Assembly: GCA_001793825.1 (NCBI GenBank)
Contig: MGIQ01000023.1
Span: 3,450 to 47,845, forward strand
Length of the DNA: 44,396 nucleotides
Reading direction: 5' to 3'
Source of the DNA: Candidatus Wolfebacteria bacterium RIFCSPLOWO2_01_FULL_38_11
GTDB lineage: Bacteria; Patescibacteriota; Minisyncoccia; UBA6257; UBA9933
Part shown: piece after piece, positions 1-44,396 of the stretch
How the letters are laid out: each line of letters begins with the position of its first letter
How positions within the stretch are numbered: the stretch's first letter is position 1
Position numbers and translations under genes: made by a program
Notes under the pieces: generated by a model
Told to the model about the DNA's origin: nothing
Database searches by the model: none
Seen by the model: only the letters and a program-made list of their open reading frames with translations

Positions 1-278
1 TGGTAATCAGTTGGCAAATGATATTTTTCCACGTGCTCTTTTTCCGTGGCCGCTGGCGAAAGTCCAACCACAATTCCGCCGGCTGATTTTGCCCCTTTGG
101 CCGCCCAATAGGGAAATCCCGTTGTCGCGCCGTCAACCAGCACCGCGTCGTGTTTTACAATTTCCCTGCCTAATTCTTCCGCCACCGAAAAAGTGTCCGG
201 CCCGCAATGTCCGGTCTCAGCCGCTCCGGAAACGCAAATTTTATATTTATAAGTTGAATGGCAAATATTTTTTTCCAT
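1..278 (-). CDS. TIGR00725/LOG-like Rossmann-fold protein (N-terminal part; gene runs off the window start)
   Basis: Not in the ORF track because it has no stop in the window. The reverse complement from ATG at 278-276 reads MEKNICHSTYKYKICVSGAAETGHCGPDTFSVAEELGREIVKHDAVLVDGATTGFPYWAAKGAKSAGGIVVGLSP. This shows the GAAxxG...DGATTG...GGxVVG pattern I associate with the LOG/TIGR00725 family. The listed + ORF 11..280 is its antisense shadow. Confidence 0.6.
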   Translation of the reverse strand, partial: MEKNICHSTYKYKICVSGAAETGHCGPDTFSVAEELGREIVKHDAVLVDGATTGFPYWAAKGAKSAGGIVVGLSPAATEKEHVEKYHLPTDY

Positions 279-287
279 AATAAATCA

Positions 288-367
288 TCGAATAACGAAT
301 AAATTGCGAATTCACGAATAAACGAATTCGCAAATTCGTATATTCGTACAAATTCGCTATTCGTTGA
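288..367. repeat. AT-rich TTCGTA/TACGAA-type palindromic element, copy A
   Basis: Built from 7-8 nt periodic units (cgaataa / attcgta). Positions 333-367 are the reverse complement of 1731-1765 with 1 mismatch in 35. The reverse complement of 289-330 closely matches 1770-1811. It abuts the stop codon of the RNase gene at 368. Confidence 0.85.
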
Positions 368-1717
368 TTATAGCTCAAAACTATCTCCCCTTAAAGGAAC
401 TTCGGCTTCAACCGCCAATTCATCTATAATTTTTTGCGCCAAAGGAATTGACTGGTCTTCTTCTCCTTGGACTACAAAAACTTTTTTTAAGTTTCTTCTG
501 GCCGGCCTCAGCCAATCAACCAGTTTTTTCTGGTCGGCATGCGCTGAATATCCGCTGATATTTTTTATTTTGCAATTTACTTCCACTTCTTGCCCTAAAA
601 TTTTCACTTTTTTTGCGCCGTTAAGAATCTGCCGACCCAAAGAGCCGTTTGCCTGATAGCCGATAAATAAAATCGCGCTTTTTTTATCGGGCAAATATCG
701 GACTTCGTGATGCAGGATTCTGCCGCCTTGCGACATGCCTGATCCGGCAATAATAATTTTCGGCGCCGCCACATCGTTGATTTCTTTTGATTGCTCGGTT
801 GTCAGGGTAAATTTTAATCCCGGAAAATCAAAAATTGCGTCGCCTCCTTTCATTAAATCCAATGATTCTTTGTCGTAATAATCCGGATTTTGAGAATATT
901 TTTTATAAACTGCCGTGAGTTTTATCGCCAAAGGGCTGTCAATAAAAATCGGCGCTTTGGGAATCCGGCCGTTTTCCGCCAATTCATTTAATTCATATAA
1001 AAGTTCTTGCGTCCTTTCCATGGCAAAAGCCGGTATTAAAAGCACGCCTCGGGCTTTAATGGTTTCTTCCGCAATGTTTTCCAATAAATCTTTTCTAATT
1101 TCCAAATCTTCGTGGATTCTATTTCCGTAGGTTGACTCAATTACCGCGTAATCGGCCTCTGGAATTATTTCCGTGTCTTTGACAATCGGCGTTGCCACAT
1201 TGCCCAAATCTCCAGAAAAAACAATGCTTTTGCCATCCTCGCCGGAAACCTTAATGAAACTCGATCCTAAAATATGGCCGGCATCAAAAAATTCAATTTC
1301 AAATTCCTTAATCTTAAATTTTTCGCGATATCTTACCCCATCCCAAAGCTCCATTGTTTTGTCTATATCTTCCAGAGAATAAAGCTCTTGAGAATTATTT
1401 TCTTTATTGAGAATATGTTCGGAGTCGATTAAAAGATGTTCGCTAAATTCTTTAGTCGGCCGAGTGGAAAAAATTTTTCCCCCAAATCCGGCTTTATAAA
1501 GAAGAGGCAAGCGGCCGGTATGGTCAATGTGGGAATGAGTAATCAAAACTGCGTCAATTTCTTTTGGATTATAAGGGAACGGTTCAAAATTCCGCTTATC
1601 GCAAAAACTGCCGCCCTGGCAAAGCCCGCAGTCAATTAAAATTTTCGTTTTTCTTCCCTCTAATAAGTAATTGGCGCCGGTCACCATCCGCGCCGCGCCA
1701 TAAAAAGTAAGTTTCAT
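368..1717 (-). CDS. MBL-fold beta-CASP ribonuclease (CPSF73/RNase J-like RNA-metabolising metallo-beta-lactamase)
   Basis: 449 aa. It has the HSHIDH (HxHxDH) metallo-beta-lactamase motif near the N-terminus and beta-CASP-like central and C-terminal regions (SGYSAHAD). Confidence 0.85.
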   Translation of the reverse strand: MKLTFYGAARMVTGANYLLEGRKTKILIDCGLCQGGSFCDKRNFEPFPYNPKEIDAVLITHSHIDHTGRLPLLYKAGFGGKIFSTRPTKEFSEHLLIDSEHILNKENNSQELYSLEDIDKTMELWDGVRYREKFKIKEFEIEFFDAGHILGSSFIKVSGEDGKSIVFSGDLGNVATPIVKDTEIIPEADYAVIESTYGNRIHEDLEIRKDLLENIAEETIKARGVLLIPAFAMERTQELLYELNELAENGRIPKAPIFIDSPLAIKLTAVYKKYSQNPDYYDKESLDLMKGGDAIFDFPGLKFTLTTEQSKEINDVAAPKIIIAGSGMSQGGRILHHEVRYLPDKKSAILFIGYQANGSLGRQILNGAKKVKILGQEVEVNCKIKNISGYSAHADQKKLVDWLRPARRNLKKVFVVQGEEDQSIPLAQKIIDELAVEAEVPLRGDSFEL

Positions 1718-1730
1718 ACGCTATGCTTTA

Positions 1731-1815
1731 TCAACGAATAACGAATTTGTACGAATATACGAATTAGTAAATTCGTTTATTCGTACAAATTCGTAATTTA
1801 TTCGTTATTCGCTGA
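1731..1815. repeat. AT-rich TTCGTA-type palindromic element, copy B (long hairpin)
   Basis: 1742-1765 pairs with 1770-1793 as a 24-bp stem with 1 mismatch and loop AGTA. It is the inverted copy of element A. Its right arm overlaps the last codons and stop of tsaE (stop at 1805-1807). Confidence 0.85.
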
Positions 1816-2260
1816 TTTTAATAATTCTCTCGCTTTCTTTTCTCCCGTACTTAAATTTTATCCAAATAGCGCTTTTTGGCAAATATTTTTTAATAATTCC
1901 CGGCCACTCAATTAAAACAATATTTTTAGAATTGCTTAAAATCTTTTCTAACCCCAAATTAAATAATTCTTTTGCATTTTTAATCCTATAACAATCAATA
2001 TGATGAATTAGTTTATAAGTTTTTAAGTTTGTAAGTTTGTAAGTTTTAATTAATACAAAAGTCGGGCTGGTAATTTTTTTCTTTATTCCCGCGCCTCTTA
2101 GAAATCCTTGGACAAAAGTTGTTTTGCCAGAACCCAAATTTCCGCTTAAAGCAATAATTAAAGCGCTTTTTTTAGAAAATTTGCTTTTAATAATTTCTTT
2201 TGCAAAAAGAAAAGCAAGCCGCTTGGCTTGTTCGTTTGACGTTGTTTTATGGGTAAACAT
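1805..2260 (-). CDS. tsaE: tRNA t6A37 threonylcarbamoyladenosine biosynthesis ATPase TsaE
   Basis: 151 aa. It has the P-loop GNLGSGKTTF, SPTF and HIDCYR motifs typical of TsaE/YjeE. Confidence 0.85.
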   Translation of the reverse strand: MFTHKTTSNEQAKRLAFLFAKEIIKSKFSKKSALIIALSGNLGSGKTTFVQGFLRGAGIKKKITSPTFVLIKTYKLTNLKTYKLIHHIDCYRIKNAKELFNLGLEKILSNSKNIVLIEWPGIIKKYLPKSAIWIKFKYGRKESERIIKISE

Positions 2261-2400
2261 CGGTAATCATTTTTTCTGGTATGCTGTTTTTAAAATTGTT
2301 TACCAATTTGCGCAAATAACCATAGACAGTATTCAGCGGACGACAGCGAAGGAAAATATAAGAAGTGTCAGGGGGGGGTGATCGTTGCAGTTAGTTGCTT

Positions 2401-3873
2401 TTAAAAACAAGTGGCTGTGCAAGGACCCCAATTACCATTAGTTTTATATAGCTGCCAAGTTGAATAATTTATTCCGCAATCGCCGCCACTGTCGGTTGAA
2501 ACATAACTAAGCCAACAAAGAGAGGTGTTGCTTGGCAATGAAACAGATGCCGGACCGCCTGGGCCAATAGTAACAGACTGGAAAGACGGACTAAATTTAA
2601 TATTTCCCGCCACATCTAATTTTGTTCCCGGATTCGTTGTCCCAATGCCAACATTGCCACTGGCATCCAAGCGTATTCCGCTGGTATCAGAACGCCAAGG
2701 GGCGATTACAAAACCAGCTCCGGGATTGTCTCTGGTTTGACCCATCCAAATTATGCCATTGTCATTGGCTTGAGTTATGTTGTTAAAAGCGCCTGATTCT
2801 AAATTAACCAATAATCCCGTAGAGCGACTGCTGTTGCCATAAACTCCGATGCCGTCATTGACGCCGGCAGTTGACACGGAAAATTTGACCAAAGGGTCCG
2901 TTGTCCCAATGCCGAAATTGGTGAAATTACCTCCAAAATTGGCTTTGCCGTCATTTTGAATATTCAAATCAATATAATCTCCTTCGTCATTGCTCCGGCC
3001 TCGGAAGGCCGTATTATATGATCCGGTTGTAGGGGCTTTGGATTCCAATCTGGCGGTTGGCGTTGTGGTGCCAATACCGACATTGCCGTTGTTGTCAATA
3101 ACCATTCTTTCAATTTGGTTGGTTGTAAAGTTGATTAAATCTGCTCCTCGGCTGAAGATGCCGGTATTAGGACTGTTGGTGAAAGTATAGCTGGGATTTT
3201 GATTGGAGCCGTCGTTCATCAAGATCTTTCTCCAGCCTGTGCCGCTGAAACTGCCGATATCGTATTGATTGCCTATTCCCGGCAATAAATCTGAATCAAA
3301 GGTGGCGGCTGAGACTCGGGCAACGGCGAATTTCAAAGCTCTTTGAGTGACTGATTGGGGATTTGTTGAGCTGGTTGTCAGTTGAATGTCAACTGATACC
3401 ACGTCATGCCCCGGATATTGGGAATATTTAGTGAATTCCAGATTATCAGCAACAACTTTACTATTTGTTAAATCGCTTACTCTGGGCGTTGAAGTTCCTT
3501 CCGACATCTTAATTGCTCCTGTTGCGCTGTCTTTCCAGATGACAATCGGGTCTCGGTCATTGGGAAGATCTAAGCCGGAATCTTCCATCCTTAAAACCAA
3601 TCTTGATTGAGGCGTGCCTTGCATCGCGTCATTGCTTACATCGCCTTCTGTTGAATTGGCTATTATTGCCGAAGAATCCCTTACTAATCTGGAAATTGTC
3701 TGATGAATAAAATTAAGCTGCGCCGTTGCTTCGGCGGAAGCTGTTTCCCTTTGGTTAACTCTTAAAATTGATGTTATGATTCCCACCATTAATCCGGAAA
3801 CAACGGAGAAAATGGAAATATAAATCAATAATTCTACTAAAGTAAAAGCTTTTGGGGATTTGGAGTCGCTCAT
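2401..3873 (-). CDS. Large type IV pilin-like protein (prepilin-type N-terminal methylation/cleavage helix plus ~450-aa C-terminal domain)
   Basis: The N-terminus SPKAFTLVELLIYISIFSVVSG is a class III signal and hydrophobic pilin helix. The C-terminal part has three (G)NVGIGTTxP..KL repeats and a Cys-rich end (CWLS..GGDCG..GPCTATCF). Confidence 0.75.
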   Translation of the reverse strand: MSDSKSPKAFTLVELLIYISIFSVVSGLMVGIITSILRVNQRETASAEATAQLNFIHQTISRLVRDSSAIIANSTEGDVSNDAMQGTPQSRLVLRMEDSGLDLPNDRDPIVIWKDSATGAIKMSEGTSTPRVSDLTNSKVVADNLEFTKYSQYPGHDVVSVDIQLTTSSTNPQSVTQRALKFAVARVSAATFDSDLLPGIGNQYDIGSFSGTGWRKILMNDGSNQNPSYTFTNSPNTGIFSRGADLINFTTNQIERMVIDNNGNVGIGTTTPTARLESKAPTTGSYNTAFRGRSNDEGDYIDLNIQNDGKANFGGNFTNFGIGTTDPLVKFSVSTAGVNDGIGVYGNSSRSTGLLVNLESGAFNNITQANDNGIIWMGQTRDNPGAGFVIAPWRSDTSGIRLDASGNVGIGTTNPGTKLDVAGNIKFSPSFQSVTIGPGGPASVSLPSNTSLCWLSYVSTDSGGDCGINYSTWQLYKTNGNWGPCTATCF

Positions 3874-3880
3874 ATATAAA

Positions 3881-4897
3881 TTATATAAAACTTTTGATTA
3901 AAAGCCACCTCCTTGCTTCTTCTGTTGCCACTCTGCCGGAAGAAGTCCTGTGTAAAAATCCGATTTTAATCAAATACGGCTCGTAAACTTCTTCAATTAC
4001 CCCTTTTTCTTCTCCCAAAGCCGCTGACAAGGCATTAATCCCCGCTGGCCGGCCGTTAAATTTCTTAATCATTGTTTCTAAAAGCTTCCGGTCATGCGCT
4101 TCCAGCCCCATTTCATCGATTTCCAGCATCTCAAAAGTTTCTAAAACCGTTTCTTTTTTGATTATTTTTTCGTCTTTCATTTGAGCAACGTCTCTTGCTC
4201 TCTTCAGCAAACGATTGGCTGTTCTTGGAGTAAAACGCGCTGCTCGACCGATTAAAACCACTGCTTCCGGCTCAATTTTAATTTTTAAAATTTCCGCTGA
4301 TCGCCCGATAATTTCCTCAATTTCAGCTTTTTCGTAATAATCAAACCTAAAAATCGCTCCAAAGCGCGAACGCAAAGGGGATGATATTAAATTTACTCTT
4401 GTTGTCGCCGCTACCAAAGTAAAAGGCGGCAAATCCAGAAAAATTTGCCTTGCCGAAGGTCCTTTGCCAACCATTAATCCTATTTTCCCGTTATCCAAAG
4501 CCGAATAAAGCAATTCTTCAATCGGTCGGCTGATTCTATGCGCTTCGTCAATAAAAAAAACTTCTCCTTCTTCTAAATTTGAAAGAATAGCCGCTAAATC
4601 TCCAATTCTTGATAAAGTCGGAGCGGAAACAATTCTTAAATTCGCTTTCATTTCTTTGGCCACCAAAGATGCCAAAGTTGTTTTCCCCAATCCCGGTTGG
4701 CCGTAAAACAATAAATGATCGCTTGATTCGTTTCTTTTTTTAGCCGCTCCCAGCATAACCTTCAATCCTTTTTTTATTTTTTTCTGCCCAATATAATCAT
4801 CCCATGTTTCCGGCCTTAAAACCGAGTCGACAAACTCGTCTAATTGCCCTCCTTCCCCCGAATTTTTCTTAAATTCCTTAGTATTGACTTTTTTCAT
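3881..4897 (-). CDS. ruvB: Holliday junction branch migration helicase RuvB
   Basis: 338 aa. It has Walker A GQPGLGKTT, Walker B FIDEAH, and an N-terminal LRPxxxxxYIGQ motif. Confidence 0.95.
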   Translation of the reverse strand: MKKVNTKEFKKNSGEGGQLDEFVDSVLRPETWDDYIGQKKIKKGLKVMLGAAKKRNESSDHLLFYGQPGLGKTTLASLVAKEMKANLRIVSAPTLSRIGDLAAILSNLEEGEVFFIDEAHRISRPIEELLYSALDNGKIGLMVGKGPSARQIFLDLPPFTLVAATTRVNLISSPLRSRFGAIFRFDYYEKAEIEEIIGRSAEILKIKIEPEAVVLIGRAARFTPRTANRLLKRARDVAQMKDEKIIKKETVLETFEMLEIDEMGLEAHDRKLLETMIKKFNGRPAGINALSAALGEEKGVIEEVYEPYLIKIGFLHRTSSGRVATEEARRWLLIKSFI

Positions 4898-4933
4898 AAA
4901 TTATGCTAATGTATAATTTATTCGATTAATTGG

Positions 4934-5080
4934 GCCGTCTGGCCCTGTGGGCAAAAATGGAATTGTTTTTAGTTATCGGATGAGCTGGTTTCGGCTGGCT
5001 CTCTCCTCGAAACAATTCTTAATCTCTTTGACTTTCAAAGTTATCTGTGCCCACAGAGCTAGGCGGCTTTTTTATTTTTT
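4934..5080 (+). ncRNA. Candidate structured small RNA (family unknown) ending in a T-tract
   Basis: Sits in a 187-nt spacer between two minus-strand genes. 4934-4952 pairs with 5049-5067 over 19 positions (16 Watson-Crick, 2 G-U, 1 mismatch). An inner helix pairs 4960-4968 with 5010-5018 (9 bp). A side hairpin pairs 5026-5031 with 5035-5040. The run TTTTTTATTTTTT lies at 5068-5080. The G-U pairs favour the + strand. Confidence 0.35.
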
Positions 5081-5084
5081 AAAT

Positions 5085-6809
5085 TTAAAATTGCATTCTT
5101 CCTGTCACTTCTTCCACTTCTTCAAAAGTTGTCATTCCGGAAATAATTTTTAATATTCCGTCTTGCTGCATTGTCGCCATACCTTGTTCTAAGGCAAATT
5201 TTTTTATCGCCGATTCCGGAGCGGATGAAAAAATCAGCTCATCCAATTCTTTATGCGAAGAAAGAGCAATATGGTTTGGATCAATTAAAAGTTTTTCGTA
5301 TTCCGGGTCGTTTAAAATCAATTCATAAATTCCGATTCTTCCCTTATATCCAGAATTATTGCATTTGTCGCATCCGCCCTTTGACGCGGAAAAAATTTTT
5401 ATTTCTTTGAATTTTTCTTTATTAACTCTTTTCGGCAATTGCTTTAAAAATTTTTCTATTTTTATTTTTAATTCATTGTCTGTTTCTTTGATTGTTTTGC
5501 AATTATCGCAGAGTTTTCTTACTAATCTTTGCGCGATTATTAAATTTAAAGCCGACCCGATGCTGGAAGATTTTACTCCTAAATCAACCAAGCGGGGGAT
5601 GGCTCCTGCCGCTGAATTGGCATGGATTGTGGAAAACACTAAATGTCCTGTTAAAGCCGCCTGAATTCCGATTTCTCCGGTTTCTTTATCTCTTATTTCT
5701 CCCACCAAAATCACGTCTGGATCCTGCCTCATTAAAGATTTTAATCCATCGGAAAAATTATAACCCGCCTCTTCGTCAACTTGCGTTTGCTCAATGCCTT
5801 CCAGATGATATTCAATCGGATCTTCAATGGTAATAATTTTTATTTTCGGAGTTTTTTTATGTTTTAAAAAAGCGTAAAGCGTTGTTGTTTTCCCCGAACC
5901 GGTTGGTCCGGTATTTAAAATCAGTCCGTTCGGCCTTTTCAATTCTGTTTTAATAATTTCCAAATCGTCTTCTCTTATTCCCAGCTCGCCCAAAGAAATA
6001 TTAATTGCCTCCGGATCGAGCAATCTCATCACCACCACTTCTCCGAATTCCGAAGGCGCGATTGCCACTCTTACTTCAACTTCCTTGTTTTCTAAATTAA
6101 TTGTAAATCTTCCGTCTTGCGGTTCGTCATAAATATTAATTTTTAAATTGGAAAGAAGTTTTATTTTTGAAAGCAATCGGAAGTAAAAACTTTTTTCTTG
6201 ATTTTCAAAAACATCGTGCAAAATTCCGTCAATCCTCAATCTTATTTTTATTTTTTTATCTATTGGTTCAAAATGAATATCTGAAGCCCGATTTGCCATT
6301 GCTCCCAATAAAATTAATTCCAAAATCATTGCCGCGTCAACCGTTGCCAAATTCATCAGCCCCAGCGCTTGATTTAGACCATCAAGCGAATTTATATTTT
6401 TTTTCAAATCGTTAATTTGACCGACGCTTATCTTTCCACTGATTTTTCCGGGCTCTTTGGAAACGAATTTATAAAAATCAAAAATATAATTCAATCCGGG
6501 CAAAGAAACAACAAAAATTGTCACTTGATATCCCTTTACTTCTAATTCTTCTTTTAATTTTTTTATTTCCTTGGATCCTGGATCATAAACCGCCACTGCC
6601 AACTTGTTTTCTTTAAGCTCAACAGCCGCCGCTTTTATTTTTTTTGCTCTTTCTTCCGCAATTATGGCTAGGGCTTCTGTGTTTATCGGCGTGGTAAAAA
6701 CATTAAGATAAGAAAGTTTGCTTTTTTCCGCCGCTCTTTTGGCATCACGCTCTTCCGCTTCGCGCTTCATTTGCTTTAACTTGTTTTTAATCTCCGCTAT
6801 TGGCTTCAT
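5085..6809 (-). CDS. pilB: Type IV pilus assembly ATPase (GspE/PilB family)
   Basis: 574 aa. It has Walker A GPTGSGKTTT, the Asp box and His box region (MRQDPDVILVGEIRD) and a C-terminal CxxC...CxxC tetracysteine motif. Confidence 0.9.
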   Translation of the reverse strand: MKPIAEIKNKLKQMKREAEERDAKRAAEKSKLSYLNVFTTPINTEALAIIAEERAKKIKAAAVELKENKLAVAVYDPGSKEIKKLKEELEVKGYQVTIFVVSLPGLNYIFDFYKFVSKEPGKISGKISVGQINDLKKNINSLDGLNQALGLMNLATVDAAMILELILLGAMANRASDIHFEPIDKKIKIRLRIDGILHDVFENQEKSFYFRLLSKIKLLSNLKINIYDEPQDGRFTINLENKEVEVRVAIAPSEFGEVVVMRLLDPEAINISLGELGIREDDLEIIKTELKRPNGLILNTGPTGSGKTTTLYAFLKHKKTPKIKIITIEDPIEYHLEGIEQTQVDEEAGYNFSDGLKSLMRQDPDVILVGEIRDKETGEIGIQAALTGHLVFSTIHANSAAGAIPRLVDLGVKSSSIGSALNLIIAQRLVRKLCDNCKTIKETDNELKIKIEKFLKQLPKRVNKEKFKEIKIFSASKGGCDKCNNSGYKGRIGIYELILNDPEYEKLLIDPNHIALSSHKELDELIFSSAPESAIKKFALEQGMATMQQDGILKIISGMTTFEEVEEVTGRMQF

Positions 6810-6880
6810 AATATATTTAATTATAATAGATTGGTGGGTTTCTGCAATAAAATTTCCTTGTTTTAATTGGCTGAAAAAAG

Positions 6881-6889
6881 TTTTCCACA
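6881..6889 (+). promoter_or_regulatory. DnaA box (TTTTCCACA, 8/9 match to TTATCCACA) upstream of dnaA
   Basis: Direct read of the sequence in the 168-nt pilB-dnaA spacer. Confidence 0.5.
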
Positions 6890-6919
6890 GCTAATCCCCA
6901 AATTTAAATTTTTTAGTGT

Positions 6920-6947
6920 TTGACTGGTTTTTCTCTGCCCTTATACT
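6920..6947 (+). promoter_or_regulatory. Putative dnaA promoter (TTGACT, 16-nt spacer, TATACT)
   Basis: The -35 is at 6920-6925 and the -10 at 6942-6947, about 30 nt upstream of the dnaA ATG. Confidence 0.45.
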
Positions 6948-6977
6948 TATGATTAATTAATAAAATTTTATTAAGTT

Positions 6978-8348
6978 ATGTTATTTACTCCCGAACAACT
7001 TTGGCAAAGCGCTTTATCTGAAATTGAACTTCAAATTTCCCGGCCTAATTTCCTTACTTGGCTTAAAAACAGCCGATTAATCGAGAAAAAAGACACTGGA
7101 GAGATTCTTATTGGCCTTTCTAACAACTTCGCCAAGGAATGGGTGGAAAACAAATACCACAAATTAATCTTTGAAATTATTAAAAACCTCGATGACTCCA
7201 TTAAAAAAATAGAATATTCAGTTATTGGCGCCGCAAACCCGTCTTTTGAAAAAATTTCTCTTGAATCTATTGATATTAATATTGGACAACTGACATTTCC
7301 GGAGTTTAAGGTTGACCCTGAATCCGGCCTCCACCCCAAATACACGCTCGACTCTTTTATTGTCGGTTCTTCCAATGAATTGGCTTATGCCGCCAGCCTC
7401 GCTATTATTAAAAATGTCGGTAAAAAATATAATCCCTTTTTCATCTATGGCGGCACTGGTTTGGGTAAAACCCACCTAATTCAAGCCATTGGCAATGAAA
7501 TTAAAAAGGTTTACAAAAATAAAATTCAGATTAAATATGTTACTTGTGAAAAATTTGTCAACGATGTTGTCAACGCCATCAGAAATAAAAGGATGGAGGA
7601 TATTAAAAACAAATACCGCAATATTGATGTTTTAATTATTGACGATATCCAATTTATAGGCGGCAAAGAAAGAAGCGAAGAGGAATTTTTTCATACTTTC
7701 AATGTTTTGCATGAAAACAACAAGCAAATAATAATTTCTTCTGATAGGCCGCCAGCCGCTATCCCAACTCTTCATGAAAGATTACGTTCAAGATTTGAAG
7801 GAGGAATGGCCGCTGATATCACTTATCCGGATTTTGAAATGAGGATGGCGATTATTAAAACCAAACTTTCCCAAATGCAAAAAAATCTTCCCGACCAGTC
7901 AATTCAAACAATCGCCTCGAAGGTTCAAAGAAATATCAGGGAAATAGAAGGTATTTTAAATAAAATTTTATTCTACCAAGAAACAAAGGGTGTTGACCTC
8001 CAATCAAAAATTATTGAAGAGATAATTTCTAACACTATTCATCGGGTTGATAAAAAGGTTACCCCCAACCAAGTAATTAAAGCGATTGCTAATTTTTTTG
8101 AAGTTCTCCCCGAAGATATTTCCAACCACTCTCGAAGAAAAAAGGTGATGGAACCGCGCCAAATAACAATGTTTTTGCTTCGGGAAATGTTGGGGATGTC
8201 TTATCCGGATATTGGGGATAAAATCGGGAAAAGAGATCACACCACCGCTATCCATGCTTATGAAAAAATAGCTAATGAAATCAATAAAAATCAATCTTTA
8301 AACCAAAAAATTCTTTTAATTAAAGATATAATTTATGAAAGTTGTTGA
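6978..8348 (+). CDS. dnaA: Chromosomal replication initiator DnaA
   Basis: 456 aa. It has the AAA+ Walker A GGTGLGKTHL, Walker B LIIDDIQF and a C-terminal DNA-binding helix region (DHTTAIHAYEKI). Confidence 0.97.
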   Translation: MLFTPEQLWQSALSEIELQISRPNFLTWLKNSRLIEKKDTGEILIGLSNNFAKEWVENKYHKLIFEIIKNLDDSIKKIEYSVIGAANPSFEKISLESIDINIGQLTFPEFKVDPESGLHPKYTLDSFIVGSSNELAYAASLAIIKNVGKKYNPFFIYGGTGLGKTHLIQAIGNEIKKVYKNKIQIKYVTCEKFVNDVVNAIRNKRMEDIKNKYRNIDVLIIDDIQFIGGKERSEEEFFHTFNVLHENNKQIIISSDRPPAAIPTLHERLRSRFEGGMAADITYPDFEMRMAIIKTKLSQMQKNLPDQSIQTIASKVQRNIREIEGILNKILFYQETKGVDLQSKIIEEIISNTIHRVDKKVTPNQVIKAIANFFEVLPEDISNHSRRKKVMEPRQITMFLLREMLGMSYPDIGDKIGKRDHTTAIHAYEKIANEINKNQSLNQKILLIKDIIYESC

Positions 8349-8496
8349 TTTTTTTTAACAGTTTTTAAAAAGTTTTCCCCAGTTAATAAAAAATAAAACT
8401 TTAATTTTCTTTAATAAAAACAAGTTAAATAAAAACTTATCCACAAATTAACACTCACTACTACAACTACAAATTATATTAATTAATATTAGTTAT
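8349..8496. other. Candidate oriC segment (AT-rich dnaA-dnaN spacer with DnaA boxes)
   Basis: A perfect TTATCCACA box lies at 8437-8445 and a degenerate TTTTCCCCA at 8374-8382. The surrounding sequence is very AT-rich. The position between dnaA and dnaN is a classical origin location. Confidence 0.5.
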
Positions 8497-9609
8497 ATGA
8501 AATTTATTGTTTTAAAAAAAAACTTAAAAGACGGATTACGGGCAATTGAAAGAATAACTGATCAAAATTCTAATTTACCAATTTTAAAAAATTTTTTAAT
8601 TGAATCGTTTGATAATAAAATAAAAATTTCCGCCACCAATTTGGAATTAGCGGTTACTAGTTATATTTCCGGGAAAATTATAGAAAACGGAAGTTTAACA
8701 ATTCCTTTACATTTTTTTAATTCAATAATAAACAATCTTCAAACAGAAAAAATAAACCTAGAATCGGAAAATGAAAAATTAACAATTAAAACCGATAATT
8801 ATCAAGCGGAAATTAAAGGGATTAAAAAAGACGAGTTTCCAATTATCCCCAAAATTGAAAACGAAAAATTTTATTTAGAAATTAATAATTCTATATTAAA
8901 AAACTCTTTATCTTCAATTGTTAATTCAACCACAAACGAAAACAAACCAGAACTAAATGGTGTTTTGTTTGACTATCAAGACACATTGATAAAACTAGCC
9001 GCCACTGATACATTTCGCCTTTCGGAAAAAACAATTTTTAATACTCAATATAATTCAAATATTGAAAAAAAATTTAAAACTATTATCCCCACAAAAACAA
9101 TCCAAGAAGTTATAAGAGGGCTTCAATTTGAAGAAAACAACAACACTTCTATTTTTTTTGACCAAAATCAAATTTTATTTAAAAACGAAAGCATTGAAAT
9201 AATTTCCCGCCTCATTAATGGAGAATTTCCCGATTATTCCCAAATTATTCCCAAAAAATTCGAAACAGAAATTACTTTAAACAACAATGAATTGGTTAAT
9301 GCCGTAAAACTCGCCTCTGTTTTCTCCGACCGGCTAAACGAAGTAAAAATTATTATAAAAGAAAACGCTAAAAATATTGAAGTTTATTCGGCTGGAAGCA
9401 ATTTGGGCGAAAATAAATATCTTATCCCTGCAAAAATAAGCGGCTCTCCAATGGAAATAATTTTTAATTGGCGTTATTTGCTCGACGGCATTAAAAATTT
9501 AACCTCGGAAAACATTTTTCTTGGAATCAACAACAATAATAAACCCGCCCTTCTTAAGGCATCGGAAGAAATCTCCTGGTTTTATATTTTAATGCCGATT
9601 AAGAGCTGA
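8497..9609 (+). CDS. dnaN: DNA polymerase III beta sliding clamp
   Basis: 370 aa, immediately downstream of dnaA. It has the typical N-terminal MKFxxxKxxL...L and a three-domain length. Confidence 0.92.
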   Translation: MKFIVLKKNLKDGLRAIERITDQNSNLPILKNFLIESFDNKIKISATNLELAVTSYISGKIIENGSLTIPLHFFNSIINNLQTEKINLESENEKLTIKTDNYQAEIKGIKKDEFPIIPKIENEKFYLEINNSILKNSLSSIVNSTTNENKPELNGVLFDYQDTLIKLAATDTFRLSEKTIFNTQYNSNIEKKFKTIIPTKTIQEVIRGLQFEENNNTSIFFDQNQILFKNESIEIISRLINGEFPDYSQIIPKKFETEITLNNNELVNAVKLASVFSDRLNEVKIIIKENAKNIEVYSAGSNLGENKYLIPAKISGSPMEIIFNWRYLLDGIKNLTSENIFLGINNNNKPALLKASEEISWFYILMPIKS

Positions 9610-11716
9610 TTAATAATCCCTGTTTCCAAAGTTGCACTGGAACTTCCCAGTTGTTGTATTGAGGATCGTCTTGTGGATTTTGAGGTAGGGGGTCTAGGGG
9701 ATTATTTTTGTCAATATAGTGCAGAATATTATGGACATTGCCCGAATCATCGGAATATTTTCCCCCAATCATTAATTTATCGGTTTCTTCGGAAGAAGCC
9801 GGTTTTTTAAATGTTTCATTTGGATATTTGGGAAGAACTTTTGACATAAAAGCATTCCAAATAGGCAAAGCTGCCAATATACTACCTGCGTTTTTTTGCA
9901 TTGGTTCCTGGTGGTTGTTTCCCGCCCAAACGCCAACCACAATTGAGGGAGTATATCCGATTGTCCAGGCATCTCGGTAATCATTTGTTGTTCCGGTTTT
10001 TAAAGCCACCTGATAATCGTCAAAAGCTGTTAAATAAAAACTTCCGCTATAAAGAGGTCTTCGCGCGTCTTCGTCGGATAAAACATCGTTTATCAGTTGG
10101 GCGTAAATCGGCTCCACCGCCATTATTGCTTGGTCAGAGGCCGATTCAATTGCTTTTCCTGAAGAATCTTCTATTTTTAAAACGATTTTTTGGTTATGTT
10201 TTATTCCTTCTTGTGAAAAAACAGAATAAGCTTCAACTAAGTCGATTAATTTTACTTCACCGCCTCCTAAAACCAGCGAAAGTCCGTATCTGTTCGGGTC
10301 ATTTAGGGTTGTAATGCCAAGTTCTTGGGCGGTTTTAATCGTATCTCCCAATCCAGCCAAATAAAGCACCTTAACTGCCGGAACATTGATTGACTGAGCC
10401 AGGGCATTTCTTAAATTGACTGGTCCTCGGAAGAGGTTGTCAAAGTTTTCTGGATGATAGCACTCTTTTGAACTGGAAGCGTAAATATTAACAATGGTCG
10501 GACAAGCGGGATTATTAGGGGCAAATTCAGTTGACAGGTCAAAGACAACTGTATTCGGAGTGTATCCCTTTTTAAAAGCCGTTAAATAAGCAAAAGGTTT
10601 GAAAGCCGAACCCGGCTGTCTTAATCCTTGGGCCGCCACATTAAAATTTCCTTCATTTTTTGAATCAAAATAATCTCTTGACCCGACCAACGCCAGAACT
10701 TGGCCGGTTTTTGGGTCTTGGGCAACCAATGAAGCGTTTTTGCCTTGATATAATTTTTCATTTCTTTCGCTTCCTTCTTTGATAACTTGCTCGGCTATCT
10801 GTTGCATTTCCCAATCAAGAGTAGTGGTGATTTTTAAGCCTCCTCTTTCCATAAAATCTTCCCCGTATTTATTGGCCAAATAATCTTTCACCATCATCAC
10901 GAAATGAGGCGCTTTGATTGAGCCGATATTTTGGCTGGTAAATTCAATGGCGTGATTTTTATTTCTTTCTAGCTCTTCTTTGTCAATAAATCCCACCTCG
11001 AACATTTGTTCTAAAACATAATTCTTCCGGTTCATTAATTCGGAAATATGAGCTCCCCAAGGAGAATAATAAGTCGGCGCCTTCGGCAAGCTTGCCAAAA
11101 GCGCTGCTTCCGCCAGTGAAAGGTCTTTGGCGGATTTGTTAAAATAAATTTGGGAAGCCGCTTCAATGCCGTAAGCGTTTGAGCCGTAAGAAATCTGATT
11201 TAAGTAAAGCTCTAAAATTTCGTCTTTTGAATATCTTTTTTCTATCCAATAAGACAATACCAACTCCTTAATTTTCCGGTCAACTGTTCTTTCCGAAGTT
11301 AGAAAAGCGTTTTTAGCCAATTGTTGGGTAATAGTTGAACCGCCTTGGACTACTCGGCCTTTTATCAAATTAACAATAAAAGCCCGCGCCAGCGCCCGCC
11401 AGTCAAAAGCCGGATGGCTGTAAAAATTTTTATCTTCAATGGCAATCGTCGCATTTTTAACATAATCAGGAATTTCTTCAAAGGAAACAACTGTTCTTTT
11501 TTCTTCGCCGTAAATTTCATAAAGCAATATTTCTCCGGTTCGGTCATAAATTTTGCTTGATTGAGTGATTTGGCGGCTGTTGATTGCCTGTTTTGGGTCG
11601 GGAAGTTCTTTGGTTATTTGAGCGACTTTTGCCAAAGAAAAAAGAACTATTCCGAAAAAAATTAGAATGAGCGCTCCGAATATTTTAAGTCCGATAAATT
11701 TTCGTTTTTTCAACAT
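9599..11716 (-). CDS. Bifunctional class A penicillin-binding protein (PBP1A; glycosyltransferase 51 plus transpeptidase)
   Basis: 705 aa with an N-terminal TM. GT51 motifs are EDKNFYSH and GGSTITQQLAKN. Transpeptidase motifs are SAFKP and KTGTT. It overlaps the dnaN 3' end by 11 nt in convergent orientation. Confidence 0.9.
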   Translation of the reverse strand: MLKKRKFIGLKIFGALILIFFGIVLFSLAKVAQITKELPDPKQAINSRQITQSSKIYDRTGEILLYEIYGEEKRTVVSFEEIPDYVKNATIAIEDKNFYSHPAFDWRALARAFIVNLIKGRVVQGGSTITQQLAKNAFLTSERTVDRKIKELVLSYWIEKRYSKDEILELYLNQISYGSNAYGIEAASQIYFNKSAKDLSLAEAALLASLPKAPTYYSPWGAHISELMNRKNYVLEQMFEVGFIDKEELERNKNHAIEFTSQNIGSIKAPHFVMMVKDYLANKYGEDFMERGGLKITTTLDWEMQQIAEQVIKEGSERNEKLYQGKNASLVAQDPKTGQVLALVGSRDYFDSKNEGNFNVAAQGLRQPGSAFKPFAYLTAFKKGYTPNTVVFDLSTEFAPNNPACPTIVNIYASSSKECYHPENFDNLFRGPVNLRNALAQSINVPAVKVLYLAGLGDTIKTAQELGITTLNDPNRYGLSLVLGGGEVKLIDLVEAYSVFSQEGIKHNQKIVLKIEDSSGKAIESASDQAIMAVEPIYAQLINDVLSDEDARRPLYSGSFYLTAFDDYQVALKTGTTNDYRDAWTIGYTPSIVVGVWAGNNHQEPMQKNAGSILAALPIWNAFMSKVLPKYPNETFKKPASSEETDKLMIGGKYSDDSGNVHNILHYIDKNNPLDPLPQNPQDDPQYNNWEVPVQLWKQGLLISS

Positions 11717-11765
11717 AAATATTTTCTAATTTTATCAGTTATTAATTAAATTTCAATTTAAAAAC

Positions 11766-11793
11766 AAAAAAACCGCCTGAAGGCGGTTTTTAT
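11766..11793 (-). terminator. Rho-independent terminator (bidirectional in shape)
   Basis: Hairpin AACCGCC-TGAA-GGCGGTT (11771-11788), flanked by an A-run and a T-run. It lies directly downstream of the 61-aa gene. Confidence 0.75.
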
Positions 11794-11797
11794 TATT

Positions 11798-11983
11798 TTA
11801 GTAGTTTTCGTCTTCTTCGTTTCCGCCAAGCGATGAGTCATCATCTTCTTTTTCCGTGGAACTGTCTTCTTCGGTAAATCCGCAGCTTGGACAATTTCCA
11901 AATTCATCCATTTTATCGCCGCACTCCTCGCAAATTTTTCCCTTAGCTTGTATTGTTATAGTTTTTGATTCTTCAATAGCCAT
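11798..11983 (-). CDS. Small zinc-ribbon protein with acidic C-terminal tail
   Basis: 61 aa with CEECG...CPSCG (CxxC-x11-CxxC) followed by a D/E-rich tail. It lies downstream of ruvC in the same orientation and is followed by a terminator. Confidence 0.55.
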   Translation of the reverse strand: MAIEESKTITIQAKGKICEECGDKMDEFGNCPSCGFTEEDSSTEKEDDDSSLGGNEEDENY

Positions 11984-12011
11984 TTTATTTAAGGCAAATT
12001 TTACGACCTTT

Positions 12012-12494
12012 TTAGTATTGTCTTAAATTATTCAAAAAATTAGTCGCCGTAATTGCTACTGCCAGCGCGTCGCTTATATCGTCCGGTCCCTTGATTTTAT
12101 CTATTTTTAAAATATTTTCAACCATCTTTGCCACTGCTTTCTTGTCAGCCATTCCATATCCCGTAACCGCGATTTTTATTTCTGATGGCGAAAATTCCAA
12201 TAAAGGTATTTTGTGTTGGCCGACTATCAATGTCAAGACCCCCCGCGTCTCGGAAACCTCAACAGCGGTTTTAAGGTTTTTCATAAAAAATAATTTTTCC
12301 ACCGCCACCACATTTGGCTTATGTTTTTTTATGATTTTTGAAAGAGATTTGGCGGCTTCTAAAAGCCGGTCAGTCTTATTTTTGCTGAAAATTTCAAGCA
12401 ATCCGCTTTCTACAAAAAATAGATTATTTTTTTCTTTTTTTATCAATCCGTAGCCAACTCTTGTTGAACCCGGGTCAATTCCTAGTATTAACAT
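12012..12494 (-). CDS. ruvC: Crossover junction endodeoxyribonuclease RuvC
   Basis: 160 aa. It has the ILGIDPGSTRVGYG N-terminus and the catalytic acidic residue pattern of RuvC. Confidence 0.92.
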   Translation of the reverse strand: MLILGIDPGSTRVGYGLIKKEKNNLFFVESGLLEIFSKNKTDRLLEAAKSLSKIIKKHKPNVVAVEKLFFMKNLKTAVEVSETRGVLTLIVGQHKIPLLEFSPSEIKIAVTGYGMADKKAVAKMVENILKIDKIKGPDDISDALAVAITATNFLNNLRQY

Positions 12495-12565
12495 GGATTA
12501 TTGGCAACAATAAAGTCATTATTGATTATTAGTTTATAGCTATTAATTCTCGGTTTCAAGCAAAT

Positions 12566-12599
12566 AAAAAGCCCCGCTCACTATTATTGTGGTCGGGGC
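12566..12599 (-). terminator. Rho-independent terminator after the lipoprotein pair
   Basis: On the minus strand it reads GCCCCGACCAC-AATAATA-GTGAGCGGGGC followed by TTTTT. Confidence 0.7.
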
Positions 12600-12615
12600 A
12601 GTCAGTCAGAATAAT

Positions 12616-13041
12616 TTAAGGCAGGTAAATTATTCTGGCCGAATCTCTTGGAGAAATCATTATAGTAAACGATTCCTCCTCTTCCCACGTTCCGAAATGG
12701 CGAGTGGGTATTTCTGTTATCAGGCGTATATAATGCGCGCCTTTCCTTAGTGGAACATCAGCCGTGGCGGCATAAGGCTTAAGAGAAGCTATTTTTTTGC
12801 CGTCAATTTCCACTCTCACCACTAAATGAGAGAGGTTCTTGAAAGTTACCAAACTTGGATCATCGTCCTTGCTCCTGGGTATATCAGCTGGTTGTCCAAA
12901 CGGAGTGTTCGGCGGCATATCAGGTGATATGGTAATCGGGTGTTCCTGCGGATGAATATATATCATTGCCGCTGGAACAGTTTTTCCGCCGCAACCAACT
13001 GCTAACAGCATCAGCATTAGAAAGGCGATTAGGTTATTCAT
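12616..13041 (-). CDS. Hypothetical lipoprotein (start refined to MNNLIAF...)
   Basis: The signal peptide has the lipobox LLAVGC. The listed ORF extends to 13074, but the ATG at 13041 gives a canonical lipoprotein signal and avoids overlapping the upstream gene. GC is elevated relative to neighbours. Confidence 0.6.
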   Translation of the reverse strand: MNNLIAFLMLMLLAVGCGGKTVPAAMIYIHPQEHPITISPDMPPNTPFGQPADIPRSKDDDPSLVTFKNLSHLVVRVEIDGKKIASLKPYAATADVPLRKGAHYIRLITEIPTRHFGTWEEEESFTIMISPRDSARIIYLP

Positions 13042-13046
13042 TTTAA

Positions 13047-13625
13047 TTAATTCCCTCCTAAAAGTGATTTCCAAAGAGGACCCTGAAGATTAATGCCAAT
13101 CCCCGGGAATCCGTTAGTTGTTGGCGGAATATTTCCGGCATTAAACTCTAAAATCCAGCCAACATACCGGCCTTTGTAATAGCTGTTAACTCTTTGGTCA
13201 ACAGTTATATTGGCCGATTGCTTTGGTAAATCCACTCTATACCGCCAAAATCTAATTAAAACAAAGCGGTAATAGAACGGATAAATATCCACTCTGTATG
13301 ACCCAACCGGAAGCCGGTGAATTAAAATCTTTGGCAGGGGCCGTCCGTTTACCTCAAATACTCGGTCAGCTCCTTCAGTGTATATTGATCTAATCAGTCT
13401 GCCCGCTTGGTCTGTTATATAGAGATTGGCATGAGCTGTTCCTTGTTTTATAACCAAGCCAAGCGTCGGGTCATCTGGTCTGATGGGGAACGCCTCTTTT
13501 TCGCTTGTCGGAGCAGTGCTGATACTACTGCAGCTTAAAGCAGCGATGGCTAACATGAATAAGAAAAAAAGTACCCACAATTCCAGGAAAATCCTTACTA
13601 TGAATTTCTTCTGCGATTTTTCCAT
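13047..13625 (-). CDS. Hypothetical lipoprotein / membrane-anchored exported protein
   Basis: 192 aa with an N-terminal hydrophobic segment ending in the lipobox-like AALSC. I recognise no family. GC is elevated. Confidence 0.55.
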   Translation of the reverse strand: MEKSQKKFIVRIFLELWVLFFLFMLAIAALSCSSISTAPTSEKEAFPIRPDDPTLGLVIKQGTAHANLYITDQAGRLIRSIYTEGADRVFEVNGRPLPKILIHRLPVGSYRVDIYPFYYRFVLIRFWRYRVDLPKQSANITVDQRVNSYYKGRYVGWILEFNAGNIPPTTNGFPGIGINLQGPLWKSLLGGN

Positions 13626-13802
13626 AACCGCCTCCTGTTTTATTTATATTGGGAATCTTTAAAGCTTATTAACTTCTTAAAGAACGAAATAATTATATCA
13701 TATTTTTATAGAATCGTCAATTCTAAATAAAATTGCTCTTTAATTGAATAAAAAAGCCCAAAACCCTTGTTTTTCTTTTTAATTCAATTTATTATTCTTA
13801 TT

Positions 13803-13937
13803 ATGTCGTTAACTTATCAGCCAAAAAAGAAAAAAAGAAAAAGAAGCCATGGCTTCCTGAAAAGGATGAGAACGCCGGGGGGGCGCAATGTTTTAAGCCG
13901 TCGGAGGAGAAAAGGAAGAAAAAAAATTACGGTTTAA
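13803..13937 (+). CDS. rpmH: 50S ribosomal protein L34
   Basis: Not in the ORF track because it is only 44 aa. It translates to [44 protein letters not shown], which fits the classic L34 sequence. It is directly followed by rnpA. Confidence 0.95.
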
Positions 13938-13956
13938 TAACTCAATCAATAAATTT

Positions 13957-14283
13957 GTGCTTGCCAAAAAATTCCGTCTTCCAATTCAGCAGTGGTTTAA
14001 AGAAAAAAGAAAATTTATCACTCGCAAAAGCGATTTTTTTATTGTAAGGGTTTCTTCCAATAATCTTCCCTACAGCCGCTTCGGAGCAATAATCAGTTTA
14101 AAAGTTTCCAAGTCAGCTGTTTTGCGCAATAAAATTAAAAGAGCAATTTTTAATTTTATTTATTCAAAAAAACTCCACGAAGTTCCCGGTAAGGATATTT
14201 TAATCAGTGTTTTGCCGAAAGCTTCCGAATTAACCAAGCAAGAGTTGGAAGAAAAATTAAAATCACTAATTCCTATATACTAA
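13957..14283 (+). CDS. rnpA: Ribonuclease P protein component
   Basis: 108 aa and basic, with a GTG start. It has the KKFRL N-terminal motif and the conserved rpmH-rnpA-yidC-jag gene order. Confidence 0.85.
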   Translation: MLAKKFRLPIQQWFKEKRKFITRKSDFFIVRVSSNNLPYSRFGAIISLKVSKSAVLRNKIKRAIFNFIYSKKLHEVPGKDILISVLPKASELTKQELEEKLKSLIPIY

Positions 14284-14307
14284 ATACTAATCCCTATCTA
14301 CTAAAAT

Positions 14308-15051
14308 ATGGCCAACCTATTTAACCAAATATTTTATCAGCCGCTTTTTAACGCCTTGGTTATTTTATATGATTTTCTTCCCTGGCCTGATTTAGGCATT
14401 GCCATTATTCTTTTGACAATTTTTATTCGTTTGGTTTTGCTGCCGCTTTTCTATAAAGGCGCCAAAGATCAAGCTATTCTTCAACGATTAGCTCCAAGAA
14501 TAAAAGAAATCCAAAAAACTCATAAAGAAAACAAAGAAGAGCAAGCCAAGGCCATGTTTAATCTTTATAAAGAGCACAAAGTTAATCCTTTTTCCCAGTT
14601 TCTTCTTCTTATTGTTCAGTTGCCGGTTTTAATAGCTTTGTATTGGGTTTTTTCCCGAGGCATTACTCCGGAATCTCTGGAAAATTTATATTCTTTTGTT
14701 TCTGCGCCGGGAACTGTTAATAATTCTTTTCTTGGATTAATTGACCTAAGTAAAAAAAACATTATTGTCATTGGCTTGGCGGCTGTTGCCCAATATTTAC
14801 AAGCCCGGCTTTCTTTGCCTAAAATCAAAAACACCGATGATTTGTCAACCACTGAAAAAATGAGCCGTCAAATGTCTTATCTTGGCCCGGTTATGACTGT
14901 TTTTTTCCTTGCTTATTTACCTGCCGCTATCGGCCTTTATTGGTTGACAACATCCGTTTTTTCGGTTATCCAACAAGTAATAATCAATAAAAAATTAAAA
15001 GTCAGCAATGAACAACTGATTGCAATAGACAAAAAATTGCATTCAAAATAA
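14308..15051 (+). CDS. yidC: Membrane protein insertase YidC (short Oxa1-like form)
   Basis: 247 aa and multi-TM, with the typical NPxxGCLPxLxQxP-like region (NPFSQFLLLIVQLPVLIAL). Supported by synteny. Confidence 0.88.
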   Translation: MANLFNQIFYQPLFNALVILYDFLPWPDLGIAIILLTIFIRLVLLPLFYKGAKDQAILQRLAPRIKEIQKTHKENKEEQAKAMFNLYKEHKVNPFSQFLLLIVQLPVLIALYWVFSRGITPESLENLYSFVSAPGTVNNSFLGLIDLSKKNIIVIGLAAVAQYLQARLSLPKIKNTDDLSTTEKMSRQMSYLGPVMTVFFLAYLPAAIGLYWLTTSVFSVIQQVIINKKLKVSNEQLIAIDKKLHSK

Positions 15052-15058
15052 TTTTATT

Positions 15059-15502
15059 ATGGATAATTTGCAAGATATTTTTAAAAAAATGATTGAGCTG
15101 ATGGGTTTCGATGATTTTTCCGTTTCTTATGACCAAGAAGGCAACCGATTGCTGGTTTTTATAAATGATGCTTTAATTTCCGAAAAGAATCTTCCGTCTT
15201 TTATCAATAATTTCGATTATTTGGCAAAAGTAATCGCTCAAAAAAACAACATTGAATCGATTTTTGTCGATGTTAATAATTATCGCAAAAAGCGGGAAGG
15301 ATTGATTTTGGAGCTCGCCCGCGCCGCCGCTCGAAAATCAGTGGCCGAAAAAAAAGAAATTTCTCTTCCGCCGATGAATGCTTACGAGCGCCGTTTGGTT
15401 CATGTGGATTTGGCTTCTCGGCCAGACATCAAAACCGAAAGCAGCGGAGAAGGTTCTTCCAGATGCATTGTCATTAAGCCCATTGAAAATAATTTTTTAT
15501 AA
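15059..15502 (+). CDS. Jag/KhpB-like R3H domain RNA-binding protein
   Basis: 147 aa with the R3H signature region (MNAYERRLVH). It occupies the position after yidC. Confidence 0.8.
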   Translation: MDNLQDIFKKMIELMGFDDFSVSYDQEGNRLLVFINDALISEKNLPSFINNFDYLAKVIAQKNNIESIFVDVNNYRKKREGLILELARAAARKSVAEKKEISLPPMNAYERRLVHVDLASRPDIKTESSGEGSSRCIVIKPIENNFL

Positions 15503-16384
15503 TCTTTTTGTCAAACTTTGAAATCCTAAATTTCCAAAGTAATTCGCTAATTTTTCTTTAGGCAAGCCGTTATATTTTAACTCTTCCAGATTTTTAATTT
15601 CCAAAGGCGAATCTCTCCTGATTTGAGCCAAATGTTTTGAAAGCAGGGCTTGTTCTTTAAATTCAAGAATTTTTTTATAATTTTTTTCTTCTTTTCCTTT
15701 TTCAAAAAATTCTTCCAAAGAATTGTATTTTTGGATTATCGGCGCCGCTGTTTTCGGCCCGATTCCCGGCACGCCCAAAATATTGTCGGAGGCGTCGCCC
15801 ACCAATCCCTTGTAATCGGGAATCTGCTTTGGCAAAACTCCGAATCTTCTTATCGCTTCTTCTTCGTTATAAATAATTGTTTCACTGATTCCTTTTTTAA
15901 TTGTTTCCACTACCACTTTGTCGTTTTCCACCAACTGCAAAGCGTCTAAATCTCCGGTCAAAATTATAATTTTCAAATTCTCTTCGTTTTTGAATTTTTC
16001 CGCCGCTGTGCCGATTAAGTCGTCTCCCTCAAATCCGGCAATCTCATATGTTTTTATTTCAAAATTTTCAAATAATTTATGGGCTTCGATTATTTGAGAA
16101 ACAAGCTCATCCGGCGCTTTTGGCCGGTGGGCCTTATATTCTTCAAAAACTTTTTTTCTGAAAGTCGGCTCCGGCCTGTCAAAAAAAGCCACGATAAATT
16201 CCGGTAGTTCGCCGTTGATTCCCGCTTCATTTGTTTTTTTGTCAGGGTGCAAAATTTTAATAAGAATACTTGCTAATCCGTATAAAGCTCCGCTCGGCTG
16301 GCCTTCTTTTGTGGTAAAAGGCGGCAAAGCGTGAAAGCATCGATGAATTAAGGAATTGGCGTCGATTAAAAGAAGAGTTTCCAT
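15497..16384 (-). CDS. Stand-alone 5'-3' exonuclease (Pol I N-terminal / FEN-like, PIN plus H3TH)
   Basis: 295 aa. It has LLIDANSLIHRCFHA, GFEGDDLIG, and the H3TH region DNILGVPGIGPKTA. No polymerase domain is present. Confidence 0.88.
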   Translation of the reverse strand: METLLLIDANSLIHRCFHALPPFTTKEGQPSGALYGLASILIKILHPDKKTNEAGINGELPEFIVAFFDRPEPTFRKKVFEEYKAHRPKAPDELVSQIIEAHKLFENFEIKTYEIAGFEGDDLIGTAAEKFKNEENLKIIILTGDLDALQLVENDKVVVETIKKGISETIIYNEEEAIRRFGVLPKQIPDYKGLVGDASDNILGVPGIGPKTAAPIIQKYNSLEEFFEKGKEEKNYKKILEFKEQALLSKHLAQIRRDSPLEIKNLEELKYNGLPKEKLANYFGNLGFQSLTKRL

Positions 16385-16449
16385 AATTTAATAATTATAA
16401 CACGTTTTTAAAGTTGTAATTAAAACGTAAAATTTATAAAATTGTTTAT

Positions 16450-16872
16450 ATGTATTTAATTTATGCTTTTTTATCGGCTATTACCGCGGCCGCTGTGGCG
16501 ATTTTTGCCAAACTCGGTCTAAAAGATATTGACCCCACCTTGGCAACCACCATTCGCTCGATTATTATGGCCGGAATTTTAGTAATTACCAGCATTTTTT
16601 TAAAAAAATTCAGCGGATTTTCCCTGAATTCTTTCAGTTCCCGCGATTGGTTTTTGATTATTTTAGCCGGCATTAGTGGAGCGCTTTCCTGGCTTTTTTA
16701 TTTTATTGCTATCAAATACGGCCTTGCTTCAAAAGTAGTTGCCATTGACCGCTTAAGCATAGTTTTTGTTATTTTTTTAGCTGCCTTATTCTTAGGCGAA
16801 GCTTTGGGTTGGAAATCGGTCTTAGGAGCTGTTTTAATGGTTTCAGGAGCCATTCTTATTACTTTAAAATAA
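16450..16872 (+). CDS. EamA-like small DMT-family transporter
   Basis: 140 aa with four to five predicted TM helices and a single EamA-type repeat pattern. Confidence 0.65.
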   Translation: MYLIYAFLSAITAAAVAIFAKLGLKDIDPTLATTIRSIIMAGILVITSIFLKKFSGFSLNSFSSRDWFLIILAGISGALSWLFYFIAIKYGLASKVVAIDRLSIVFVIFLAALFLGEALGWKSVLGAVLMVSGAILITLK

Positions 16873-16957
16873 CAGTTGAGCCGATTCTTTAAAGAACCGC
16901 ATAAATATTGGTTAAAATACGGCTCAATCGTTATTATTTTAGAATTCGCCGTTTTGC

Positions 16958-17102
16958 GCAAAAAAATGGGAGAGGCTAGATGCTCCTCTCCCTTAATACT
17001 GCAGCCTTCACTGCAATGGGCTACTGCCCTTATCATCCATCTCCGCCTCATACTTGCCACCTCCTTTTAGTTGAAAACTCTTTATGTTCTATATATATTA
17101 TA
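16958..17102 (-). ncRNA. Candidate ~130-nt small transcription unit (sRNA or micro-ORF mRNA)
   Basis: All read on the minus strand. An extended -10 TGGTATAAT includes TATAAT at 17102-17097. AAGGAGG lies at 17066-17060 and ATG at 17051. Two small hairpins follow. A perfect 8-bp hairpin GGGAGAGG/CCTCTCCC (16992-16968) is followed by ATTTTTTT. The in-frame ORF has no stop before the terminator. Confidence 0.3.
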
Positions 17103-17120
17103 CCATGCCTGTCAAGACTT

Positions 17121-18257
17121 ATGTTTGAATTTAAAATCTCAAAAAAATCCAAAAAAAACAATGCTCGTTTGGGTATTTTAAAAACTGCTCACGGAGAAAT
17201 TGAAACTCCGGCTTTTGTCCCTGTTGCCACTCAAGCCGCCATTAAAACTTTAGACAGCCAGGAAGTTTTAAAAACTAAAAGCCAGATTTTAATTTGCAAC
17301 ACTTTTCATCTTCATTTAAAACCCGGAGAGAAAATAATCAAATCAAGCGGCGGATTGCACAAATTTATGAATTGGCCCAAACCCTTAATGACTGACTCCG
17401 CCGGCTTTCAGGTTTTTTCTCTTGGTTTTGGCCGTGATTTTGGCATGGGCAAAATTTTAAAAGAAAAAAACGGCGGGAAAATAAAAAGCGGCCAGCAGCC
17501 GAAACTTTTAAAAATCACATCTGAAGGAGTTTTATTCCGTTCTCCCAATGACGGAAGAAAAATTTTCATCGGTCCGAAAGAATCAATCAAAATTCAGGAA
17601 TCTTTGGGCGCTGATATTATTTTCGCTTTTGATGAATGCACTCCGCCGATTGCCAATTACGCTTACACAAAAAAATCTTTGAAGCTCACTCACCAGTGGG
17701 CTCAAATTTGCTTGAATGCCAAAAAATCAAAGCAAGCGCTTTTTGGCATTGTTCAAGGCGGAAAATTCAAGGATTTAAGAATTGAAAGCGCTAAATTTAT
17801 CGGAAATTTGCCTTTTGATGGATTTGGCATTGGCGGAGAATTTGGCGATGATAAAAAAATAATGGAAAAAATGATTAATTGGGTAAATAAAGAGCTTCCC
17901 GAAAATAAACCGCGCCATTTGCTTGGCATCGGCTATTTGGAAGACATCCCCAAAATAATCAAAGCCGGAGTTGATACTTTTGATTGTATCGTGCCGACTC
18001 ATTACGGCCGCCGCGGCATTGCTTTTACCAGTTCCGGCGAACTTGATTTAAACAAATCAAAATTTTTACAAGATAAAAAAGCTTTAGATAAAAAATGTCC
18101 TTGTTTTGTCTGCCAAAATTATTCCCGTAGTTATCTTTGCCACCTTTTCCGAGCCAAAGAAATTTCCGCCCTGAAATTTTTAACCTTTCATAACCTTTAT
18201 TTTTTCAATTCTTTCGTGGAAAACATAAGAAATGCAATAAAAAAGGGGAAATTCTGA
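17121..18257 (+). CDS. tgt: Queuine tRNA-ribosyltransferase (tRNA-guanine transglycosylase)
   Basis: Start refined to MFEFKISKK... at 17121. It has LGILKTAHGEIETPAFVPV, MTDSAGFQ, GIVQGG and the Zn site CPCFVC...H. Confidence 0.92.
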   Translation: MFEFKISKKSKKNNARLGILKTAHGEIETPAFVPVATQAAIKTLDSQEVLKTKSQILICNTFHLHLKPGEKIIKSSGGLHKFMNWPKPLMTDSAGFQVFSLGFGRDFGMGKILKEKNGGKIKSGQQPKLLKITSEGVLFRSPNDGRKIFIGPKESIKIQESLGADIIFAFDECTPPIANYAYTKKSLKLTHQWAQICLNAKKSKQALFGIVQGGKFKDLRIESAKFIGNLPFDGFGIGGEFGDDKKIMEKMINWVNKELPENKPRHLLGIGYLEDIPKIIKAGVDTFDCIVPTHYGRRGIAFTSSGELDLNKSKFLQDKKALDKKCPCFVCQNYSRSYLCHLFRAKEISALKFLTFHNLYFFNSFVENIRNAIKKGKF

Positions 18258-18348
18258 CTTATCCACTTCTCTTTTTTTTGGAAATATTGTTTAATTAAAT
18301 TAGATAGTAAATGCTTTAAAAATCTAAAAAGATGTATAGGAGGCTGCT

Positions 18349-18813
18349 ATGGATGACTTAAATGGCAAAAAATGGCAAGCATTCTCCGGACGATACAACG
18401 ATATTCATAACCAGTTGATTAGCATCGGAAAAGCCAACGGCAATTGTTCTATTTACACCAAACTTGATGAAAAATTCTTAAAAATCTATCACGACACTTG
18501 CTTTGCCTTAGAGCTGAGTCATAAATTAAACGAGGAGGAATGCGCCGTTTGTCTTCCGGCAAAAATAATAATCGAATTTTGCCACCACACAATAATCAAT
18601 GACTGCTGTAAACTGAAGCGGGAAATAAACAGCCTTTCCAGCTACAATTCCCTTATTGAAAAAGCATTCAGCAATTTTCAAGACCATGGGAACAGCATCT
18701 TGATCAAATCTCTAAACGTGTTCCTTTCCGAAATAGAAGAGATTGTTAAATTTTTCGAGGAAATCTGCAAACCGGATTACCGGCTGGGATTAGAAAGAGG
18801 GTTGCTAACTTAG
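18349..18813 (+). CDS. Hypothetical Cys/His-rich protein
   Basis: 154 aa with a strong SD (TAGGAGG) 7 nt upstream, a CAVC...CHH...CC cluster and its own perfect terminator. I recognise no family. Confidence 0.55.
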   Translation: MDDLNGKKWQAFSGRYNDIHNQLISIGKANGNCSIYTKLDEKFLKIYHDTCFALELSHKLNEEECAVCLPAKIIIEFCHHTIINDCCKLKREINSLSSYNSLIEKAFSNFQDHGNSILIKSLNVFLSEIEEIVKFFEEICKPDYRLGLERGLLT

Positions 18814-18830
18814 CAACCCTCTCTTTATTT
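18796..18830 (+). terminator. Rho-independent terminator overlapping the stop codon of the 154-aa gene
   Basis: AGAGGGTTGCTA (18796-18807) pairs perfectly with TAGCAACCCTCT (18811-18822), followed by CTTTATTT. Confidence 0.7.
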
Positions 18831-18886
18831 GCTAACAACAGCCGCCATAGTTGCTTCTTATCTTGTTTGCCGCTAATTTATAAGCA

Positions 18887-20743
18887 ATGTCTCTCTTTAA
18901 ATTAAAATCAAAATTTAAACCATCTGGCGACCAGCCTCAAGCCATTAAAAAATTAATCGCAGGTCTTGAAAAAAGCGATCGTTTTCAAACTCTTTTGGGA
19001 GTTACCGGCTCCGGCAAGACTTTTACCATGGCTAATGTCATTGCTCATTTTAATATGCCGGTTTTGGTAATGGCCCCCAATAAAACTTTAGCCGCCCAGC
19101 TTTACCGCGAATACAAAAATTTCTTTCCCCAAAACTCCGTCAATTATTTCGTTTCTTATTACGACTATTATCAGCCCGAAGCTTATCTTCCCACCAGCGA
19201 CACTTATATAGAGAAAGAAGCGATGATTAATGAAGAAATTGATCGCTTGCGCCATCAAGCCACTAGCGCTCTTTTGAGCCGCCGCGATGTTATTGTGGTT
19301 GCTTCTGTTTCCTGCATTTACAATCTTGGCGTGCCAGTAAGTTATTCCGAAGCCGCTCTCCATTTGGAAGAAAATAAAGACATGACTCGCGGAGATTTAA
19401 TCAGGCAATTGGTAAAAATGCAATTTGAAAGAACTGGTGGAGCCTTAAAAAGGGGATTTTTCCGTGTTCGGGGCGATGTTTTTGAAATTATGCCTGCCAG
19501 CGGCGCTGTTATTAACAGGATTGAAATAAAAGAACAAAAAATTATTTCTATTGCTGATGTTGACCCAATTAGCCAAAAAATAATCCAAGAATTAAAAGAT
19601 ATTGTTATTTTTCCGCCCAAGCATTTTATTTCCAGCCAGCCTCAAATCGAATCCGCCACCAAAGAAATTAAAAAGGAATTAAAAGAGCGCTTACAATATT
19701 TTGAAAAAAACAAGCTTTATTTGGAAGCGGAACGATTAGAGCGAAGAACCAGATATGATATGGAAATGCTTCAAAGCATTGGTTATTGTCATGGCATTGA
19801 AAATTATTCTCGCCATCTTTCCGGAAAAATCAGCGGCGAATCGCCGGACACCTTGCTTTCTTATTTTCCTTCGGCTCGCCGAAGCCCCGGCGAAGAAGGC
19901 CACCCTGATTTTCTAACCATTATCGATGAATCTCATATTGCTGTTCCTCAAGTCAAAGGGATGTATGAGGGCGATAGAAGCCGTAAAGAGGTTTTAATCC
20001 AATACGGTTGGCGTCTGCCTTCTGCCTTGGATAATCGGCCGCTTAAATTCGAAGAATTTGAAAAAAGAATCAATCAGGTGATTTTTACTTCAGCCACTCC
20101 CGGCGCTTATGAAATGAAAAACTCTTCCAAAATTGTTGAACAAGTCATTCGGCCAACCGGCTTAATTGATCCGCCGATTGAAGTCCGTCCGGTTTTTAAC
20201 AAACAAAAAAATCGCAGTCAAATAGACGATCTAATGGAAGAAATAAAAAAAGTGGTCTCTAAAAAAGAGCGCGCCATTATCAACACGCTTACTAAAAAAA
20301 TGGCTGAAGATTTAACGGATTATTTAAAGAAAAAAAAGTTCAAAGCCAATTATATGCATTCAGAAACCAAAACTCTGGAGCGCGTTAAAATTCTGACCGA
20401 CTTCCGCTCCGGTAAGTTTGACGTTTTAATTGGCGTTAATCTTTTGCGGGAAGGATTGGATCTTCCTGAAGTGACTTTCGTGGCGATTTTGGACGCTGAC
20501 CGCGAAGGTTTTTTGCGTAGCGAATCGTCTATTATTCAAACCATGGGCCGCGCCGCCAGAAACGTTAATGGCAAAGTGATTTTATATGCTGATAATATTA
20601 CTGGCTCAATGAAGAGGGCGATTGATGAAGTTGAACGCAGAAGAAAAATTCAGGCGGAATATAACAAAAAACATAACATTACTCCTCAAAGTATTCACAA
20701 AGAAATTGAAAAACTTATAGAAATTGAAAATGAAAAAGAGTAA
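18887..20743 (+). CDS. uvrB: Excinuclease ABC subunit B
   Basis: 618 aa with GVTGSGKTFT, IIDESH, YGWRLPSALDNRPL and LREGLDLPEV. It contains an extra GC-rich segment at 19871-19903 (see findings). Confidence 0.95.
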   Translation: MSLFKLKSKFKPSGDQPQAIKKLIAGLEKSDRFQTLLGVTGSGKTFTMANVIAHFNMPVLVMAPNKTLAAQLYREYKNFFPQNSVNYFVSYYDYYQPEAYLPTSDTYIEKEAMINEEIDRLRHQATSALLSRRDVIVVASVSCIYNLGVPVSYSEAALHLEENKDMTRGDLIRQLVKMQFERTGGALKRGFFRVRGDVFEIMPASGAVINRIEIKEQKIISIADVDPISQKIIQELKDIVIFPPKHFISSQPQIESATKEIKKELKERLQYFEKNKLYLEAERLERRTRYDMEMLQSIGYCHGIENYSRHLSGKISGESPDTLLSYFPSARRSPGEEGHPDFLTIIDESHIAVPQVKGMYEGDRSRKEVLIQYGWRLPSALDNRPLKFEEFEKRINQVIFTSATPGAYEMKNSSKIVEQVIRPTGLIDPPIEVRPVFNKQKNRSQIDDLMEEIKKVVSKKERAIINTLTKKMAEDLTDYLKKKKFKANYMHSETKTLERVKILTDFRSGKFDVLIGVNLLREGLDLPEVTFVAILDADREGFLRSESSIIQTMGRAARNVNGKVILYADNITGSMKRAIDEVERRRKIQAEYNKKHNITPQSIHKEIEKLIEIENEKE

Positions 20744-20753
20744 TATAATATAA

Positions 20754-21296
20754 ATGATTTTATCTTCTCACATTATTGTCGCTTCCGCCGCCAGCGCGCA
20801 GTTTGCCAGCCGGCCTGCCGATCTTTCCAATTCCCTAATTGTTTTTGTTGTCTCTTTTATAAGCCATTATGCTTTGGATTTTATTCCCCATTGGGATTAC
20901 CATTTGGCTTCCATCAAAAAATTCCCCGCTGATAATAACAGCTACGAGGAGAAAAAATTTATTATTTCTTTTAGGACAATCTCCAGTGACCTTTTCAAGA
21001 ATTTAATAGACGGGATTATTGGATTATCGGGAGCAGTTTTAATTTTGGGATTTCCAACGGATTTTGAAAAACTATTTTTGATTTTTATTGCAGTATTTGC
21101 CAGCATCTTGCCCGATGCCTTGGAAGTTTGCTATCTGATTTTTAAAAAATTTCCTCTGACTTTAATCCACCGATTTCATCATTTCACCCATACTAGAAAA
21201 GTTTTCGAGGGCCGGCCGTTTTTTGGAATAATATCTCAAATAATTTCTGTTGCGATTATTTCAGCAGTTTTATTTTTGCTGGCAAACTGGTTTTAA
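20754..21296 (+). CDS. Hypothetical polytopic membrane protein (possibly YdjM/DUF457-like membrane hydrolase)
   Basis: 180 aa with several TM segments and His/Asp clusters (HYALDFIPHWDYH, HRFHHFTH). It lies between uvrB and uvrA. The family assignment is only a guess from memory. Confidence 0.4.
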   Translation: MILSSHIIVASAASAQFASRPADLSNSLIVFVVSFISHYALDFIPHWDYHLASIKKFPADNNSYEEKKFIISFRTISSDLFKNLIDGIIGLSGAVLILGFPTDFEKLFLIFIAVFASILPDALEVCYLIFKKFPLTLIHRFHHFTHTRKVFEGRPFFGIISQIISVAIISAVLFLLANWF

Positions 21297-21371
21297 ATTT
21301 GACTTTGCTTTCGCATTCCTTAATCTTGTTATTAACCACCGCGCTCATCAGAGCGCGGCAGGGCTGTTTAT

Positions 21372-23864
21372 ATGGAAGACAAAATTATTATCAAAGGCGC
21401 CCGAGTTCACAATCTTCAAAATATTGATCTTGAACTGCCGAAAAATAAAATGATAGTTTTTACCGGCGTCTCCGGAAGCGGAAAATCTTCCTTGGCTTTT
21501 GATACGATTTTTGCCGAAGGCCAGCGCCGCTACATTGAATCTCTTTCTCCTTATGCCCGCCAATTTTTAGGCCAAATGGATCGTCCTGATGTTGATGAAA
21601 TCATCGGTCTTTCCCCAGCTATTGCCATAGACCAAAAAGCTTTATCTCATAACCCGCGCTCTATTGTCGGCACTTTGACGGAAATTTACGATTATCTCCG
21701 CGTGCTTTACGCTCGTTTGGGCGAAGTTTATTGCCCCAAGTGCGGCTCTAAAATAAAAAAACTTTCTTTGGAAGAAATGGTTGATATTGTTGTCGCTAAG
21801 GCAAAAAGCTTAAAAGAAGAAACAGTTGTGATTTTTGCTCCGGTTGTCCGCGGTCGCAAAGGCGAGTATTATCAATTGCTTTATGATTTTCTTTCTTTGG
21901 GTTTTAGAGAAGCGAGAATTGACGGTAAAATCCATTCGCTCCATGAAAAAATAGAACTTTCCCGCTATAAGCCGCACGACATCGAAATTGTTATTGATGA
22001 AGTAATGATTAAAGACGAAAGCCGGCTTTTTGAAGCCGTTGAAAGCGCCCTAAATCATAGCAAAGGATTGATGCTGGCGAATTTTACAAAAGAGGAATTG
22101 CTTCTTTCTTCAAAATGGACTTGTCCCAATGATAATTTTTCTTTTCCCGAAGTTGAGCCGCGCTTATTTTCTTTTAACAGCCCTTACGGCGCTTGCGAGG
22201 ATTGCTCTGGTTTGGGCAAAAGCGATTTATTTTTAAAAACAATCTGTCCCGTTTGCCATGGTAAAAGATTAAAACCCGAAGCTTTGGCTGTGAAAATAAA
22301 GAATAAAAATATTTGGGAATTAAGTTCTTTAACTATTGATAAAATCTACGAGTTTTTTATTGATTATGAAGCTAAATTAAGCGAGCGCGAAAAAAAGATT
22401 GCCAGCAATATTTTAAAAGAAATAATCGGCCGTCTTAGTTTTTTATTGGAAGTCGGGCTTAATTATTTGTCATTAGACAGAGAAGCGGAAACTTTGTCCG
22501 GCGGCGAAGCTCAAAGAATTAGATTGGCTTCTCAAATCGGCTCTCAGCTTTCCGGCACGCTTTATGTTTTAGACGAGCCGACTATTGGCCTTCACGAAAG
22601 AGATACGGAGAGACTCATTAAAACCTTAAAATCATTGAAAGACCAAAAAAACACTCTTATTGTCGTGGAACACGATGAAAAAACCATTTTTGAATCGGAT
22701 TATTTTGTTGATTTAGGCCCTTTAGCCGGGAAAAATGGCGGCCGAGTAGTAGCCTTCGGCAAAACCGGCGAACTGATTAAAAATCCCAAAAAATTCAAAG
22801 AATCCTTAACTTTGAAATATTTAAGCAACGAGAAAAAAATAGAACTTCCGGAAATTCGCCGGTCAAAAAGCGCGGAAAAGATAAAAATTATCGGCGCCAG
22901 AGCAAATAATTTAAAAAATATTGACGTGGAAATCCCTTTAAGGAGATTAGTTTGCTTAACCGGCGTCTCTGGCAGCGGAAAATCTTCTTTACTCTACGAT
23001 GTTCTTTATAAAAATTTAAGCAATTTAAAAGCCGGTTTTAGTGAAATGGAAAATGCCAGCCGGATTTTGGGCACTGAATATATTGATAAAGTGGTAATGG
23101 TTGATCAATCACCCATTGGTCGCACGCCCCGCTCCAATCCTGCCACTTATACCGGAATTTTTACGCCGATTCGCGAATTTTATGCGTCTTTGGAAGAATC
23201 CCGAGCCAAAGGATATACCGCTTCCAGATTTTCTTTTAATGTCGTCGGCGGAAGATGTGAAGCCTGCCAAGGCGCTGGCTTTAATTTGATTGAAATGCAT
23301 TTTTTGCCGCCGGTTTTGGTTCAATGTGATGTTTGCCGCGCTAAACGTTTTAATCGCGAAACTTTGCAGGTAAAACATAAAAATAAAAACATTCACGACA
23401 TTTTGGAAATGAGAGTTGATGAAGCATTGGAATTTTTCGACGGTCTTTACACCATTACCGACAAACTTAAGGTTTTGCAGGAAGTGGGGTTGGGTTATCT
23501 GCAGCTTGGCCAATCAGCCACTACGCTTTCCGGCGGAGAAGCTCAAAGGATAAAGCTGGCTCGTGAGCTTACTCATCCTTTAGGCAGGCGCGCTTTGTAT
23601 CTTTTGGATGAGCCGACTGTCGGCCTTCATTATTACGATATTGAAATGCTGCTGAAAGTTTTTAATAAGCTGATTGAAAAAGGAAACACGGTGATTGTCA
23701 TTGAGCATAATATGCAAATAATCAAATCAGCTGATTATATTATTGATTTGGGTCCGGAAGGCGGCGATCTTGGCGGGAAAATTGTAACCAAAGGATTGCC
23801 CGAAGAAATTGTTCAAAATAAAAATTCTTACACCGGCGCCTATCTTAAGCGTTATCTTGTCTGA
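21372..23864 (+). CDS. uvrA: Excinuclease ABC subunit A (short form)
   Basis: 830 aa with two ABC modules (GVSGSGKSSL twice, LSGGEAQR twice). Only about 16 residues separate the CEDC and CPVC pairs, where the insertion domain normally sits. Confidence 0.93.
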   Translation: MEDKIIIKGARVHNLQNIDLELPKNKMIVFTGVSGSGKSSLAFDTIFAEGQRRYIESLSPYARQFLGQMDRPDVDEIIGLSPAIAIDQKALSHNPRSIVGTLTEIYDYLRVLYARLGEVYCPKCGSKIKKLSLEEMVDIVVAKAKSLKEETVVIFAPVVRGRKGEYYQLLYDFLSLGFREARIDGKIHSLHEKIELSRYKPHDIEIVIDEVMIKDESRLFEAVESALNHSKGLMLANFTKEELLLSSKWTCPNDNFSFPEVEPRLFSFNSPYGACEDCSGLGKSDLFLKTICPVCHGKRLKPEALAVKIKNKNIWELSSLTIDKIYEFFIDYEAKLSEREKKIASNILKEIIGRLSFLLEVGLNYLSLDREAETLSGGEAQRIRLASQIGSQLSGTLYVLDEPTIGLHERDTERLIKTLKSLKDQKNTLIVVEHDEKTIFESDYFVDLGPLAGKNGGRVVAFGKTGELIKNPKKFKESLTLKYLSNEKKIELPEIRRSKSAEKIKIIGARANNLKNIDVEIPLRRLVCLTGVSGSGKSSLLYDVLYKNLSNLKAGFSEMENASRILGTEYIDKVVMVDQSPIGRTPRSNPATYTGIFTPIREFYASLEESRAKGYTASRFSFNVVGGRCEACQGAGFNLIEMHFLPPVLVQCDVCRAKRFNRETLQVKHKNKNIHDILEMRVDEALEFFDGLYTITDKLKVLQEVGLGYLQLGQSATTLSGGEAQRIKLARELTHPLGRRALYLLDEPTVGLHYYDIEMLLKVFNKLIEKGNTVIVIEHNMQIIKSADYIIDLGPEGGDLGGKIVTKGLPEEIVQNKNSYTGAYLKRYLV

Positions 23865-23878
23865 CAATTTAGCTGCTA

Positions 23879-23906
23879 TTGACAAAAATTTTAATTTCTG
23901 TAAGCT
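23879..23906 (+). promoter_or_regulatory. Putative promoter of the GC-rich orphan ORF (TTGACA, 16-nt spacer, TAAGCT)
   Basis: The -35 is at 23879-23884 and the -10-like hexamer at 23901-23906, just after the uvrA stop. Confidence 0.35.
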
Positions 23907-23999
23907 TAAAAAACTTTTTTCTAAAAAGTGTTAGTTCTTTGAAATATTCGGAAAAACCCTTGGCGAAGGGTAAAAAAAAACCAAAAAAAGGAGAGTTAA

Positions 24000-24794
24000 A
24001 TGGAGAAAGAGCCGCAGTCAAAGCTGGACGTAAAGGAGTTCGCGAAAGGGCAGTTGGAGGCCTTAGGGAAGGAGCTGTTCAATGCGCTTCTTTTCATAAC
24101 CGCCTGTCTCGTGCGCCCCAACGGAGGAGTGATGATCATCGGAGCAAACGGGACCATCAGCGAGAGACTCCCGTTGGTCAATAATATAGACGGCACCTTC
24201 ATCACCTATGTCATGCTGACCCAGTATGACGGCGAGCAGATCGTCGCAGTCGGCCTGATCGGCAGGATGAGCGACAGCGTTAAGGAGGTAATCAGCCTGA
24301 TCGTCGGCAACATGAAAGAGCTGGGCATCGAAAGCGTATTCCTGCCCGGCTATCTCGGATACTCGTCCTTAAAGGTCCCTATGACTCACGTTTGCCGCGG
24401 GAGCAATCTCGATCAGCAGATAATACAGATCAAGGGTCCGGTGTTCTTCGACAACAACAATGACACCGTCTTGTTCACGCACGGCAAAGATATCATCGAA
24501 GTGCCGATGAGAGAAGCCTTCGGAAAGCTGAACTGGTCAGCCGTAAGTAGGAGGATCGGCGAGGTCAGCGACGAAATAACAGCGCTTGCCAGAGGAGCTG
24601 ATAGCTCTCTCATCATCAACACGACCGGCAAGTTCTATACGCTTAATCTGGAAGAGAAGAAAGTCAAACCCTTCTCTCTGCCGGCCGCGCTCGCTTCAAA
24701 GGCAACTCCGACCTTCTTCACCTTTACCGAAAGCAAGAAGTTCATCGCGGCTCTCTATGTCACCGGCCAGCTCACAATCGAAAGAGCCAGCTAA
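24000..24794 (+). CDS. Orphan hypothetical protein, compositionally foreign (~50% GC)
   Basis: 264 aa with SD GGAGAG upstream. No TM or signal peptide is visible and I recognise no family. Two hand-counted samples give 51-53% GC, against 35% in the adjacent uvrA 3' end. Codon usage is rich in CTG, ATC, GGC, GAC and AGC. Confidence 0.7.
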   Translation: MEKEPQSKLDVKEFAKGQLEALGKELFNALLFITACLVRPNGGVMIIGANGTISERLPLVNNIDGTFITYVMLTQYDGEQIVAVGLIGRMSDSVKEVISLIVGNMKELGIESVFLPGYLGYSSLKVPMTHVCRGSNLDQQIIQIKGPVFFDNNNDTVLFTHGKDIIEVPMREAFGKLNWSAVSRRIGEVSDEITALARGADSSLIINTTGKFYTLNLEEKKVKPFSLPAALASKATPTFFTFTESKKFIAALYVTGQLTIERAS

Positions 24795-24823
24795 GACGGG
24801 CCTGCCCGGAAAGATTCACCGAT

Positions 24824-24878
24824 AAAACCTTCGCCAAGGTTTTTAGCCCCGCATTTTTTAAAAATGCGGGGCTTCTTA
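24824..24878 (+). terminator. Tandem hairpin terminators after the orphan ORF
   Basis: AAAACCTT-CGCC-AAGGTTTT lies at 24824-24843. It is followed by AGCCCCGCATTTTT/AAAAATGCGGGGCT (24845-24872) and then TCTTATTT. Confidence 0.7.
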
Positions 24879-24915
24879 TTTGAATAAGTTTTTTAATTGA
24901 TTTATAACTACTTTT

Positions 24916-26127
24916 ATGAAGCTGATTGATCAGGCTAAAAAATTGCCTTTATCGCCCGGAGTCTATTTTTTTCTTAATAAAAAAAACGAAATTTTATATA
25001 TCGGCCGCGCTGTTTTTTTAAGGAAAAGAGTATTGAATTATTTCCAAAAAAACATTGACTCGCGCGTTGCCGAAATGATTCGTTCTGCTTCCAATATAAA
25101 ATTCAAAAAAACCGGCACTCTTTTAGAAGCCGTAATTTTAGAAGCTAATTTAATAAAAAAACACTGGCCCAAATATAATGTCAAAGAAAAAGATAATCGT
25201 TCTTTTATTTACATTGTTATTCCTAAAACCGATTACCCAAAGCCAATAATTGTTCGCGGACGCGAGCTGGAAAAATTTCCTTCCGCCACTGCTAAAATTT
25301 TCGGTCCCTATCAAAGTTTATCCCTTGTCAAAAGCGCTTTAAAAATTATTAGAAAAATTTTTCCCTACAGCACTTGTTTGCCTGCCAAAGCCTTGGCGAA
25401 GGCAGGCCGGCCTTTTTCCGACCAGCCTTGTTTTTATTATCAAATCGGTTTGTGTCCCGGCTTATGCATTGGCGCGATTTCCAAGAAAGAATACCAAAAA
25501 AACATAAAAAACATTATTTTGCTTTTATCCGGCCAAAAAAATAAATTAATAAAGGATTTACGAAAAGAAAATCCCGAAAAGGCCGGAGCTTTAAAACACA
25601 TCCAAGATGTCGCTTTGATTGCTGAAGCGGAAAAGGGATGGGCAGATGTCCAGAACCAAGGTTTAAAGCGCATTGAAGCCTATGACATTTCTCATTTGTC
25701 CGGAAAAGAAACTTATGGCTCAATGGCGGTTTTCTCTGGTAGCGAACCGGAAAAAAGCCAATATCGCTTGTTTAAAATAAAAACAGCTTTGCCATCCGAT
25801 GATTTACGGGCTTTGGAAGAGATGGTTTTAAGGCGCCTAAAACACAAAGAATGGACGCTTCCTGATTTGATTTTAATTGACGGCGGCAGTCCCCAAATCA
25901 ACTGGATTTCCGATGTTTTAAAAAGCCGGCGCTTAAATATTCCCCTGGTCGGCTTGGCAAAATCCGCCAGCCGGCGGAGCGGCGATAAATTGGTCTTTCC
26001 ACCCAAAACTAAAAAATCATTCAAGGAATTGGCGGATAGCATTAAAGGAATTTTGTTGAAATCCCGCGATGAAGCTCACCGCTTTGCTCTAAAATCCAGC
26101 CGCCGGTCAAGGAGAAGGCAATTTTAA
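24916..26127 (+). CDS. uvrC: Excinuclease ABC subunit C (short form lacking the C-terminal HhH2)
   Basis: 403 aa with the GIY-YIG N-terminus (PGVYFF...ILYIGRA), a Cys-rich region, and an endonuclease V-like domain (IEAYDISHLSG, DEAHRFA). It ends right after DEAHRFA. An extra segment lies at about 25384-25413. Confidence 0.9.
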   Translation: MKLIDQAKKLPLSPGVYFFLNKKNEILYIGRAVFLRKRVLNYFQKNIDSRVAEMIRSASNIKFKKTGTLLEAVILEANLIKKHWPKYNVKEKDNRSFIYIVIPKTDYPKPIIVRGRELEKFPSATAKIFGPYQSLSLVKSALKIIRKIFPYSTCLPAKALAKAGRPFSDQPCFYYQIGLCPGLCIGAISKKEYQKNIKNIILLLSGQKNKLIKDLRKENPEKAGALKHIQDVALIAEAEKGWADVQNQGLKRIEAYDISHLSGKETYGSMAVFSGSEPEKSQYRLFKIKTALPSDDLRALEEMVLRRLKHKEWTLPDLILIDGGSPQINWISDVLKSRRLNIPLVGLAKSASRRSGDKLVFPPKTKKSFKELADSIKGILLKSRDEAHRFALKSSRRSRRRQF

Positions 26128-26156
26128 AATATTTTAATTTATAGTATAATTTTTAT

Positions 26157-26606
26157 ATGGAACAGAATTTAGGAATATTTTTACAAATTTCTATTGCCGC
26201 ATTTTTAGGCTCTTTGGTCGGAATTGAAAGGGCGGTTGCCGGTAAAACAGCCGGACTTCGCACTTTCGCCTTGGTAAGTATGGGCTCAGCGCTTTTTATT
26301 ATTGTTTCAAAGCTTGCCAATGAGAGTTATTTGGGCATTACCACTTTCGACCCTTCAAGAGTGGCGTCTCAAATTATTGTTGGCATAGGATTTCTCGGAG
26401 CGGGTTTGATTATTTTAAAAGAATCAAAAATTATGGGTCTTACTACCGCTGCCGGCCTTTGGGTTTCCGCTGGCATAGGAATAGCCGTTGGCTTTAATCT
26501 TTATGCTATAGCGGTATTCGTTACTTTTCTTACGCTTTTTATTTTTACAATACTTTGGGTTGTTGAAATAAAATTAAAAAAAGGGATTAAAGACCTTGAA
26601 GATTAA
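26157..26606 (+). CDS. MgtC/SapB family membrane protein
   Basis: 149 aa with GIERAVAGKTAGLRTF, the family signature, and multiple TM helices. Confidence 0.85.
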   Translation: MEQNLGIFLQISIAAFLGSLVGIERAVAGKTAGLRTFALVSMGSALFIIVSKLANESYLGITTFDPSRVASQIIVGIGFLGAGLIILKESKIMGLTTAAGLWVSAGIGIAVGFNLYAIAVFVTFLTLFIFTILWVVEIKLKKGIKDLED

Positions 26607-26644
26607 TTATTGTAATATTTTTTAATTTTCTTCGTCTTAATCTG

Positions 26645-26673
26645 TTGACAGCGACGATTTATTTAGCTATGCT
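26645..26673 (+). promoter_or_regulatory. Putative promoter (TTGACA, 17-nt spacer, TATGCT) of the 286-aa orphan gene
   Basis: The -35 is at 26645-26650 and the -10 at 26668-26673. AAGGAGG lies 8 nt before the ATG at 26762. Confidence 0.45.
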
Positions 26674-26761
26674 GATTCGCTGTTTTTATTTACGGTTCTT
26701 TGACAATAAAAAAAAACGATTTAACGATTAAAAAACAAAACAAACAAGGAGGAGTAAGAAA

Positions 26762-27622
26762 ATGGATGACATCCGGTTGGAGGTTTTAGATATCGGCTTA
26801 GCCGATATCAAGGCGTTAAAGTTCGAATTAGTTGCCGGCCTCAGTCTTTTCAAGAGCGGGATGATTAAGGTTATAAATTTTAATCATATTCCTCGGTCAA
26901 TAGAGGCCATTGCCGAAGTGCTGATTCCTCTCTATGACAAAGGCGGCGTTTGGGTGGAGAGCATTCAGATAAGGCCGGAGGAAGAATTGGTAAGCGGGGA
27001 ATTGTTCGGTTTGCTTTCTCCGGCAACATTAAAACTGCTTAATAAAATCGCGGAAAAGATCAACGATGCCGGCATCAAAGATGCCGCTTTCCCTGTTCAT
27101 CCTTATATTCCCCTGCGGCTGGAAAAAAAGATAAACCCGTTTTTTGGGCATATGAGCCATCTATCCAGGGGCCATACCGGCCTGTTTCCCGATAACAATA
27201 TCAGGGGATTCCGGATATTAGATGGCGAAGACAATGCCGTCTTTATTTCCGGCGACAGAGAGATCAGGGAAATATTTTTAGGAGAAATTCATCGCCGGAA
27301 TTGGCTGCCTTCTTCGTATTCTTTATGGAAAAGCAAAAAGAAAATCAATTCCCTTGGCCGGCAAGCTGGTAATCTTCTTCCTTTGGCTTTGAAAAACGGG
27401 GATAGTTTGCGGATAAATATCCCTCTTCTTCGGGAGCTTAAAAGGGAGAAAAAGTGGAAAAAAAGACTTTTGTCTTTTTTAGGCAGAAGAAAACCGGTGG
27501 AGAAAATCATCGGCAGACCCAAAGTGACCAATTATGTCGGCCAGTGCCATTTTTGTAAAGGCGTTGAGGCGGCGGTATCGCAAAACGGCGCCAAGATATA
27601 CCTTTTTCCAAGTTCTTTATAA
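26762..27622 (+). CDS. Orphan hypothetical protein with basic C-terminal region
   Basis: 286 aa, with no family I recognise. It has a K/R-rich stretch (KREKKWKKRLLSFLGRRKP) and a CHFC pair near the C-terminus. GC is elevated. It has its own promoter, SD and terminator. Confidence 0.6.
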   Translation: MDDIRLEVLDIGLADIKALKFELVAGLSLFKSGMIKVINFNHIPRSIEAIAEVLIPLYDKGGVWVESIQIRPEEELVSGELFGLLSPATLKLLNKIAEKINDAGIKDAAFPVHPYIPLRLEKKINPFFGHMSHLSRGHTGLFPDNNIRGFRILDGEDNAVFISGDREIREIFLGEIHRRNWLPSSYSLWKSKKKINSLGRQAGNLLPLALKNGDSLRINIPLLRELKREKKWKKRLLSFLGRRKPVEKIIGRPKVTNYVGQCHFCKGVEAAVSQNGAKIYLFPSSL

Positions 27623-27660
27623 ATAACAACCTTCTTGTTCAATCTAAGTAAATAGTTTCA

Positions 27661-27697
27661 AGCGCCAGAAGTCATTATGATTTCTGGCGCTTTTTAT
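27661..27697 (+). terminator. Rho-independent terminator
   Basis: AGCGCCAGAA (27661-27670) pairs perfectly with TTCTGGCGCT (27682-27691), followed by TTTTTAT. Confidence 0.8.
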
Positions 27698-27706
27698 GTT
27701 TTCATA

Positions 27707-27735
27707 TTGACTAGATTTTCAGATTAACAGATAAT
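27707..27735 (+). promoter_or_regulatory. Putative promoter (TTGACT, 17-nt spacer, GATAAT) for the DsbA-like gene and glyA
   Basis: The -35 is at 27707-27712 and the -10 at 27730-27735, 10 nt before the ATG at 27746. Confidence 0.45.
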
Positions 27736-27745
27736 AAACGATATT

Positions 27746-28471
27746 ATGGAAAATTCTGAGAATAAAAAAATAGATTATTTTTTGCCGGCGAGCATTATAA
27801 TTGCCGCGGTTCTTATTTCCGGCGCCTGGGTTTATTCCGCCGGCTTAAAAAATTTGCCGTCAAAAGAAGTTATCGGGGAAAAACAGCAAAAAGCGCAAAT
27901 TCTGGATGCCGTTGATAATGTATCGGAAATAAATAATGAAGACCATATCAGGGGCAACCCCAATGCTTTGATAAAAATCATTGAATTTTCCGATATGGAA
28001 TGCCCGTTCTGCAAGAATTTTCACCAAACAATGATAAAAATAATCAGTGAATACGGTTCAAGCGGAAAAGTCGCTTGGATTTACCGCCATTTTCCCTTGG
28101 AACAGCTTCACTCCAAAGCTAAAACCTCGGCTGTTGCTTCTGAATGCGCGGCTGAACTTGGCGGCAATAACGCTTTTTGGAATTTTTTGGATAAATATTT
28201 TGAAATTACGCCTTCCAATGACAAATTTAATTTAAGCGAGCTTCCGAAAGTTGCCCAAAATATTGGATTAAATGTCCAGCAATTTGAAAATTGCTTAAAT
28301 AGCGGAAAATATGACGAAAAAATTGAAAGCCAAATTCAAGAGGCCATGGATTCCGGCGCTCGCGGCACTCCTTATAGCATTCTTATTGATAAAAATAATA
28401 AGAAACAAAAAATCGATGGATCTTTGCCTTATAGCGAATTGAAAACTCTTATTGAAGAAGCCTTACGCTAA
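27746..28471 (+). CDS. Membrane-anchored DsbA-family thiol:disulfide oxidoreductase
   Basis: 241 aa with an N-terminal TM, a thioredoxin-fold CPFC active site, and a C-terminal GTP motif typical of DsbA-like proteins. Confidence 0.85.
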   Translation: MENSENKKIDYFLPASIIIAAVLISGAWVYSAGLKNLPSKEVIGEKQQKAQILDAVDNVSEINNEDHIRGNPNALIKIIEFSDMECPFCKNFHQTMIKIISEYGSSGKVAWIYRHFPLEQLHSKAKTSAVASECAAELGGNNAFWNFLDKYFEITPSNDKFNLSELPKVAQNIGLNVQQFENCLNSGKYDEKIESQIQEAMDSGARGTPYSILIDKNNKKQKIDGSLPYSELKTLIEEALR

Positions 28472-28481
28472 AATCGTATAA

Positions 28482-29774
28482 ATGAAACTCAATCATCTTA
28501 AAAAATCCGACCCTCGGCTTTATAAATTAATTTCCGCCGAAATTAAAAGGCAGGACGAAACACTTGATTTAATCGCTTCGGAAAATTTTGTTTCTCCGGA
28601 AATTTTGGAAGTTTTGGGTTCGCCTTTAACCAATAAATATTCCGAAGGCTATCCGGGGAAACGTTATTATCCGGGAAATCTTTATTATGATGAAATTGAA
28701 GAATTAGCCAGAACTCGCGCCTTAAAAGCTTTTAAATTAAATTCAAAAAATTGGAGCGTTAATGTCCAGCCGTATTCCGGCTCTCCGGCCAATTTAGCGA
28801 TTTATTTTGCCTTAACAAAACCCGGCGATATTTTAATGGGAATGGATCTAGCAAGCGGCGGGCACTTAAGCCACGGTCATAAAGCCACTATTTCCGGAAA
28901 ACTTTTTAAATCAATCCAATATTCCGTTGATAAAAAAACTGGCTTAATAAATTATTCTGAAGTGGAAAAATTAGCCAAAAAACACAAACCAAGAATAATT
29001 ATTTCCGGTTATTCCGCTTATCCTAGAAAAATTGATTTTAAGAAATTTGGCGAAATTGCCAAAAGCGTTGGCGCATATCACTTGGCTGACATTTCTCATA
29101 TTGCCGGACTTGTTTCTGCCGGCTTTCATTCTTCGCCATTTCCTTATGCTGATGTGGTAATGACGACAACTCATAAAACTTTGCGCGGCCCAAGAGGAGC
29201 GGTGATATTTTCAAGAAAAGAAAAAATGCTTCATGCTTCAGGTTTTATGCTTCACGAAGCAATTGATAAAACGATTTTTCCAGGCATTCAAGGCGGCCCG
29301 CACAATAATGCTATTGCCGCCATTGCAGTTGCTTTTGGCGAAGCGCTAAAGCCGAATTTTAAAAAATATCAACAGCAAATAATTAAAAATGCCAGAGTCT
29401 TGGCGGAATCTTTAAAAAAATACGACTTTAATTTGGTTTCCGGCGGAACGGACAATCATTTGCTTTTAATTGATTTGAAAAATTTAGATATAGGAGGATT
29501 GGAAGCGGAAAAAATTTTAGAATCAGCTGGTATTATTGCCAACCGTAATTCTATTTCCGGCGACACTTCGCCTTTTAATCCCTCTGGCCTAAGATTAGGC
29601 GCGCCGGCTGTTACCACTAGGGGATTTAAAGAAAAAGAAATGAAAAAAATTGCTGACTGGATTTATCGGCTTTTAATCAAAAAAGAAAAACCTTCCTTAA
29701 TTAAGAAAGAAGTATTAAAATTATTAAAACAACGCCGTTTAAAAGGCCGGCCTTTAACAAATAAATACGAATAA
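28482..29774 (+). CDS. glyA: Serine hydroxymethyltransferase
   Basis: 430 aa with LIASENF, the PLP-lysine region TTTHKTLRGPRG and FPGIQGGPH. It has an extra heptamer-repeat segment at 29226-29261. Confidence 0.95.
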   Translation: MKLNHLKKSDPRLYKLISAEIKRQDETLDLIASENFVSPEILEVLGSPLTNKYSEGYPGKRYYPGNLYYDEIEELARTRALKAFKLNSKNWSVNVQPYSGSPANLAIYFALTKPGDILMGMDLASGGHLSHGHKATISGKLFKSIQYSVDKKTGLINYSEVEKLAKKHKPRIIISGYSAYPRKIDFKKFGEIAKSVGAYHLADISHIAGLVSAGFHSSPFPYADVVMTTTHKTLRGPRGAVIFSRKEKMLHASGFMLHEAIDKTIFPGIQGGPHNNAIAAIAVAFGEALKPNFKKYQQQIIKNARVLAESLKKYDFNLVSGGTDNHLLLIDLKNLDIGGLEAEKILESAGIIANRNSISGDTSPFNPSGLRLGAPAVTTRGFKEKEMKKIADWIYRLLIKKEKPSLIKKEVLKLLKQRRLKGRPLTNKYE

Positions 29775-29799
29775 GTAAAACCTTAAAAAGGAGGCGGTT

Positions 29800-30147
29800 A
29801 TGAAACTTTTTCCTAAGAAGAAATTTTCTCGATTAAAAAATTTCCAGGCAAAAGTGCGGGAAAAAAAGGGAGAATGTGGTCCATATTGGTTTGGTGATCC
29901 GGATAATAATGTCAGTCCTAATGTCAATTTAGTGGCCGGAGTGATTAAACGAGCAGTGGATGATTATCTATACCCTCTGCCGGGTCGCGATTTTCGCCCC
30001 ATTCAAGAGGATGCAAAAATCTTTATTGATGGCTCGGGGTTAAATTCGTATTGCGACTTGGTTGGAATTAACTCAGATTTCATAAGAAGAAAAGTTGCGG
30101 CTATAAAAAAGATGGGAATAAAAGAGGGACTTAAAAAAGTGTCTTGA
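29800..30147 (+). CDS. Hypothetical protein (first gene of a small-gene island)
   Basis: 115 aa with AAAGGAGG 6 nt upstream and a basic N-terminus. I have a vague memory that similar ...A..D......A..F......C.L.G......IR..-type sequences occur in phage or plasmid small proteins. This is unverified. Confidence 0.5.
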   Translation: MKLFPKKKFSRLKNFQAKVREKKGECGPYWFGDPDNNVSPNVNLVAGVIKRAVDDYLYPLPGRDFRPIQEDAKIFIDGSGLNSYCDLVGINSDFIRRKVAAIKKMGIKEGLKKVS

Positions 30148-30172
30148 CTTTTATGAGAAAGTATGCTATAAA
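30144..30172 (+). promoter_or_regulatory. Putative internal promoter (TTGACT, 17-nt spacer, TATAAA)
   Basis: The -35 is at 30144-30149 and overlaps the stop of the 115-aa gene. The -10 is at 30167-30172. Confidence 0.4.
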
Positions 30173-30242
30173 TAAAAAGTTCTTTGAAAGATAAATAAGG
30201 AAAATTAACTTATAGAAAAACAAGCAGAAAAAAGGAGGCATT

Positions 30243-30470
30243 GTGATGAGATTTGTCACTTTTGTAATAATGGCGGCCCTGGTGGTAGTTTCCGCAATAA
30301 TGTTGGTAAACTCTGCCGTAGAAGAAGATCGGGCCGAGTGCCTCAGATTGCAGAAACAGGCAGAAGAGTTCAGGCTCGGGTTGTTTTATATAACTCCAGC
30401 CCAAAAAGCCCAGTGTGATGAATTAAAGATAGCAGTTAAAGCGCCTGTTAGAGAAGGGATTGTCCGATAG
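30243..30470 (+). CDS. Small membrane-anchored hypothetical protein
   Basis: 75 aa with AAAGGAGG upstream and a GTG/ATG start. It has one N-terminal TM (FVTFVIMAALVVVSAIMLV) followed by a helical charged region with 2 Cys. Confidence 0.5.
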   Translation: MMRFVTFVIMAALVVVSAIMLVNSAVEEDRAECLRLQKQAEEFRLGLFYITPAQKAQCDELKIAVKAPVREGIVR

Positions 30471-30490
30471 AAAACAGAAAGGAGACGGAT

Positions 30491-30718
30491 ATGCCTTCTT
30501 TTGAAGTTTCGGTAAAAAGCGTTGTTGACAACAAAGTTGAGATGTTTGTCGGCAACATAGTTCTCTGTTTTTATTTTCAAGGTGGGAAAATGAAGTCAAC
30601 AAGATACAAACCCGAGGCTCGGGTTTGTAATCAATTCGAACTTTGGGTGCCGGATGGGTTATTTAAGAAAGCATGCCGGCAAGCCGCCGCGATTTTAAGA
30701 TCGCGGCAGAAGAAGTAA
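30491..30718 (+). CDS. Small hypothetical protein, basic C-terminus
   Basis: 75 aa with AAAGGAGA upstream, followed by a perfect hairpin terminator. Confidence 0.5.
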   Translation: MPSFEVSVKSVVDNKVEMFVGNIVLCFYFQGGKMKSTRYKPEARVCNQFELWVPDGLFKKACRQAAAILRSRQKK

Positions 30719-30723
30719 GTCTT

Positions 30724-30757
30724 AAGGCTTTGGAGATAATCTCCAAAGCCTTTTTTT
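30724..30757. terminator. Bidirectional terminator between the small-gene island and rtcB
   Basis: AAGGCTTTGGAGAT (30724-30737) pairs perfectly with ATCTCCAAAGCCTT (30739-30752), followed by a T-run. The flanking genes are convergent. Confidence 0.8.
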
Positions 30758-32252
30758 ATTCTCCTTTAATTACCGCCAAAGGCACTAAACGCGCCACTTT
30801 TTTAGAAAGATTGGCCTGATGCACTATTTCCACCACTTCATCAATATCTTTGTATGCCTGCGGCGCCTCTTCGGCAATTCCTCTTATTGAATAACATTTA
30901 ACGATAATATTTTTATTTTCGAGATTTTTTATAATTTCTTGCCCTTTTAAAGTTTTTAGAGCTTGGTGCCGTGACATTGTTCGACCAGCTCCGTGGCAAG
31001 AGCTGTAAAAAGCTTCTTTTCCTTTTTCTGTTCCGTGCAAAATATAGGAAGCCGTGCCCATAGAACCCGGAATAATCACCGGCTGGCCGATTTCTTTATA
31101 TTTCTTGGGAATTTCCGGATGACTCGGCGGACTTTGTCTCGCCGTAGGCTCGCTTCGTCCAGCCGAAGGCGGAAAAGCCCGAGTTGCGCCTTTTCTATGA
31201 ACCAATAATCCGTCTTCTAATTTGGCAATATTATGGGCAACATCATATAGAACTTCCAGATTTTCATTATTTTCATTGAGAAAAACTTTTTTCCAGCTTT
31301 CTCTTATGTAGTGAGTAATCATTTGCCGATTAGCCCAGGCAAAATTTGCCCCACAAGCCATTGCTTTGAAAAATTTCTGGCCTTCCGGCGAATTAAACGG
31401 CGCGCAAGCCAATTCTTTATCCGGAAGATGAATATTGTATTTCGGCATTACTTGGAGCATTAATCTTATATAATCAGTGGCGATTTGGTGTCCTAATCCG
31501 CGACTGCCGGTATGAATCATTACAACCGCTTGATTTTTGAACAGTCCGAAAATTTTCGCGGCGTTTTCGTCAAAAATTTCCTCCACTTTCTGGATTTCCA
31601 AAAAATGATTGCCGCTGCCAAGCGTGCCAACTTGATCTCTGCCTCTATTTTTAGCGGTATCTGAAACTTCATTGGCATCCGCCCATTCCAATCGGCCGTT
31701 AGCTTCGCAATTTTCCATATCTTCTTTTTTGCCGTAACCTTGTTTTATTAGTTCTTGTGCTCCATTTTCCAAAATTTTATCCAACTCATTGACGCTCAAT
31801 TTTATTTTTCTGCCTCGGCCTAGTCCGGAAGGAACATTTCTTTGGATTTCCGTTGCCAAATCATCCAATCGATTTTTGATTTCATCGGCCGAAACATCGG
31901 ATTTTAATAATCTAACCCCGCAATTTATGTCGTAGCCCACGGCGCCGGGAGAAATTATACCGCTTGCCTCGCTGGAGCCTTGGCGAAGCGGGTCAGAAGC
32001 GCGAGTGGCAAAAACTCCGCCAATCGGCGAGCCGTATCCTTCATGGACATCAGGCATTACTAGCGCGTATTTTTCAATGCCCGGAAGTGTGGTTAAATTC
32101 ACTAATTGTTCTAGCGATTTATCCTTAAAAACCGATTCCAGCATTTTTTCGCTGGCGTAAATTCTGGCTGGAACTCTCATATCGCTTCGGAAAGTTTTCG
32201 GTATTTCCCATAGATAATCGCTTATTTTTATAAGATTATTTTTTGCAATCAT
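30756..32252 (-). CDS. rtcB: RNA-splicing ligase RtcB (3'-phosphate/5'-hydroxyl RNA ligase)
   Basis: 498 aa with MPDVHEGYG, GYDINCGVR, GSGNHF, HTGSRGLGHQ, HRKGATRAF, PGSMGTASY and SSCHGAGR. It has two extra GC-rich segments (see findings). Confidence 0.95.
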   Translation of the reverse strand: MIAKNNLIKISDYLWEIPKTFRSDMRVPARIYASEKMLESVFKDKSLEQLVNLTTLPGIEKYALVMPDVHEGYGSPIGGVFATRASDPLRQGSSEASGIISPGAVGYDINCGVRLLKSDVSADEIKNRLDDLATEIQRNVPSGLGRGRKIKLSVNELDKILENGAQELIKQGYGKKEDMENCEANGRLEWADANEVSDTAKNRGRDQVGTLGSGNHFLEIQKVEEIFDENAAKIFGLFKNQAVVMIHTGSRGLGHQIATDYIRLMLQVMPKYNIHLPDKELACAPFNSPEGQKFFKAMACGANFAWANRQMITHYIRESWKKVFLNENNENLEVLYDVAHNIAKLEDGLLVHRKGATRAFPPSAGRSEPTARQSPPSHPEIPKKYKEIGQPVIIPGSMGTASYILHGTEKGKEAFYSSCHGAGRTMSRHQALKTLKGQEIIKNLENKNIIVKCYSIRGIAEEAPQAYKDIDEVVEIVHQANLSKKVARLVPLAVIKGE

Positions 32253-32297
32253 ATTTAAATGAAAGTTTAAAGCTAAAGTTTAAAAGTTTAAACATTA

Positions 32298-32723
32298 TTA
32301 AATATCAAAAACTAAATTCGTCAGCCATATTCCTTTGATTTTTTTTATATCCAAATCTTCATAAGTAATCGCTTTTATGTCTTCATCAAATTTTTCAACC
32401 GGATATTTTGTTAATTCTGCCTGAAATTCGTGTTTCTCCCGTACTACTTTATACTTACTACTTACTACTAAATAAACGCATTTATTAATCTGTGATTTTG
32501 CCAAAATTTCACTCAAAAAATCCACCAAAAGAGAATTGATGTCAATTGATTTTAATTTAATTCTTAATTCTAAATTCTTAATTCTTAATTCAGATTTCAT
32601 CGCCGTCGGCGATAAAATCTGCGCCATTGCCTCAGTGGCGCTAGAAAACAATTCTTCAATTGTTTTTCCGTAAATTCGCAGGCGAAGCTCCGCCGGATGG
32701 GGAAGAATTTCATATTTTTTCAT
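32298..32723 (-). CDS. Archease (RtcB activator)
   Basis: 141 aa with the N-terminal HPAELRLRIYGKTIEELF and C-terminal IKAITYEDL patterns typical of archease. It is adjacent to rtcB. Confidence 0.85.
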   Translation of the reverse strand: MKKYEILPHPAELRLRIYGKTIEELFSSATEAMAQILSPTAMKSELRIKNLELRIKLKSIDINSLLVDFLSEILAKSQINKCVYLVVSSKYKVVREKHEFQAELTKYPVEKFDEDIKAITYEDLDIKKIKGIWLTNLVFDI

Positions 32724-32741
32724 ATCAGGATTCTTAAATTT

Positions 32742-32783
32742 GTTTATTCGTAAATTCGTAATTAATTCGTTATTCGCTGATTT
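32742..32783. repeat. AT-rich TTCGTA-type element, copy C (half element)
   Basis: GTTTATTCGTAAATTCGTAATTAATTCGTTATTCGCTGATTT matches 1775-1818 apart from a 2-nt indel and one substitution. It overlaps the last six codons and the stop of murE. Confidence 0.85.
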
Positions 32784-34126
32784 AATATTTCTTCAATAAT
32801 TTTCCCTTCATCCCATGGAATTTTCTGATTATTTTCCACACACATCCAGGATTCTCCGCCTTTGCCCGTTAAAATCACCACATCTCCTTTTTTTGCCAAA
32901 TAAATCGCTTTTTTAATTGCCTCTAGACGGTCAATAATTTTATATAAATTCTGAATTCGTGAGAATCCGCTTTCTATATTATTTATAATATCAAGCGGAT
33001 TCTCGTCGTACGGGTCTTCATTGGTTAAAATAATTTTGTCACAATATTTTTCTGCAATTTTCCCCATTTGCGGCCGTTTCCATTTATCTCTGCCTCCTCC
33101 CTGCGCTCCCAATAAGCAGATTAATTTTGACTTGCGCTTGGCGATTTGCGCTTCATTTATTGTTTTATAGACCGCTTCCAAGCTCGCTGGTTCATGGGCA
33201 TAATCGATGATGATAGTAAAATCATTTTTTTTATCTATTCGTATGTGCCTATTCGTTAAGGCTTTCGCATATATAATTTCCATTCTTCCGTTCGGCGCTT
33301 TGGCTTCTTTCAGGGCTTTTCTGATTTTTTCCTTTGAAATATTTTGAGACCAAGCAGCGCAAATCGCCGCCGCTGCGTTGTAAACATTGAATTTGCCAAT
33401 AAACGGCAATTCAAATTTCTCTTTGTTGGCCGTAAATTCCGTTTTGTTTGCGCTTAATTTGATTTTGGATATTTTTAAAATATTATTAATTTTCAATTTT
33501 TCGCCATTTACTTTTGACTTGGTTGTATATCCATACTTTTGCCATAGTTTAGGCTCAAGAAAAAATTCAACATTTTCATCGTCTAAATTATAAATACCAA
33601 TGCCGGTTTTTTTATGAGCCACTTTTTCAAAAAGTTTTATCTTGGCAGCGCGGTAATTTTCAAAATTTCCATGGCGTTCAATATGTTCCGGCGATAAATT
33701 GGTAAAAACTGCCGCGTCATAATCAATAAACTTATGCCGATATTGCAAGATTCCTTCCGACGATGTTTCCACCACTGCGTATTTGCATTCTTCTTTCTGC
33801 ATTTGATAAAGCAATTTTTGCAGCTGAAATCTGCCAAGCATTGTTTGTTTGGTTTCATTTTTCCATTCTTTATTTCCAATTCGAAAATTAACAGTCGTCG
33901 CCATTCCGGTTTTAAATTCCGCGGAATTGAATATTTGGGCGATTAAATTGCAGGTTGTGGTTTTACCTTTTGTTCCAATCACGCCAATCACAGTCATTTT
34001 CTCGGAAGGAAATCCGTAAAAAAAAGCCGCCAAGTAAGCTAAAGAAAAATGGTAAATCGGTTGGATTAGTCGATAAAGTCTTTTTGGAATTAAATATTTT
34101 TCAATAAATCTTAAAAAATTTTCCAT
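32762..34126 (-). CDS. murE: Mur ligase, most likely UDP-MurNAc-L-Ala-D-Glu:2,6-diaminopimelate (or L-Lys) ligase
   Basis: 454 aa with GVIGTKGKTTT, DYAHEP, and TNEDPYDE, which resembles the MurE TSDNPR region. The amino-acid specificity cannot be determined from this. Confidence 0.75.
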   Translation of the reverse strand: MENFLRFIEKYLIPKRLYRLIQPIYHFSLAYLAAFFYGFPSEKMTVIGVIGTKGKTTTCNLIAQIFNSAEFKTGMATTVNFRIGNKEWKNETKQTMLGRFQLQKLLYQMQKEECKYAVVETSSEGILQYRHKFIDYDAAVFTNLSPEHIERHGNFENYRAAKIKLFEKVAHKKTGIGIYNLDDENVEFFLEPKLWQKYGYTTKSKVNGEKLKINNILKISKIKLSANKTEFTANKEKFELPFIGKFNVYNAAAAICAAWSQNISKEKIRKALKEAKAPNGRMEIIYAKALTNRHIRIDKKNDFTIIIDYAHEPASLEAVYKTINEAQIAKRKSKLICLLGAQGGGRDKWKRPQMGKIAEKYCDKIILTNEDPYDENPLDIINNIESGFSRIQNLYKIIDRLEAIKKAIYLAKKGDVVILTGKGGESWMCVENNQKIPWDEGKIIEEILNQRITN

Positions 34127-34127
34127 T

Positions 34128-35375
34128 TTATATTGCTAAATAATTTAACGGATTAATATCTCCGCCAGTTGGCGTGGGACCGCAACTTCTACTGGGTTTT
34201 AAATTAAAAGTAGCGGTGCTGTAAACCGTAAAATGCAAATGCGGGCCAGTGGCATATCCTGTTTTGCCGATATAGCCGATAAATTGTCCCTTTTGTACTT
34301 GGTCTCCGATTTTAACATTGTACAGCGAAAGATGGGCATATAACGTTGTTAAATTATTTTCATGCTGGATTGCAATATATTTTCCATAAGCTCCCCGATA
34401 ACAATAATTGTCTTGATTATCAACGTTTATCACTTTTCCCTTTTCCGCTGCCAATATCGGCGTTCCGATTGGACCGCCAAAATCAATACCATTGTGCCAT
34501 TTTCCCCGATAACCGTATTTGGCAAATGTTGTTGCCCCATATCCCTGTGTTAATCTTGAGATTTCAACCGGAATCCCCAGAACTCCGGGTCTGGCAGAGG
34601 GGATAAGAGTTGGATCTATTTTTAATCTTAATTCTTCTTCTATTCCTTCAAGTTCTGATGCGATTTCCGCTTGTTTTTTTTCCAACTCGCTTAAATTTTT
34701 CTGATAAACTTTTTCCTGATTTTTCGTTTCTTCCAAAAGAACCTGCTTGTCTTTTTTAATTTCCTCAGAAATTAATTTCTTATTTTTTAAATTGGAGTTT
34801 TCTATTTCCTTTCCGAATTTTTTATTGGAAACTTCGCTGAGATTTTCCGTTAATTGCAGTTTAAGTTCTTTTAACCCTTGGATTTCTTCGGATAGATTGG
34901 CGTTTAATTCGCTTAAATTTTCCGCTTCATTTACGCTTTCCGCCAAGCTTTTATTTTTAAGAAAAATTACCAAAAGAGTGTCATTGTCTTTTTCTTGAAG
35001 CTCTCTTAACGTTTCGGCAATGGCTTTTTTTTGGATATCGGTTTTTTCTTCAATGTCGCCGATAGTGTATTGCAAAGATTCTATTTCCAATCCGAATTTT
35101 TCAATCATTATCTCGCTCGATTTAATGCCAAGTCTTATCTGGTTTAATTGGCCGTCAACCTTATTTATTTCTTTTTTTAACGTTTTGCTTTCTTCTTGTG
35201 TTCCTTCTATTTTCTTCTGGGTTTCTTGGATTTGGCTGTTTATTTCCAAAATTTCTTTTACTTTTTTATCAATAGATTCTTTTAATTCCAAAGGCAGGGC
35301 CGCTTTTGCCGGAGAATTTTGTCCAAAAACAATCAAAAAGCAGAAAATAAAAAATGAGACGATTATTTTTTTCAT
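34128..35375 (-). CDS. M23 family metallopeptidase with N-terminal coiled coil (EnvC-like)
   Basis: 415 aa with a signal peptide and a long E/K/Q-rich coiled coil. The LytM domain carries HNGIDFG and GPHLHF. Confidence 0.88.
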   Translation of the reverse strand: MKKIIVSFFIFCFLIVFGQNSPAKAALPLELKESIDKKVKEILEINSQIQETQKKIEGTQEESKTLKKEINKVDGQLNQIRLGIKSSEIMIEKFGLEIESLQYTIGDIEEKTDIQKKAIAETLRELQEKDNDTLLVIFLKNKSLAESVNEAENLSELNANLSEEIQGLKELKLQLTENLSEVSNKKFGKEIENSNLKNKKLISEEIKKDKQVLLEETKNQEKVYQKNLSELEKKQAEIASELEGIEEELRLKIDPTLIPSARPGVLGIPVEISRLTQGYGATTFAKYGYRGKWHNGIDFGGPIGTPILAAEKGKVINVDNQDNYCYRGAYGKYIAIQHENNLTTLYAHLSLYNVKIGDQVQKGQFIGYIGKTGYATGPHLHFTVYSTATFNLKPSRSCGPTPTGGDINPLNYLAI

Positions 35376-35383
35376 ATAAAATT

Positions 35384-35959
35384 CTAATTTTTCGCCAAAA
35401 TTTTTAAAGCTTCTTTTATTCTATCTTCGATTTTCTTTGTTTTTGTCGGAATATGTTTTATTGCCTCCTGGATTTCATTTGGCTTATATCCCAAATTTTT
35501 TAAAGCTTTTTCAATGTCGGAATCCGCCTCTATTAAAGGAAGGAGTTCTTCGTTGGTTTTTCTCTTAATTTTGTCCTTTAATTCCAAGACGATTCTCTCC
35601 GCTGTTTTCTTTCCAATGCCGGCTTTAGTTAGAAGATCTGTGCGGTTTTTGTTAATAATCGCGAAAAAGCGGTCAATATCGGAAATTCCCAACATTTTAA
35701 GCGCGTTTTTCGGCCCAATGCCGCTGATGGAAATCAATAATTCAAACATTTCCAATTCTTCATATTTTAAAAATCCGTATAATTCCATGCCATCCTGTTT
35801 GTTGTGGGTATGGCAAAAAATTTTTGTTTTCGAGCCGATTTTCGGCAATTTATAAAAAGCTTTTGGAGAAATAAAAACCCTAAATCCTATTCCATTTGCT
35901 TCCAATATGATAAATTGCGGTTTTTTTGCCACAATTCTTCCGGATAAAAAAGATATCAT
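35384..35959 (-). CDS. ruvA: Holliday junction DNA helicase subunit RuvA
   Basis: 191 aa with MISFLSGRI, an HhH region (ISGIGPKNALKML) and a C-terminal domain III. Confidence 0.92.
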   Translation of the reverse strand: MISFLSGRIVAKKPQFIILEANGIGFRVFISPKAFYKLPKIGSKTKIFCHTHNKQDGMELYGFLKYEELEMFELLISISGIGPKNALKMLGISDIDRFFAIINKNRTDLLTKAGIGKKTAERIVLELKDKIKRKTNEELLPLIEADSDIEKALKNLGYKPNEIQEAIKHIPTKTKKIEDRIKEALKILAKN

Positions 35960-36046
35960 ATGAAATTTTATTATATCTTAAAAACAGAGAATTTTCTATC
36001 TTTTATATTGACAGCGTCATTTTTTTAAAGTATTCTAATTTCACTT

Positions 36047-36304
36047 ATGCCAATTACTAAATCAGCTAAAAAAGCTTTGCGCCAAAGCGTCAGAAAGCGG
36101 AAAAAAAATCTGAAAAGAAAATCCGAATTGAAGTCTGTTATTAAGAAATATAAAGGGCTTATTATTGAGGGTAAAAAAGAAGACGCCGCCAAATATTTGT
36201 CCCAAGTTTACAAAAAACTCGACAAGTTCGCCAAGGTCAATCTTATTAAAAATAACAAAGCTTCAAGAACTAAATCCCGGCTTTCCAAGCTTTTAGCAAA
36301 ATAA
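36047..36304 (+). CDS. rpsT: 30S ribosomal protein S20
   Basis: 85 aa with the MPITKSAKKALRQS N-terminus and strongly basic composition. Confidence 0.93.
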   Translation: MPITKSAKKALRQSVRKRKKNLKRKSELKSVIKKYKGLIIEGKKEDAAKYLSQVYKKLDKFAKVNLIKNNKASRTKSRLSKLLAK

Positions 36305-36337
36305 AAAACAGCCCAATCATTGATTGGGCTGTTTTTT
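36303..36337. terminator. Bidirectional terminator between rpsT and pnp
   Basis: CAGCCCAATCA (36309-36319) pairs perfectly with TGATTGGGCTG (36321-36331). It is flanked by AAAAAA and TTTTTT. Confidence 0.85.
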
Positions 36338-36348
36338 ATTTAATTCAT

Positions 36349-38448
36349 TTATTTATTAATCGCCTTCATAGACAATCCGATTCTCCCATTTTCAATTTTA
36401 ATGATTTTCGCCTTGACAATGTCTCCGAGCTTAACCACGTCTTCCACTTTTTTAACAAACCCTTCTTTAAGTTCGGAAACATGGATCATTCCGTCTTTTC
36501 CTCCTCCTAAATCGACAATCGCTCCAAATTCCAATATTTTTATAATTTTCCCTTCGATAATTTCCCCGATTTGAAATGTTCGCGTTAAAGATTGGATTTG
36601 CCGCAGTGCCGCTTGTGCTTTTTCCAGACTTTCCGCTGTGATGAAAATCCTGCCCGTCTGCTCAATGTCGATTGTTGTTACTCCTGTTTCTTTAATAATG
36701 GTGTTAATCATTTTGCCGCCCGGACCGATTACTTCTCCGATTTGTTCCGGCAAAATATCTATCGTTAAAACTCTTGGCGCGTAAGCTGAAATTTCCGGCC
36801 GAGGTTTGCTGATGGCTTTTCCGATAAAATCTAAAATTTCCAGCCGAGCTTTTTTAGATTGTTCTAAAACTTCTTCCAGTATTTTTGGAGTAATGCCTTC
36901 TATTTTAACATCCATTTGCATTGCCGTGATGCCATCAGCCGTGCCTGCTACTTTGCAATCCATATCGCCGTAATGGTCTTCCGGACCTTGAATATCCGTT
37001 AAAATTTTATATCTTCCGTCTTCCGAACTCATTAGTCCCATTGCAATGCCGGCCGCCGGTTTTTTTATTGGCACTCCTGCATCCATCAAAGACATTGACG
37101 CTGCGCAAACGCTTGCCATGGAAGATGATCCATTGGAAGATAAAATTTCTGAAACAACTCTGATGGTGTAGGGAAACTCATCAGTAGAAGGAATGAGCGA
37201 TTTAACGGCTTTTTCCGCTAAATTGCCGTGTCCTACTTCTCTTCTACCCACCCCGCCCATTCTTCCTGTTTCCCCGACTGAATAAGGCGGGAAATTATAA
37301 TGCAGCATAAACCTTCGCTTTCCGGAAACTTCCATTGTTTCCACTAATTGTTCCGCTCCGGGCGCGGCCAAAGTGGTCACTGCCAAGGCTTGAGTGTTTC
37401 CGCGGAAAAACAAAGCTGAACCGTGAAGTCTTTTCAAGATTCCCGCCTCTGCGTAAAGTTCCCGAACTTGGTCAAGCTGTCTTCCGTCCGGCCGTTTTCC
37501 GCTTTCTAAAATATTTTTATGGACCAATTTATCAATTTCTTCTTCCCAAATTGTTTCCATATCTTCGAATTCTGAAATTGATTCCGAAAGTAAATATTGC
37601 TTTAAATTTTCTTTAAGTTCATGAAGCCTGTTTTGGCGTTCGGTTTTATCTTTAATATAGAGCGCTTCTTCTATTTTATTATTTAAAAATACAGAAATTT
37701 TTTCTTTCAATTCTTGGCTGGGTTTTTTTATTTCAATCTCAATTTTCGCCTGCCCGATTTTTTTTGCGATTTCTTTTTGAAATTCGATTAATTTTTTAAT
37801 TTCTTCGTGGCCTTCCCCAAAAGTTTCTACTATATCCTTTTCGCGCGCTTCATTTCCGCCTAATTCAATCATGTTTATTCTTTCGCTGGTTGCGCTGATA
37901 AAAGCGTCAAACAAAATATTTTTATTTTCTTCAAAAATTTGATTAGTTGGATTGATAATTGTTTTTCCGTCAGCGGTTCTCGCCAATCTCACGCCCGCAA
38001 TCGGCCCGTTCCATGGAATAGGAGAGATTAAAAGAGCCGTTGAAGCGGAAAGCAGGGCAATGAAATCAGGGTCATTGGCTTCATCATAAGAAAGCACGGT
38101 GATAATAAGTTGGACATCGCGTCTCATGGCATGGTTAAAAAGCGGTCTGATGCTGCGGTCAATCAAGCGCCCCGATAAAATCGCATTTTCTGAAGGTCTT
38201 CCTTCTCTTCGCACAAATCTCGAGCCGATTATTTTTCCCGCCGCGTAAAATTTTTCCTCATAATCAACAACAAGGGGAAAATAATTAATATCTTTATCTT
38301 GTTTTCCCATTACCGCAGTCACCAAAACAGAAGTGTCTCCGTAAGTGCCGATTACCGCCGCATCAGCTTGTTCGCCTATTTTAGAAACGCTTAACGTAAG
38401 CGGTTGTCCCGCAAAATCAATTGAGAATTGTTGCTTATTTAAATCCAT
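36349..38448 (-). CDS. pnp: Polyribonucleotide nucleotidyltransferase (PNPase)
   Basis: 699 aa with two RNase PH domains and KH and S1 C-terminal domains (GMIHVSEL). Confidence 0.96.
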   Translation of the reverse strand: MDLNKQQFSIDFAGQPLTLSVSKIGEQADAAVIGTYGDTSVLVTAVMGKQDKDINYFPLVVDYEEKFYAAGKIIGSRFVRREGRPSENAILSGRLIDRSIRPLFNHAMRRDVQLIITVLSYDEANDPDFIALLSASTALLISPIPWNGPIAGVRLARTADGKTIINPTNQIFEENKNILFDAFISATSERINMIELGGNEAREKDIVETFGEGHEEIKKLIEFQKEIAKKIGQAKIEIEIKKPSQELKEKISVFLNNKIEEALYIKDKTERQNRLHELKENLKQYLLSESISEFEDMETIWEEEIDKLVHKNILESGKRPDGRQLDQVRELYAEAGILKRLHGSALFFRGNTQALAVTTLAAPGAEQLVETMEVSGKRRFMLHYNFPPYSVGETGRMGGVGRREVGHGNLAEKAVKSLIPSTDEFPYTIRVVSEILSSNGSSSMASVCAASMSLMDAGVPIKKPAAGIAMGLMSSEDGRYKILTDIQGPEDHYGDMDCKVAGTADGITAMQMDVKIEGITPKILEEVLEQSKKARLEILDFIGKAISKPRPEISAYAPRVLTIDILPEQIGEVIGPGGKMINTIIKETGVTTIDIEQTGRIFITAESLEKAQAALRQIQSLTRTFQIGEIIEGKIIKILEFGAIVDLGGGKDGMIHVSELKEGFVKKVEDVVKLGDIVKAKIIKIENGRIGLSMKAINK

Positions 38449-38454
38449 AAAAAT

Positions 38455-38970
38455 TTATCTTTTAAATACAATTTTCGGAATTTTATCTAAATCAATGAAA
38501 AAATCCGCCGCTTCCCTGAGTTTGCTTGAAGTGCTTCTGCCGAAAGCCGCCACTTCCACATGTTTGCCCAAGCCCCATTTGAGATATTCCACCAAAGGCG
38601 TAAAATCTCCGTCGCCCGTAACTATCACAACCGCATCCAAAGAATTAGCCATCCTAATCGCGTCAACCGCCATGCCCACATCCCAGTCCGCTTTTTTTAC
38701 TCCGCCCGCAAAAATTTGAAGATCCTTTACTCTTAGTTCAATGCCGGCTTTTTCCAAAGCGTCAAAAAAAGCCGCTTCCGAAGACCCTTCGGCAGTGTCG
38801 CTTTTTACAACATAGCCGATAGCGCGGATTAATTGCCTGTTTCCAGCGAGTATTTTGAGTAATTCCTTATAATTTACTCTTCCGTGATAAAGATTTTTAG
38901 CGGAGTGATAAAGATTTTGGATATCAATGAAGATTCCAATCCTTTGATTTTTATATTTGCTCGCCATCAT
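38455..38970 (-). CDS. NYN-domain (LabA/DUF88-like) putative ribonuclease
   Basis: 171 aa with IGIFIDIQNLYHS..., ..KADWDVGMAVD.., and ..VTGDGDFTPLV, which fit the NYN/LabA acidic motifs. Its ATG overlaps the rpsO stop in a TAATG arrangement. It ends 6 nt before the pnp start. Confidence 0.8.
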   Translation of the reverse strand: MMASKYKNQRIGIFIDIQNLYHSAKNLYHGRVNYKELLKILAGNRQLIRAIGYVVKSDTAEGSSEAAFFDALEKAGIELRVKDLQIFAGGVKKADWDVGMAVDAIRMANSLDAVVIVTGDGDFTPLVEYLKWGLGKHVEVAAFGRSTSSKLREAADFFIDLDKIPKIVFKR

Positions 38971-39236
38971 TATTTTTTAAGGCCAAGCTTTCGCACAAGG
39001 CTGCTATAACTCTTGCTGTTATTTTTTGAAAGATAATCAAGAAGGATTTTCCTTTTGCTTACCATTTTAAGCAAGCCCCGGCGCGAATGATTGTCTTTTG
39101 GGTTCTTTTTTAAATGGTCGGTGAGTTCCGTAATTTGTTTGGTTAGTAAAGAAATTTGGATTTCCGCCGAGCCGGTGTCAGTCGTGTGGATGCCGTATTC
39201 TTTAAAAATATTCTGCTTTTGTCTTGTTGTAAGCAT
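38970..39236 (-). CDS. rpsO: 30S ribosomal protein S15
   Basis: 88 aa with TGSAEIQISLLT, HLKKNPKDNHSRRGLL and a KRKILLDYL pattern. Confidence 0.95.
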   Translation of the reverse strand: MLTTRQKQNIFKEYGIHTTDTGSAEIQISLLTKQITELTDHLKKNPKDNHSRRGLLKMVSKRKILLDYLSKNNSKSYSSLVRKLGLKK

Positions 39237-39337
39237 AAAAAATTAGTTTTTTAATATTACCTTATTGCCCTAAAAAAGGCAAGGGCTAAAAAAATAAACC
39301 CTTTGAAGAGTTTATTTAATATTAAAAAGTATTGGAT

Positions 39338-40855
39338 TTATCTGCTGATTAATTTAAGAAGTGCTCTATATAAGTTTGACCCGAGATTTGTCGTTGTTTC
39401 CGTTGGAGCTGTTTCTGGCGGATTCGTATAGGTGTTGGAATCAATCTCATTCGGCGCAATGTAAGTATTTATATCTGTAGTCGGTTGGGGATAATATTGG
39501 GTCGGATATCCGGAAGTTCCTTCTAATGGAATATAGTTGTAATTTTTATCAATAATTTTTTGATTGTAATAATCGGGAGATTTTTGTTCGTAATATTGCT
39601 GGTGATACTGTTGTTGATATTGCTGTTCGTAATTTTTATATCCTTCAAAATTTTGCTGATTATAATAAGATGCGCATTCTTCTTGTGATTTGCAATCAAT
39701 TGGAACGCCTTCGGGCAATCGATACTCATAATCTTTTATTCCACCCATTTCTTCACCTCCTCTCGTTTGATGATAATTTTCAAAGCATTTTCTCATTGTC
39801 TCGCCGACATCTTCTCTTACTGAGCTGAAATCACTGCTTCGGATTTTCTCGATTATTTCCGGTCCTAAGTTCGCTTTTAAGCATTCCGAGACTTCCGGAG
39901 GCGCGTTATTTATCATTTCTTTCATTTTATTCATTCCCTCGCCCATATTTTCCATACCGCTTTGCTTCATTCTTTCTATTTCTTCTTCACTCACGAGTCC
40001 AGCTTCTTTGGCAAAATTCATACATTCCTCCATATGAGATGAGTCAGAACAATAATTTTCGCATTCTTCTTTGCCCTTGCAGCCGCCCGGAGTGTTCCCC
40101 GATTTCATCAAAGACATCATTTTTCTCGCTTCTTCCACTTCTTCTTTGGGGATAAATCCGGCTGTCACGGCAAAATTCATACACTCCTCCATATGAGATT
40201 CTTCGGAACAATAAGATTCGCAATCTTTTTTATTCCTGCAGTTTCCCGGCGGCGTTAATCCGGACGCCATAGCTTTAGCCGCTTTCTTGGCGTCTTCTAA
40301 TTCATCTTCTGGAATCAGCCCTGCTTTTTCCGCAAAAGCCAAACATTCATTTATATGAGACATATCATTGCAATAAGTTTCGCATTCTTCTTTATTTTTG
40401 CAGCCACCCGGCAACTCTGCTCCTTCTCTTAAGGCAGCGGCTACTTTTTTTGCTTCTTCCAGTTCTTCCTCAAGCATTAAATCATGTTCTTCCGCGAAAG
40501 CCAGACACTCGTTCATATGAGAAGTGCTGTTGCAATAAGTTTCACATTCTTCTTTATTTTTGCAGCCGCCCGGCCCTTCTCCGATTTCCGTCACTACTCT
40601 TGCGCGTTTTGCGTCTTCCGTAGACATCAGCCCGTTTTTTTCGGCGAAATCAATGCAAACAGGCATATTTTTTTCTTCATCGCAATAATCTTTGCATTCT
40701 TCTTCACTCGTGCAATTGCCGAGTTCTGCGACGGGAAAAGTTATTTTATCAATTTGAGCTTGTGCGATAATTGAATAACCGGCAAAAATTCCGGTCATTA
40801 TTATTAAAAGAGCTAAAATCAAATTAAAGCTAAAATGATTTTTAAATATTTTCAT
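39338..40855 (-). CDS. Secreted tandem-repeat Cys-rich protein with Q/Y/N-rich C-terminal tail
   Basis: 505 aa with a signal peptide (..SIIAQA|Q). It has five ~53-54-aa modules of the form GGCKNKEECExYCxxxSHMxECxxFAxxxGL..EE.EEAKK, each with 4 Cys. These are followed by YEQQYQQQYHQQYYEQ...YPTQYYPQP low complexity. Confidence 0.75.
   Translation of the reverse strand: MKIFKNHFSFNLILALLIIMTGIFAGYSIIAQAQIDKITFPVAELGNCTSEEECKDYCDEEKNMPVCIDFAEKNGLMSTEDAKRARVVTEIGEGPGGCKNKEECETYCNSTSHMNECLAFAEEHDLMLEEELEEAKKVAAALREGAELPGGCKNKEECETYCNDMSHINECLAFAEKAGLIPEDELEDAKKAAKAMASGLTPPGNCRNKKDCESYCSEESHMEECMNFAVTAGFIPKEEVEEARKMMSLMKSGNTPGGCKGKEECENYCSDSSHMEECMNFAKEAGLVSEEEIERMKQSGMENMGEGMNKMKEMINNAPPEVSECLKANLGPEIIEKIRSSDFSSVREDVGETMRKCFENYHQTRGGEEMGGIKDYEYRLPEGVPIDCKSQEECASYYNQQNFEGYKNYEQQYQQQYHQQYYEQKSPDYYNQKIIDKNYNYIPLEGTSGYPTQYYPQPTTDINTYIAPNEIDSNTYTNPPETAPTETTTNLGSNLYRALLKLISR
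39930..40726 (-). repeat. Intragenic tandem repeat, period 159-162 nt, about 5 copies (approximate bounds)
   Basis: GCAATAAGTTTCGCATTCTTCTTTATTTTTGCAGCC at 40370 recurs nearly identically at 40532 (offset 162). More diverged copies lie at 40208 and 40049. Confidence 0.8.
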
Positions 40856-40857
40856 AT

Positions 40858-41103
40858 TTATTTGCCAAAAGGGTTTTTATAAGCGTCTTGAAACGGATTT
40901 GTTTTTGCTTCTTCAAAAGGATTTGTCTTCGCTTCATAGGGGTTTGTCTGCGGCATATTTTCAATCACATTCAGATTTTCTGAAGGAGTTTTCGTTTGAG
41001 GAGTTTGGATAGCGCTTCTATAATATTTTTGCCAGGCAAAAAATCCTAAAACCGCGATTATCAAGATGGAGATTGAGATGACAATTATGAGTTTTTTGTC
41101 CAT
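40858..41103 (-). CDS. Small membrane-anchored protein with NP(F/Y) repeats
   Basis: 81 aa with one N-terminal TM followed by TNPYEAKTNPFEEAKTNPFQDAYKNPFGK. Its stop is 2 nt from the start of the Cys-repeat gene, so the two probably form an operon. Confidence 0.55.
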   Translation of the reverse strand: MDKKLIIVISISILIIAVLGFFAWQKYYRSAIQTPQTKTPSENLNVIENMPQTNPYEAKTNPFEEAKTNPFQDAYKNPFGK

Positions 41104-41247
41104 TAATTTTATTATAACTGAAATAATAAAATTTGGTTGTGGATAACTTTATAGGTAGTTTTATTTAATAGAGATTTTGTGATAAATAAATTAATTATTT
41201 GTCGTAATAATCTTTATTTTGCGACAGTTTTTGGTATAATAAAATTT

Positions 41248-42162
41248 ATGGCTAATATCCAGGAACTGCTTCAAGATTATCTCAATTATTTGGAAATCGA
41301 AAGAAATCGTTCGGTAAAAACAAGGGAAAATTACGGCCGCTATCTCCGCGCCTTTTTAGATTTTTCCAAGGCCAAAACCGAGAAAGATATTACTCTTGAA
41401 TCAGTCCGGGATTTCCGGATTCATTTGGCGCGCCAGAAAACCGCCAAAGGCATTGATTATAAAAAAACCACTCAAAGTTATTATATTATAGCTCTGCGCA
41501 ATTTCTTAAAATATCTTGTCAAGAATGATTATTCTGTTTTATCGCCTGATAAAATTGAACTTCCTAAAACCCCCAGCCGCCAGATTGAAATTTTAGAATA
41601 TAAAGATTTAGAAAGGCTGCTTTTGTCTCCTTCTGGAAGCGATTTGCGCTCTTTAAGAGACAGGGCGATTTTAGAAGTTTTATTTTCCACCGGATTAAGG
41701 CTTTCCGAGCTTTGCGGTCTTGGCCGCTACATTGATATTGACCGCGGCGAATTATCAGTTCGCGGCAAAGGCGACAAAATAAGAGTTGTTTTTCTCTCCG
41801 AAGGCGCCAAGAAATCTTTGAAAAATTATTTGCAGAAAAGAACAGATGCTGAATCGGCGCTTTTCATCAGTCTTACGAAAGCCAAAATTCCAAAAGTTAT
41901 TGGTCGGATTACTCCTCGCGCCGTTCAGCGTTTAATAGATTATTATTCCAAAGCAGCCGGTATTCCCGGCCATGTTCATCCTCATATGTTAAGACATTCT
42001 TACGCCACCGACCTTTTGATCAATGGCGCTGATTTGCGTTCAGTTCAGTCTTTGCTTGGTCATGCCAATGTCTCCACGACTCAAATTTATACTCATCTCA
42101 CCAATAAAGAGCTTCGCGCGGTCCATCAGGCTTTCCACGCCCGAAGAAGATCTCTAAAATAG
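41248..42162 (+). CDS. Tyrosine site-specific recombinase, XerC/XerD type
   Basis: Start refined to MANIQELLQDYLNYLEIERN at 41248. It has an N-terminal SAM-like core-binding domain. The catalytic domain carries R...HMLRHSYAT...LGHANVSTTQIYTH. An extended -10 TGGTATAAT ends 7 nt before the ATG, so the mRNA may be leaderless. Confidence 0.85.
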   Translation: MANIQELLQDYLNYLEIERNRSVKTRENYGRYLRAFLDFSKAKTEKDITLESVRDFRIHLARQKTAKGIDYKKTTQSYYIIALRNFLKYLVKNDYSVLSPDKIELPKTPSRQIEILEYKDLERLLLSPSGSDLRSLRDRAILEVLFSTGLRLSELCGLGRYIDIDRGELSVRGKGDKIRVVFLSEGAKKSLKNYLQKRTDAESALFISLTKAKIPKVIGRITPRAVQRLIDYYSKAAGIPGHVHPHMLRHSYATDLLINGADLRSVQSLLGHANVSTTQIYTHLTNKELRAVHQAFHARRRSLK

Positions 42163-42209
42163 CAAAACCACAAACTTGTATTTTTTATAATAAGTTATAA
42201 AATTTAAAA

Positions 42210-42527
42210 ATGGAGCTTTCGGAGCAAAAGAAAAATTTAACTCCGCCTCCGCCGGCTGTCGAAATTGAAGTTCGCACTATGGCTTCAGACATTAAAGCTA
42301 TCAAATCCGGAGGAGGAGAGCTGAGTAGCCAACCGGTTTCTCGGGTCCCGGCTTCCCCGGAATCTTTTGAGCCGATCTTCCAGTCAAAAATTTCCCCAAA
42401 TAAATCCGAAGAAGCTCAAAATAAAAAATCAGGATTAAATTTAGCGGTTATTATTTTCGGAGTTTTAATTTTAGCCGCGATTGTTGGCTTTGGAGCTTAT
42501 TATCTGGCATCAATATTATTTGAATAA
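42210..42527 (+). CDS. Hypothetical protein with C-terminal TM anchor
   Basis: 105 aa with a proline-rich N-terminus and one C-terminal TM (LAVIIFGVLILAAIVGFGAYYLA). Confidence 0.45.
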   Translation: MELSEQKKNLTPPPPAVEIEVRTMASDIKAIKSGGGELSSQPVSRVPASPESFEPIFQSKISPNKSEEAQNKKSGLNLAVIIFGVLILAAIVGFGAYYLASILFE

Positions 42528-42530
42528 AAA

Positions 42531-42863
42531 ATGTTAAAAAAAGATTTACAACAATTTAAAAAGAAGCTTGAAGAAGAAAAAATAGATATTGAAAAAGAGC
42601 TTAAAGAACACAAAAAAATGCCCCGCTTTGGCACGGAGTCAACTGATCCCGACCAGGAAACAGATGAATCGGAAGAATACGGCAATCAGCTTTCTATTAT
42701 CCAGACTTATAAATCTCGTTTGTCTGATATCAATTCAGCCTTGAAAAAAATAAGCAATAATAAGTACGGCATCTGTGAAAAATGTAAAAGCGAGATTGGA
42801 TTGAATTTGTTAAAAATAAATCCAGAATCAAGATTGTGCAAAGAATGTAAGAAGAAGGCGTAA
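42531..42863 (+). CDS. DksA/TraR-type C4 zinc-finger protein
   Basis: 110 aa with a coiled-coil N-terminus and CEKCKSEI...CKECKKK (CxxC-x17-CxxC). Confidence 0.75.
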   Translation: MLKKDLQQFKKKLEEEKIDIEKELKEHKKMPRFGTESTDPDQETDESEEYGNQLSIIQTYKSRLSDINSALKKISNNKYGICEKCKSEIGLNLLKINPESRLCKECKKKA

Positions 42864-42874
42864 TTAGCTAAGTA

Positions 42875-44396
42875 ATGAAGAATTTCTCCAAAATTTATTC
42901 CGCCGAGCTTGAAGGCATTGATGCCAAATTAATTGAAGTGGAGACCGACATTAATGTCGGTCTCCATTCTTTTAATATTGTCGGCTTGGCTGACAAGGCC
43001 TTAAACGAAGCGCGGGAAAGAGTTTCCTCCGCTCTTAAAAATTCAAGCATTAAGCCGCCCACCAAAGAAAACCGCCGCATTACCATAAATTTGGCTCCGG
43101 CTGATGTCAAAAAAACCGGCTCTCAGTATGACTTAGCCATTGCTGTCGGCTATCTTCTGGCAACTAAGCAAATTAAGGCATTTAATACAGGCGATAAAAT
43201 TTTTATCGGTGAACTTTCTTTGGAAGGAACTCTTAGGCCGGTCAACGGCAGTTTAAATATTGCCCAATTGGCAAATAAACTCGGCTTTAAATTTTTATTT
43301 ATTCCCAAAGCTAACGCAGTTGAAGCAGCGGTAATCGCCGGCATAAAAGTTATTCCTGTTTCAAATTTGGAAGAATTGATTAATCATCTTGAAGAAAGAG
43401 AGCAGATTGGTTTTCAGGAACCGGTTCTGTTTCAATCAACCAATTATTGCGACATAGACATCTCTGAAGTTAAAGGACAGGAAAATGCCAAGCGAGCTTT
43501 GATGGTTGGAGCTGCGGGAGGCCACAATATTTTAATGTCCGGACCGCCCGGCGCCGGCAAAACAATGCTGGCTCAATCCTTAATTTCTATTTTGCCTCCG
43601 CTTGAACTGGAAGAAGGCATTGAAATTACTAAAATTTATAGCGCCGCTGGATTTCTCAAAAATAAAAATTTCATAAACTCCCGGCCTTTCCGCGCGCCTC
43701 ATCATTCCGCTTCTTTGGTTTCTATTGTCGGAGGCGGAGCCAACCCTCGGCCCGGAGAAATTAGTCTTGCTCATCGCGGCGTTTTATTTCTTGATGAAAT
43801 CCCGGAATTTCACAGAGACATTTTGGAATCTCTGCGCCAGCCGCTTGAGAGCGGAAATGTTTGCGTTTCTCGGGCAAAAAATGTTTTGAATTTTCCCGCC
43901 AGATTTTTGCTGGTCGCCGCCATGAATCCCTGCCCTTGCGGGTATTTCAGCGATTCTCAAAAGAATTGCCGCTGCAGCGCCAATGAAGTTTTTAGATATC
44001 AGAAGAAAATTTCCGGCCCTCTTTTGGACAGGATTGATATTCAGATTGAAGTGCCGAGAATAAAAATAGAAGAGCTTAGAAAGCCGCACAAAGATGATTC
44101 CGGAGGAGAAATCAAAAAGAAAATTTTAAAAACTCTGGAAATTCAAAAACAGAGATTTTCAAAAACTAATCCCAAAATTCGCCTTAATTCGGAAATGAGT
44201 TCCAAGCAGGCGGAAAAATTCGCTTTATTTTCTCAAGATGCAGAAAATTTTTTGAAAAATATTTTAGAAAAGTCTTTTGTCTCCGGTCGAGGTTATTTCC
44301 GGATTTTGAAAATCGCCCGTACTATCGCTGATTTGGAAGAAGAGGAAAAAATAAAAAGCCATCATTTAGCAGAGGCTTTTCAATATCGAGTTAGGG
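42875..44396 (+). CDS. YifB/ComM family Mg-chelatase-like AAA+ ATPase (3' end beyond window)
   Basis: Not in the ORF track because it has no stop in the window. From ATG 42875 it reads MKNFSKIYSAELEGIDAKLIEVETD... It has a Lon-protease-like N-domain, Walker A GPPGAGKTM, GVLFLDEIPEF, the Cys cluster NPCPCGY...CRC, and DRIDIQIEV. Confidence 0.9.
   Translation, partial: MKNFSKIYSAELEGIDAKLIEVETDINVGLHSFNIVGLADKALNEARERVSSALKNSSIKPPTKENRRITINLAPADVKKTGSQYDLAIAVGYLLATKQIKAFNTGDKIFIGELSLEGTLRPVNGSLNIAQLANKLGFKFLFIPKANAVEAAVIAGIKVIPVSNLEELINHLEEREQIGFQEPVLFQSTNYCDIDISEVKGQENAKRALMVGAAGGHNILMSGPPGAGKTMLAQSLISILPPLELEEGIEITKIYSAAGFLKNKNFINSRPFRAPHHSASLVSIVGGGANPRPGEISLAHRGVLFLDEIPEFHRDILESLRQPLESGNVCVSRAKNVLNFPARFLLVAAMNPCPCGYFSDSQKNCRCSANEVFRYQKKISGPLLDRIDIQIEVPRIKIEELRKPHKDDSGGEIKKKILKTLEIQKQRFSKTNPKIRLNSEMSSKQAEKFALFSQDAENFLKNILEKSFVSGRGYFRILKIARTIADLEEEEKIKSHHLAEAFQYRVR

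Follow-up and report, generated by a model that had tools for sequence, protein, structure and literature searches.

The palindromic elements of Rickettsia (RPEs), among which RPE-1 measures about 100-150 bp, are perhaps the most natural object of comparison for the element treated here. RPEs are palindromic repeats lying in frame inside ORFs (Ogata et al. 2000, summarised in PMC3733652); the proteins of RPE-bearing ORFs, of which uvrB of R. conorii is one, are probably still functional, the RPE-1 inserts are longer palindromic insertions, and RPE sequences end in a CGTC tag (PMC3733652). The window analysed here, which is the whole stretch of 44,396 nucleotides from the genome of a tiny groundwater bacterium of Candidatus Wolfebacteria, resembles this situation in that ORFs of conserved proteins contain a palindromic repeat in frame, the genome being likewise small, AT-rich and gene-dense. 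The element of the window, however, is only 30 nt long and has no CGTC tag, and while RPEs have been described in Rickettsia, its core is met in metagenome contigs whose GC content spans 31-74% and also in viral ones.

REPs are GC-rich stem-loops of 20-40 bp with GTAG or CGTC at one end; they are associated with RAYT, reach high copy number, lie mostly outside genes and sometimes within them, and are said to fall into families that vary from one species or strain to another (Di Nocera et al. 2013, PMC3733652). Both RPEs and intragenic REPs favour uvrA and uvrB as hosts (PMC3733652). Like a REP, the window element is an imperfect palindrome in the range of 20-40 bp that forms a stem-loop and has a conserved tetranucleotide at one end, but this tag is CTTG, neither GTAG nor CGTC. 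Furthermore, all of its copies detected in the window by our covariance model R2 (see below) are intragenic whereas REPs are predominantly extragenic and present in high copy number, and its core, unlike those of REPs, is the same in contigs that differ greatly from one another.

MITEs generate target-site duplications. Those of the Correia/NEMIS, RUP and ERIC families and others are 70-300 bp long with terminal inverted repeats of 15-30 bp (PMC3733652). The window element shares with them that it is a small, non-autonomous and structured repeat able to overlap genes, but it is a single 30-nt hairpin, and no flank is duplicated at its clean insertions of 30 nt in uvrC and rtcB. Short GC-rich hairpin inserts in AT-rich genomes, coding regions included, are also known as the GC clusters or 'byp' elements of yeast mitochondria; byp elements do not have to be in frame, and the ribosome skips them. 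These are alike in the kind of insert and in the AT-rich genome that harbors it, and differ in being organellar. As for the window inserts, plain translation can be inferred as the simplest reading, because all of them are multiples of three and free of stops. Since the sequence tag and the size do not fit, the window element is to be regarded as an analogue, not a member, of RPE/REP, and the repeat looks like an undescribed relative of these selfish palindromic elements. A full-text search of the literature with the element sequence and six consensus peptides gave no description of it, and none of the six peptides appears in the supplementary lists of PMC3733652.

The repeat unit and its copies in the window

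The repeat unit is an imperfect hairpin of about 30 nt with the consensus CTTG-YCCGCC-GAAGCCTTGGCGAA-GGCGGR, its parts being a GC stem of 6 bp, a symmetric internal loop (GAA/GAA) and a short inner hairpin that varies in length. The first-pass annotation, made from the sequence of the window alone, had regarded the palindrome CCTTCGGCTNNNCGAAGC as the repeat, and this has to be replaced by the longer unit. Its 18-mer CTTCGGCTCGCCGAAGC was also tried as the unit and abandoned: with up to 3 mismatches, it finds only the uvrB-site and rtcB copies in the window plus about 137 kb of loci. The informative motif is the GCCGAAGCC..GGCGAAGGC core, which overlaps that 18-mer. The flanks of metagenome copies delimit the unit sharply at 30-33 nt, and position counts over 115-116 aligned copies place C-T-T-G 5' of the stem and let the conserved bases end at +23. 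The outer stem covaries: both sides have changed in 53 cells, whereas shuffles give 17.4 +/- 3.0 and none of the 500 is as high. The consensus folds at -16.7 kcal/mol with a z-score of -2.6, and the other folding z-scores are modest (-0.8 to -1.8); folding was therefore dropped as stand-alone evidence.

The 30 nt of the consensus correspond to 10 codons, and its six-frame translation has no stop at all. Therefore, an ORF that receives the element gains about ten small or charged residues and the gene is not broken. The window copies alone, four or five in number in uvrB, uvrC and rtcB, use four of the six reading frames and occur in both orientations relative to the host gene, so that the repeat is indeed defined at the DNA level and not at the peptide level, as had been supposed; the four copies detected by R2 all stand on one DNA strand.

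The inserts were defined by comparison with orthologues and structures, independently of their own sequences. Against syntenic orthologues, there are 6 additional codons in uvrB (83% GC), 10 and 4 in uvrC (63% and 83% GC), and 14 and 10 in rtcB (64% and 70% GC), within host genes of 39-42% GC, and the lengths of the window inserts (33, 30, 12, 42 and 30 nt) are without exception multiples of three. The five inserts resemble each other more than GC-matched controls do (mean best 18-mer match 13.3 versus 11.3, among 40 GC-rich islands of the window); the observed likeness is reached in 0 of 20,000 permutations, and uvrB and rtcB make the top pair. The first covariance model, R1, came from copies chosen by exact match and thus penalised variation of the core too strongly, for which reason it was replaced by R2, built from 17 variant copies and 10 seeds, none of them from the window. 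R2 gives four matches with E <0.05 in the window, which are exactly four orthologue-defined GC-rich inserts, and the next match has an E-value of 1.7, although these values are rough because of shortened calibrations. No match to R2 exists in 77 kb taken from two syntenic relatives and the same-genome flanks; the syntenic relatives, L005 and L010, have none of the window inserts, and the approximately 11 kb of the same genome beyond the window contain no further copy. In about 55 kb of the genome examined, the four R2 copies, every one intragenic, are thus confined to 12 kb, and the remaining 43 kb or so are free of them.

A near-consensus element, TTGCCTGCCAAAGCCTTGGCGAAGGCAGGC, is located in uvrC (403 aa; 24916..26127, plus strand), whose identical gene in L007 matches GIY-YIG, UvrC_M and UvrC_RNaseH_dom of Pfam. 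It occupies 25378..25407 on the plus strand as a clean 10-codon insertion relative to L005 and L010, is read in element frame 1 as LPAKALAKAG, shows a compensatory C-G to T-A change in the stem, includes the exact 20-mer of the metagenome contigs described below, and is recognized by both models (R1, 43.5 bits, E 1e-7; R2, 40.3 bits, E 2.6e-7, at 25372-25413). The other insert of uvrC, the 12-nt AGCCGGCGGAGC (SRRS; 25969-25980, plus strand), is a 4-codon insertion relative to the same two genomes and belongs to a mini-hairpin, TCCGCC-AGCC-GGCGGA (25963..25980, plus strand), which is the outer stem of the 30-nt element without the centre; under R1, this outer stem alone aligns (13.5 bits, E 0.59). 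The 14-mer CCGCCAGCYGGCGG of the mini-hairpin is inserted also in uvrA of L010 and in uvrA, uvrB and uvrC of L073.

In rtcB (498 aa; 30756..32252, minus strand; E 3e-154 by phmmer against PDB RtcB), the alignment with PDB RtcB leaves two gaps of 14 and 10 residues. The former corresponds to the 42-nt insert PSAGRSEPTARQSP (31128..31169, minus strand), a copy with a longer inner hairpin whose element runs along the plus strand and which R2 detects at 31129-31180 (plus strand; 24.1 bits, E 0.0014). This insert is found neither in L010 nor in most of 120 RtcB homologues, and is repeated twice in tandem in L007 and L008, strains that are 99.7% identical; over the 21.5 kb of this identity, there is only one indel besides the duplication. 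The latter is a 30-nt insert (31962..31991, minus strand; PLRQGSSEAS), with the element GCTTGCCTCGCTGGAGCCTTGGCGAAGCGG along the plus strand, and is a clean 10-codon insertion relative to L010 and L009, read in reverse frame 2 (consensus RLRQGFGGQ) and found by R1 (21.9 bits, E 0.008) as well as R2 (20.8 bits, E 0.008; 31959-31999). The likeness between uvrB and rtcB had been noticed from the beginning as an 18-mer matching at 15 of 18 positions, and the actual figure is 16/18 with 2 mismatches (rtcB 31152-31169, minus strand), a match that falls within the 42-nt insert. The 18-mer has 2 matches in the window while 0.01 is expected from shuffles, and both copies are read as P-S-A-x-R-S just as claimed.

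Outside genes, the window has only two hairpins related to the element, both of them mini-hairpins without assigned strand and conserved in L005: ACCCTT-GGCG-AAGGGT (23956..23971), which is terminator-like and has the 12-nt core CCTTGGCGAAGG, and AACCTT-CGCC-AAGGTT (24826..24842), which has the same core in the opposite orientation.

The insert of uvrB and its site in relatives

The ORF of uvrB (618 aa; 18887..20743, plus strand; E 5e-231 by phmmer against PDB UvrB chains), whose product is 100% identical with protein P0001, is translated around the insert as ...TLLSYFP-SARRSPGEEGH-PDFLTIIDESH. The 33-nt, GC-rich and in-frame insert SARRSPGEEGH (19871..19903, plus strand) is in element frame 0, for which the consensus peptide is LARRSLGEGG, and the peptides spanning its junctions in UvrB are ISGESPDTLLSYFPSAR and SPGEEGHPDFLTIIDESHIAVPQVK. 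The first-pass annotation had estimated about 11 extra residues relative to E. coli UvrB, and phmmer places an 11-residue gap exactly at SARRSPGEEGH, the chains compared being 9gy7_E and 2fdc_A, not E. coli UvrB. Its count of 24 G/C in 33 is also right, but the gene was said to be about 35% GC and actually has 39.6%, in a window of 38.1%. The perfect hairpin CTTCGG-CTCG-CCGAAG is present as described (19869..19884, plus strand); however, its two arms would differ in origin, since the 5' arm (CCTTC) is probably for the most part native F-P-S coding sequence, and the 3' arm is the core of the element. RNAfold on 19862-19909 prefers another pairing, CCUUC/GAAGG plus UCGCCG/CGGCGA, at -16.2 kcal/mol, and the folding z-score of this segment is only -1.8 against dinucleotide shuffles. 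With such a z-score the uvrB hairpin alone is not remarkable, and it becomes notable through its membership in a repeat family.

What is the evidence for this membership? R2, which contains no sequence of the window, finds the copy at 19870-19903 on the plus strand with 17.7 bits (E 0.045, fourth best in the window), while R1 gives only a weak match of 8.7 bits (E 7) on the minus strand. Bases 19874-19895 are identical with the independent consensus at 19 of 22 positions, which is the third best local alignment in the window, with a score of 16 against a background of 6.4 +/- 1.7. As far as such sequence matches can tell, the uvrB insert is a decayed member of the family of the 30-nt hairpin element. 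In the AlphaFold model, the loop is a coil just before the strand of motif II, with pLDDT <50 at residues 332-336.

Closer relatives among Patescibacteria usually have the loop YFPxKNGKPDF, which the uvrB loop of the window exceeds by only 6 codons, and the site varies in length across the group, most members having a loop of 5-6 residues. L001 and L003 have homologous inserts at this very site, for which R1 gives 24.8 and 26 bits, and the three uvrB-site copies have the derived bases CTTCGRCTYGCC in common; they may all go back to one ancient insertion that later suffered partial deletions, and not to several insertions. For every UvrB that bears the insert there are closer relatives, 80-88% identical, that lack it, and P0001 and P0003 differ by two amino acids, one of which is inside the 11-residue insert. 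When uvrB loci of Patescibacteria amounting to 1.41 Mb are searched with R1, only 4 copies have E <1. The distribution of the family across these loci is patchy.

Copies in other organisms

The 20-mer GCCRAAGCCTTGGCRAAGGC occurs exactly in at least 120 metagenome contigs, whose GC content ranges from 31 to 74%, and in 26 viral contigs, compared with 0 and 2 for two composition-matched control 20-mers. Because the metagenome set was chosen by exact match, conservation of the core within it is uninformative. According to Pfam, the element lies inside a domain or linker of ThyA, the LeuRS editing domain, a tyrosine recombinase, an HhH-GPD glycosylase, the RecG wedge domain, an ABC ATPase, NadE, TGT and an ExoIII-like nuclease, and the host genes in GC-rich contigs are PurL, PabB-PabC and the MutL linker. 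The early proposal of a repeated element tolerated in frame in unrelated conserved proteins, in the manner of RPEs, is thus borne out by uvrB, uvrC, rtcB and many genes elsewhere. A near-identical core in organisms of such different GC content is unusual for REP-like elements, and no explanation for it was found.

PLSDB plasmids give only partial matches at chance level (best E 2e-3, most 0.07-0.9), and the element is therefore considered not to be on plasmids of cultured bacteria. Rfam has nothing at the gathering threshold in the window, and in 7 loci no match up to an E-value of 1 falls on the element. The sole Rfam match nearby is a DUF805b motif beside a hairpin cluster in L120.

Interpretation of the inserts

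Taken together, it is probable that the 33-nt segment of uvrB is an old and partly decayed copy of a short dispersed repeat of about 30 nt, of the selfish or neutral REP/RPE kind. How could such a repeat spread and persist? We infer that the element would be selfish or neutral DNA of this kind, that its inserts would be translated as neutral loops, and that only those copies which fall into permissive surface loops would survive, the survivors being those in uvrB, uvrC and rtcB. Its spread might be due to a single-strand hairpin transposase acting in trans, or to template switching onto another copy, primed by microhomology. At some sites, native sequences do resemble an arm of the element: rtcB has TCCGCC, and in relatives the empty sites of uvrB have GGCGG. 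The description of the element as possibly mobile can be kept only in part: it is repeated, is missing from close relatives and changes in copy number between strains, but neither a Y1/HUH transposase nor RAYT is among the Pfam annotations of genes in the 55 kb or so examined, and neither a target-site duplication nor a conserved target motif is seen at the copies. Since no pair of near-identical genomes with an empty and a filled site for the 30-nt unit is available, mobility is inferred, not demonstrated.

Another possibility is that the repeat is a selected nucleic-acid signal and has been spread via recombination and selection, not as selfish DNA. It could then bind a protein, serve as an uptake-type site, adjust the expression of repair genes as an RNase- or terminator-like structure, or act as a signal in replication or recombination. 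The covariation of the stem and the near-invariant core across organisms of 31-74% GC can be understood in this way, and so can the same core in the conserved terminator-like intergenic hairpins of the window and L005, the copies directly 3' of tmRNA genes in L165 and L112, the common DNA strand of the four window copies, and the concentration in repair genes (uvrA, uvrB, uvrC, rtcB, mutL, recG, glycosylase and ExoIII-like). However, an enzyme that recognizes the hairpin would equally demand covariation, host genes and positions are otherwise unrelated, and no Rfam family matches. Copies also decay as in uvrB, duplicate as in rtcB, and are missing from close relatives with the same gene order, and we regard a selected signal as unlikely.

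Could the inserts instead have arisen locally and de novo, by snap-back or template-switch copying of neighbouring sequence in inverted form, so that their likeness is a convergence from the flanks (TTTCC..., CCGCC) and from GC-rich codon palindromes? Indeed, CGAAG in uvrB pairs with native CTTCG, GGCGGA in uvrC with TCCGCC, and the L003 insert with both of its flanks, while the arm TCCGCC in rtcB coincides with native F-P-P codons and GGCGG is already there in the empty uvrB sites; moreover, 12-nt mini-hairpins are too small for conventional mobile elements. Such microhomology at the sites, however, fits templated copying from another copy just as well. The uvrC copy and the second rtcB copy hold both arms within the insert, between unrelated flanks, models made from outside copies recover exactly the four window inserts, and a sharply bordered sequence of 20-30 nt recurs in at least 120 contexts whose flanks are unrelated. 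For the inserts as a whole, local origin is thus given little credence; on the grounds of the metagenome scan and the covariance models, it was rejected for the 30-nt copies only, and not for the 12-nt CCGCCAGCYGGCGG hairpins.

It is very hard to believe that the insert is a lineage-specific addition to UvrB selected as a peptide, whose GC content would come merely from codons for Ala, Arg, Gly, Pro and Ser. The length variation of the UvrB site in Patescibacteria, with its mostly 5-6-residue loop, and the similar peptides made from different DNA (SARRS in uvrB and SASRRS in uvrC) would agree with such selection, but the same DNA gives the unrelated peptides LPAKALAKAG, PLRQGSSEAS and SARRSPGEEG in different frames and orientations, the nearest relatives do without the insert, a substitution at the strain level lies within it, and the predicted loop is a coil of low confidence. 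An artefact of assembly or sequencing, for example chimeric insertion of an abundant GC-rich sequence, can practically be dismissed, for nothing specific speaks for it apart from the origin of the data in a metagenome assembly, whereas the same inserts are present in independent NCBI, JGI and ENA assemblies (L007, L008, L093; P0001 on 8 contigs) and are all exact multiples of three in otherwise conserved ORFs.

If the reading as a dispersed selfish or neutral repeat is extended beyond the window, one may think, only tentatively and with considerable doubt, of an undescribed superfamily of minimal 'frame-neutral' mobile hairpins, which are 30 nt long, open in six frames and tagged by CTTG, have a near-identical core in ultra-small Patescibacteria, GC-rich soil and sediment bacteria and viral contigs, prefer repair genes (uvrA, uvrB, uvrC, rtcB, mutL, recG, glycosylase, ExoIII), and owe their mobility to templated repair or to an unknown enzyme that acts in trans on single-strand DNA. 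If this is true, the bias would mean that hairpin elements and the repair machinery are truly connected. A bias of REPs toward repair genes was noted already in 2013 without explanation (PMC3733652), and the recurrence in uvr and other repair genes, unexpected in itself, echoes that observation. It is also unexpected for REP-like repeats that the sequence of a 30-mer should be conserved among very different organisms and viruses. What enzyme recognizes the hairpin, and why are repair genes favoured? These questions can now be tested.

In streamlined Patescibacteria, which have almost no intergenic space, an in-frame and stop-free element would show a way in which selfish DNA persists, and a frame-neutral element would supply lineage-specific protein loops at the same time. 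Inserts of this kind inflate the apparent divergence of proteins, give length polymorphisms at the strain level as in rtcB, and can mislead alignment, phylogeny and structure prediction for proteins of uncultured bacteria. As a minor point, the 3' half of the element may have a 12-nt resemblance to a conserved segment of 16S rRNA, which was not used as an argument here.

GC-rich insertions in three repair genes

The uvrB reading frame (18887-20743, + strand, 618 aa) matches solved UvrB structures over its full length (E 5e-231), and the roughly 11 extra residues claimed in the first-pass annotation appear there as a single 11-residue gap, exactly SARRSPGEEGH, directly preceding FLTIIDESH. The site reads TAT TTT CCT TCG GCT CGC CGA AGC CCC GGC GAA GAA GGC CAC CCT GAT TTT. 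As had been noticed, 24 of the 33 bases at 19871-19903 are G or C and a perfect hairpin, CTTCGG-CTCG-CCGAAG, lies at 19869-19884; the gene was said to be otherwise about 35% GC, but measures 39.6% in a window of 38.1%. The 18-mer holding this palindrome (19868-19885) does recur in rtcB (31152-31169, minus strand), with P-S-A-x-R-S read from both copies, and the agreement is 16 of 18 positions (two mismatches) rather than the 15 once counted; the window contains two matches against 0.01 expected by chance. Structurally, the uvrB stretch does not stand out (-16.2 kcal/mol, z -1.8), and the hairpin is partly native F-P-S codons (CCTTC) paired with the GAAG of the repeat element described below.

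All indels of at least three residues were listed by pairwise alignment of the window proteins with their orthologues in two syntenic relatives, L005 (a groundwater MAG, UvrB 79% identical) and L010 (GCA_964368375.1, RtcB 80% identical), and DNA of several further UvrB and RtcB homologues was also drawn on. The GC-rich indels are five inserts, not one: ARRSPG in uvrB (as seen against L005; 18 nt, 83% GC), LPAKALAKAG (30 nt, 63% GC) and SRRS (12 nt, 83% GC) in uvrC, and PPSAGRSEPTARQS (42 nt, 64% GC) and PLRQGSSEAS (30 nt, 70% GC) in rtcB (30756-32252, - strand), the last two being gaps against Pyrococcus RtcB structures as well. Remaining indels, in both directions, are mostly of average or AT-rich composition. 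DNA alignments with the orthologues reveal clean whole-codon additions, without flank duplication in uvrC or at the second rtcB site. The window has 40 GC-rich islands of 30 nt, and among them the five inserts are mutually more alike than GC-matched controls, a value reached in none of 20,000 permutations, and uvrB and rtcB form the best-matching pair. All copies in the window fall within three nucleic-acid repair genes, about 12% of its coding DNA.

Two minor features of these proteins may be recorded here. Both UvrB and UvrC (24916-26127, + strand, 403 aa) are short, without a match to the Pfam UVR domain; therefore, the usual UvrB-UvrC contact domain may be absent from both. SHMT (28482-29774) carries at residues 248-256 an AT-rich insert of nine residues relative to L010, KMLHASGFM, which creates an internal MLH...MLH duplication.

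A bounded, structured repeat and its members

A core, GCCRAAGCCTTGGCRAAGGC, is common to the uvrC insert, the second rtcB insert (+ strand) and the uvrB insert of another lineage (L003). The exact 20-mer occurs in at least 120 public metagenome contigs of 31-74% GC, from which the copy set was chosen by this exact match, and in 26 viral contigs against 0 and 2 for two composition-matched control 20-mers. In an alignment of 115-116 copies the conserved stretch spans -9 to +23, beyond which it breaks off sharply, and gives the consensus (GG)CTTG-YCCGCC-GAAGCCTTGGCGAA-GGCGGR(T). The three outer-stem pairs free of the search pattern covary, one of them being C-G in 54 copies and U-A in 32, and changes on both sides of the stem fill 53 cells against 17.4 +/- 3.0 after shuffling (a value that none of 500 shuffles reached). 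The outer stem and the two GAAG motifs persist in variant copies, whose inner hairpins differ in length and sequence. The element is demonstrably a bounded, structured repeat. All six frames of its 30-nt consensus are free of stop codons, and their peptides are LARRSLGEGG, LPAEALAKA, CPPKPWRRR, PAFAKASAGK, PPSPRLRRA and RLRQGFGGQ; frame 0 is read in uvrB (SARRSPGEEG), frame 1 in uvrC (LPAKALAKAG) and reverse frame 2 in rtcB (PLRQG...), all insertions being in frame and stop-free.

Membership of the window inserts was judged with a covariance model of 27 copies from other organisms (17 variants and 10 seeds), which excludes the window sequence and any uvrB-site copy and was run across the entire window with filters off. 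Four matches have E below 0.05, all on the + strand: uvrC 25372-25413 (40.3 bits, E 2.6e-7), rtcB 31129-31180 (24.1 bits, E 0.0014) and 31959-31999 (20.8 bits, E 0.0083), and uvrB 19870-19903 (17.7 bits, E 0.045). The next has E 1.7; short calibrations make these values rough. The four are exactly the larger insertions found by orthologue comparison, and the model matched nothing in 77 kb drawn from the two syntenic relatives and from the sequence flanking the window in this genome. Plain local alignment of the consensus likewise places uvrC, rtcB and uvrB on top (scores 23, 21 and 16; background 6.4 +/- 1.7), with 19 of 22 positions matching in uvrB. An earlier, stricter model, built from exact-match copies, gives 24.8 and 26 bits to uvrB-site copies of two other lineages (L001 and L003) and only 8.7 bits to that of the window. 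From these comparisons, the uvrB insert very probably belongs to the 30-nt family as a decayed copy. The four detected copies run along the + strand despite rtcB lying on the - strand, which may reflect a strand or replication bias, if four copies can tell.

A mini-version of 12-14 nt, CCGCCAGCYGGCGG, retains only the outer stem and encodes PPAGG or SRRS; it is inserted in uvrC of the window (25963-25978), in uvrA of L010 (19974-19987) and in uvrA, uvrB and uvrC of a single other genome (L073 10988-11001, 12773-12786, 15493-15506). By Pfam, copies of the element on AT-rich contigs lie inside domains or linkers of ThyA, the LeuRS editing domain, a tyrosine recombinase, an HhH-GPD glycosylase, the RecG wedge domain, an ABC ATPase, NadE, TGT and an ExoIII-like nuclease. 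Others, in PurL, PabB-PabC and a MutL linker, are on contigs of 57-66% GC, which are unlikely to be Patescibacteria. The element-bearing LeuRS gene (L172 9488-11995) also holds another insert, IARSEATKQSRGDSSDGIASSRLIVGTRNDR, which looks like yet another repeat family. On a further contig (L120 440-570), related hairpins (CCACCTTCGTTAAAGCTTCGGTGG and similar) are clustered directly upstream of a DUF805b RNA motif (42.2 bits).

The UvrB site in relatives and change between strains

The position YFP^...^DFLTIIDESH is variable in length among 120 UvrB homologues from Patescibacteria, most of which have xKNGKP. Homologous 33-nt inserts are found in two other lineages, GCT TCG GCT CGC CGA AGC GGC AGC GAA GGC GGC in L001 and CCT TCG ACT TGC CGA AGC CTT GGC AAA GGC GGC in L003. 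The three insert-bearing UvrBs are mutually only about 77% identical, and for each there are closer relatives, at 80-88% identity, that lack the insert. The idea of a repeated element would have failed if all close relatives shared a homologous, non-palindromic loop; this is not the case, and presence of the element is clearly lineage-specific. Empty sites read TTC GGC GGG (L215), TTT GGA GGC (L216) and TCT AAA GGC GGG (L005). These sequences would fit a single ancient insertion whose later partial deletions spared a GGCGG arm, and would also fit repeated insertion beside a pre-existing GGCGG.

An AlphaFold2 model predicts coil at the insert, immediately ahead of the motif II strand, and pLDDT falls below 50 at residues 332-336. 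Other genomes have different, unrelated GC-rich repeats in this loop, which therefore tolerates insertions. A longer, different repeat (L006 384-2357 and 3546-6215; proteins P0024, P0089, P0099), with peptides like INADxxADKxGYQRKSASxQRxSAL, sits in frame in this loop in three genomes and also in uvrA of L006. This repeat distinguishes the UvrBs P0099 and P0053, which share 96% identity, and this points to its recent gain or loss.

Copy number of the element itself changes at the strain level. The window RtcB shares 97% identity with a Candidatus Wolfebacteria bacterium GW2011_GWC1_37_10 protein, and L007 (LBSR01000001.1) is 99.7% identical to window 20756-42243. Against two assemblies at this identity, from NCBI and JGI, the window has only two indels in 21.5 kb. 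At one of them, both assemblies carry the 42-nt rtcB insert as a perfect tandem repeat: PSAGRSEPTARQSP is single in the window (31128-31169) and stands twice in L007 (11085-11168). Between UvrBs P0001 and P0003, one of the two amino-acid differences is inside the 11-residue insert. Among the matches listed, about 15 of 100 metagenome contigs have a second copy within a few kb. Apart from the element, a gene on the - strand (39338-40855, around 39602) has four to six tandem repeats of about 160 nt encoding Cys-rich units, and a 9-nt indel relative to L007.

Likeness to known repeats, spread and possible function

REPs are 20-40 bp repeats tagged with GTAG or CGTC; reported examples inside genes include uvrB of R. 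conorii and uvrA of Thioalkalivibrio and Opitutus, and some such repeats were equated with Rickettsia RPEs (Di Nocera et al., 2013; PMC3733652). The present element behaves like REPs and RPEs, but its tag is CTTG instead of the defining ones, and RPE-1 is much longer. The roughly 55 kb of this genome examined show no RAYT. The consensus peptides are absent from the lists of that paper, Rfam has no match, the element was not found among sequenced plasmids, and no description of its sequence or peptides was found in the open full-text literature. Because of the different tag and size and these negative searches, we class it as a new type of a known kind of repeat, an analogue of REPs and RPEs.

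How might such an element spread? A trans-acting enzyme could recognize the folded single strand, as RAYT does for REPs; the covarying stem, the conserved 5' tag and the lack of target duplication would suit this, and so would, only suggestively with n=4, the shared strand of the window copies. Alternatively, repair or replication could duplicate the element from an existing copy, primed by microhomology; native stretches that look like one of its arms, at the rtcB and uvrB sites, would suit this.

We infer, from sequence alone, that the inserts end up in the proteins as neutral surface loops and that the element is selfish or neutral. A selected function of the hairpin at the DNA or RNA level is not excluded. 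On two GC-rich contigs the element directly follows the terminal 3' CCA of a tmRNA gene, at the place expected for a terminator (L165 6215-6611; L112 1774-2160). Its core also forms conserved terminator-like hairpins, with the 12-nt core CCTTGGCGAAGG, between uvrA and uvrC in the window (23956-23971, 24826-24842), flanking an unknown ORF (24000-24794), and these are kept in L005 (15292-15306, 16197-16211), at 79% UvrB identity. Besides this element, the window has a second repeat family, AT-rich and intergenic (255-371, 1730-1818, 32722-32810), made of imperfect palindromes of CGAATA/TTCGTA words, in which, for example, the arms 314-368 and 1730-1784 are 93% complementary.

What the first reader, a model, noticed from the sequence alone, without database searches (positions are those of the whole stretch)
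23952..24872. Compositionally foreign orphan ORF cassette wedged between uvrA and uvrC, bracketed by inverted palindromic repeats
A 264-aa ORF (24000-24794) interrupts an otherwise contiguous uvrB-uvrA-uvrC arrangement, and I recognise no motifs in it. Hand counts give 51-53% GC in two samples of the ORF, against 35% in the last 60 nt of uvrA. Its codons are G/C-ending, unlike its neighbours.

It has its own TTGACA promoter-like site, an SD, and a double hairpin terminator. It is bracketed by AAAAACCCTTGGCGAAGGG (23952-23970) on the left. On the right is AAAACCTTCGCCAAGGTTTT (24824-24843), the reverse complement of the same core. This looks like a recently acquired, self-contained expression cassette delimited by the same element that invades coding genes. 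The protein is predicted to be soluble (no TM or signal peptide) and its function is unknown. Its placement inside a DNA-repair cluster makes it a candidate repair accessory, a defence or anti-defence gene, or a selfish passenger.
Basis: partly seen in the sequence, partly recalled or inferred. Interest (0 to 1): 0.7.

Follow-up and report, generated by a model that had tools for sequence, protein, structure and literature searches.

The report
Foreign orphan gene between uvrA and uvrC
A 264-codon gene with no detectable relatives and a foreign base composition sits in the normally fused uvrA-uvrC junction of a groundwater Wolfebacterium; it is a real, probably recent horizontal acquisition, but its function cannot be read from sequence or predicted structure.

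Summary
ORF 24000-24794 (+) is the GC maximum of the window: 52.8% against 38.1%, with GC3 0.72 against 0.26-0.49 in the other 38 genes. It shows strong codon periodicity. It has a good SD, a tandem terminator, and a 16/17 inverted repeat on both sides.

The closest syntenic relative has UvrA 81% identical. There uvrA and uvrC overlap by 4 nt and the ORF is absent. Of 102 related Patescibacteria loci, 44 keep a uvrA-uvrC junction of at most 100 nt and 58 carry unrelated inserts.

The protein is an orphan. Pfam, PHROGs, NCBIfam, PADLOC, PDB, 5.8 billion clustered proteins, a full HMMER scan of 1.84 billion representatives, phages, plasmids and viral contigs gave nothing credible. AlphaFold models were poor.

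The best reading is a horizontally acquired orphan or passenger gene at a recurrent insertion spot. Nothing links it to repair or defence.

The "self-contained mobile cassette" idea is only partly supported:
- The TTGACA hexamer lies outside the repeat.
- There is no target duplication and no transposase.
- The repeat core is a short hairpin. It also occurs inside a 30-nt in-frame insertion in uvrC, and with one mismatch inside one in rtcB.

Interest is modest.

The parts
21372..23864 (+). uvrA (830 aa), the upstream neighbour. In the closest relative its stop overlaps the uvrC start.
   Evidence: Pfam UvrA_inter and ABC_tran. 81% aa identity to L255 6494-9004.
23865..23999 (+). AT-rich 5' spacer (27% GC) absent from the closest relative. 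It contains the TTGACA hexamer (23880-23885), the left hairpin and the SD.
   Evidence: The L255 junction has no spacer.
23953..23969 (.). Left arm of the 17-nt inverted repeat. The hairpin ACCCTT-GGCG-AAGGGT spans 23956-23971 and the 12-mer core spans 23958-23969. A-runs lie on both sides of the + strand, so it looks like a terminator only for minus-strand transcripts leaving the ORF.
   Evidence: RNA fold -8.2 kcal/mol.
23988..23993 (+). Shine-Dalgarno AAGGAG, 6 nt before the ATG.
   Evidence: Read directly.
24000..24794 (+). ORF264, an orphan protein-coding gene (28.9 kDa, pI 6.2). GC is 52.8% and GC3 is 0.72.
   Evidence: No homologues. Identical context in all population contigs.
24828..24844 (.). 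Right arm of the inverted repeat. The hairpin AAAACCTT-CGCC-AAGGTTTT spans 24824-24843 and is followed by T. It is the first + strand terminator-like hairpin.
24845..24882 (+). Strong intrinsic terminator: a 13-bp stem (AGCCCCGCATTTT/AAAATGCGGGGCT) plus a T-rich tail.
   Evidence: both hairpins together fold at -26.9 kcal/mol.
24880..24908 (+). Possible uvrC promoter: TTGAAT, 17 nt, TATAAC. It ends 7 nt before the uvrC ATG, which would give a leaderless or near-leaderless transcript. This is inference only.
   Evidence: Read. The consensus scan did not report it because the second hexamer ends in C.
24916..26127 (+). uvrC (403 aa, short Patescibacteria form), the downstream neighbour.
   Evidence: Pfam GIY-YIG and UvrC_RNaseH_dom.
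25378..25407 (+). 30-nt in-frame palindromic insertion in uvrC (LPAKALAKAG). It carries the third exact copy of the 12-mer (25391-25402) and is absent from the closest relative.

Best explanation
ORF264 is a real protein-coding gene. The lineage of this Candidatus Wolfebacteria population (GW2011_GWC1_37_10-like, Rifle groundwater) acquired it horizontally from a donor with much GC-richer synonymous sites.

It landed in the uvrA-uvrC junction. In the nearest relative that junction is a 4-nt ATGA overlap, meaning translational coupling. Across Patescibacteria the same junction is a recurrent landing place for unrelated accessory genes.

Inferred expression:
- Transcription reads through from uvrA or starts in the AT-rich spacer, because no + strand terminator lies between uvrA and the ORF.
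- Translation starts from the ORF's own strong SD.
- The transcript ends at two tandem intrinsic terminators.
- uvrC is therefore uncoupled from uvrA and must use its own promoter in the last 40 nt of the spacer.

The two flanking hairpins are copies of a short GC-rich palindromic sequence specific to this organism. That sequence also occurs in a 30-nt in-frame insertion in uvrC, and with one mismatch in one in rtcB. At the cassette the hairpins face outward as terminator-like insulators. It is not shown whether they helped integration or simply accumulate at permissive sites.

The protein is a 29-kDa mixed alpha/beta orphan, probably soluble. Most likely it is an accessory or passenger protein with no dedicated role in nucleotide excision repair. 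That last point is inference from the heterogeneity of cargo at this site, not a demonstrated fact.
For: Coding and foreign:
- GC3 is 0.72 against 0.26-0.49 (z about 7.8). GC1 and GC2 are host-like. Periodicity p = 6e-15. The ORF is longer than the longest stop-free frame in 2000 shuffles.
- No Rfam family and no tRNA.

Not an assembly artefact:
- The junctions are identical in at least 9 contigs from several samples and assemblers, at 99.7-99.95% identity.

Insertion:
- L255 is collinear over 16 kb: TGT, uvrB, a 184-aa membrane ORF, uvrA, uvrC, mgtC, dsbA, SHMT, rtcB. Identities are UvrA 81%, UvrB 77%, UvrC 69%.
- In L255 uvrA and uvrC overlap and there is no ORF264.

Hotspot:
- Of 102 loci, 44 have a gap of at most 100 nt and 58 carry inserts.
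- The cargo includes MFS, EamA, Germane/Gmad2, an IS200-like transposase, TrmB, MGMT, CYTH and orphans. None is related to ORF264.

Other lineage-specific genes:
- The two other window genes missing from L255 (26762-27622 and 18349-18813) are the next most atypical in GC3 and CAI. This fits a series of acquisitions of different ages.

Terminators and SD.

Repeat core elsewhere. It is absent from 160 relatives' loci.
Against: - No donor or homologue was found in about 15 billion proteins, so HGT rests on composition and synteny alone.
- The nearest relative is only about 70-80% identical in protein. The insertion cannot be dated, and loss in the relative is not formally excluded. The widespread tight junction argues for gain.
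- The flanks of the ORF are AT-rich like the host, so the boundaries of the transferred DNA are unclear.
- Selection on the ORF cannot be assessed: the population shows 2 synonymous and 2 non-synonymous differences.
- Expression is not shown.
- The 16/17 inverted repeat, placed symmetrically 30 and 33 nt from the ORF ends, is more orderly than chance accumulation would predict.
Confidence: 0.7

Rival explanations
1. The unit 23953-24844 is a non-autonomous mobile cassette, like a MITE with a passenger gene or a mobile insertion cassette. Its 17-nt terminal inverted repeats would be recognised in trans by a transposase encoded elsewhere. The solo 30-nt palindromes in uvrC and rtcB would be related mini-elements or excision footprints.
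For: - The inverted repeat matches 16/17, with 0 of 300 shuffles reaching that.
- The arms lie symmetrically, 30 and 33 nt from the ORF ends.
- The same 12-nt core lies in an in-frame insertion in uvrC, and with one mismatch in rtcB. Both are absent from the closest relative, and they sit in both gene orientations.
- The core is specific to this organism.
- IS200-like transposases occupy the same junction in L016 and L071.
Against: - No target-site duplication is seen at the arm ends.
- No transposase or integrase lies in the window around the cassette.
- Only one cassette copy is seen.
- Each arm is a self-complementary hairpin of the A-run/stem/T-run type that this genome uses as terminators elsewhere (11768, 36299).
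- The loops are inverted, which does not fit IS200/IS605-type ends.
- Motif enrichment beyond the 12-mer is weak.
Confidence: 0.12
2. ORF264 is a functional partner of the NER machinery, or a defence or anti-defence gene, placed here for co-regulation with uvrABC.
For: - Its position is inside the uvrB-uvrA-uvrC cluster, in the same orientation, with probable read-through from uvrA.
- One relative carries a DNA-repair gene (an MGMT DNA-binding domain) at the same junction.
Against: - There are no hits in PADLOC, Pfam, NCBIfam, PHROGs or PDB.
- It is confined to one population.
- Cargo at this junction in relatives is mostly unrelated to repair: transporters, Germane, TrmB, a transposase, CYTH.
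- The insertion breaks uvrA-uvrC coupling and puts a double terminator in front of uvrC.
Confidence: 0.1
3. The ORF is not, or is no longer, a functional gene. It would be a decaying remnant of foreign DNA or a GC-rich non-coding or RNA element that happens to be open.
For: - It has no homologues.
- AlphaFold confidence is poor: pLDDT 43 for the whole protein and 60 for the C-terminal half.
- The population shows 2 non-synonymous against 2 synonymous differences.
Against: - Strong codon-phase periodicity and an ORF longer than any of 2000 shuffles.
- A well-placed SD.
- The ORF is intact in all contigs.
- No Rfam match.
- Single-sequence AlphaFold is expected to be poor for orphans.
Confidence: 0.08

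Closest known systems
Horizontally acquired ORFan genes or genomic islets in conserved syntenic blocks
   Same: Atypical GC3 and codon usage. Absent from the syntenic site in relatives. No homologues. Own SD and terminator. Sits at a junction that carries different cargo in different lineages.
   Different: It is a single gene with no integrase, tRNA or direct repeats. It sits inside a DNA-repair gene cluster of an ultra-small CPR genome, where such insertions break a translationally coupled gene pair.
MITEs with passenger genes and mobile insertion cassettes (prokaryotic MITE review, PMC10969869)
   Same: A short unit bounded by inverted repeats (16/17 nt) that carries a non-transposase ORF.
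   Different: No target-site duplication, no second copy, and no cognate IS seen. The repeat arms are themselves hairpins that resemble terminators.
Rickettsia palindromic elements (PMC1779305, PMC10969869) and mitochondrial GC clusters of yeast (PMC4478555)
   Same: This comparison concerns the flanking core, not the ORF. Short GC-rich palindromes in an AT-rich genome are found both between genes and as in-frame insertions in conserved genes (uvrC, rtcB, uvrB). They are absent from the nearest relative.
   Different: They are much shorter than RPEs (12-42 nt here against roughly 100-150 nt, from my own knowledge). Only three exact core copies are seen in 44 kb. Mobility is not shown, and a replication-slippage or template-switch origin is not excluded.
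Bidirectional intrinsic terminators (A-run, GC stem, T-run)
   Same: The right hairpin pair fits this shape and is placed directly after the stop codon. The genome uses the same architecture at 11768-11791 and 36299-36341.
   Different: The left copy lacks a T-run on the + strand. It has only a 6-bp stem and could terminate only antisense transcripts.

Membership tests
Horizontally acquired gene (genomic islet) | Base composition and codon usage deviate from the host genome | tested here: met
   GC3 0.72 against 0.26-0.49. The CAI-like index is the lowest of 39 genes.
Horizontally acquired gene (genomic islet) | Absent from the orthologous, syntenic site in relatives | tested here: met
   In L255 uvrA and uvrC overlap by 4 nt. 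44 of 102 loci have a gap of at most 100 nt, and no insert is homologous. The nearest relative is only about 70-80% identical in protein.
Horizontally acquired gene (genomic islet) | Identifiable donor or homologues elsewhere | tested here: not met
   Only the query itself was found in 5.8 billion clusters and in 1.84 billion representatives. The exceptions are two giant repeat proteins whose scores are sums of many weak repeat matches. Nothing was found in viral contigs, phages or plasmids.
Horizontally acquired gene (genomic islet) | Adjacent mobility gene or tRNA | tested here: not met
   No tRNA in the window. No integrase or transposase among the neighbours.
MITE / mobile insertion cassette | Terminal inverted repeats | tested here: met
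   16/17 match, arms 23953-23969 and 24828-24844.
MITE / mobile insertion cassette | Target-site duplication flanking the repeats | tested here: not met
   The outer flanks ...ATTCGG and AGCCCC... share nothing.
MITE / mobile insertion cassette | Multiple copies in the genome and a cognate transposase | not testable with these tools
   Only 44 kb of this genome is available. Within it there is one cassette and no transposase. The 12-nt core has one extra exact copy and one 1-mismatch copy inside in-frame insertions. Two further 1-mismatch copies were not examined.
IS200/IS605-derived palindrome-associated element | Subterminal hairpins in the same strand orientation at both ends, with a Y1 transposase | tested here: not met
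   The loops are reverse complements (GGCG against CGCC), so the hairpins lie on opposite strands. No Y1 transposase is present in the window.
Known anti-phage defence systems | Match to a PADLOC model | tested here: not met
   0 families at E <= 1.
Known protein families or folds | Significant profile or structural match | tested here: not met
   Pfam, PHROGs, NCBIfam and PDB sequence searches gave nothing. Foldseek against PDB gave no hit with E <= 0.001 and TM below 0.32, using low-confidence models.
Intrinsic terminator (right flank) | GC-rich stem-loop followed by a T-run directly after the stop codon | tested here: met
   24845-24873 has a 13-bp stem plus TCTTATTT. 24824-24843 has an 8-bp stem plus T.
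RPE-like or GC-cluster-like palindromic elements (repeat core only) | Related palindromic copies inserted in frame in conserved genes and missing from relatives | tested here: inconclusive
   The uvrC and rtcB 30-nt insertions share TTGCCT..AGCCTTGGCGAAG and are absent from L255. The copy number is small and the shorter motifs are not clearly enriched.

The most novel reading that the evidence does not exclude
The ORF is the cargo of a previously undescribed kind of hairpin-bounded, non-autonomous gene cassette in CPR bacteria. The same machinery would scatter 12-42-nt GC-rich palindromes in frame into essential genes (uvrB, uvrC, rtcB). The uvrA-uvrC junction would be a preferred docking site for such cargo across Patescibacteria.
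Probability: 0.1. Interest if true: 0.65.

Novelty: new member of a known kind. Interest (0 to 1): 0.3.

Why it matters
As it stands, this is one more lineage-specific hypothetical protein in a CPR genome. It is already deposited as KKQ23419.1, annotated "hypothetical protein". Such genomes are full of these.

Three points are useful:
- It is a clean, datable example of gene gain in an ultra-reduced genome. The gain breaks a translationally coupled repair-gene pair.
- The uvrA-uvrC junction holds variable cargo in more than half of the related Patescibacteria loci examined. It could serve as a marker site for accessory-gene flux in this radiation.
- The flanking hairpin core ties the cassette to GC-rich in-frame mini-insertions in housekeeping genes. 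That phenomenon may deserve its own study.

None of this currently bears on a long-standing open question.

Tried and rejected
Function by homology:
- Pfam, PHROGs, NCBIfam, PADLOC and PDB sequence searches gave nothing.
- The 5.8-billion-cluster word-indexed search found only the query itself.
- The full HMMER scan of 1.84 billion representatives found only the query plus P0004 and P0005. These are 2312-aa and 7426-aa repeat proteins. Their E of about 4e-9 comes from summing up to 22 weak repeat matches, and pairwise BLAST E-values are 1e-4 to 0.005. I rejected them as spurious.
- A 25% match over 105 aa to the class A PBP linker in the window has pairwise E = 7e-4. I rejected it because no PBP appeared in the database-wide HMMER scan.

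Function by structure:
- The single-sequence AlphaFold model of the whole protein had pLDDT 43. Residues 135-264 alone gave pLDDT 60.
- Foldseek against PDB gave nothing with E <= 0.001.

Alternative frames and RNA:
- Other-frame ORFs had no Pfam hits.
- Rfam gave nothing at gathering thresholds and only sub-threshold noise at relaxed E.
- No tRNA was found.

Mobile origin:
- Viral contigs, the phage collection and the plasmid collection gave no homologue.
- A viral-contig scan for the 15-16-nt repeat gave 86 single hits. That is roughly what I estimate chance would give, so it is uninformative.

Closer relatives:
- Genome and metagenome scans with UvrC reached at most 64% identity.
- The protein search added one relative at 69% (L255) and one at 66% (L256).
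- No empty-site allele was found in the same population.

Relation to other inserts:
- Other GC-elevated orphan inserts after uvrA (L042, L035, L010, L018) show no similarity to ORF264 or to each other.

Internal duplication of the protein was not evaluated because the script failed before that step.

Literature search found nothing specific on such elements in CPR.

Full report
**Source.** The ORF product is 99% identical to KKQ23419.1, a hypothetical protein of Candidatus Wolfebacteria bacterium GW2011_GWC1_37_10. Every contig that carries it (L001-L008, L257) is 99.7-99.95% identical to the window over up to 16.8 kb and has the same gene order. Only one population is known to have the gene. 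The cassette is not an assembly chimera, because independent assemblies of several samples give the same junctions.

**Observation.**
- ORF 24000-24794 (+, 264 aa) is present.
- Its GC is 52.8% against 38.1% for the window. It is the highest of all 795-nt windows (profile).
- The shift lies almost entirely in third codon positions. GC1/2/3 is 0.50/0.37/0.72. The other 38 genes have GC3 of 0.26-0.49 (mean 0.36, sd 0.046), and GC1 and GC2 ranges that include the ORF's values.
- A codon-adaptation index built from the other genes is 0.485, against 0.61-0.80.
- Phase periodicity is highly significant (p = 6e-15). No shuffle of the ORF gave an open frame that long (0 of 2000). It is therefore a protein-coding sequence shaped in a GC-richer genome, not a structured RNA. 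Rfam and ARAGORN also find nothing.
- The SD AAGGAG lies 6 nt before the ATG.
- Two consecutive + strand hairpins follow the stop codon: 24824-24843 and a 13-bp-stem terminator at 24845-24873.

**The flanking repeat.**
- Arms 23953-23969 and 24828-24844 are 16/17 complementary. No shuffle of the two spacers reaches that (0 of 300).
- Each arm is itself a small hairpin: CCCTT-GGCG-AAGGG and AACCTT-CGCC-AAGGTT. The inverted relation therefore rests on the loop and on the two stems having the same sequence.
- On the + strand the left copy has A-runs on both sides, so it cannot terminate uvrA transcripts. It has the shape of a terminator for antisense transcripts leaving the ORF.
- The right copy and its neighbour are ordinary + strand terminators. 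They have the A-run/stem/T-run shape this genome also uses at 11768 and 36299.
The promoter scan is at chance level. The unit bounded by the repeats is therefore not self-contained for transcription. Read-through from uvrA is the simplest expectation, but this is inference.

**Is it an insertion?**
- UvrC-based scans of species-representative genomes and of JGI metagenomes found only relatives at 64% UvrC identity or less. A protein search added one at 69% (P0007).
- Its contig, L255, has 37% GC and is collinear with the window over 16 kb: TGT, uvrB, a homologue of the 180-aa membrane ORF, uvrA, uvrC, mgtC, dsbA, SHMT, rtcB. Identities are UvrA 81%, UvrB 77%, TGT 76%, RtcB 75%.
- In L255 the uvrA stop and the uvrC start overlap (AAAATGA). 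ORF264 is absent.
- Of 102 Patescibacteria loci with uvrA upstream of uvrC, 44 have a gap of 100 nt or less and 58 carry inserts of 0.1-5 kb.
- The inserts are unrelated to each other. They include an MFS transporter (shared by three other Wolfebacteria), EamA, Germane/Gmad2, an IS200-like transposase, TrmB, a P-loop protein, an MGMT domain, CYTH and several orphans. None resembles ORF264.
- The tight junction is thus the likely ancestral state, and the site is a recurrent landing place for accessory genes.
- Two other window genes are missing from L255: 26762-27622 and 18349-18813. Both lack Pfam hits, and they are the next most atypical in GC3 (0.49, 0.47) and CAI. This fits a series of acquisitions of which ORF264 is the least ameliorated.

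**What is the protein?**
- There is no match in Pfam, PHROGs, NCBIfam, PADLOC or PDB sequences.
- Among 5.8 billion clusters only the query itself is found.
- A full HMMER pass over 1.84 billion representatives returns the query plus two giant repeat proteins. Their scores are sums of many weak repeat matches, so I reject them.
- IMG/VR, INPHARED phages and PLSDB plasmids gave nothing.
- AlphaFold without an alignment gave pLDDT 43 for the whole protein and 60 for residues 135-264. It predicted a mixed alpha/beta first half and a beta-rich second half.
- Foldseek against PDB gave no hit with E <= 0.001.
- The protein is 28.9 kDa with pI 6.2. One borderline hydrophobic stretch (residues 29-47) is interrupted by R-P-N-G-G.
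- Population variation is too sparse to measure selection: 2 synonymous and 2 non-synonymous differences.
- Function therefore cannot be assigned. I favour an accessory or passenger protein unrelated to NER, because cargo at this junction in relatives is functionally miscellaneous and because the insertion places a double terminator in front of uvrC.

**The repeat core and coding genes.**
- The 12-mer CCTTGGCGAAGG occurs exactly three times in 44 kb: at both cassette flanks and at 25391-25402 inside uvrC. With one mismatch allowed there are six sites, against 0.28 expected.
- It occurs in none of the 160 relatives' loci.
- The uvrC copy lies in a 30-nt in-frame palindromic insertion (LPAKALAKAG, 25378-25407) that L255 and most relatives lack.
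- A one-mismatch copy lies in a 30-nt in-frame insertion in rtcB (31962-31991), in the opposite gene orientation. It shares TTGCCT..AGCCTTGGCGAAG with the uvrC insert.
- All five window-specific in-frame insertions relative to L255 are GC-rich (0.58-0.83). Each lies in, or overlaps, a stretch that folds into a hairpin: uvrB 19874-19891, two in uvrC and two in rtcB.
- L255-specific insertions are mostly AT-rich.
- Other Wolfebacteria carry a different palindrome, GTCGCCGGCKGGCGAC, at the same UvrC loop.
- It does not show that the element moves the cassette. Enrichment of the shorter motifs is weak, there is no target duplication, and no transposase is in view.
- The nearest analogies are Rickettsia palindromic elements (PMC1779305, PMC10969869) and mitochondrial GC clusters (PMC4478555). 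Both are resemblances, not memberships.

**Verdict.** The interpretation "recent foreign acquisition" is well supported by composition and synteny. "Self-contained cassette delimited by a mobile element" is possible but unproven. Repair, defence or anti-defence roles have no support. This is a new member of a familiar class, a horizontally acquired orphan gene at a variable junction. Interest is modest.

Noticed in passing
window 19874-19891 (uvrB), 25378-25407 and 25957-25968 (uvrC), 31962-31991 and 31131-31172 (rtcB): All five in-frame insertions relative to the closest relative L255 are GC-rich (0.58-0.83) in a 38% GC genome. Each lies in or overlaps a hairpin-forming stretch. The uvrC and rtcB 30-nt inserts share TTGCCT..AGCCTTGGCGAAG in opposite gene orientations. 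L255-specific insertions are mostly AT-rich.
   Followed up: partly
L009 from 7454; L013 from 7532: Other Wolfebacteria carry a different GC-rich palindrome (GTCGCC-GGCK-GGCGAC) as a 12-aa insertion at the same UvrC loop, between the conserved cysteines. That loop seems to collect hairpin insertions repeatedly.
   Followed up: partly
window 26762-27622 and 18349-18813: Two further ORFs without Pfam hits (286 aa and 154 aa) are absent from the collinear relative L255. After ORF264 they have the highest GC3 (0.49, 0.47) and among the lowest codon-adaptation values in the window. They may be older acquisitions.
   Followed up: partly
L009-L168, L255, L256 (uvrA-uvrC junction): uvrB-uvrA-uvrC synteny is widespread in Patescibacteria, but the uvrA-uvrC junction varies. 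44 of 102 loci have a gap of at most 100 nt and 58 carry inserts of 0.1-5 kb. The cargo is unrelated: MFS, EamA, Germane/Gmad2, an IS200-like transposase, TrmB, MGMT, CYTH and orphans.
   Followed up: yes
L042 5410-6009; L035 5319-5900; L010 about 5800-6400: Other Patescibacteria also have GC-elevated segments (0.50-0.53 against flanks of about 0.41) with orphan ORFs directly after uvrA. They have no Pfam or Rfam hits and no similarity to ORF264 or to each other.
   Followed up: partly
window 22041 (variant in L006) and 25494 (variant in L003): Some population contigs carry nonsense variants in repair genes: UvrA E224* in L006, and UvrC Y193* in L003, where uvrC is called as two genes. These are either real pseudogenisation in subpopulations or assembly errors.
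   Followed up: no
window 30148-30755: A 608-nt intergenic region before rtcB has three strong hairpins (30605-30629, 30686-30707, 30724-30752). It also holds a dense cluster of population SNPs at 30475-30677. There is no Rfam match.
   Followed up: no
window 24880-24918: TTGAAT, 17 nt, TATAAC ends 7 nt before the uvrC ATG, and there is no SD. uvrC may be expressed as a leaderless mRNA after losing its coupling to uvrA. This was read from the sequence only.
   Followed up: no
window 20754-21296; L255 4178-4732 and 4862-6112: A 180-aa membrane ORF between uvrB and uvrA is conserved in L255 (41% identity), so it predates ORF264. L255 has its own extra 416-aa orphan between that ORF and uvrA.
   Followed up: partly

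Follow-up and report, generated by a model that had tools for sequence, protein, structure and literature searches.

A 30-nt palindromic element is inserted in frame in uvrC

The uvrC gene of Candidatus Wolfebacteria bacterium RIFCSPLOWO2_01_FULL_38_11 carries a 30-nt in-frame insert, which is supported as a coding copy of a repeated palindromic element whose core recurs in at least 10 phyla. Copies of this element belong to one family, are inserted in frame in genes, show a patchy distribution and covary in their stems. The insert contains one of three exact copies of the 12-mer CCTTGGCGAAGG in the window (the whole 44,396-nt stretch analyzed here, termed WIN in locus comparisons), located at 23958-23969 (+), 24828-24839 (-) and 25391-25402 (+). 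The rarity asserted in the first-pass annotation is borne out, as base composition predicts 0.0014 exact copies. When one mismatch is allowed, the window holds six matches against 0.28 in shuffles, and none of 100 shuffles reached six; one such copy (31978-31989, +) lies within rtcB, which is itself on the - strand. The 12-mer is not strictly self-complementary as had been stated, but has CCTT/AAGG arms around a non-palindromic GGCG center, and the family is defined by a 30-nt extended hairpin instead of by the 12-mer. We think it likely that two related things share this 12-mer, namely a REP-like hairpin copy in uvrC and a conserved intergenic pair. The proposal of one family that is both extragenic and coding thus holds for the 30-nt hairpin, and fails for the two intergenic 12-mers, neither of which is detected by the covariance model of the family (E>10). 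Both of them lack the outer stem and the 5' tag.

The insert in uvrC, at 25378..25407 (+), is a full copy of the hairpin repeat and encodes LPAKALAKAG. Read against the family consensus, the unit spans 25377-25406 and consists of the tag TTTG followed by a 26-nt core (25381-25406), CCTGCC-AAA-GCCTTGGC-GAA-GGCAGG, with a covariance-model score of 45.7 bits (E 9e-9). The 12-mer at 25391 is in frame and nested within GCCTGCC...GGCAGGC, as first described. The residue context is C154-LPAKALAKAG-RPFSDQP-C172, so that the insert occupies a variable loop, which in the Cys-rich region separates the first cysteine from the second; in E. coli UvrC, these cysteines serve as the [4Fe-4S] ligands. Across the clade, the length of this loop ranges from 6 to 55 residues, and in the UvrC structure model residues 153-186 have a pLDDT below 50, compared to a mean of 85.5. 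Both findings favor the view that this site is tolerant.

Comparison with 121 clade homologs agreed with the earlier remark that the 17-residue spacer between the two cysteines is longer than usual: the spacer has seven residues in 83 homologs, six in nine and more in 29, and therefore the UvrC insert is real and not clade-typical. It is missing from the closest relative (P0003/L003), as well as from 92/121 clade UvrCs. Further copies of the element exist and the spacer is atypical, the two points on which the original claim had been staked. In a neighbor-joining tree of the 121 proteins, the element-type insert undergoes at least six state changes; the count of six independent origins is soft because such a tree was built on closely spaced sequences, and repeated precise loss could stand in for independent gains.

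The insert might instead be an ancient loop, passed down vertically and retained for its peptide, with the palindromic DNA as a by-product of Ala, Gly and Pro codons and the other matches as coincidence. Similar peptides do occur at exactly the same UvrC position (LPAEASAKAG, LPRHSEAKAG, VPAEALAKAG and LSSEALLAKEG), and some clade UvrC peptides resemble diverged descendants of one insert. However, UvrCs with the insert are scattered among close relatives without it, and the outer stem, CCTGCC/GGCAGG in the window uvrC versus CCCGCC/GGCGGG in L001 and L002, has changed in a compensatory manner at synonymous third positions. Moreover, the same 30-nt unit is found in non-coding DNA, RNA genes and unrelated proteins across phyla, in both orientations and several frames. 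The cross-phylum matches and multi-frame copies effectively refute inheritance of the loop, which we regard as highly improbable.

Sequence and structure of the hairpin family

The GC-rich, 30-nt family consensus is CYTG-CCNGCC-GAA-GCYTYRGC-GAA-GGCNGG. The hairpin has an outer stem of 6 bp and an inner stem of 3 bp, separated by a symmetric internal loop (GAA/GAA); a CUUG-type loop closes the inner stem, and four unpaired nucleotides form a tag at the 5' end. The 3' edge is sharp, with the information content falling steeply past position 26, and the 5' side has a conserved GCYTG tag. The nine base pairs of the two helices are well kept, as 98.3% of cells pair across 114 distinct copies. Covariation, assessed at positions that the search pattern left unconstrained, is seen in the outer stem at position 3/24 (C-G 79, A-T 21, T-A 8, G-C 1 and G.U/U.G 8) and in the inner stem at position 12/15 (C-G 70 and T-A 41), giving a covariation score of 0.177 against 0.069 in shuffles, a value reached by none of 500 shuffles. 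A CCTT-GGCG-AAGG hairpin as the main structure of the dispersed family was rejected, because the covariation of positions 12/15 (C-G with T-A) fits the inner helix GCY-TY-RGC and not CCTT-GGCG-AAGG; for the intergenic copies, the latter is a possible structure. Because the search pattern fixed 20 of the 26 positions, the GAA loops seem invariant partly as a result of the search itself, and left-loop variants with GTA, ATA or GCA exist; GTAG is found in a minority of the variants, in the left internal loop of the hairpin. The commonest form of the element is 30 nt long and free of stop codons in all six frames; therefore, a copy in a tolerant protein loop just adds 10 residues.

Distribution and genomic context of the copies

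A scan of species-representative genomes with the pattern CCNGCCNAAGCNTNNGCGAAGGCNGG yielded at least 120 loci in at least 10 phyla, from genomes of 31 to 75% GC, against a roughly estimated chance expectation of about 1 to 100. The phyla sharing the same core include Patescibacteria, Proteobacteria, Bacteroidota, Verrucomicrobiota, Planctomycetota, Acidobacteriota and others. Eighteen extra copies were found across 100 loci (up to 8 kb each). Six inverted doublets with a spacing of 15-70 nt are all head-to-head (L005, L008, L012, L033, L058 and L097), and tandem arrays and nesting inside other repeats are also seen. The intergenic site at 3603-3647 of L002 holds a composite variant that has a hairpin nested within it. 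A match of 13-17 nt in the metK gene of L002 to the insert sequence of L001 and L002 was judged coincidental; this metK stretch presumably shows no length difference from E. coli MetK. Among 72,556 plasmids scanned, only two partial matches to the element were present, while 17 viral contigs carry a copy, one of them in frame in a phage protein. No dispersed family of A-flanked 12-mers emerged from a metagenome scan with AAAANCCTTGGCGAAGG, which returned mostly unrelated coding matches with non-conserved flanks, apart from L178, which is a full element, and L155, through which the conserved pair was recognized.

Copies occur in intergenic DNA and in frame in the genes of AlaRS, IleRS (twice), LigA, Lnt, S1 and an Lpd-like oxidoreductase. 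Those in host genes adopt both orientations and several reading frames. Of 125 copies, 15 share 3 nt with the CCA end of a tRNA or tmRNA gene and run antisense to it in every case; three copies lie directly against a tRNA 5' end. In addition, the RNase P RNA genes of L012 and L094 contain copies, and a hairpin occupied by a copy is read as P12. The katG gene of L018 is flanked by two full elements, forward upstream and reverse downstream, which is the same arrangement as that of the intergenic pair described below. Among the at least 120 genome loci sampled, no match lies in uvrA, uvrB, uvrC or rtcB. Rfam searches of the window and 18 loci assigned no family to the hairpin and returned matches to tRNA and RNase P only. 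Literature searches by sequence, peptide and keywords found no published description of the 30-nt family or its peptides, the keywords retrieving only general REP literature. Clustering of ORFs of at least 110 aa within 8 kb of the copies in 137 loci, a survey that a distant single RAYT would escape, revealed no recurrent transposase-like family, nor was a RAYT, IS200-like or other recurrent enzyme found near the copies over this range.

A decayed copy in rtcB and a probable copy in uvrB

The 11/12 match to the 12-mer in rtcB, noted in the first-pass annotation, proved to be part of another in-frame insert. This second window copy is a decayed element of 30 nt at 31962..31991 (-), which encodes PLRQGSSEAS and corresponds to an exact 10-residue gap in the alignment with L003 RtcB. 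The covariance model matches it at 31961-31994 (+) with 15.8 bits (E 0.11); the forward orientation of the element is on the + strand, antisense to the gene. A third window copy is probably carried by uvrB at 19873..19901 (+), where a shortened or decayed form, GGCTCGCC-GAAGCCCCGGCGAAG-AAGGCC, encodes SARRSPGEEGH. The model match at this site is weak (11.1 bits, E 1.4); the encoded peptide is similar to that read from the family in frame 2 (ARRSLGEGG), and L003 UvrB has KKNGK at the same place, six residues fewer. Overall, WIN and L003 differ in the presence of the element at three genes (uvrC, rtcB and uvrB), and the 44-kb window holds only three to four copies, one clear and two decayed by the model.

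A conserved 5'UTR/3'UTR pair flanks the orphan gene ORF264

The two intergenic 12-mers are not ordinary members of the repeat family; they are complementary to each other and are conserved as a 5'UTR/3'UTR pair in an orphan gene family. In the window they are part of a 17-nt inverted repeat, AAAACCCTTGGCGAAGG / CCTTCGCCAAGGTTTTT (pair I6), around ORF264 (24000..24794, +), an orphan 264-aa gene with a foreign-looking composition (GC 52.8% and GC3 71.7% versus 38% for the window). In the 5'UTR block AAAACCCTTGGCGAAGGGTAAAA (23953..23975, +), the 12-mer occupies 23958-23969 and precedes the ORF264 start codon by about 30 nt. The block matches L155 at 22/23 positions amid otherwise diverged AT-rich DNA, and is also present in L260 and L261. 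The 3'UTR block AAAACCTTCGCCAAGGTTTTT (24824..24844, +) includes the 5' block in reverse complement (12-mer at 24828-24839) and is kept in the same three loci just before the terminator hairpin. In the window, the unit ends with an intrinsic-terminator-like hairpin (24845..24873, +), which has a 13-pair stem followed by a T-rich tail; L155, L260 and L261 each have one hairpin of differing sequence at this place.

By synteny, the unit belongs to a block of about 1.05 kb between uvrA and uvrC (23865..24915, +) that is inserted relative to L003 and contains a promoter-like region, the 5' block, ORF264, the 3' block and the terminator. In L003, uvrA and uvrC overlap at the stop of the former and the start of the latter, and the remaining neighborhood is syntenic. 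ORF264 has no Pfam or NCBIfam match; a word-indexed search of 5.8 billion proteins returned only ORF264 itself, and an exhaustive HMMER search gave two weak matches, both giant repeat proteins. Weak homology was detected to ORF286 of the window (E 4e-4) and to the L155 ORF (E 0.018), the latter with only ~20% identity, and the single-sequence AlphaFold model is poor (pLDDT 43). A structured RNA gene underlying ORF264 or the hairpins was considered and rejected, as Rfam gave nothing at the gathering score; at E up to 1, only anti-hemB and RsaJ appeared, far below gathering, and were taken as chance.

Both blocks are kept in all four loci of this lineage with flanks (WIN, L155, L260 and L261), three of which are close relatives of one another. 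The location differs, being uvrA/uvrC in the window and mgtC...dsbA in the other three. The sole substitution in the pair, in the 3' copy of L260, yields a G.U pair. In 4/4 transcripts, RNAfold predicts that the 5' and 3' copies pair with each other (probability 0.91-0.99), as a folding program would for any perfect 12-nt GC-rich complement. We propose that the two copies may form a 12-bp duplex that acts as a 5'-3' clamp on the mRNA, and that the pair may have arisen from two hairpin repeats that flanked the gene. This arrangement recalls icaR of Staphylococcus aureus, in which the 5'UTR and 3'UTR of one mRNA base-pair with each other, also through a short, perfectly complementary GC-rich stretch. 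However, the icaR 3'UTR masks the ribosome-binding site, whereas the 5' copy here lies ~15-20 nt upstream of that site, and the present pair may have a DNA-level role.

Inverted repeats around a gene could also be sites of a site-specific recombinase, marking an invertible switch or the ends of a mobile cassette. The same double-stranded site does stand in strictly opposite orientation at both gene ends, its non-palindromic center (GGCG versus CGCC) is conserved in the four loci, the position of the cassette varies as described, and ORF264 is foreign in composition. Nevertheless, the inserted block reaches ~90 nt and 75 nt past the repeats, taking in both the promoter-like region and the terminator; therefore, the repeats are not the ends of the moved DNA. 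Of the features of an inverton, the inverted repeats are present; the five loci, among them the sister contig L262 (99.7% identical), share a single orientation, and none has a recombinase gene next to it. The sole substitution, moreover, suits RNA pairing as G.U and would be a mismatch between DNA sites. We therefore hold recombination sites to be rather unlikely and favor the UTR pair.

The dyad CCTT-N4-AAGG could alternatively be an operator at which a transcription factor controls the excision-repair genes, similar to an SOS box. Three copies of the 12-mer indeed lie within 1.5 kb around uvrA and uvrC, one of them 88 nt upstream of the uvrC start. Yet the pair accompanies the ORF264-type gene and not uvr, being located at mgtC/dsbA in L155, L260 and L261; the adjacent uvrA and uvrC of L003 are without such a site, and the repeat family already accounts for the copies in uvrC and rtcB. 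An operator is thus scarcely credible.

Comparison with known repeat families

The hairpin element resembles REP sequences in several respects. Like these 20-40-nt GC-rich imperfect palindromes, the 30-nt element has a short unpaired tag at one end and G.U pairs in its stems, occurs as singles, clusters and predominantly head-to-head doublets, and is mostly intergenic with some copies in frame within genes. Di Nocera et al. 2013 (PMC3733652) single out UvrABC, DNA ligase and tRNA synthetases among the hosts of intragenic REPs, and the host genes here are of the same kinds. The superfamilies of described REPs carry a terminal unpaired GTAG or CGTC tag (PMC3733652), whereas the tag here is CYTG (5' flank GCYTG), so that the element falls outside both; the GTAG-bearing left-loop variants are a lead to a possible link with the GTAG superfamily. 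Other differences from REPs are the conserved symmetric GAA/GAA internal loop, the precise fusion to tRNA/tmRNA CCA ends and the presence in RNase P RNA. Furthermore, the core is near-identical in at least 10 phyla, whereas most REP families are species- or genus-specific. REP doublets (REPINs) and RAYT transposases were reportedly described by Bertels and Rainey in 2011; the REP/REPIN-RAYT system has a RAYT gene (IS200/IS605-like Y1 transposase) in the same genome, often with REPs on its flanks, and here no RAYT gene was seen within 8 kb of the copies in 137 loci.

The Rickettsia palindromic elements (RPE), said to have been described by Ogata et al. in 2000, a paper that PMC3733652 cites, are selfish palindromic repeats that likewise occur in frame in essential protein genes and in RNA genes, and they add a tolerated peptide segment. 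However, RPE-1 is ~100-150 bp and confined to Rickettsia, whereas the present element is 30 nt, spans many phyla and differs in sequence, which sets it apart from the RPEs. Similar to MITEs, the element is small, non-autonomous, dispersed and structured; MITEs, by contrast, are 50-500 bp with transposon-derived terminal inverted repeats and target-site duplications, whereas the only palindrome here is the whole element, with no consistent duplication and no conserved 3' flank. It is accordingly not placed among the MITEs.

Possible routes of spread

In behavior, the element is like a REP-type selfish palindrome. The differences between WIN and L003, the at least six changes on the tree and the compensatory stem change speak for insertion rather than inheritance. 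We propose that the hairpin spreads as a selfish or neutral element, which a trans-acting enzyme would recognize on single-stranded nucleic acid; the nearest model would be the REP/REPIN elements moved by RAYT tyrosine transposases. Copies may persist only where they are harmless, and landing in a tolerant protein loop would add 10 residues. Several observations run counter to the REP model: no mobilizing enzyme was found within 8 kb of the copies in 137 loci, the GTAG and CGTC tags of described REPs are missing, the copies seen are few (three to four in the 44-kb window, two partial matches among the plasmids), and the cross-phylum near-identity of 30 nt is hard to reconcile with lineage-specific transposases. 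This near-identity could instead point to a conserved host function.

Rather than being selfish DNA, the hairpin might accordingly have been recruited by the host as a functional module that acts as RNA or DNA. Its sequence would then be retained across phyla because a conserved cellular factor recognizes it, such as an RNase, a tRNA-processing enzyme, gyrase or a transcription factor, and the copies in uvrC and rtcB would affect mRNA stability, translation pausing or local DNA topology. Across phyla, the unpaired nucleotides stay the same and the stems covary, a pattern typical of a structure-specific ligand. The precise fusions to tRNA/tmRNA CCA ends together with the three copies abutting tRNA 5' ends, the copy occupying a hairpin of the RNase P RNA gene, the G.U pairs in the stems and the retention of the same 12-mer under selection in the ORF264 UTR pair point in the same direction. 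On the other hand, the copies lie in both orientations to host genes and in several frames, come and go between close relatives without visible consequence, and are decaying in the rtcB and uvrB of the window. They also form tandem arrays, nest inside other repeats, are nearly absent from the 72,556 plasmids and match no Rfam family. We consider such a host module unlikely. A more speculative combination, which we also doubt, is a near-universal bacterial hairpin spread by a conserved host activity and not by its own transposase, two copies of which would have been domesticated in this lineage as the ORF264 mRNA clamp. The activity might act at tRNA-like acceptor ends or on hairpins in single-stranded DNA, and would account for the same core in at least 10 phyla, the exact CCA fusion and the presence in RNase P RNA.

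Implications

Small palindromic repeats are usually treated as lineage-specific, and yet a 30-nt hairpin with the same core spans many phyla. This raises the questions of which conserved machinery recognizes the hairpin, and how it moves between and within genomes; candidates for the recognized features are the conserved GAA/GAA loops and the CYTG tag, and the precise CCA junctions offer a clue to the target site. For annotation, the element adds 10-residue segments to essential proteins (UvrC, RtcB, LigA, tRNA synthetases, S1 and probably UvrB), and also forms an insert in RNase P RNA. Such inserts will confuse alignments and phylogenies of CPR (Patescibacteria) proteins. The findings add to the earlier report that intragenic REPs favor excision-repair genes (PMC3733652). 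Moreover, the UTR pair is a candidate new cis-element that has outlasted nearly all protein similarity in an orphan gene family.

Recurrence of a GC-rich 12-mer

In the window, which has a GC content of 38%, the 12-mer CCTTGGCGAAGG occurs in three exact copies, at 23958 (+), 24828 (-) and 25391 (+), and with one mismatch at 31978 (+), whereas only 0.0014 exact copies are expected from base composition. With up to one mismatch allowed, it gives six matches, compared to 0.28 in shuffled sequences. The repetition noted in the first-pass annotation is thus genuine; the self-complementarity ascribed to the 12-mer is incomplete, as two 4-nt arms enclose a non-palindromic GGCG centre and no true palindrome is formed. 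Two further GC-rich 12-mers are each present three times in the window: CAACAGCCGCCA at 11571, 14777 and 18836, with one copy 50 nt ahead of the start of uvrB, and AGCGCAAATCGC at 33141, 33356 and 41639.

The region runs from uvrB (18887-20743) through a membrane protein gene, uvrA (21372-23864), ORF264 (24000-24794), uvrC (24916-26127), mgtC, ORF286 (26762-27622) and the DsbA-like and serine hydroxymethyltransferase genes to rtcB (30756-32252, minus strand). Homologues of the encoded proteins assign the window to Patescibacteria, and Candidatus Wolfebacteria GW2011_GWC1_37_10 is named in the protein clusters. In L003, the closest relative, the flanking proteins are 69-81% identical and the neighbourhood is syntenic except that uvrA directly overlaps uvrC, which identifies 23865-24915 as a block inserted in the window.

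In-frame copies in uvrC, rtcB and probably uvrB

The copy in uvrC is an in-frame insertion of 30 nt. The Cys-to-Cys spacer has seven residues in 83 of 121 clade UvrCs, six in 9 and more in 29; that of the window has 17, as unusually long as had been suspected, with ten extra residues (LPAKALAKAG) encoded by 25378-25407. Homologous inserts sit at the identical codon boundary in L001 and L002, contigs from two other CPR lineages. Their outer stem is CCCGCC/GGCGGG, compared to CCTGCC/GGCAGG in the window; the difference is compensatory and falls on two synonymous third positions. Element-type inserts are found in 9 of the 121 UvrCs and adjoin insert-less relatives on the neighbour-joining tree, where at least six state changes are needed. 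The loop also holds 15 unrelated inserts and varies in length from 6 to 55 residues, which marks it as permissive. In the AlphaFold model of the window UvrC, pLDDT is high overall (85.5) but below 50 at residues 153-186, as would fit a flexible or cofactor-dependent region; in E. coli UvrC, these cysteines are ligands of a [4Fe-4S] cluster.

Other recurrent insert types in the same loop include PVKSPAGDHVAS, GPAQGEAR/LPAQAG/KPFGKAQG and LPAGRPA (P0036, P0082, P0089, P0047, P0050, P0097, P0035, P0041, P0066 and P0075), and a second insert in the L001 UvrC is also palindromic at the DNA level; these types may represent further hairpin-repeat families. In L001, a diversity-generating-retroelement-like gene set with bAvd and reverse transcriptase fragments (12843-14282) is located some 1.5 kb downstream of the uvrC that bears the insert. 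A perfect palindrome, AAAGGCCGGCCTTT, is located at 29742-29755 of the window, close to the end of the gene 28482-29774, and its 12-mer AGGCCGGCCTTT recurs at 25404-25415, where it flanks the uvrC element on the right.

At 31962-31991, rtcB carries an exact 10-residue insert (PLRQGSSEAS) relative to L003 RtcB, with the element antisense to the gene. The uvrB site encodes SARRSPGEEGH in the window versus KKNGK in L003, and the former peptide resembles frame 2 of the hairpin family. Conserved genes carrying copies in the window number at least two, probably three. A second rtcB insert (31131-31172, minus strand) adds 14 residues, PPSAGRSEPTARQS, missing from L003 RtcB; its GC-rich DNA consists of palindromic pieces (CGCCGTAGGC... 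and GTCCAGCCGAAGGCGG) like variant members of the same superfamily. L003 has private inserts of its own, 14 residues (PAPYNPAKDGTHLG) in UvrB (3284-5167) and 17 AT-rich residues (NYNANIQINTNDANTNG) in RtcB (15008-16477). Gaining lineage-specific inserts thus seems to be a general tendency of these genes.

A dispersed hairpin family

A scan with the extended palindrome CCNGCCNAAGCNTNNGCGAAGGCNGG, in which each species was represented by one genome, gave at least 120 matching loci in host genomes of 31-75% GC. The matches listed come from Alpha-, Gamma- and Deltaproteobacteria, Bacteroidota, Chlorobiota, Ignavibacteria, Verrucomicrobiota, Kiritimatiellae, Planctomycetota, Acidobacteriota, Chloroflexota, Bacillota and many Patescibacteria. 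Two base pairs left unconstrained by the pattern covary: the third pair of the outer stem (C-G 79, A-T 21, T-A 8, G-C 1, G.U/U.G 8) and the inner helix pair at positions 12/15 (C-G 70, T-A 41), with a covariation score above all 500 shuffles. By information content, the 5' flank GCYTG is conserved and the unit ends sharply on the 3' side after position 26; these boundaries, combined with the precise gaps seen for uvrC and rtcB, define a 30-nt unit of CYTG plus a 26-nt core. Read directly, all six frames of the commonest form are free of stop codons. Variants have other outer stems or replace the left GAA with GTA, ATA or GCA. A composite intergenic variant in L002 (3603-3647) has a larger nested hairpin, TCCCGCC-AGG-GCGGGA, in place of the inner GCYTYRGC helix, and a left GTAG loop.

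A covariance model of the family, based on 114 distinct copies, was run on the window and scored the uvrC copy at 45.7 bits (E 9e-9), the rtcB site (31961-31994) at 15.8 bits (E 0.11) and the uvrB site (19873-19901) at 11.1 bits (E 1.4). The 11/12 match earlier noticed in rtcB is, with its exact gap against L003, a real but decayed family member. For the two intergenic 12-mers, no match was reported in the window (E above 10).

Elsewhere, 15 of 125 copies share exactly 3 nt, the 3' CCA, with a tRNA or tmRNA gene; all of these are antisense, and 13 have a CCAGCC/GGCTGG stem. Another three lie directly next to the 5' end of a tRNA. Class A RNase P RNA genes contain copies in a Geobacter MAG (L012, gene at 2586-2977, with a second, inverted copy at 2606-2639) and in another MAG (L094, gene at 1619-2013), which, as read from flanking sequence, would occupy helix P12. 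Many copies lie within long ORFs, mostly as PAEALAKAG or, in reverse, PAFAKASAG. Protein hosts in low-GC genomes include AlaRS, IleRS (twice), LigA, Lnt, ribosomal protein S1 and an Lpd-like oxidoreductase; the LigA insert appears to lie between zinc-finger cysteines. The covariance model found 18 further copies in 100 loci, among them six inverted doublets, every one head-to-head, at a spacing of 15-70 nt. Many copies are set among short tandem or microsatellite-like repeats (e.g., GAGAAA..., AACAGG..., TCAACCTA..., GTTGTTT), and others are nested in another widespread palindrome, CCTCTCCCCGC...GCGGGGAGAGG (L013, L016, L031, L075, L081, L083, L087, L092, L095 and L121).

The intergenic pair flanking ORF264

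The intergenic 12-mers belong to an inverted repeat of 17 nt whose arms lie on either side of ORF264, an orphan gene of strongly foreign composition (GC 52.8%, GC3 71.7%, versus a 38% GC genome). Family and protein database searches gave neither a family assignment nor a clear homologue; ORF286 of the window is a weak paralogue (E 4e-4). When metagenomes were scanned for A-flanked 12-mers, no dispersed family emerged, and a syntenic relative, L155, was recovered, whose 264-aa ORF shows weak similarity to ORF264 (E 0.018, ~20% identity). L155 shares the architecture of the window: a 5' block (AAAACCCTTGGCGAAGGGAAAA) lies ~27 nt ahead of the start codon and a 3' block (GAACCCTTCGCCAAGGTTTC) ~50 nt past the stop codon, followed by a terminator hairpin. 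Profile search added two members, L260 and L261, both with both blocks; the relatives in L155, L260 and L261 have a GC of only about 44%. Across the four loci, the blocks are nearly invariant, whereas the surrounding UTRs and the proteins have diverged, and the sole substitution, in the L260 3' copy, yields a G.U pair. In the folds predicted for the four transcripts, the 5' and 3' copies pair with each other at probabilities of 0.91-0.99.

That the pair acts on DNA, as an invertible or recombination site, is less likely: L262, a sister contig with 99.7% identity, is collinear; the inserted block that L003 lacks reaches beyond the repeats, which are thus not its ends; and no recombinase gene is adjacent in any ORF264-type locus examined. 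These observations favour a predicted RNA-level clamp between the 5' and 3' ends.

The pair contains the exact 12-mer of the commonest family core, an identity very unlikely to be due to chance, but lacks the outer stem and the tag. Its position 10 is C or A rather than the G of the family pattern, which breaks the inner helix and favours a CCCTT/AAGGG hairpin. In the simplest reading, the pair would descend from two flanking element copies whose cores were retained. The same arrangement is seen in a Flavisolibacter MAG (L018), where two full elements (2062-2087 and 5032-5057), the upstream one forward and the downstream one reverse, flank katG, one of them directly after a tRNA-Ser gene. The proposal of one family with extragenic and coding copies holds for the dispersed element; the intergenic copies of the window form a conserved UTR pair of their own.

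Comparison with REP elements

Rfam matched no family to the window or the element loci, the searchable literature yielded no paper with the element sequence or its peptides, and annotated plasmids gave only two partial matches. The closest class is that of REP elements, 20-40-nt tagged palindromes with mainly head-to-head doublets and in-frame intragenic copies, the latter reported especially for UvrABC(D), RecBCD, DNA ligase and tRNA synthetases (Di Nocera et al., PMC3733652). The element shares their palindrome size, head-to-head doublets and in-frame copies; however, it lacks the defining GTAG or CGTC tag, has a conserved GAA/GAA loop, is near-identical across phyla, is fused to CCA ends and is present in RNase P RNA. 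Within 8 kb of 137 loci, neither a RAYT nor any other recurring enzyme turned up.

The element is also present in 17 viral contigs. In L127, an IMG/VR contig, the ORF from ~2139 has an in-frame element (…GLPARRSLGEGGP…) in a phage protein common to five viral contigs, so phages may be a route for element transfer between hosts. By its likeness to REPs, the dispersed element would be a selfish palindrome of a known kind, whose phylogenetic breadth is unusual.

Follow-up and report, generated by a model that had tools for sequence, protein, structure and literature searches.

Two GC-rich in-frame segments in the RtcB gene of a Candidatus Wolfebacteria bacterium are probably insertions of a very small REP/RPE-type hairpin repeat

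The GC clusters of yeast mitochondria are short GC-rich palindromes in an AT-rich genome, some of which lie inside protein genes and differ between strains, and ribosomes pass over the mitochondrial byp elements, which are free to break the reading frame. Rickettsia palindromic elements (RPE) are reportedly selfish palindromes that sit in frame inside conserved protein genes, and the small dispersed repeats (SDR) of heterocyst-forming cyanobacteria are said to be 21–27 nt long and often nested in short repeats. Repetitive extragenic palindromes (REPs) of the GTAG and CGTC types are on record within repair genes, uvrA and uvrB among them, and with G·T-paired stems (Di Nocera, De Gregorio and Rocco 2013, PMC3733652). 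In the same work RPE-4 and RPE-6 are equated with CGTC REPs, and RAYT transposases are the proposed REP mobilizers (PMC3733652).

Here we compare these systems with a family of GC-rich hairpin repeats, two copies of which lie in the RtcB RNA ligase gene of Candidatus Wolfebacteria bacterium RIFCSPLOWO2_01_FULL_38_11. The stretch of DNA that was analysed, 44,396 nt in all, is referred to below as the window. The RtcB product matches Pfam RtcB (PF01139) over profile positions 1–426 of 426 (E = 2.4e-167, 557.9 bits) and solved RtcB structures in the PDB with an E-value of about 1e-154 (2.8e-154). In an HMMER alignment with Pyrococcus horikoshii RtcB it shows exactly two large gaps, one of 10 residues in ...ATRASDPLRQGSSEASGIISPG... 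and one of 14 residues in ...RAFPPSAGRSEPTARQSPPSHPEIP..., in agreement with the original prediction of two separate GC-rich palindromic in-frame inserts; the reference loop lengths used there were correct. Insert boundaries were set by codon alignment to an 80%-identical orthologue in a syntenic relative (L006). The features of the RtcB locus are as follows.

30756–32252, minus strand: RtcB RNA ligase gene from the list of open reading frames (ORFs), 498 residues, frame intact, both inserts inside.
31126–31130, plus strand: GGCGG, which is CCGCC in coding sense and supplies Pro-Pro in the conserved AFPP motif; in direct repeat with 31168–31172.
31131–31172, plus strand (antisense in RtcB): insert 2, 42 nt, GC 0.64, encoding PPSAGRSEPTARQS, residues 359–372; site empty in L006.
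31962–31991, plus strand (antisense in RtcB): insert 1, 30 nt, GC 0.70, encoding PLRQGSSEAS, residues 88–97; site empty in L006.
32298–32723, minus strand: archease gene, just upstream of RtcB (Pfam Archease, E = 2.3e-24).

Both inserts are richer in GC than the window, which has a mean of 0.38. In insert 1 the stem pairs 31968–31972 with 31988–31992 and the core, AGCCTTGGCGAAG, lies at 31976–31988; the predicted arms CCGCTTGCC (31960–31968) and GGCGAAGCGG (31982–31991) were found in place, as was the CTTCG-TCCAGC-CGAAG hairpin of insert 2. Insert 2 retains the left arm of the family with its GTAG (CTCGCCGTAG, 31138–31147) and the right end (CGAAGGCGG, 31164–31172), and its core is longer, with a hairpin formed by CTTCG (31153–31157) and CGAAG (31164–31168). 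As GGCGG occurs at both 31126–31130 and 31168–31172, insert 2 can be placed anywhere from 31126–31167 to 31131–31172, a range that accommodates the approximate coordinates 31125–31166 given earlier. The Pro-Pro-Ser contexts that bracket insert 2, earlier read as a possible duplication scar, do contain a 5-nt direct repeat (CCGCC); because the first GGCGG is ordinary RtcB coding sequence and the second is the element's own end, this repeat is a substrate for duplication rather than a classical target-site duplication scar. Comparison of filled with empty sites at insert 1 and in uvrC revealed no target-site duplication, and the elements here do not combine terminal inverted repeats with a target-site duplication made on insertion.

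The AlphaFold2 (AF2) model of the window RtcB has a mean pLDDT of 86.7 and superposes well on P. horikoshii RtcB (PDB entry 4dwq; TM scores of 0.90 and 0.94, r.m.s.d. of 2.0 Å). Only residues 88–95 and 359–374 fall below a pLDDT of 50, so that, in a model that is intact elsewhere, low confidence is confined to two loops, those that hold the inserts. The GYDINC and HRKGATRAF motifs align to P. horikoshii RtcB, and Asp108, Cys111, His216, His247, His352 and His420 are invariant columns across 56 sequences, the window RtcB included; we take these to correspond to the metal ligands (Asp, Cys and His) and the GMP-accepting His as numbered in P. horikoshii. The inserts lie within about 10 residues of the metal-binding motifs along the sequence. 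The earlier statement that they sit beside catalytic motifs holds in that linear sense only, and the invariant core residues are all kept. The loop PGHPEIPEKY is wholly missing in some relatives in the alignment. The model suggests that both inserts probably adopt disordered, surface-exposed loops that leave the active site intact.

Related segments occur elsewhere in the window.

19871–19903, plus strand: uvrB copy, sense and in frame, 33 nt, diverged, encoding SARRSPGEEGH just after the conserved YFP; placement uncertain by one codon.
23956–23971, plus strand: intergenic mini-hairpin ACCCTTGGCGAAGGGT, 12-nt core only with an exact 11-mer, upstream of the GC-rich ORF 24000–24794.
24826–24841, minus strand: second mini-hairpin AACCTTGGCGAAGGTT, the same core inverted, downstream of ORF 24000–24794 and adjoining a terminator-like hairpin.
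25378–25407, plus strand: uvrC copy, sense and in frame, 30 nt, encoding LPAKALAKAG, stem CCTGCC/GGCAGG; missing from uvrC of L006.

The four copies in uvrB, uvrC and RtcB all lie on the plus strand inside genes, in the sense orientation in uvrB and uvrC and antisense in RtcB. The kinship proposed between the RtcB inserts and those in uvrB and uvrC is therefore one of DNA and not of protein. The lengths in uvrB, uvrC, insert 2 and insert 1 (33, 30, 42 and 30 nt) are multiples of three, and all four copies are free of stop codons. The motif that follows the 5′ arm is GTAG in insert 2, GGAG in insert 1, AAAG in uvrC and GAAG in uvrB, and the uvrB copy appears as an 11-residue gap against solved UvrB structures. 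The match claimed between insert 1 and uvrC is real, although it is an exact 13-mer (the core of insert 1) and not one of 11 in 12, and the 18-mer said to be common to insert 2 and uvrB is similar, at 16 of 18 positions, rather than exact. The string CCTTGGCGAAG has five exact matches in the window and seven at one mismatch, compared with 0.67 expected (none of 100 shuffles reaches seven). GC skew in the window tracks gene strand and gives no placement of the copies relative to replication.

The family consensus, GCTTGCCTCGCCG(T/A)AGCCTTGGCGAAGGCGGG, is common to both RtcB inserts. The repeats are GC-rich and 21–42 nt long, typically 30 nt, with a covarying 6-bp stem (CCTNNC/GNNGGG), often including a T·G pair, that encloses a 14-nt loop starting with G(T/A/G)AG. 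Generic repeat finding with 10-nt seeds overlooked the family, because the copies are too short and too diverged, and scans for GC peaks and k-mers were needed. A metagenome scan returned at least 87 distinct further copies with the covarying stem, in more than 80 environmental contigs, and more than 118 contigs match the family pattern. Pairing at five or more of the six stem positions was seen in 87 of 110 distinct copies, where we estimate that about 3% would be expected by chance. The first four bases 3′ of the 5′ arm in the 87 copies are GTAG (33), GAAG (32), GGAG (nine) or ATAG (five); the conservation of the loop and of TTGCCT cannot be judged from these copies because both were fixed by the search pattern. 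Stem statistics were drawn from copies pre-selected for at least five of six paired positions, which 87 of the 110 raw copies pass, and within this set there are 31 distinct stem variants with pairing in 96.9% of cells. Cells changed on both sides number 36, compared with 10.3 in shuffles (none of 500 reaches 36), and slid registers of the stem pair at only 29–54%.

A covariance model was built from the metagenome copies only and then run on the window. It matched the uvrC copy at 25372–25412 (50.1 bits, E = 1.1e-11) and insert 1 at 31958–31998 (39.9 bits, E = 6e-9). Both arms of insert 2 were aligned with a weak score (8.9 bits, E = 1.3), and the uvrB copy gave a partial match only (E = 8.7). 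Because these two scores are poor, the family membership of insert 2 and of the uvrB copy rests on exact matches to consensus segments: insert 2 is the sole match in the window to CTCGCCGTAG-N(8–30)-CGAAGGCGG, and 19875–19895, in the uvrB copy, is the sole match to CTCGCCGAAGCC-NN-GGCGAAG (0 of 100 shuffles in each case). At 23956–23971 the model matched the core only (E = 0.48), and it is uncertain whether this mini-hairpin belongs to the family. The isolated inserts show no significant folding advantage over shuffled sequence (z of −1.0 to −1.5 as isolated strands; −0.4 to −1.5 for each insert folded alone), so the hairpin rests on covariation across the family and not on single-copy energy. 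Rfam 15 gave no gathering-level match in the window and, at E-values up to 1 on six element-bearing loci, nothing at the element positions; tRNA and tmRNA scans found nothing at the elements.

The contigs that carry the family range from 31 to 72% GC and include one phage-like contig; one host is a Candidatus Shapirobacteria and another is annotated as Patescibacteria. The two palindrome families of the original prediction are variants of one superfamily that reaches far beyond this genome. On other contigs copies lie inside RecR, ATP synthase gamma, TatD, FemAB, an APRT-phosphorylase fusion and a methyltransferase, some of them in frame, and in the Shapirobacteria RecR a 21-nt segment differs by presence or absence. 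On AT-rich metagenome contigs 14 of 36 copies fall in long ORFs, 12 of these 14 being antisense, as in RtcB. Across other contigs the family is read in all six frames, and it is also found outside genes and in tandem arrays, which run head to tail with a 31-nt period in two loci (L182 and L199). Many copies are embedded in heptamer-like tandem repeats. The consensus had one marginal match in the PLSDB plasmids. A relaxed pattern, CTCGCCGNAG-N6-30-CGAAGGCGG, hit 120 viral loci, nearly all of which were put down to chance similarity in GC-rich coding regions of phages because the gap lengths are 3-nt periodic and the mean GC is 0.63. Full-text literature searches with the core nucleotide strings and the family's peptides returned unrelated primers or nothing, and a search on palindromic inserts in CPR bacteria found nothing relevant.

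No mobilizing enzyme could be linked to the copies. No HUH/Y1 transposase was found in the window, no gene recurs beside the copies in 119 metagenome loci, and when 866 ORFs of the metagenome loci were clustered all against all, the result was ABC ATPases, kinases and other common families with no candidate among them. ORF 24000–24794, flanked by the inverted core hairpins, was considered as a transposase and rejected: it lacks an HUH motif, matches no Pfam family and has a syntenic orthologue in L006.

The family resembles the yeast mitochondrial GC clusters in consisting of short GC-rich palindromes in an AT-rich genome that lie partly in genes and differ between strains; GC clusters and byp elements are organellar, whereas here each within-gene copy keeps the frame. 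Like SDR, the elements are very small and apparently mobile with no linked transposase, and the nesting of SDR in short repeats recalls the heptamer-like tandems, although sequences and hosts are different. With RPE they share in-frame insertion into conserved genes of a small-genome bacterium, with a predicted translation into tolerated surface segments, and lineage-specific presence. They do not have the size of RPE-1 (about 100–150 bp), being 30–42 nt here and 21–42 nt across the family, and, judged from the literature, the two are unrelated in sequence and their hosts belong to separate phyla.

The agreement with GTAG and CGTC REPs (PMC3733652) extends to the GC-rich stem-loop, the covarying stem with frequent G·T pairs, the G(T/A/G)AG motif, the occurrence of single, tandem and clustered copies, and copies within ORFs that add 10–30 residues, notably in the excision-repair genes uvrA and uvrB. 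REPs are 20–40 bp in size with a 6–13 bp stem and compensatory or G·T pairing; the unit here is 30 nt and its stem 6 bp. In GTAG REPs, however, the motif is unpaired and terminal, whereas the GTAG-like motif here is internal, at the loop edge beside the 5′ arm; it would be terminal if the inner CCTT/AAGG hairpin alone were the REP body and lies inside the outer stem otherwise. REPs are mostly extragenic, yet all four copies in the 44 kb window are inside genes. Near-identical copies occur in contigs of 31–72% GC and in CPR bacteria, again unlike REPs, and no RAYT or REPtron was seen in the window or as a recurrent gene in the 119 loci. None of the peptides encoded by the family is in the intragenic-REP table of PMC3733652. 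Judged by analogy, the family fits in with the palindromic elements of REP/RPE type already known inside genes.

Among the 60 closest RtcB homologues aligned, the inserts occur in one, that of the 99.7%-identical sibling Candidatus Wolfebacteria GW2011_GWC1_37_10; all the others are at most 80% identical and lack them, consistent with the earlier view that the inserts are recent. Insert 1 was found only in the window and in P0001, L001 and L002. The 42-nt unit of insert 2 is present once in the window and, exactly repeated in tandem, twice in L001 and L002, the duplicate being carried by GW2011_GWC1_37_10 and one further assembly, so that copy number is polymorphic among 99.7%-identical strains and insert 2 adds 14 residues to RtcB, or 28 where it is duplicated. 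The syntenic relative L006, empty at the RtcB and uvrC sites, contains no copy of the repeat in 21 kb, and about 4 kb beyond the window edges revealed no new copies. No allele of this species with an empty insert 1 site came to light, so we infer recent movement from the relatives rather than having observed it. A scan of the genome collection with RtcB protein patterns returned mostly distant RtcBs and one useful locus (L007). In three non-sister lineages a second hairpin family, distinct but also of 42 nt, sits at the same boundary in RtcB, after TTTCCGCC, which pairs with the end of that family's element.

Taken together, these results make it likely that the two RtcB segments arose separately, each by insertion of a very small hairpin repeat that is rich in GC and of the REP/RPE type; such repeats would be selfish or neutral DNA. 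Copies within genes would be expressed as part of the host gene, in both mRNA and protein, so that RtcB would gain 10 and 14 (or 28) residues in two loops. The copies that survive would be those that pass selection in a gene-dense genome, with the frame kept, one of the five open frames out of six used and a permissive loop as the site, and the two GGCGG repeats could have given rise to the 42-nt tandem duplication through slippage or unequal exchange. Our best guess for movement, and the most uncertain part of this account, is single-strand hairpin transposition by an HUH/RAYT-like enzyme supplied in trans, the route that has been put forward for REPs. More tentatively, and with the balance tilted against it, the elements may represent a new superfamily of ultra-small hairpins (21–42 nt) that spans at least two CPR classes, GC-rich bacteria and a phage, moves with no linked transposase, preferentially survives in or even targets essential genes of gene-dense CPR genomes and has hot spots such as the RtcB Phe-Pro-Pro, struck by two hairpin families in separate lineages.

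The copies might instead have spread by template switching with no dedicated transposase, whereby a stalled or broken 3′ end that matches an element arm (for example GGCGG) anneals, copies and returns, and slippage yields tandems. Insert 2 directly follows a host GGCGG equal to the 3′ end of the element, with the intervening unit duplicated in the siblings, and this explanation would also account for the head-to-tail arrays, for the second hairpin family at the same boundary in three non-sister lineages and for the failure to find a transposase in the window and the 119 loci. However, insert 1 and the copies in uvrC and uvrB have no such flanking homology, and the hot spot could equally be explained by selection at a tolerant loop or by gene conversion between RtcB alleles. 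We consider this explanation unlikely.

A very improbable alternative is that neither segment is translated: the RtcB mRNA would lose them as small hairpin introns, possibly with religation by RtcB, or the ribosome would bypass them as in T4 gene 60 and byp. GC-rich hairpins in an AT-rich gene, a host gene that encodes an RNA-splicing ligase beside archease and the identical Pro-Pro-Ser codon contexts that flank insert 2 would all suit such a process. Removal needs neither the multiple-of-three lengths nor the stop-free reading common to the four window copies, however, and no stop codon follows a take-off codon. The RtcB mRNA also carries the complement of the best-folding strand, so that T·G pairs of that strand become C·A mismatches in the mRNA, and the antisense bias within ORFs of AT-rich contigs and the copies outside genes and in arrays point the same way.

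The idea that the inserts are lineage-specific adaptive extensions of RtcB loops, for example for partner binding, with an incidental resemblance at the DNA level, is highly implausible. It would fit the proximity to the metal-binding motifs and the absence of substitutions in three assemblies, although the latter says little because these assemblies are 99.5–99.95% identical. Against it, uvrC and uvrB read the same DNA in a different strand and frame, other contigs read it in all six, the segments are predicted by AF2 to be disordered, copy number differs between strains and some relatives have deleted the whole loop. That the inserts are assembly or sequencing artefacts is barely conceivable: short GC-rich repeats can mislead assemblers and the one- versus two-copy difference could be a collapsed repeat, but independent NCBI assemblies agree exactly on insert 1 and on the uvrC copy, a JGI assembly also agrees on insert 1, the inserts keep the frame in conserved genes and the 42-nt repeat is shorter than a sequencing read.

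On the preferred reading of independent hairpin-repeat insertions, and in the light of the structural model, the odd segments of RtcB appear to be passenger DNA in tolerant loops and not new catalytic features. Inserts of this kind are best masked in alignments, phylogenies and structural work on CPR proteins. The one or two 42-nt copies in RtcB and the 21-nt presence or absence in the Shapirobacteria RecR can serve as strain-level markers. Housekeeping genes of gene-dense, AT-rich CPR genomes contain tiny hairpin repeats of high GC, in parallel with the RPE of Rickettsia and intragenic REPs, and a single 30-nt family, nearly unchanged in at least 87 copies on more than 80 unrelated contigs and on a phage-like contig, offers a tractable handle on how the smallest mobile DNAs move and cross lineages.

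The two extra GC-rich segments described in RtcB by the original prediction are real; its coordinates, peptides, arms and reference loop lengths were right to within a few bases and its reading of the inserts is upheld. Alignment of the window protein with P. horikoshii RtcB in HMMER is unbroken apart from two gaps, one of ten residues within ATRASD-PLRQGSSEAS-GIISPG and one of 14 residues within RAF-PPSAGRSEPTARQS-PPSHPEIP. The boundaries of the RtcB inserts were set by codon alignment with L006 (GCA_964368375.1; 80% identical and syntenic across 21 kb), the closest orthologue that lacks them. The base composition of the window is 38% GC over 44,396 nt.

Genes and inserts in the window (plus-strand coordinates)
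30756-32252, minus strand: complete RtcB gene, 498 aa
32298-32723: archease gene, with RtcB directly downstream
31962-31991: RtcB insert 1, 30 nt, 70% GC (codon alignment with L006)
31131-31172: RtcB insert 2, 42 nt, 64% GC (codon alignment with L006)
25378-25407: uvrC insert, in frame, 30 nt, 63% GC, encoding LPAKALAKAG (comparison with L006)
19871-19903: uvrB insert, 11 residues, SARRSPGEEGH (comparison with solved UvrB structures)

The RtcB inserts are recent and strain-variable. Among the 60 closest RtcB homologues aligned, either insert is present only in P0001, from the sibling strain Candidatus Wolfebacteria GW2011_GWC1_37_10; the remaining homologues are at most 80% identical and carry neither. 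The window DNA is 99.5-99.95% identical to two independent assemblies of the GW2011_GWC1_37_10 organism, L001 (NCBI) and L002 (JGI), from which it differs by scattered SNPs and one large difference. The latter concerns the 42-nt unit of insert 2, which is single in the window but an exact tandem pair in both assemblies, where RtcB accordingly has 512 aa. This unit is flanked by a 5-nt direct repeat, CCGCC (GGCGG on the plus strand), which offers a simple slippage route between one copy and two. The plus-strand GGCGG ahead of insert 2 (31126-31130) is the reverse complement of conserved Pro-Pro codons and the second (31168-31172) is the element's own end; the direct repeat explains the PPS...PPS bracket that had been noted at the protein level.

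An AlphaFold2 model of the window RtcB, built on a 56-sequence alignment, has a mean pLDDT of 86.7 and a pTM of 0.90, and its pLDDT falls below 50 only within the two inserts (residues 88-95 and 359-374). The model superposes on the P. horikoshii RtcB-GMP/Mn structure (4dwq) with an r.m.s.d. of 2.0 Å (TM score of 0.90 query-normalised and 0.94 target-normalised), and the invariant core residues of the alignment are kept, including D108, C111, H216, H247, H352 and H420. The entire loop after RAFP is deleted in several RtcB relatives, and 28 extra residues are present there in the sibling strains. The inserts are most naturally read as translated, disordered passengers in surface loops.

The inserts are related to those in uvrC and uvrB at the level of DNA. 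Insert 1 and the uvrC insert have the exact plus-strand 13-mer AGCCTTGGCGAAG in common, insert 2 and the uvrB insert share 16/18 bases, and all four copies read along the plus strand. Since uvrC is encoded on the plus strand and RtcB on the minus strand, this shared DNA is read from opposite strands in the two genes, sense in uvrC and antisense in RtcB, and homology of the two inserts at the protein level is thereby excluded. No copy of the family was found in the 21 kb of L006. Relative to L006, uvrC has a second insert (window 25972-25983; 12 nt, 92% GC, RRSG) in a stretch containing TCCGCCGGCT, a 10-mer found five times in the window.

A search pattern derived from the two 30-nt window copies, TTGCCT-N5-8-AGCCTTGGCGAAG, matched one IMG/VR contig and more than 118 metagenome contigs, spanning 31 to 72% GC. 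Positions left unconstrained by the pattern depart strongly from randomness: in 87 of 110 distinct copies, at least five of the six bases ahead of the loop can pair with their partners among the six behind it, where we estimate a chance rate of about 3%. The stem occurs in 31 different versions, including CTCGCC/GGCGGG, CCTGCC/GGCAGG, CCTTCC/GGAGGG and CCTACC/GGTAGG. Both-sided changes occupy 36 cells of the stem alignment, compared with 10.3 in shuffles (0/500 reach 36). Sliding the register lowers pairing from 97% to 29-54%; because the copies had been chosen for pairing beforehand, this percentage is in part built in, which does not apply to the compensatory changes. At one stem position 58/86 copies have T.G, so that the strand shown folds better than its complement. 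The family consensus is GCTTGCCTCGCCG(T/A)AGCCTTGGCGAAGGCGGG, with a loop that starts with GTAG (33 copies), GAAG (32), GGAG (nine) or ATAG (five).

A covariance model was built from the metagenome copies alone and then run over the window. It recovered the uvrC copy (50.1 bits, E 1e-11) and insert 1 (39.9 bits, E 6e-9). Insert 2, with a core of 20 nt compared with 10 nt in the modelled family, was aligned at both arms and GTAG but reached only 8.9 bits (E 1.3), and the uvrB copy was a partial match only (E 8.7). These two weak copies were checked with exact consensus segments instead. Insert 2 is the sole window match to CTCGCCGTAG-N8-30-CGAAGGCGG and the uvrB insert the sole match to CTCGCCGAAGCC-NN-GGCGAAG, with matches in 0/100 shuffles in each case. 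All four window copies are therefore treated as one superfamily, in which insert 2 (42 nt) and the uvrB insert (33 nt) would be variants. Elsewhere, three copies in L182 (50-140) and four in L199 (7278-7400) form head-to-tail arrays with a 31-nt period and no spacers, and heptamer-like tandem repeats surround many others (L106, L120, L128, L129, L181 and L202).

The consensus is open in five of its six reading frames, and the sixth is closed only if the tag is GTAG. Counts of copies within genes were confined to AT-rich contigs, where long stop-free stretches are meaningful; there, 14 of 36 copies lie within long ORFs (loci L088-L205), 12 of the 14 antisense and two sense. The antisense excess could come from a bias at insertion, or from selection against mRNA that contains the better-folding strand. 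Both RtcB copies share the majority, antisense orientation, unlike those in uvrB and uvrC. The host proteins belong to ordinary conserved families (RecR, ATP synthase gamma, TatD, FemAB, an APRT-phosphorylase fusion and a SAM methyltransferase). Exact look-up placed one host in Candidatus Shapirobacteria and another in Patescibacteria, and the family thus spans at least two CPR classes. The commonest in-gene reading, (T/A)RLRQG(Y/F/S)GEA, is that of insert 1 (PLRQGSSEAS). RecR of the Candidatus Shapirobacteria relative (L197; P0121-P0125) carries the 30-nt repeat as TRLRQGSGEAK, together with a 21-nt hairpin, GCCCGCCTGCCGGCGAGGCAG, which encodes ARLPARQ and looks like the element's two arms without the core. 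The 21-nt hairpin varies in presence among sequences at least 99% identical, being missing from P0124, so that elements of this class are polymorphic at the strain level.

A different 42-nt near-perfect hairpin, CTGCCCGCCAACGGYTTCGCCGTCAGGCGATGGCAGGCGGGC, occupies the same RtcB codon boundary, after TTTCCGCC, in the RtcBs of P0004, P0017, P0028 and L007.

Second 42-nt hairpin, by locus
L003, ~1340-1390
L004, 1489-1530
L005, 2011-2054
L007, 11141-11184

Further related copies with the same outer arms occur in L007 at ~19060-19110, with a longer MITE-like version at ~5740-5845. The RtcBs that carry this hairpin are not mutual nearest relatives, which points either to repeated insertion at this site or to exchange of the segment among lineages. 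For each of the two hairpin families, the arm of the element matches the host CCGCC, which hints at end-homology in target choice, although a loop that tolerates any insertion would look identical. AT-rich clusters of ACGAAT/ATTCGT-type short repeats (window 255-371, 1730-1818 and 32722-32810) link distant intergenic sites as long inverted repeats, and one of the clusters lies immediately upstream of the archease gene; the same repeat style is translated in frame around a central GC hairpin in the related RtcBs of P0012, P0015 and L007 (for example NANLRMD...GANAANG).

The window has other features of note. An ORF at 24000-24794 (264 aa, no Pfam match) has 53% GC, and 72% at third codon positions, in a genome of 38% GC. 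It is bordered by inverted mini-hairpins (23956-23971 and 24826-24841) with the repeat's 12-nt core CCTTGGCGAAGG, and its syntenic counterpart in L006 is weakly similar, with 38% GC; the ORF could be a recent replacement by foreign DNA. A 505-aa ORF (39338-40855) made of ~160-nt repeats differs from L001 by a 9-nt indel at ~39602, within a 12-nt tandem repeat. The dnaA (6978-8348) and dnaN (8497-9609) genes (region 6809-9609) adjoin a gene-strand switch at ~6.9 kb, and a replication origin therefore probably lies within the window; GC skew tracks gene strand across the window and does not confirm the origin.

If the repeat is indeed selfish, it may move by single-strand hairpin transposition through a trans-acting route, a proposal that we hold tentatively. 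No HUH transposase is encoded in the window, where the sole recombinase is a XerC/D-type integrase (41179-42162), and no recurrent gene lies beside copies in ~700 kb of metagenome loci. Under the same condition, transposase-independent template switching or slippage is somewhat doubtful as the means of movement; these two routes are not exhaustive. Removal of the inserts at the RNA level, or their bypass by the ribosome, is unlikely because no copy within a gene breaks the reading frame, and because the RtcB mRNA carries the weaker-folding complement. A phage-like contig of 36.8 kb, which encodes a capsid, an SU10-type portal, a DNA methylase and a LAGLIDADG-domain protein, has one copy of the 30-nt repeat in an intergenic position (L154 395-418, the same contig as L087 1537-1560) and could carry the element from host to host.

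The closest comparison is with the GTAG- and CGTC-tagged repetitive extragenic palindromes (REPs) of 20-40 bp, known from more than 80 species, with stems of 6-13 bp in which G.T pairs are frequent and with arrangements as dimers, clusters and tandem groups (Di Nocera et al., PMC3733652). REP copies within ORFs encode 10-30 or more residues, many of them in genes for replication and repair such as uvrA and uvrB, and the Rickettsia palindromic elements (RPEs) RPE-4 and RPE-6 are counted among them (PMC3733652). The window family agrees with these REPs in its size, structure and arrangement, and even in the genes that host it. The differences are that its GTAG-like motif lies inside the outer stem, leaving the tag position ambiguous, that every window copy is within a gene, that no RAYT (the HUH/Y1 transposase proposed as REP mobiliser) is seen with it, and that its near-identical copies span widely differing GC contents and extend to CPR. 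Its DNA core and encoded peptides were not found in the supplement of PMC3733652 or elsewhere in the searchable literature. The family appears to resemble REPs and RPEs in how it works and is a candidate member of the GTAG superfamily. The RtcB feature is ordinary passenger DNA, and the greater interest lies in the repeat family from which it derives.
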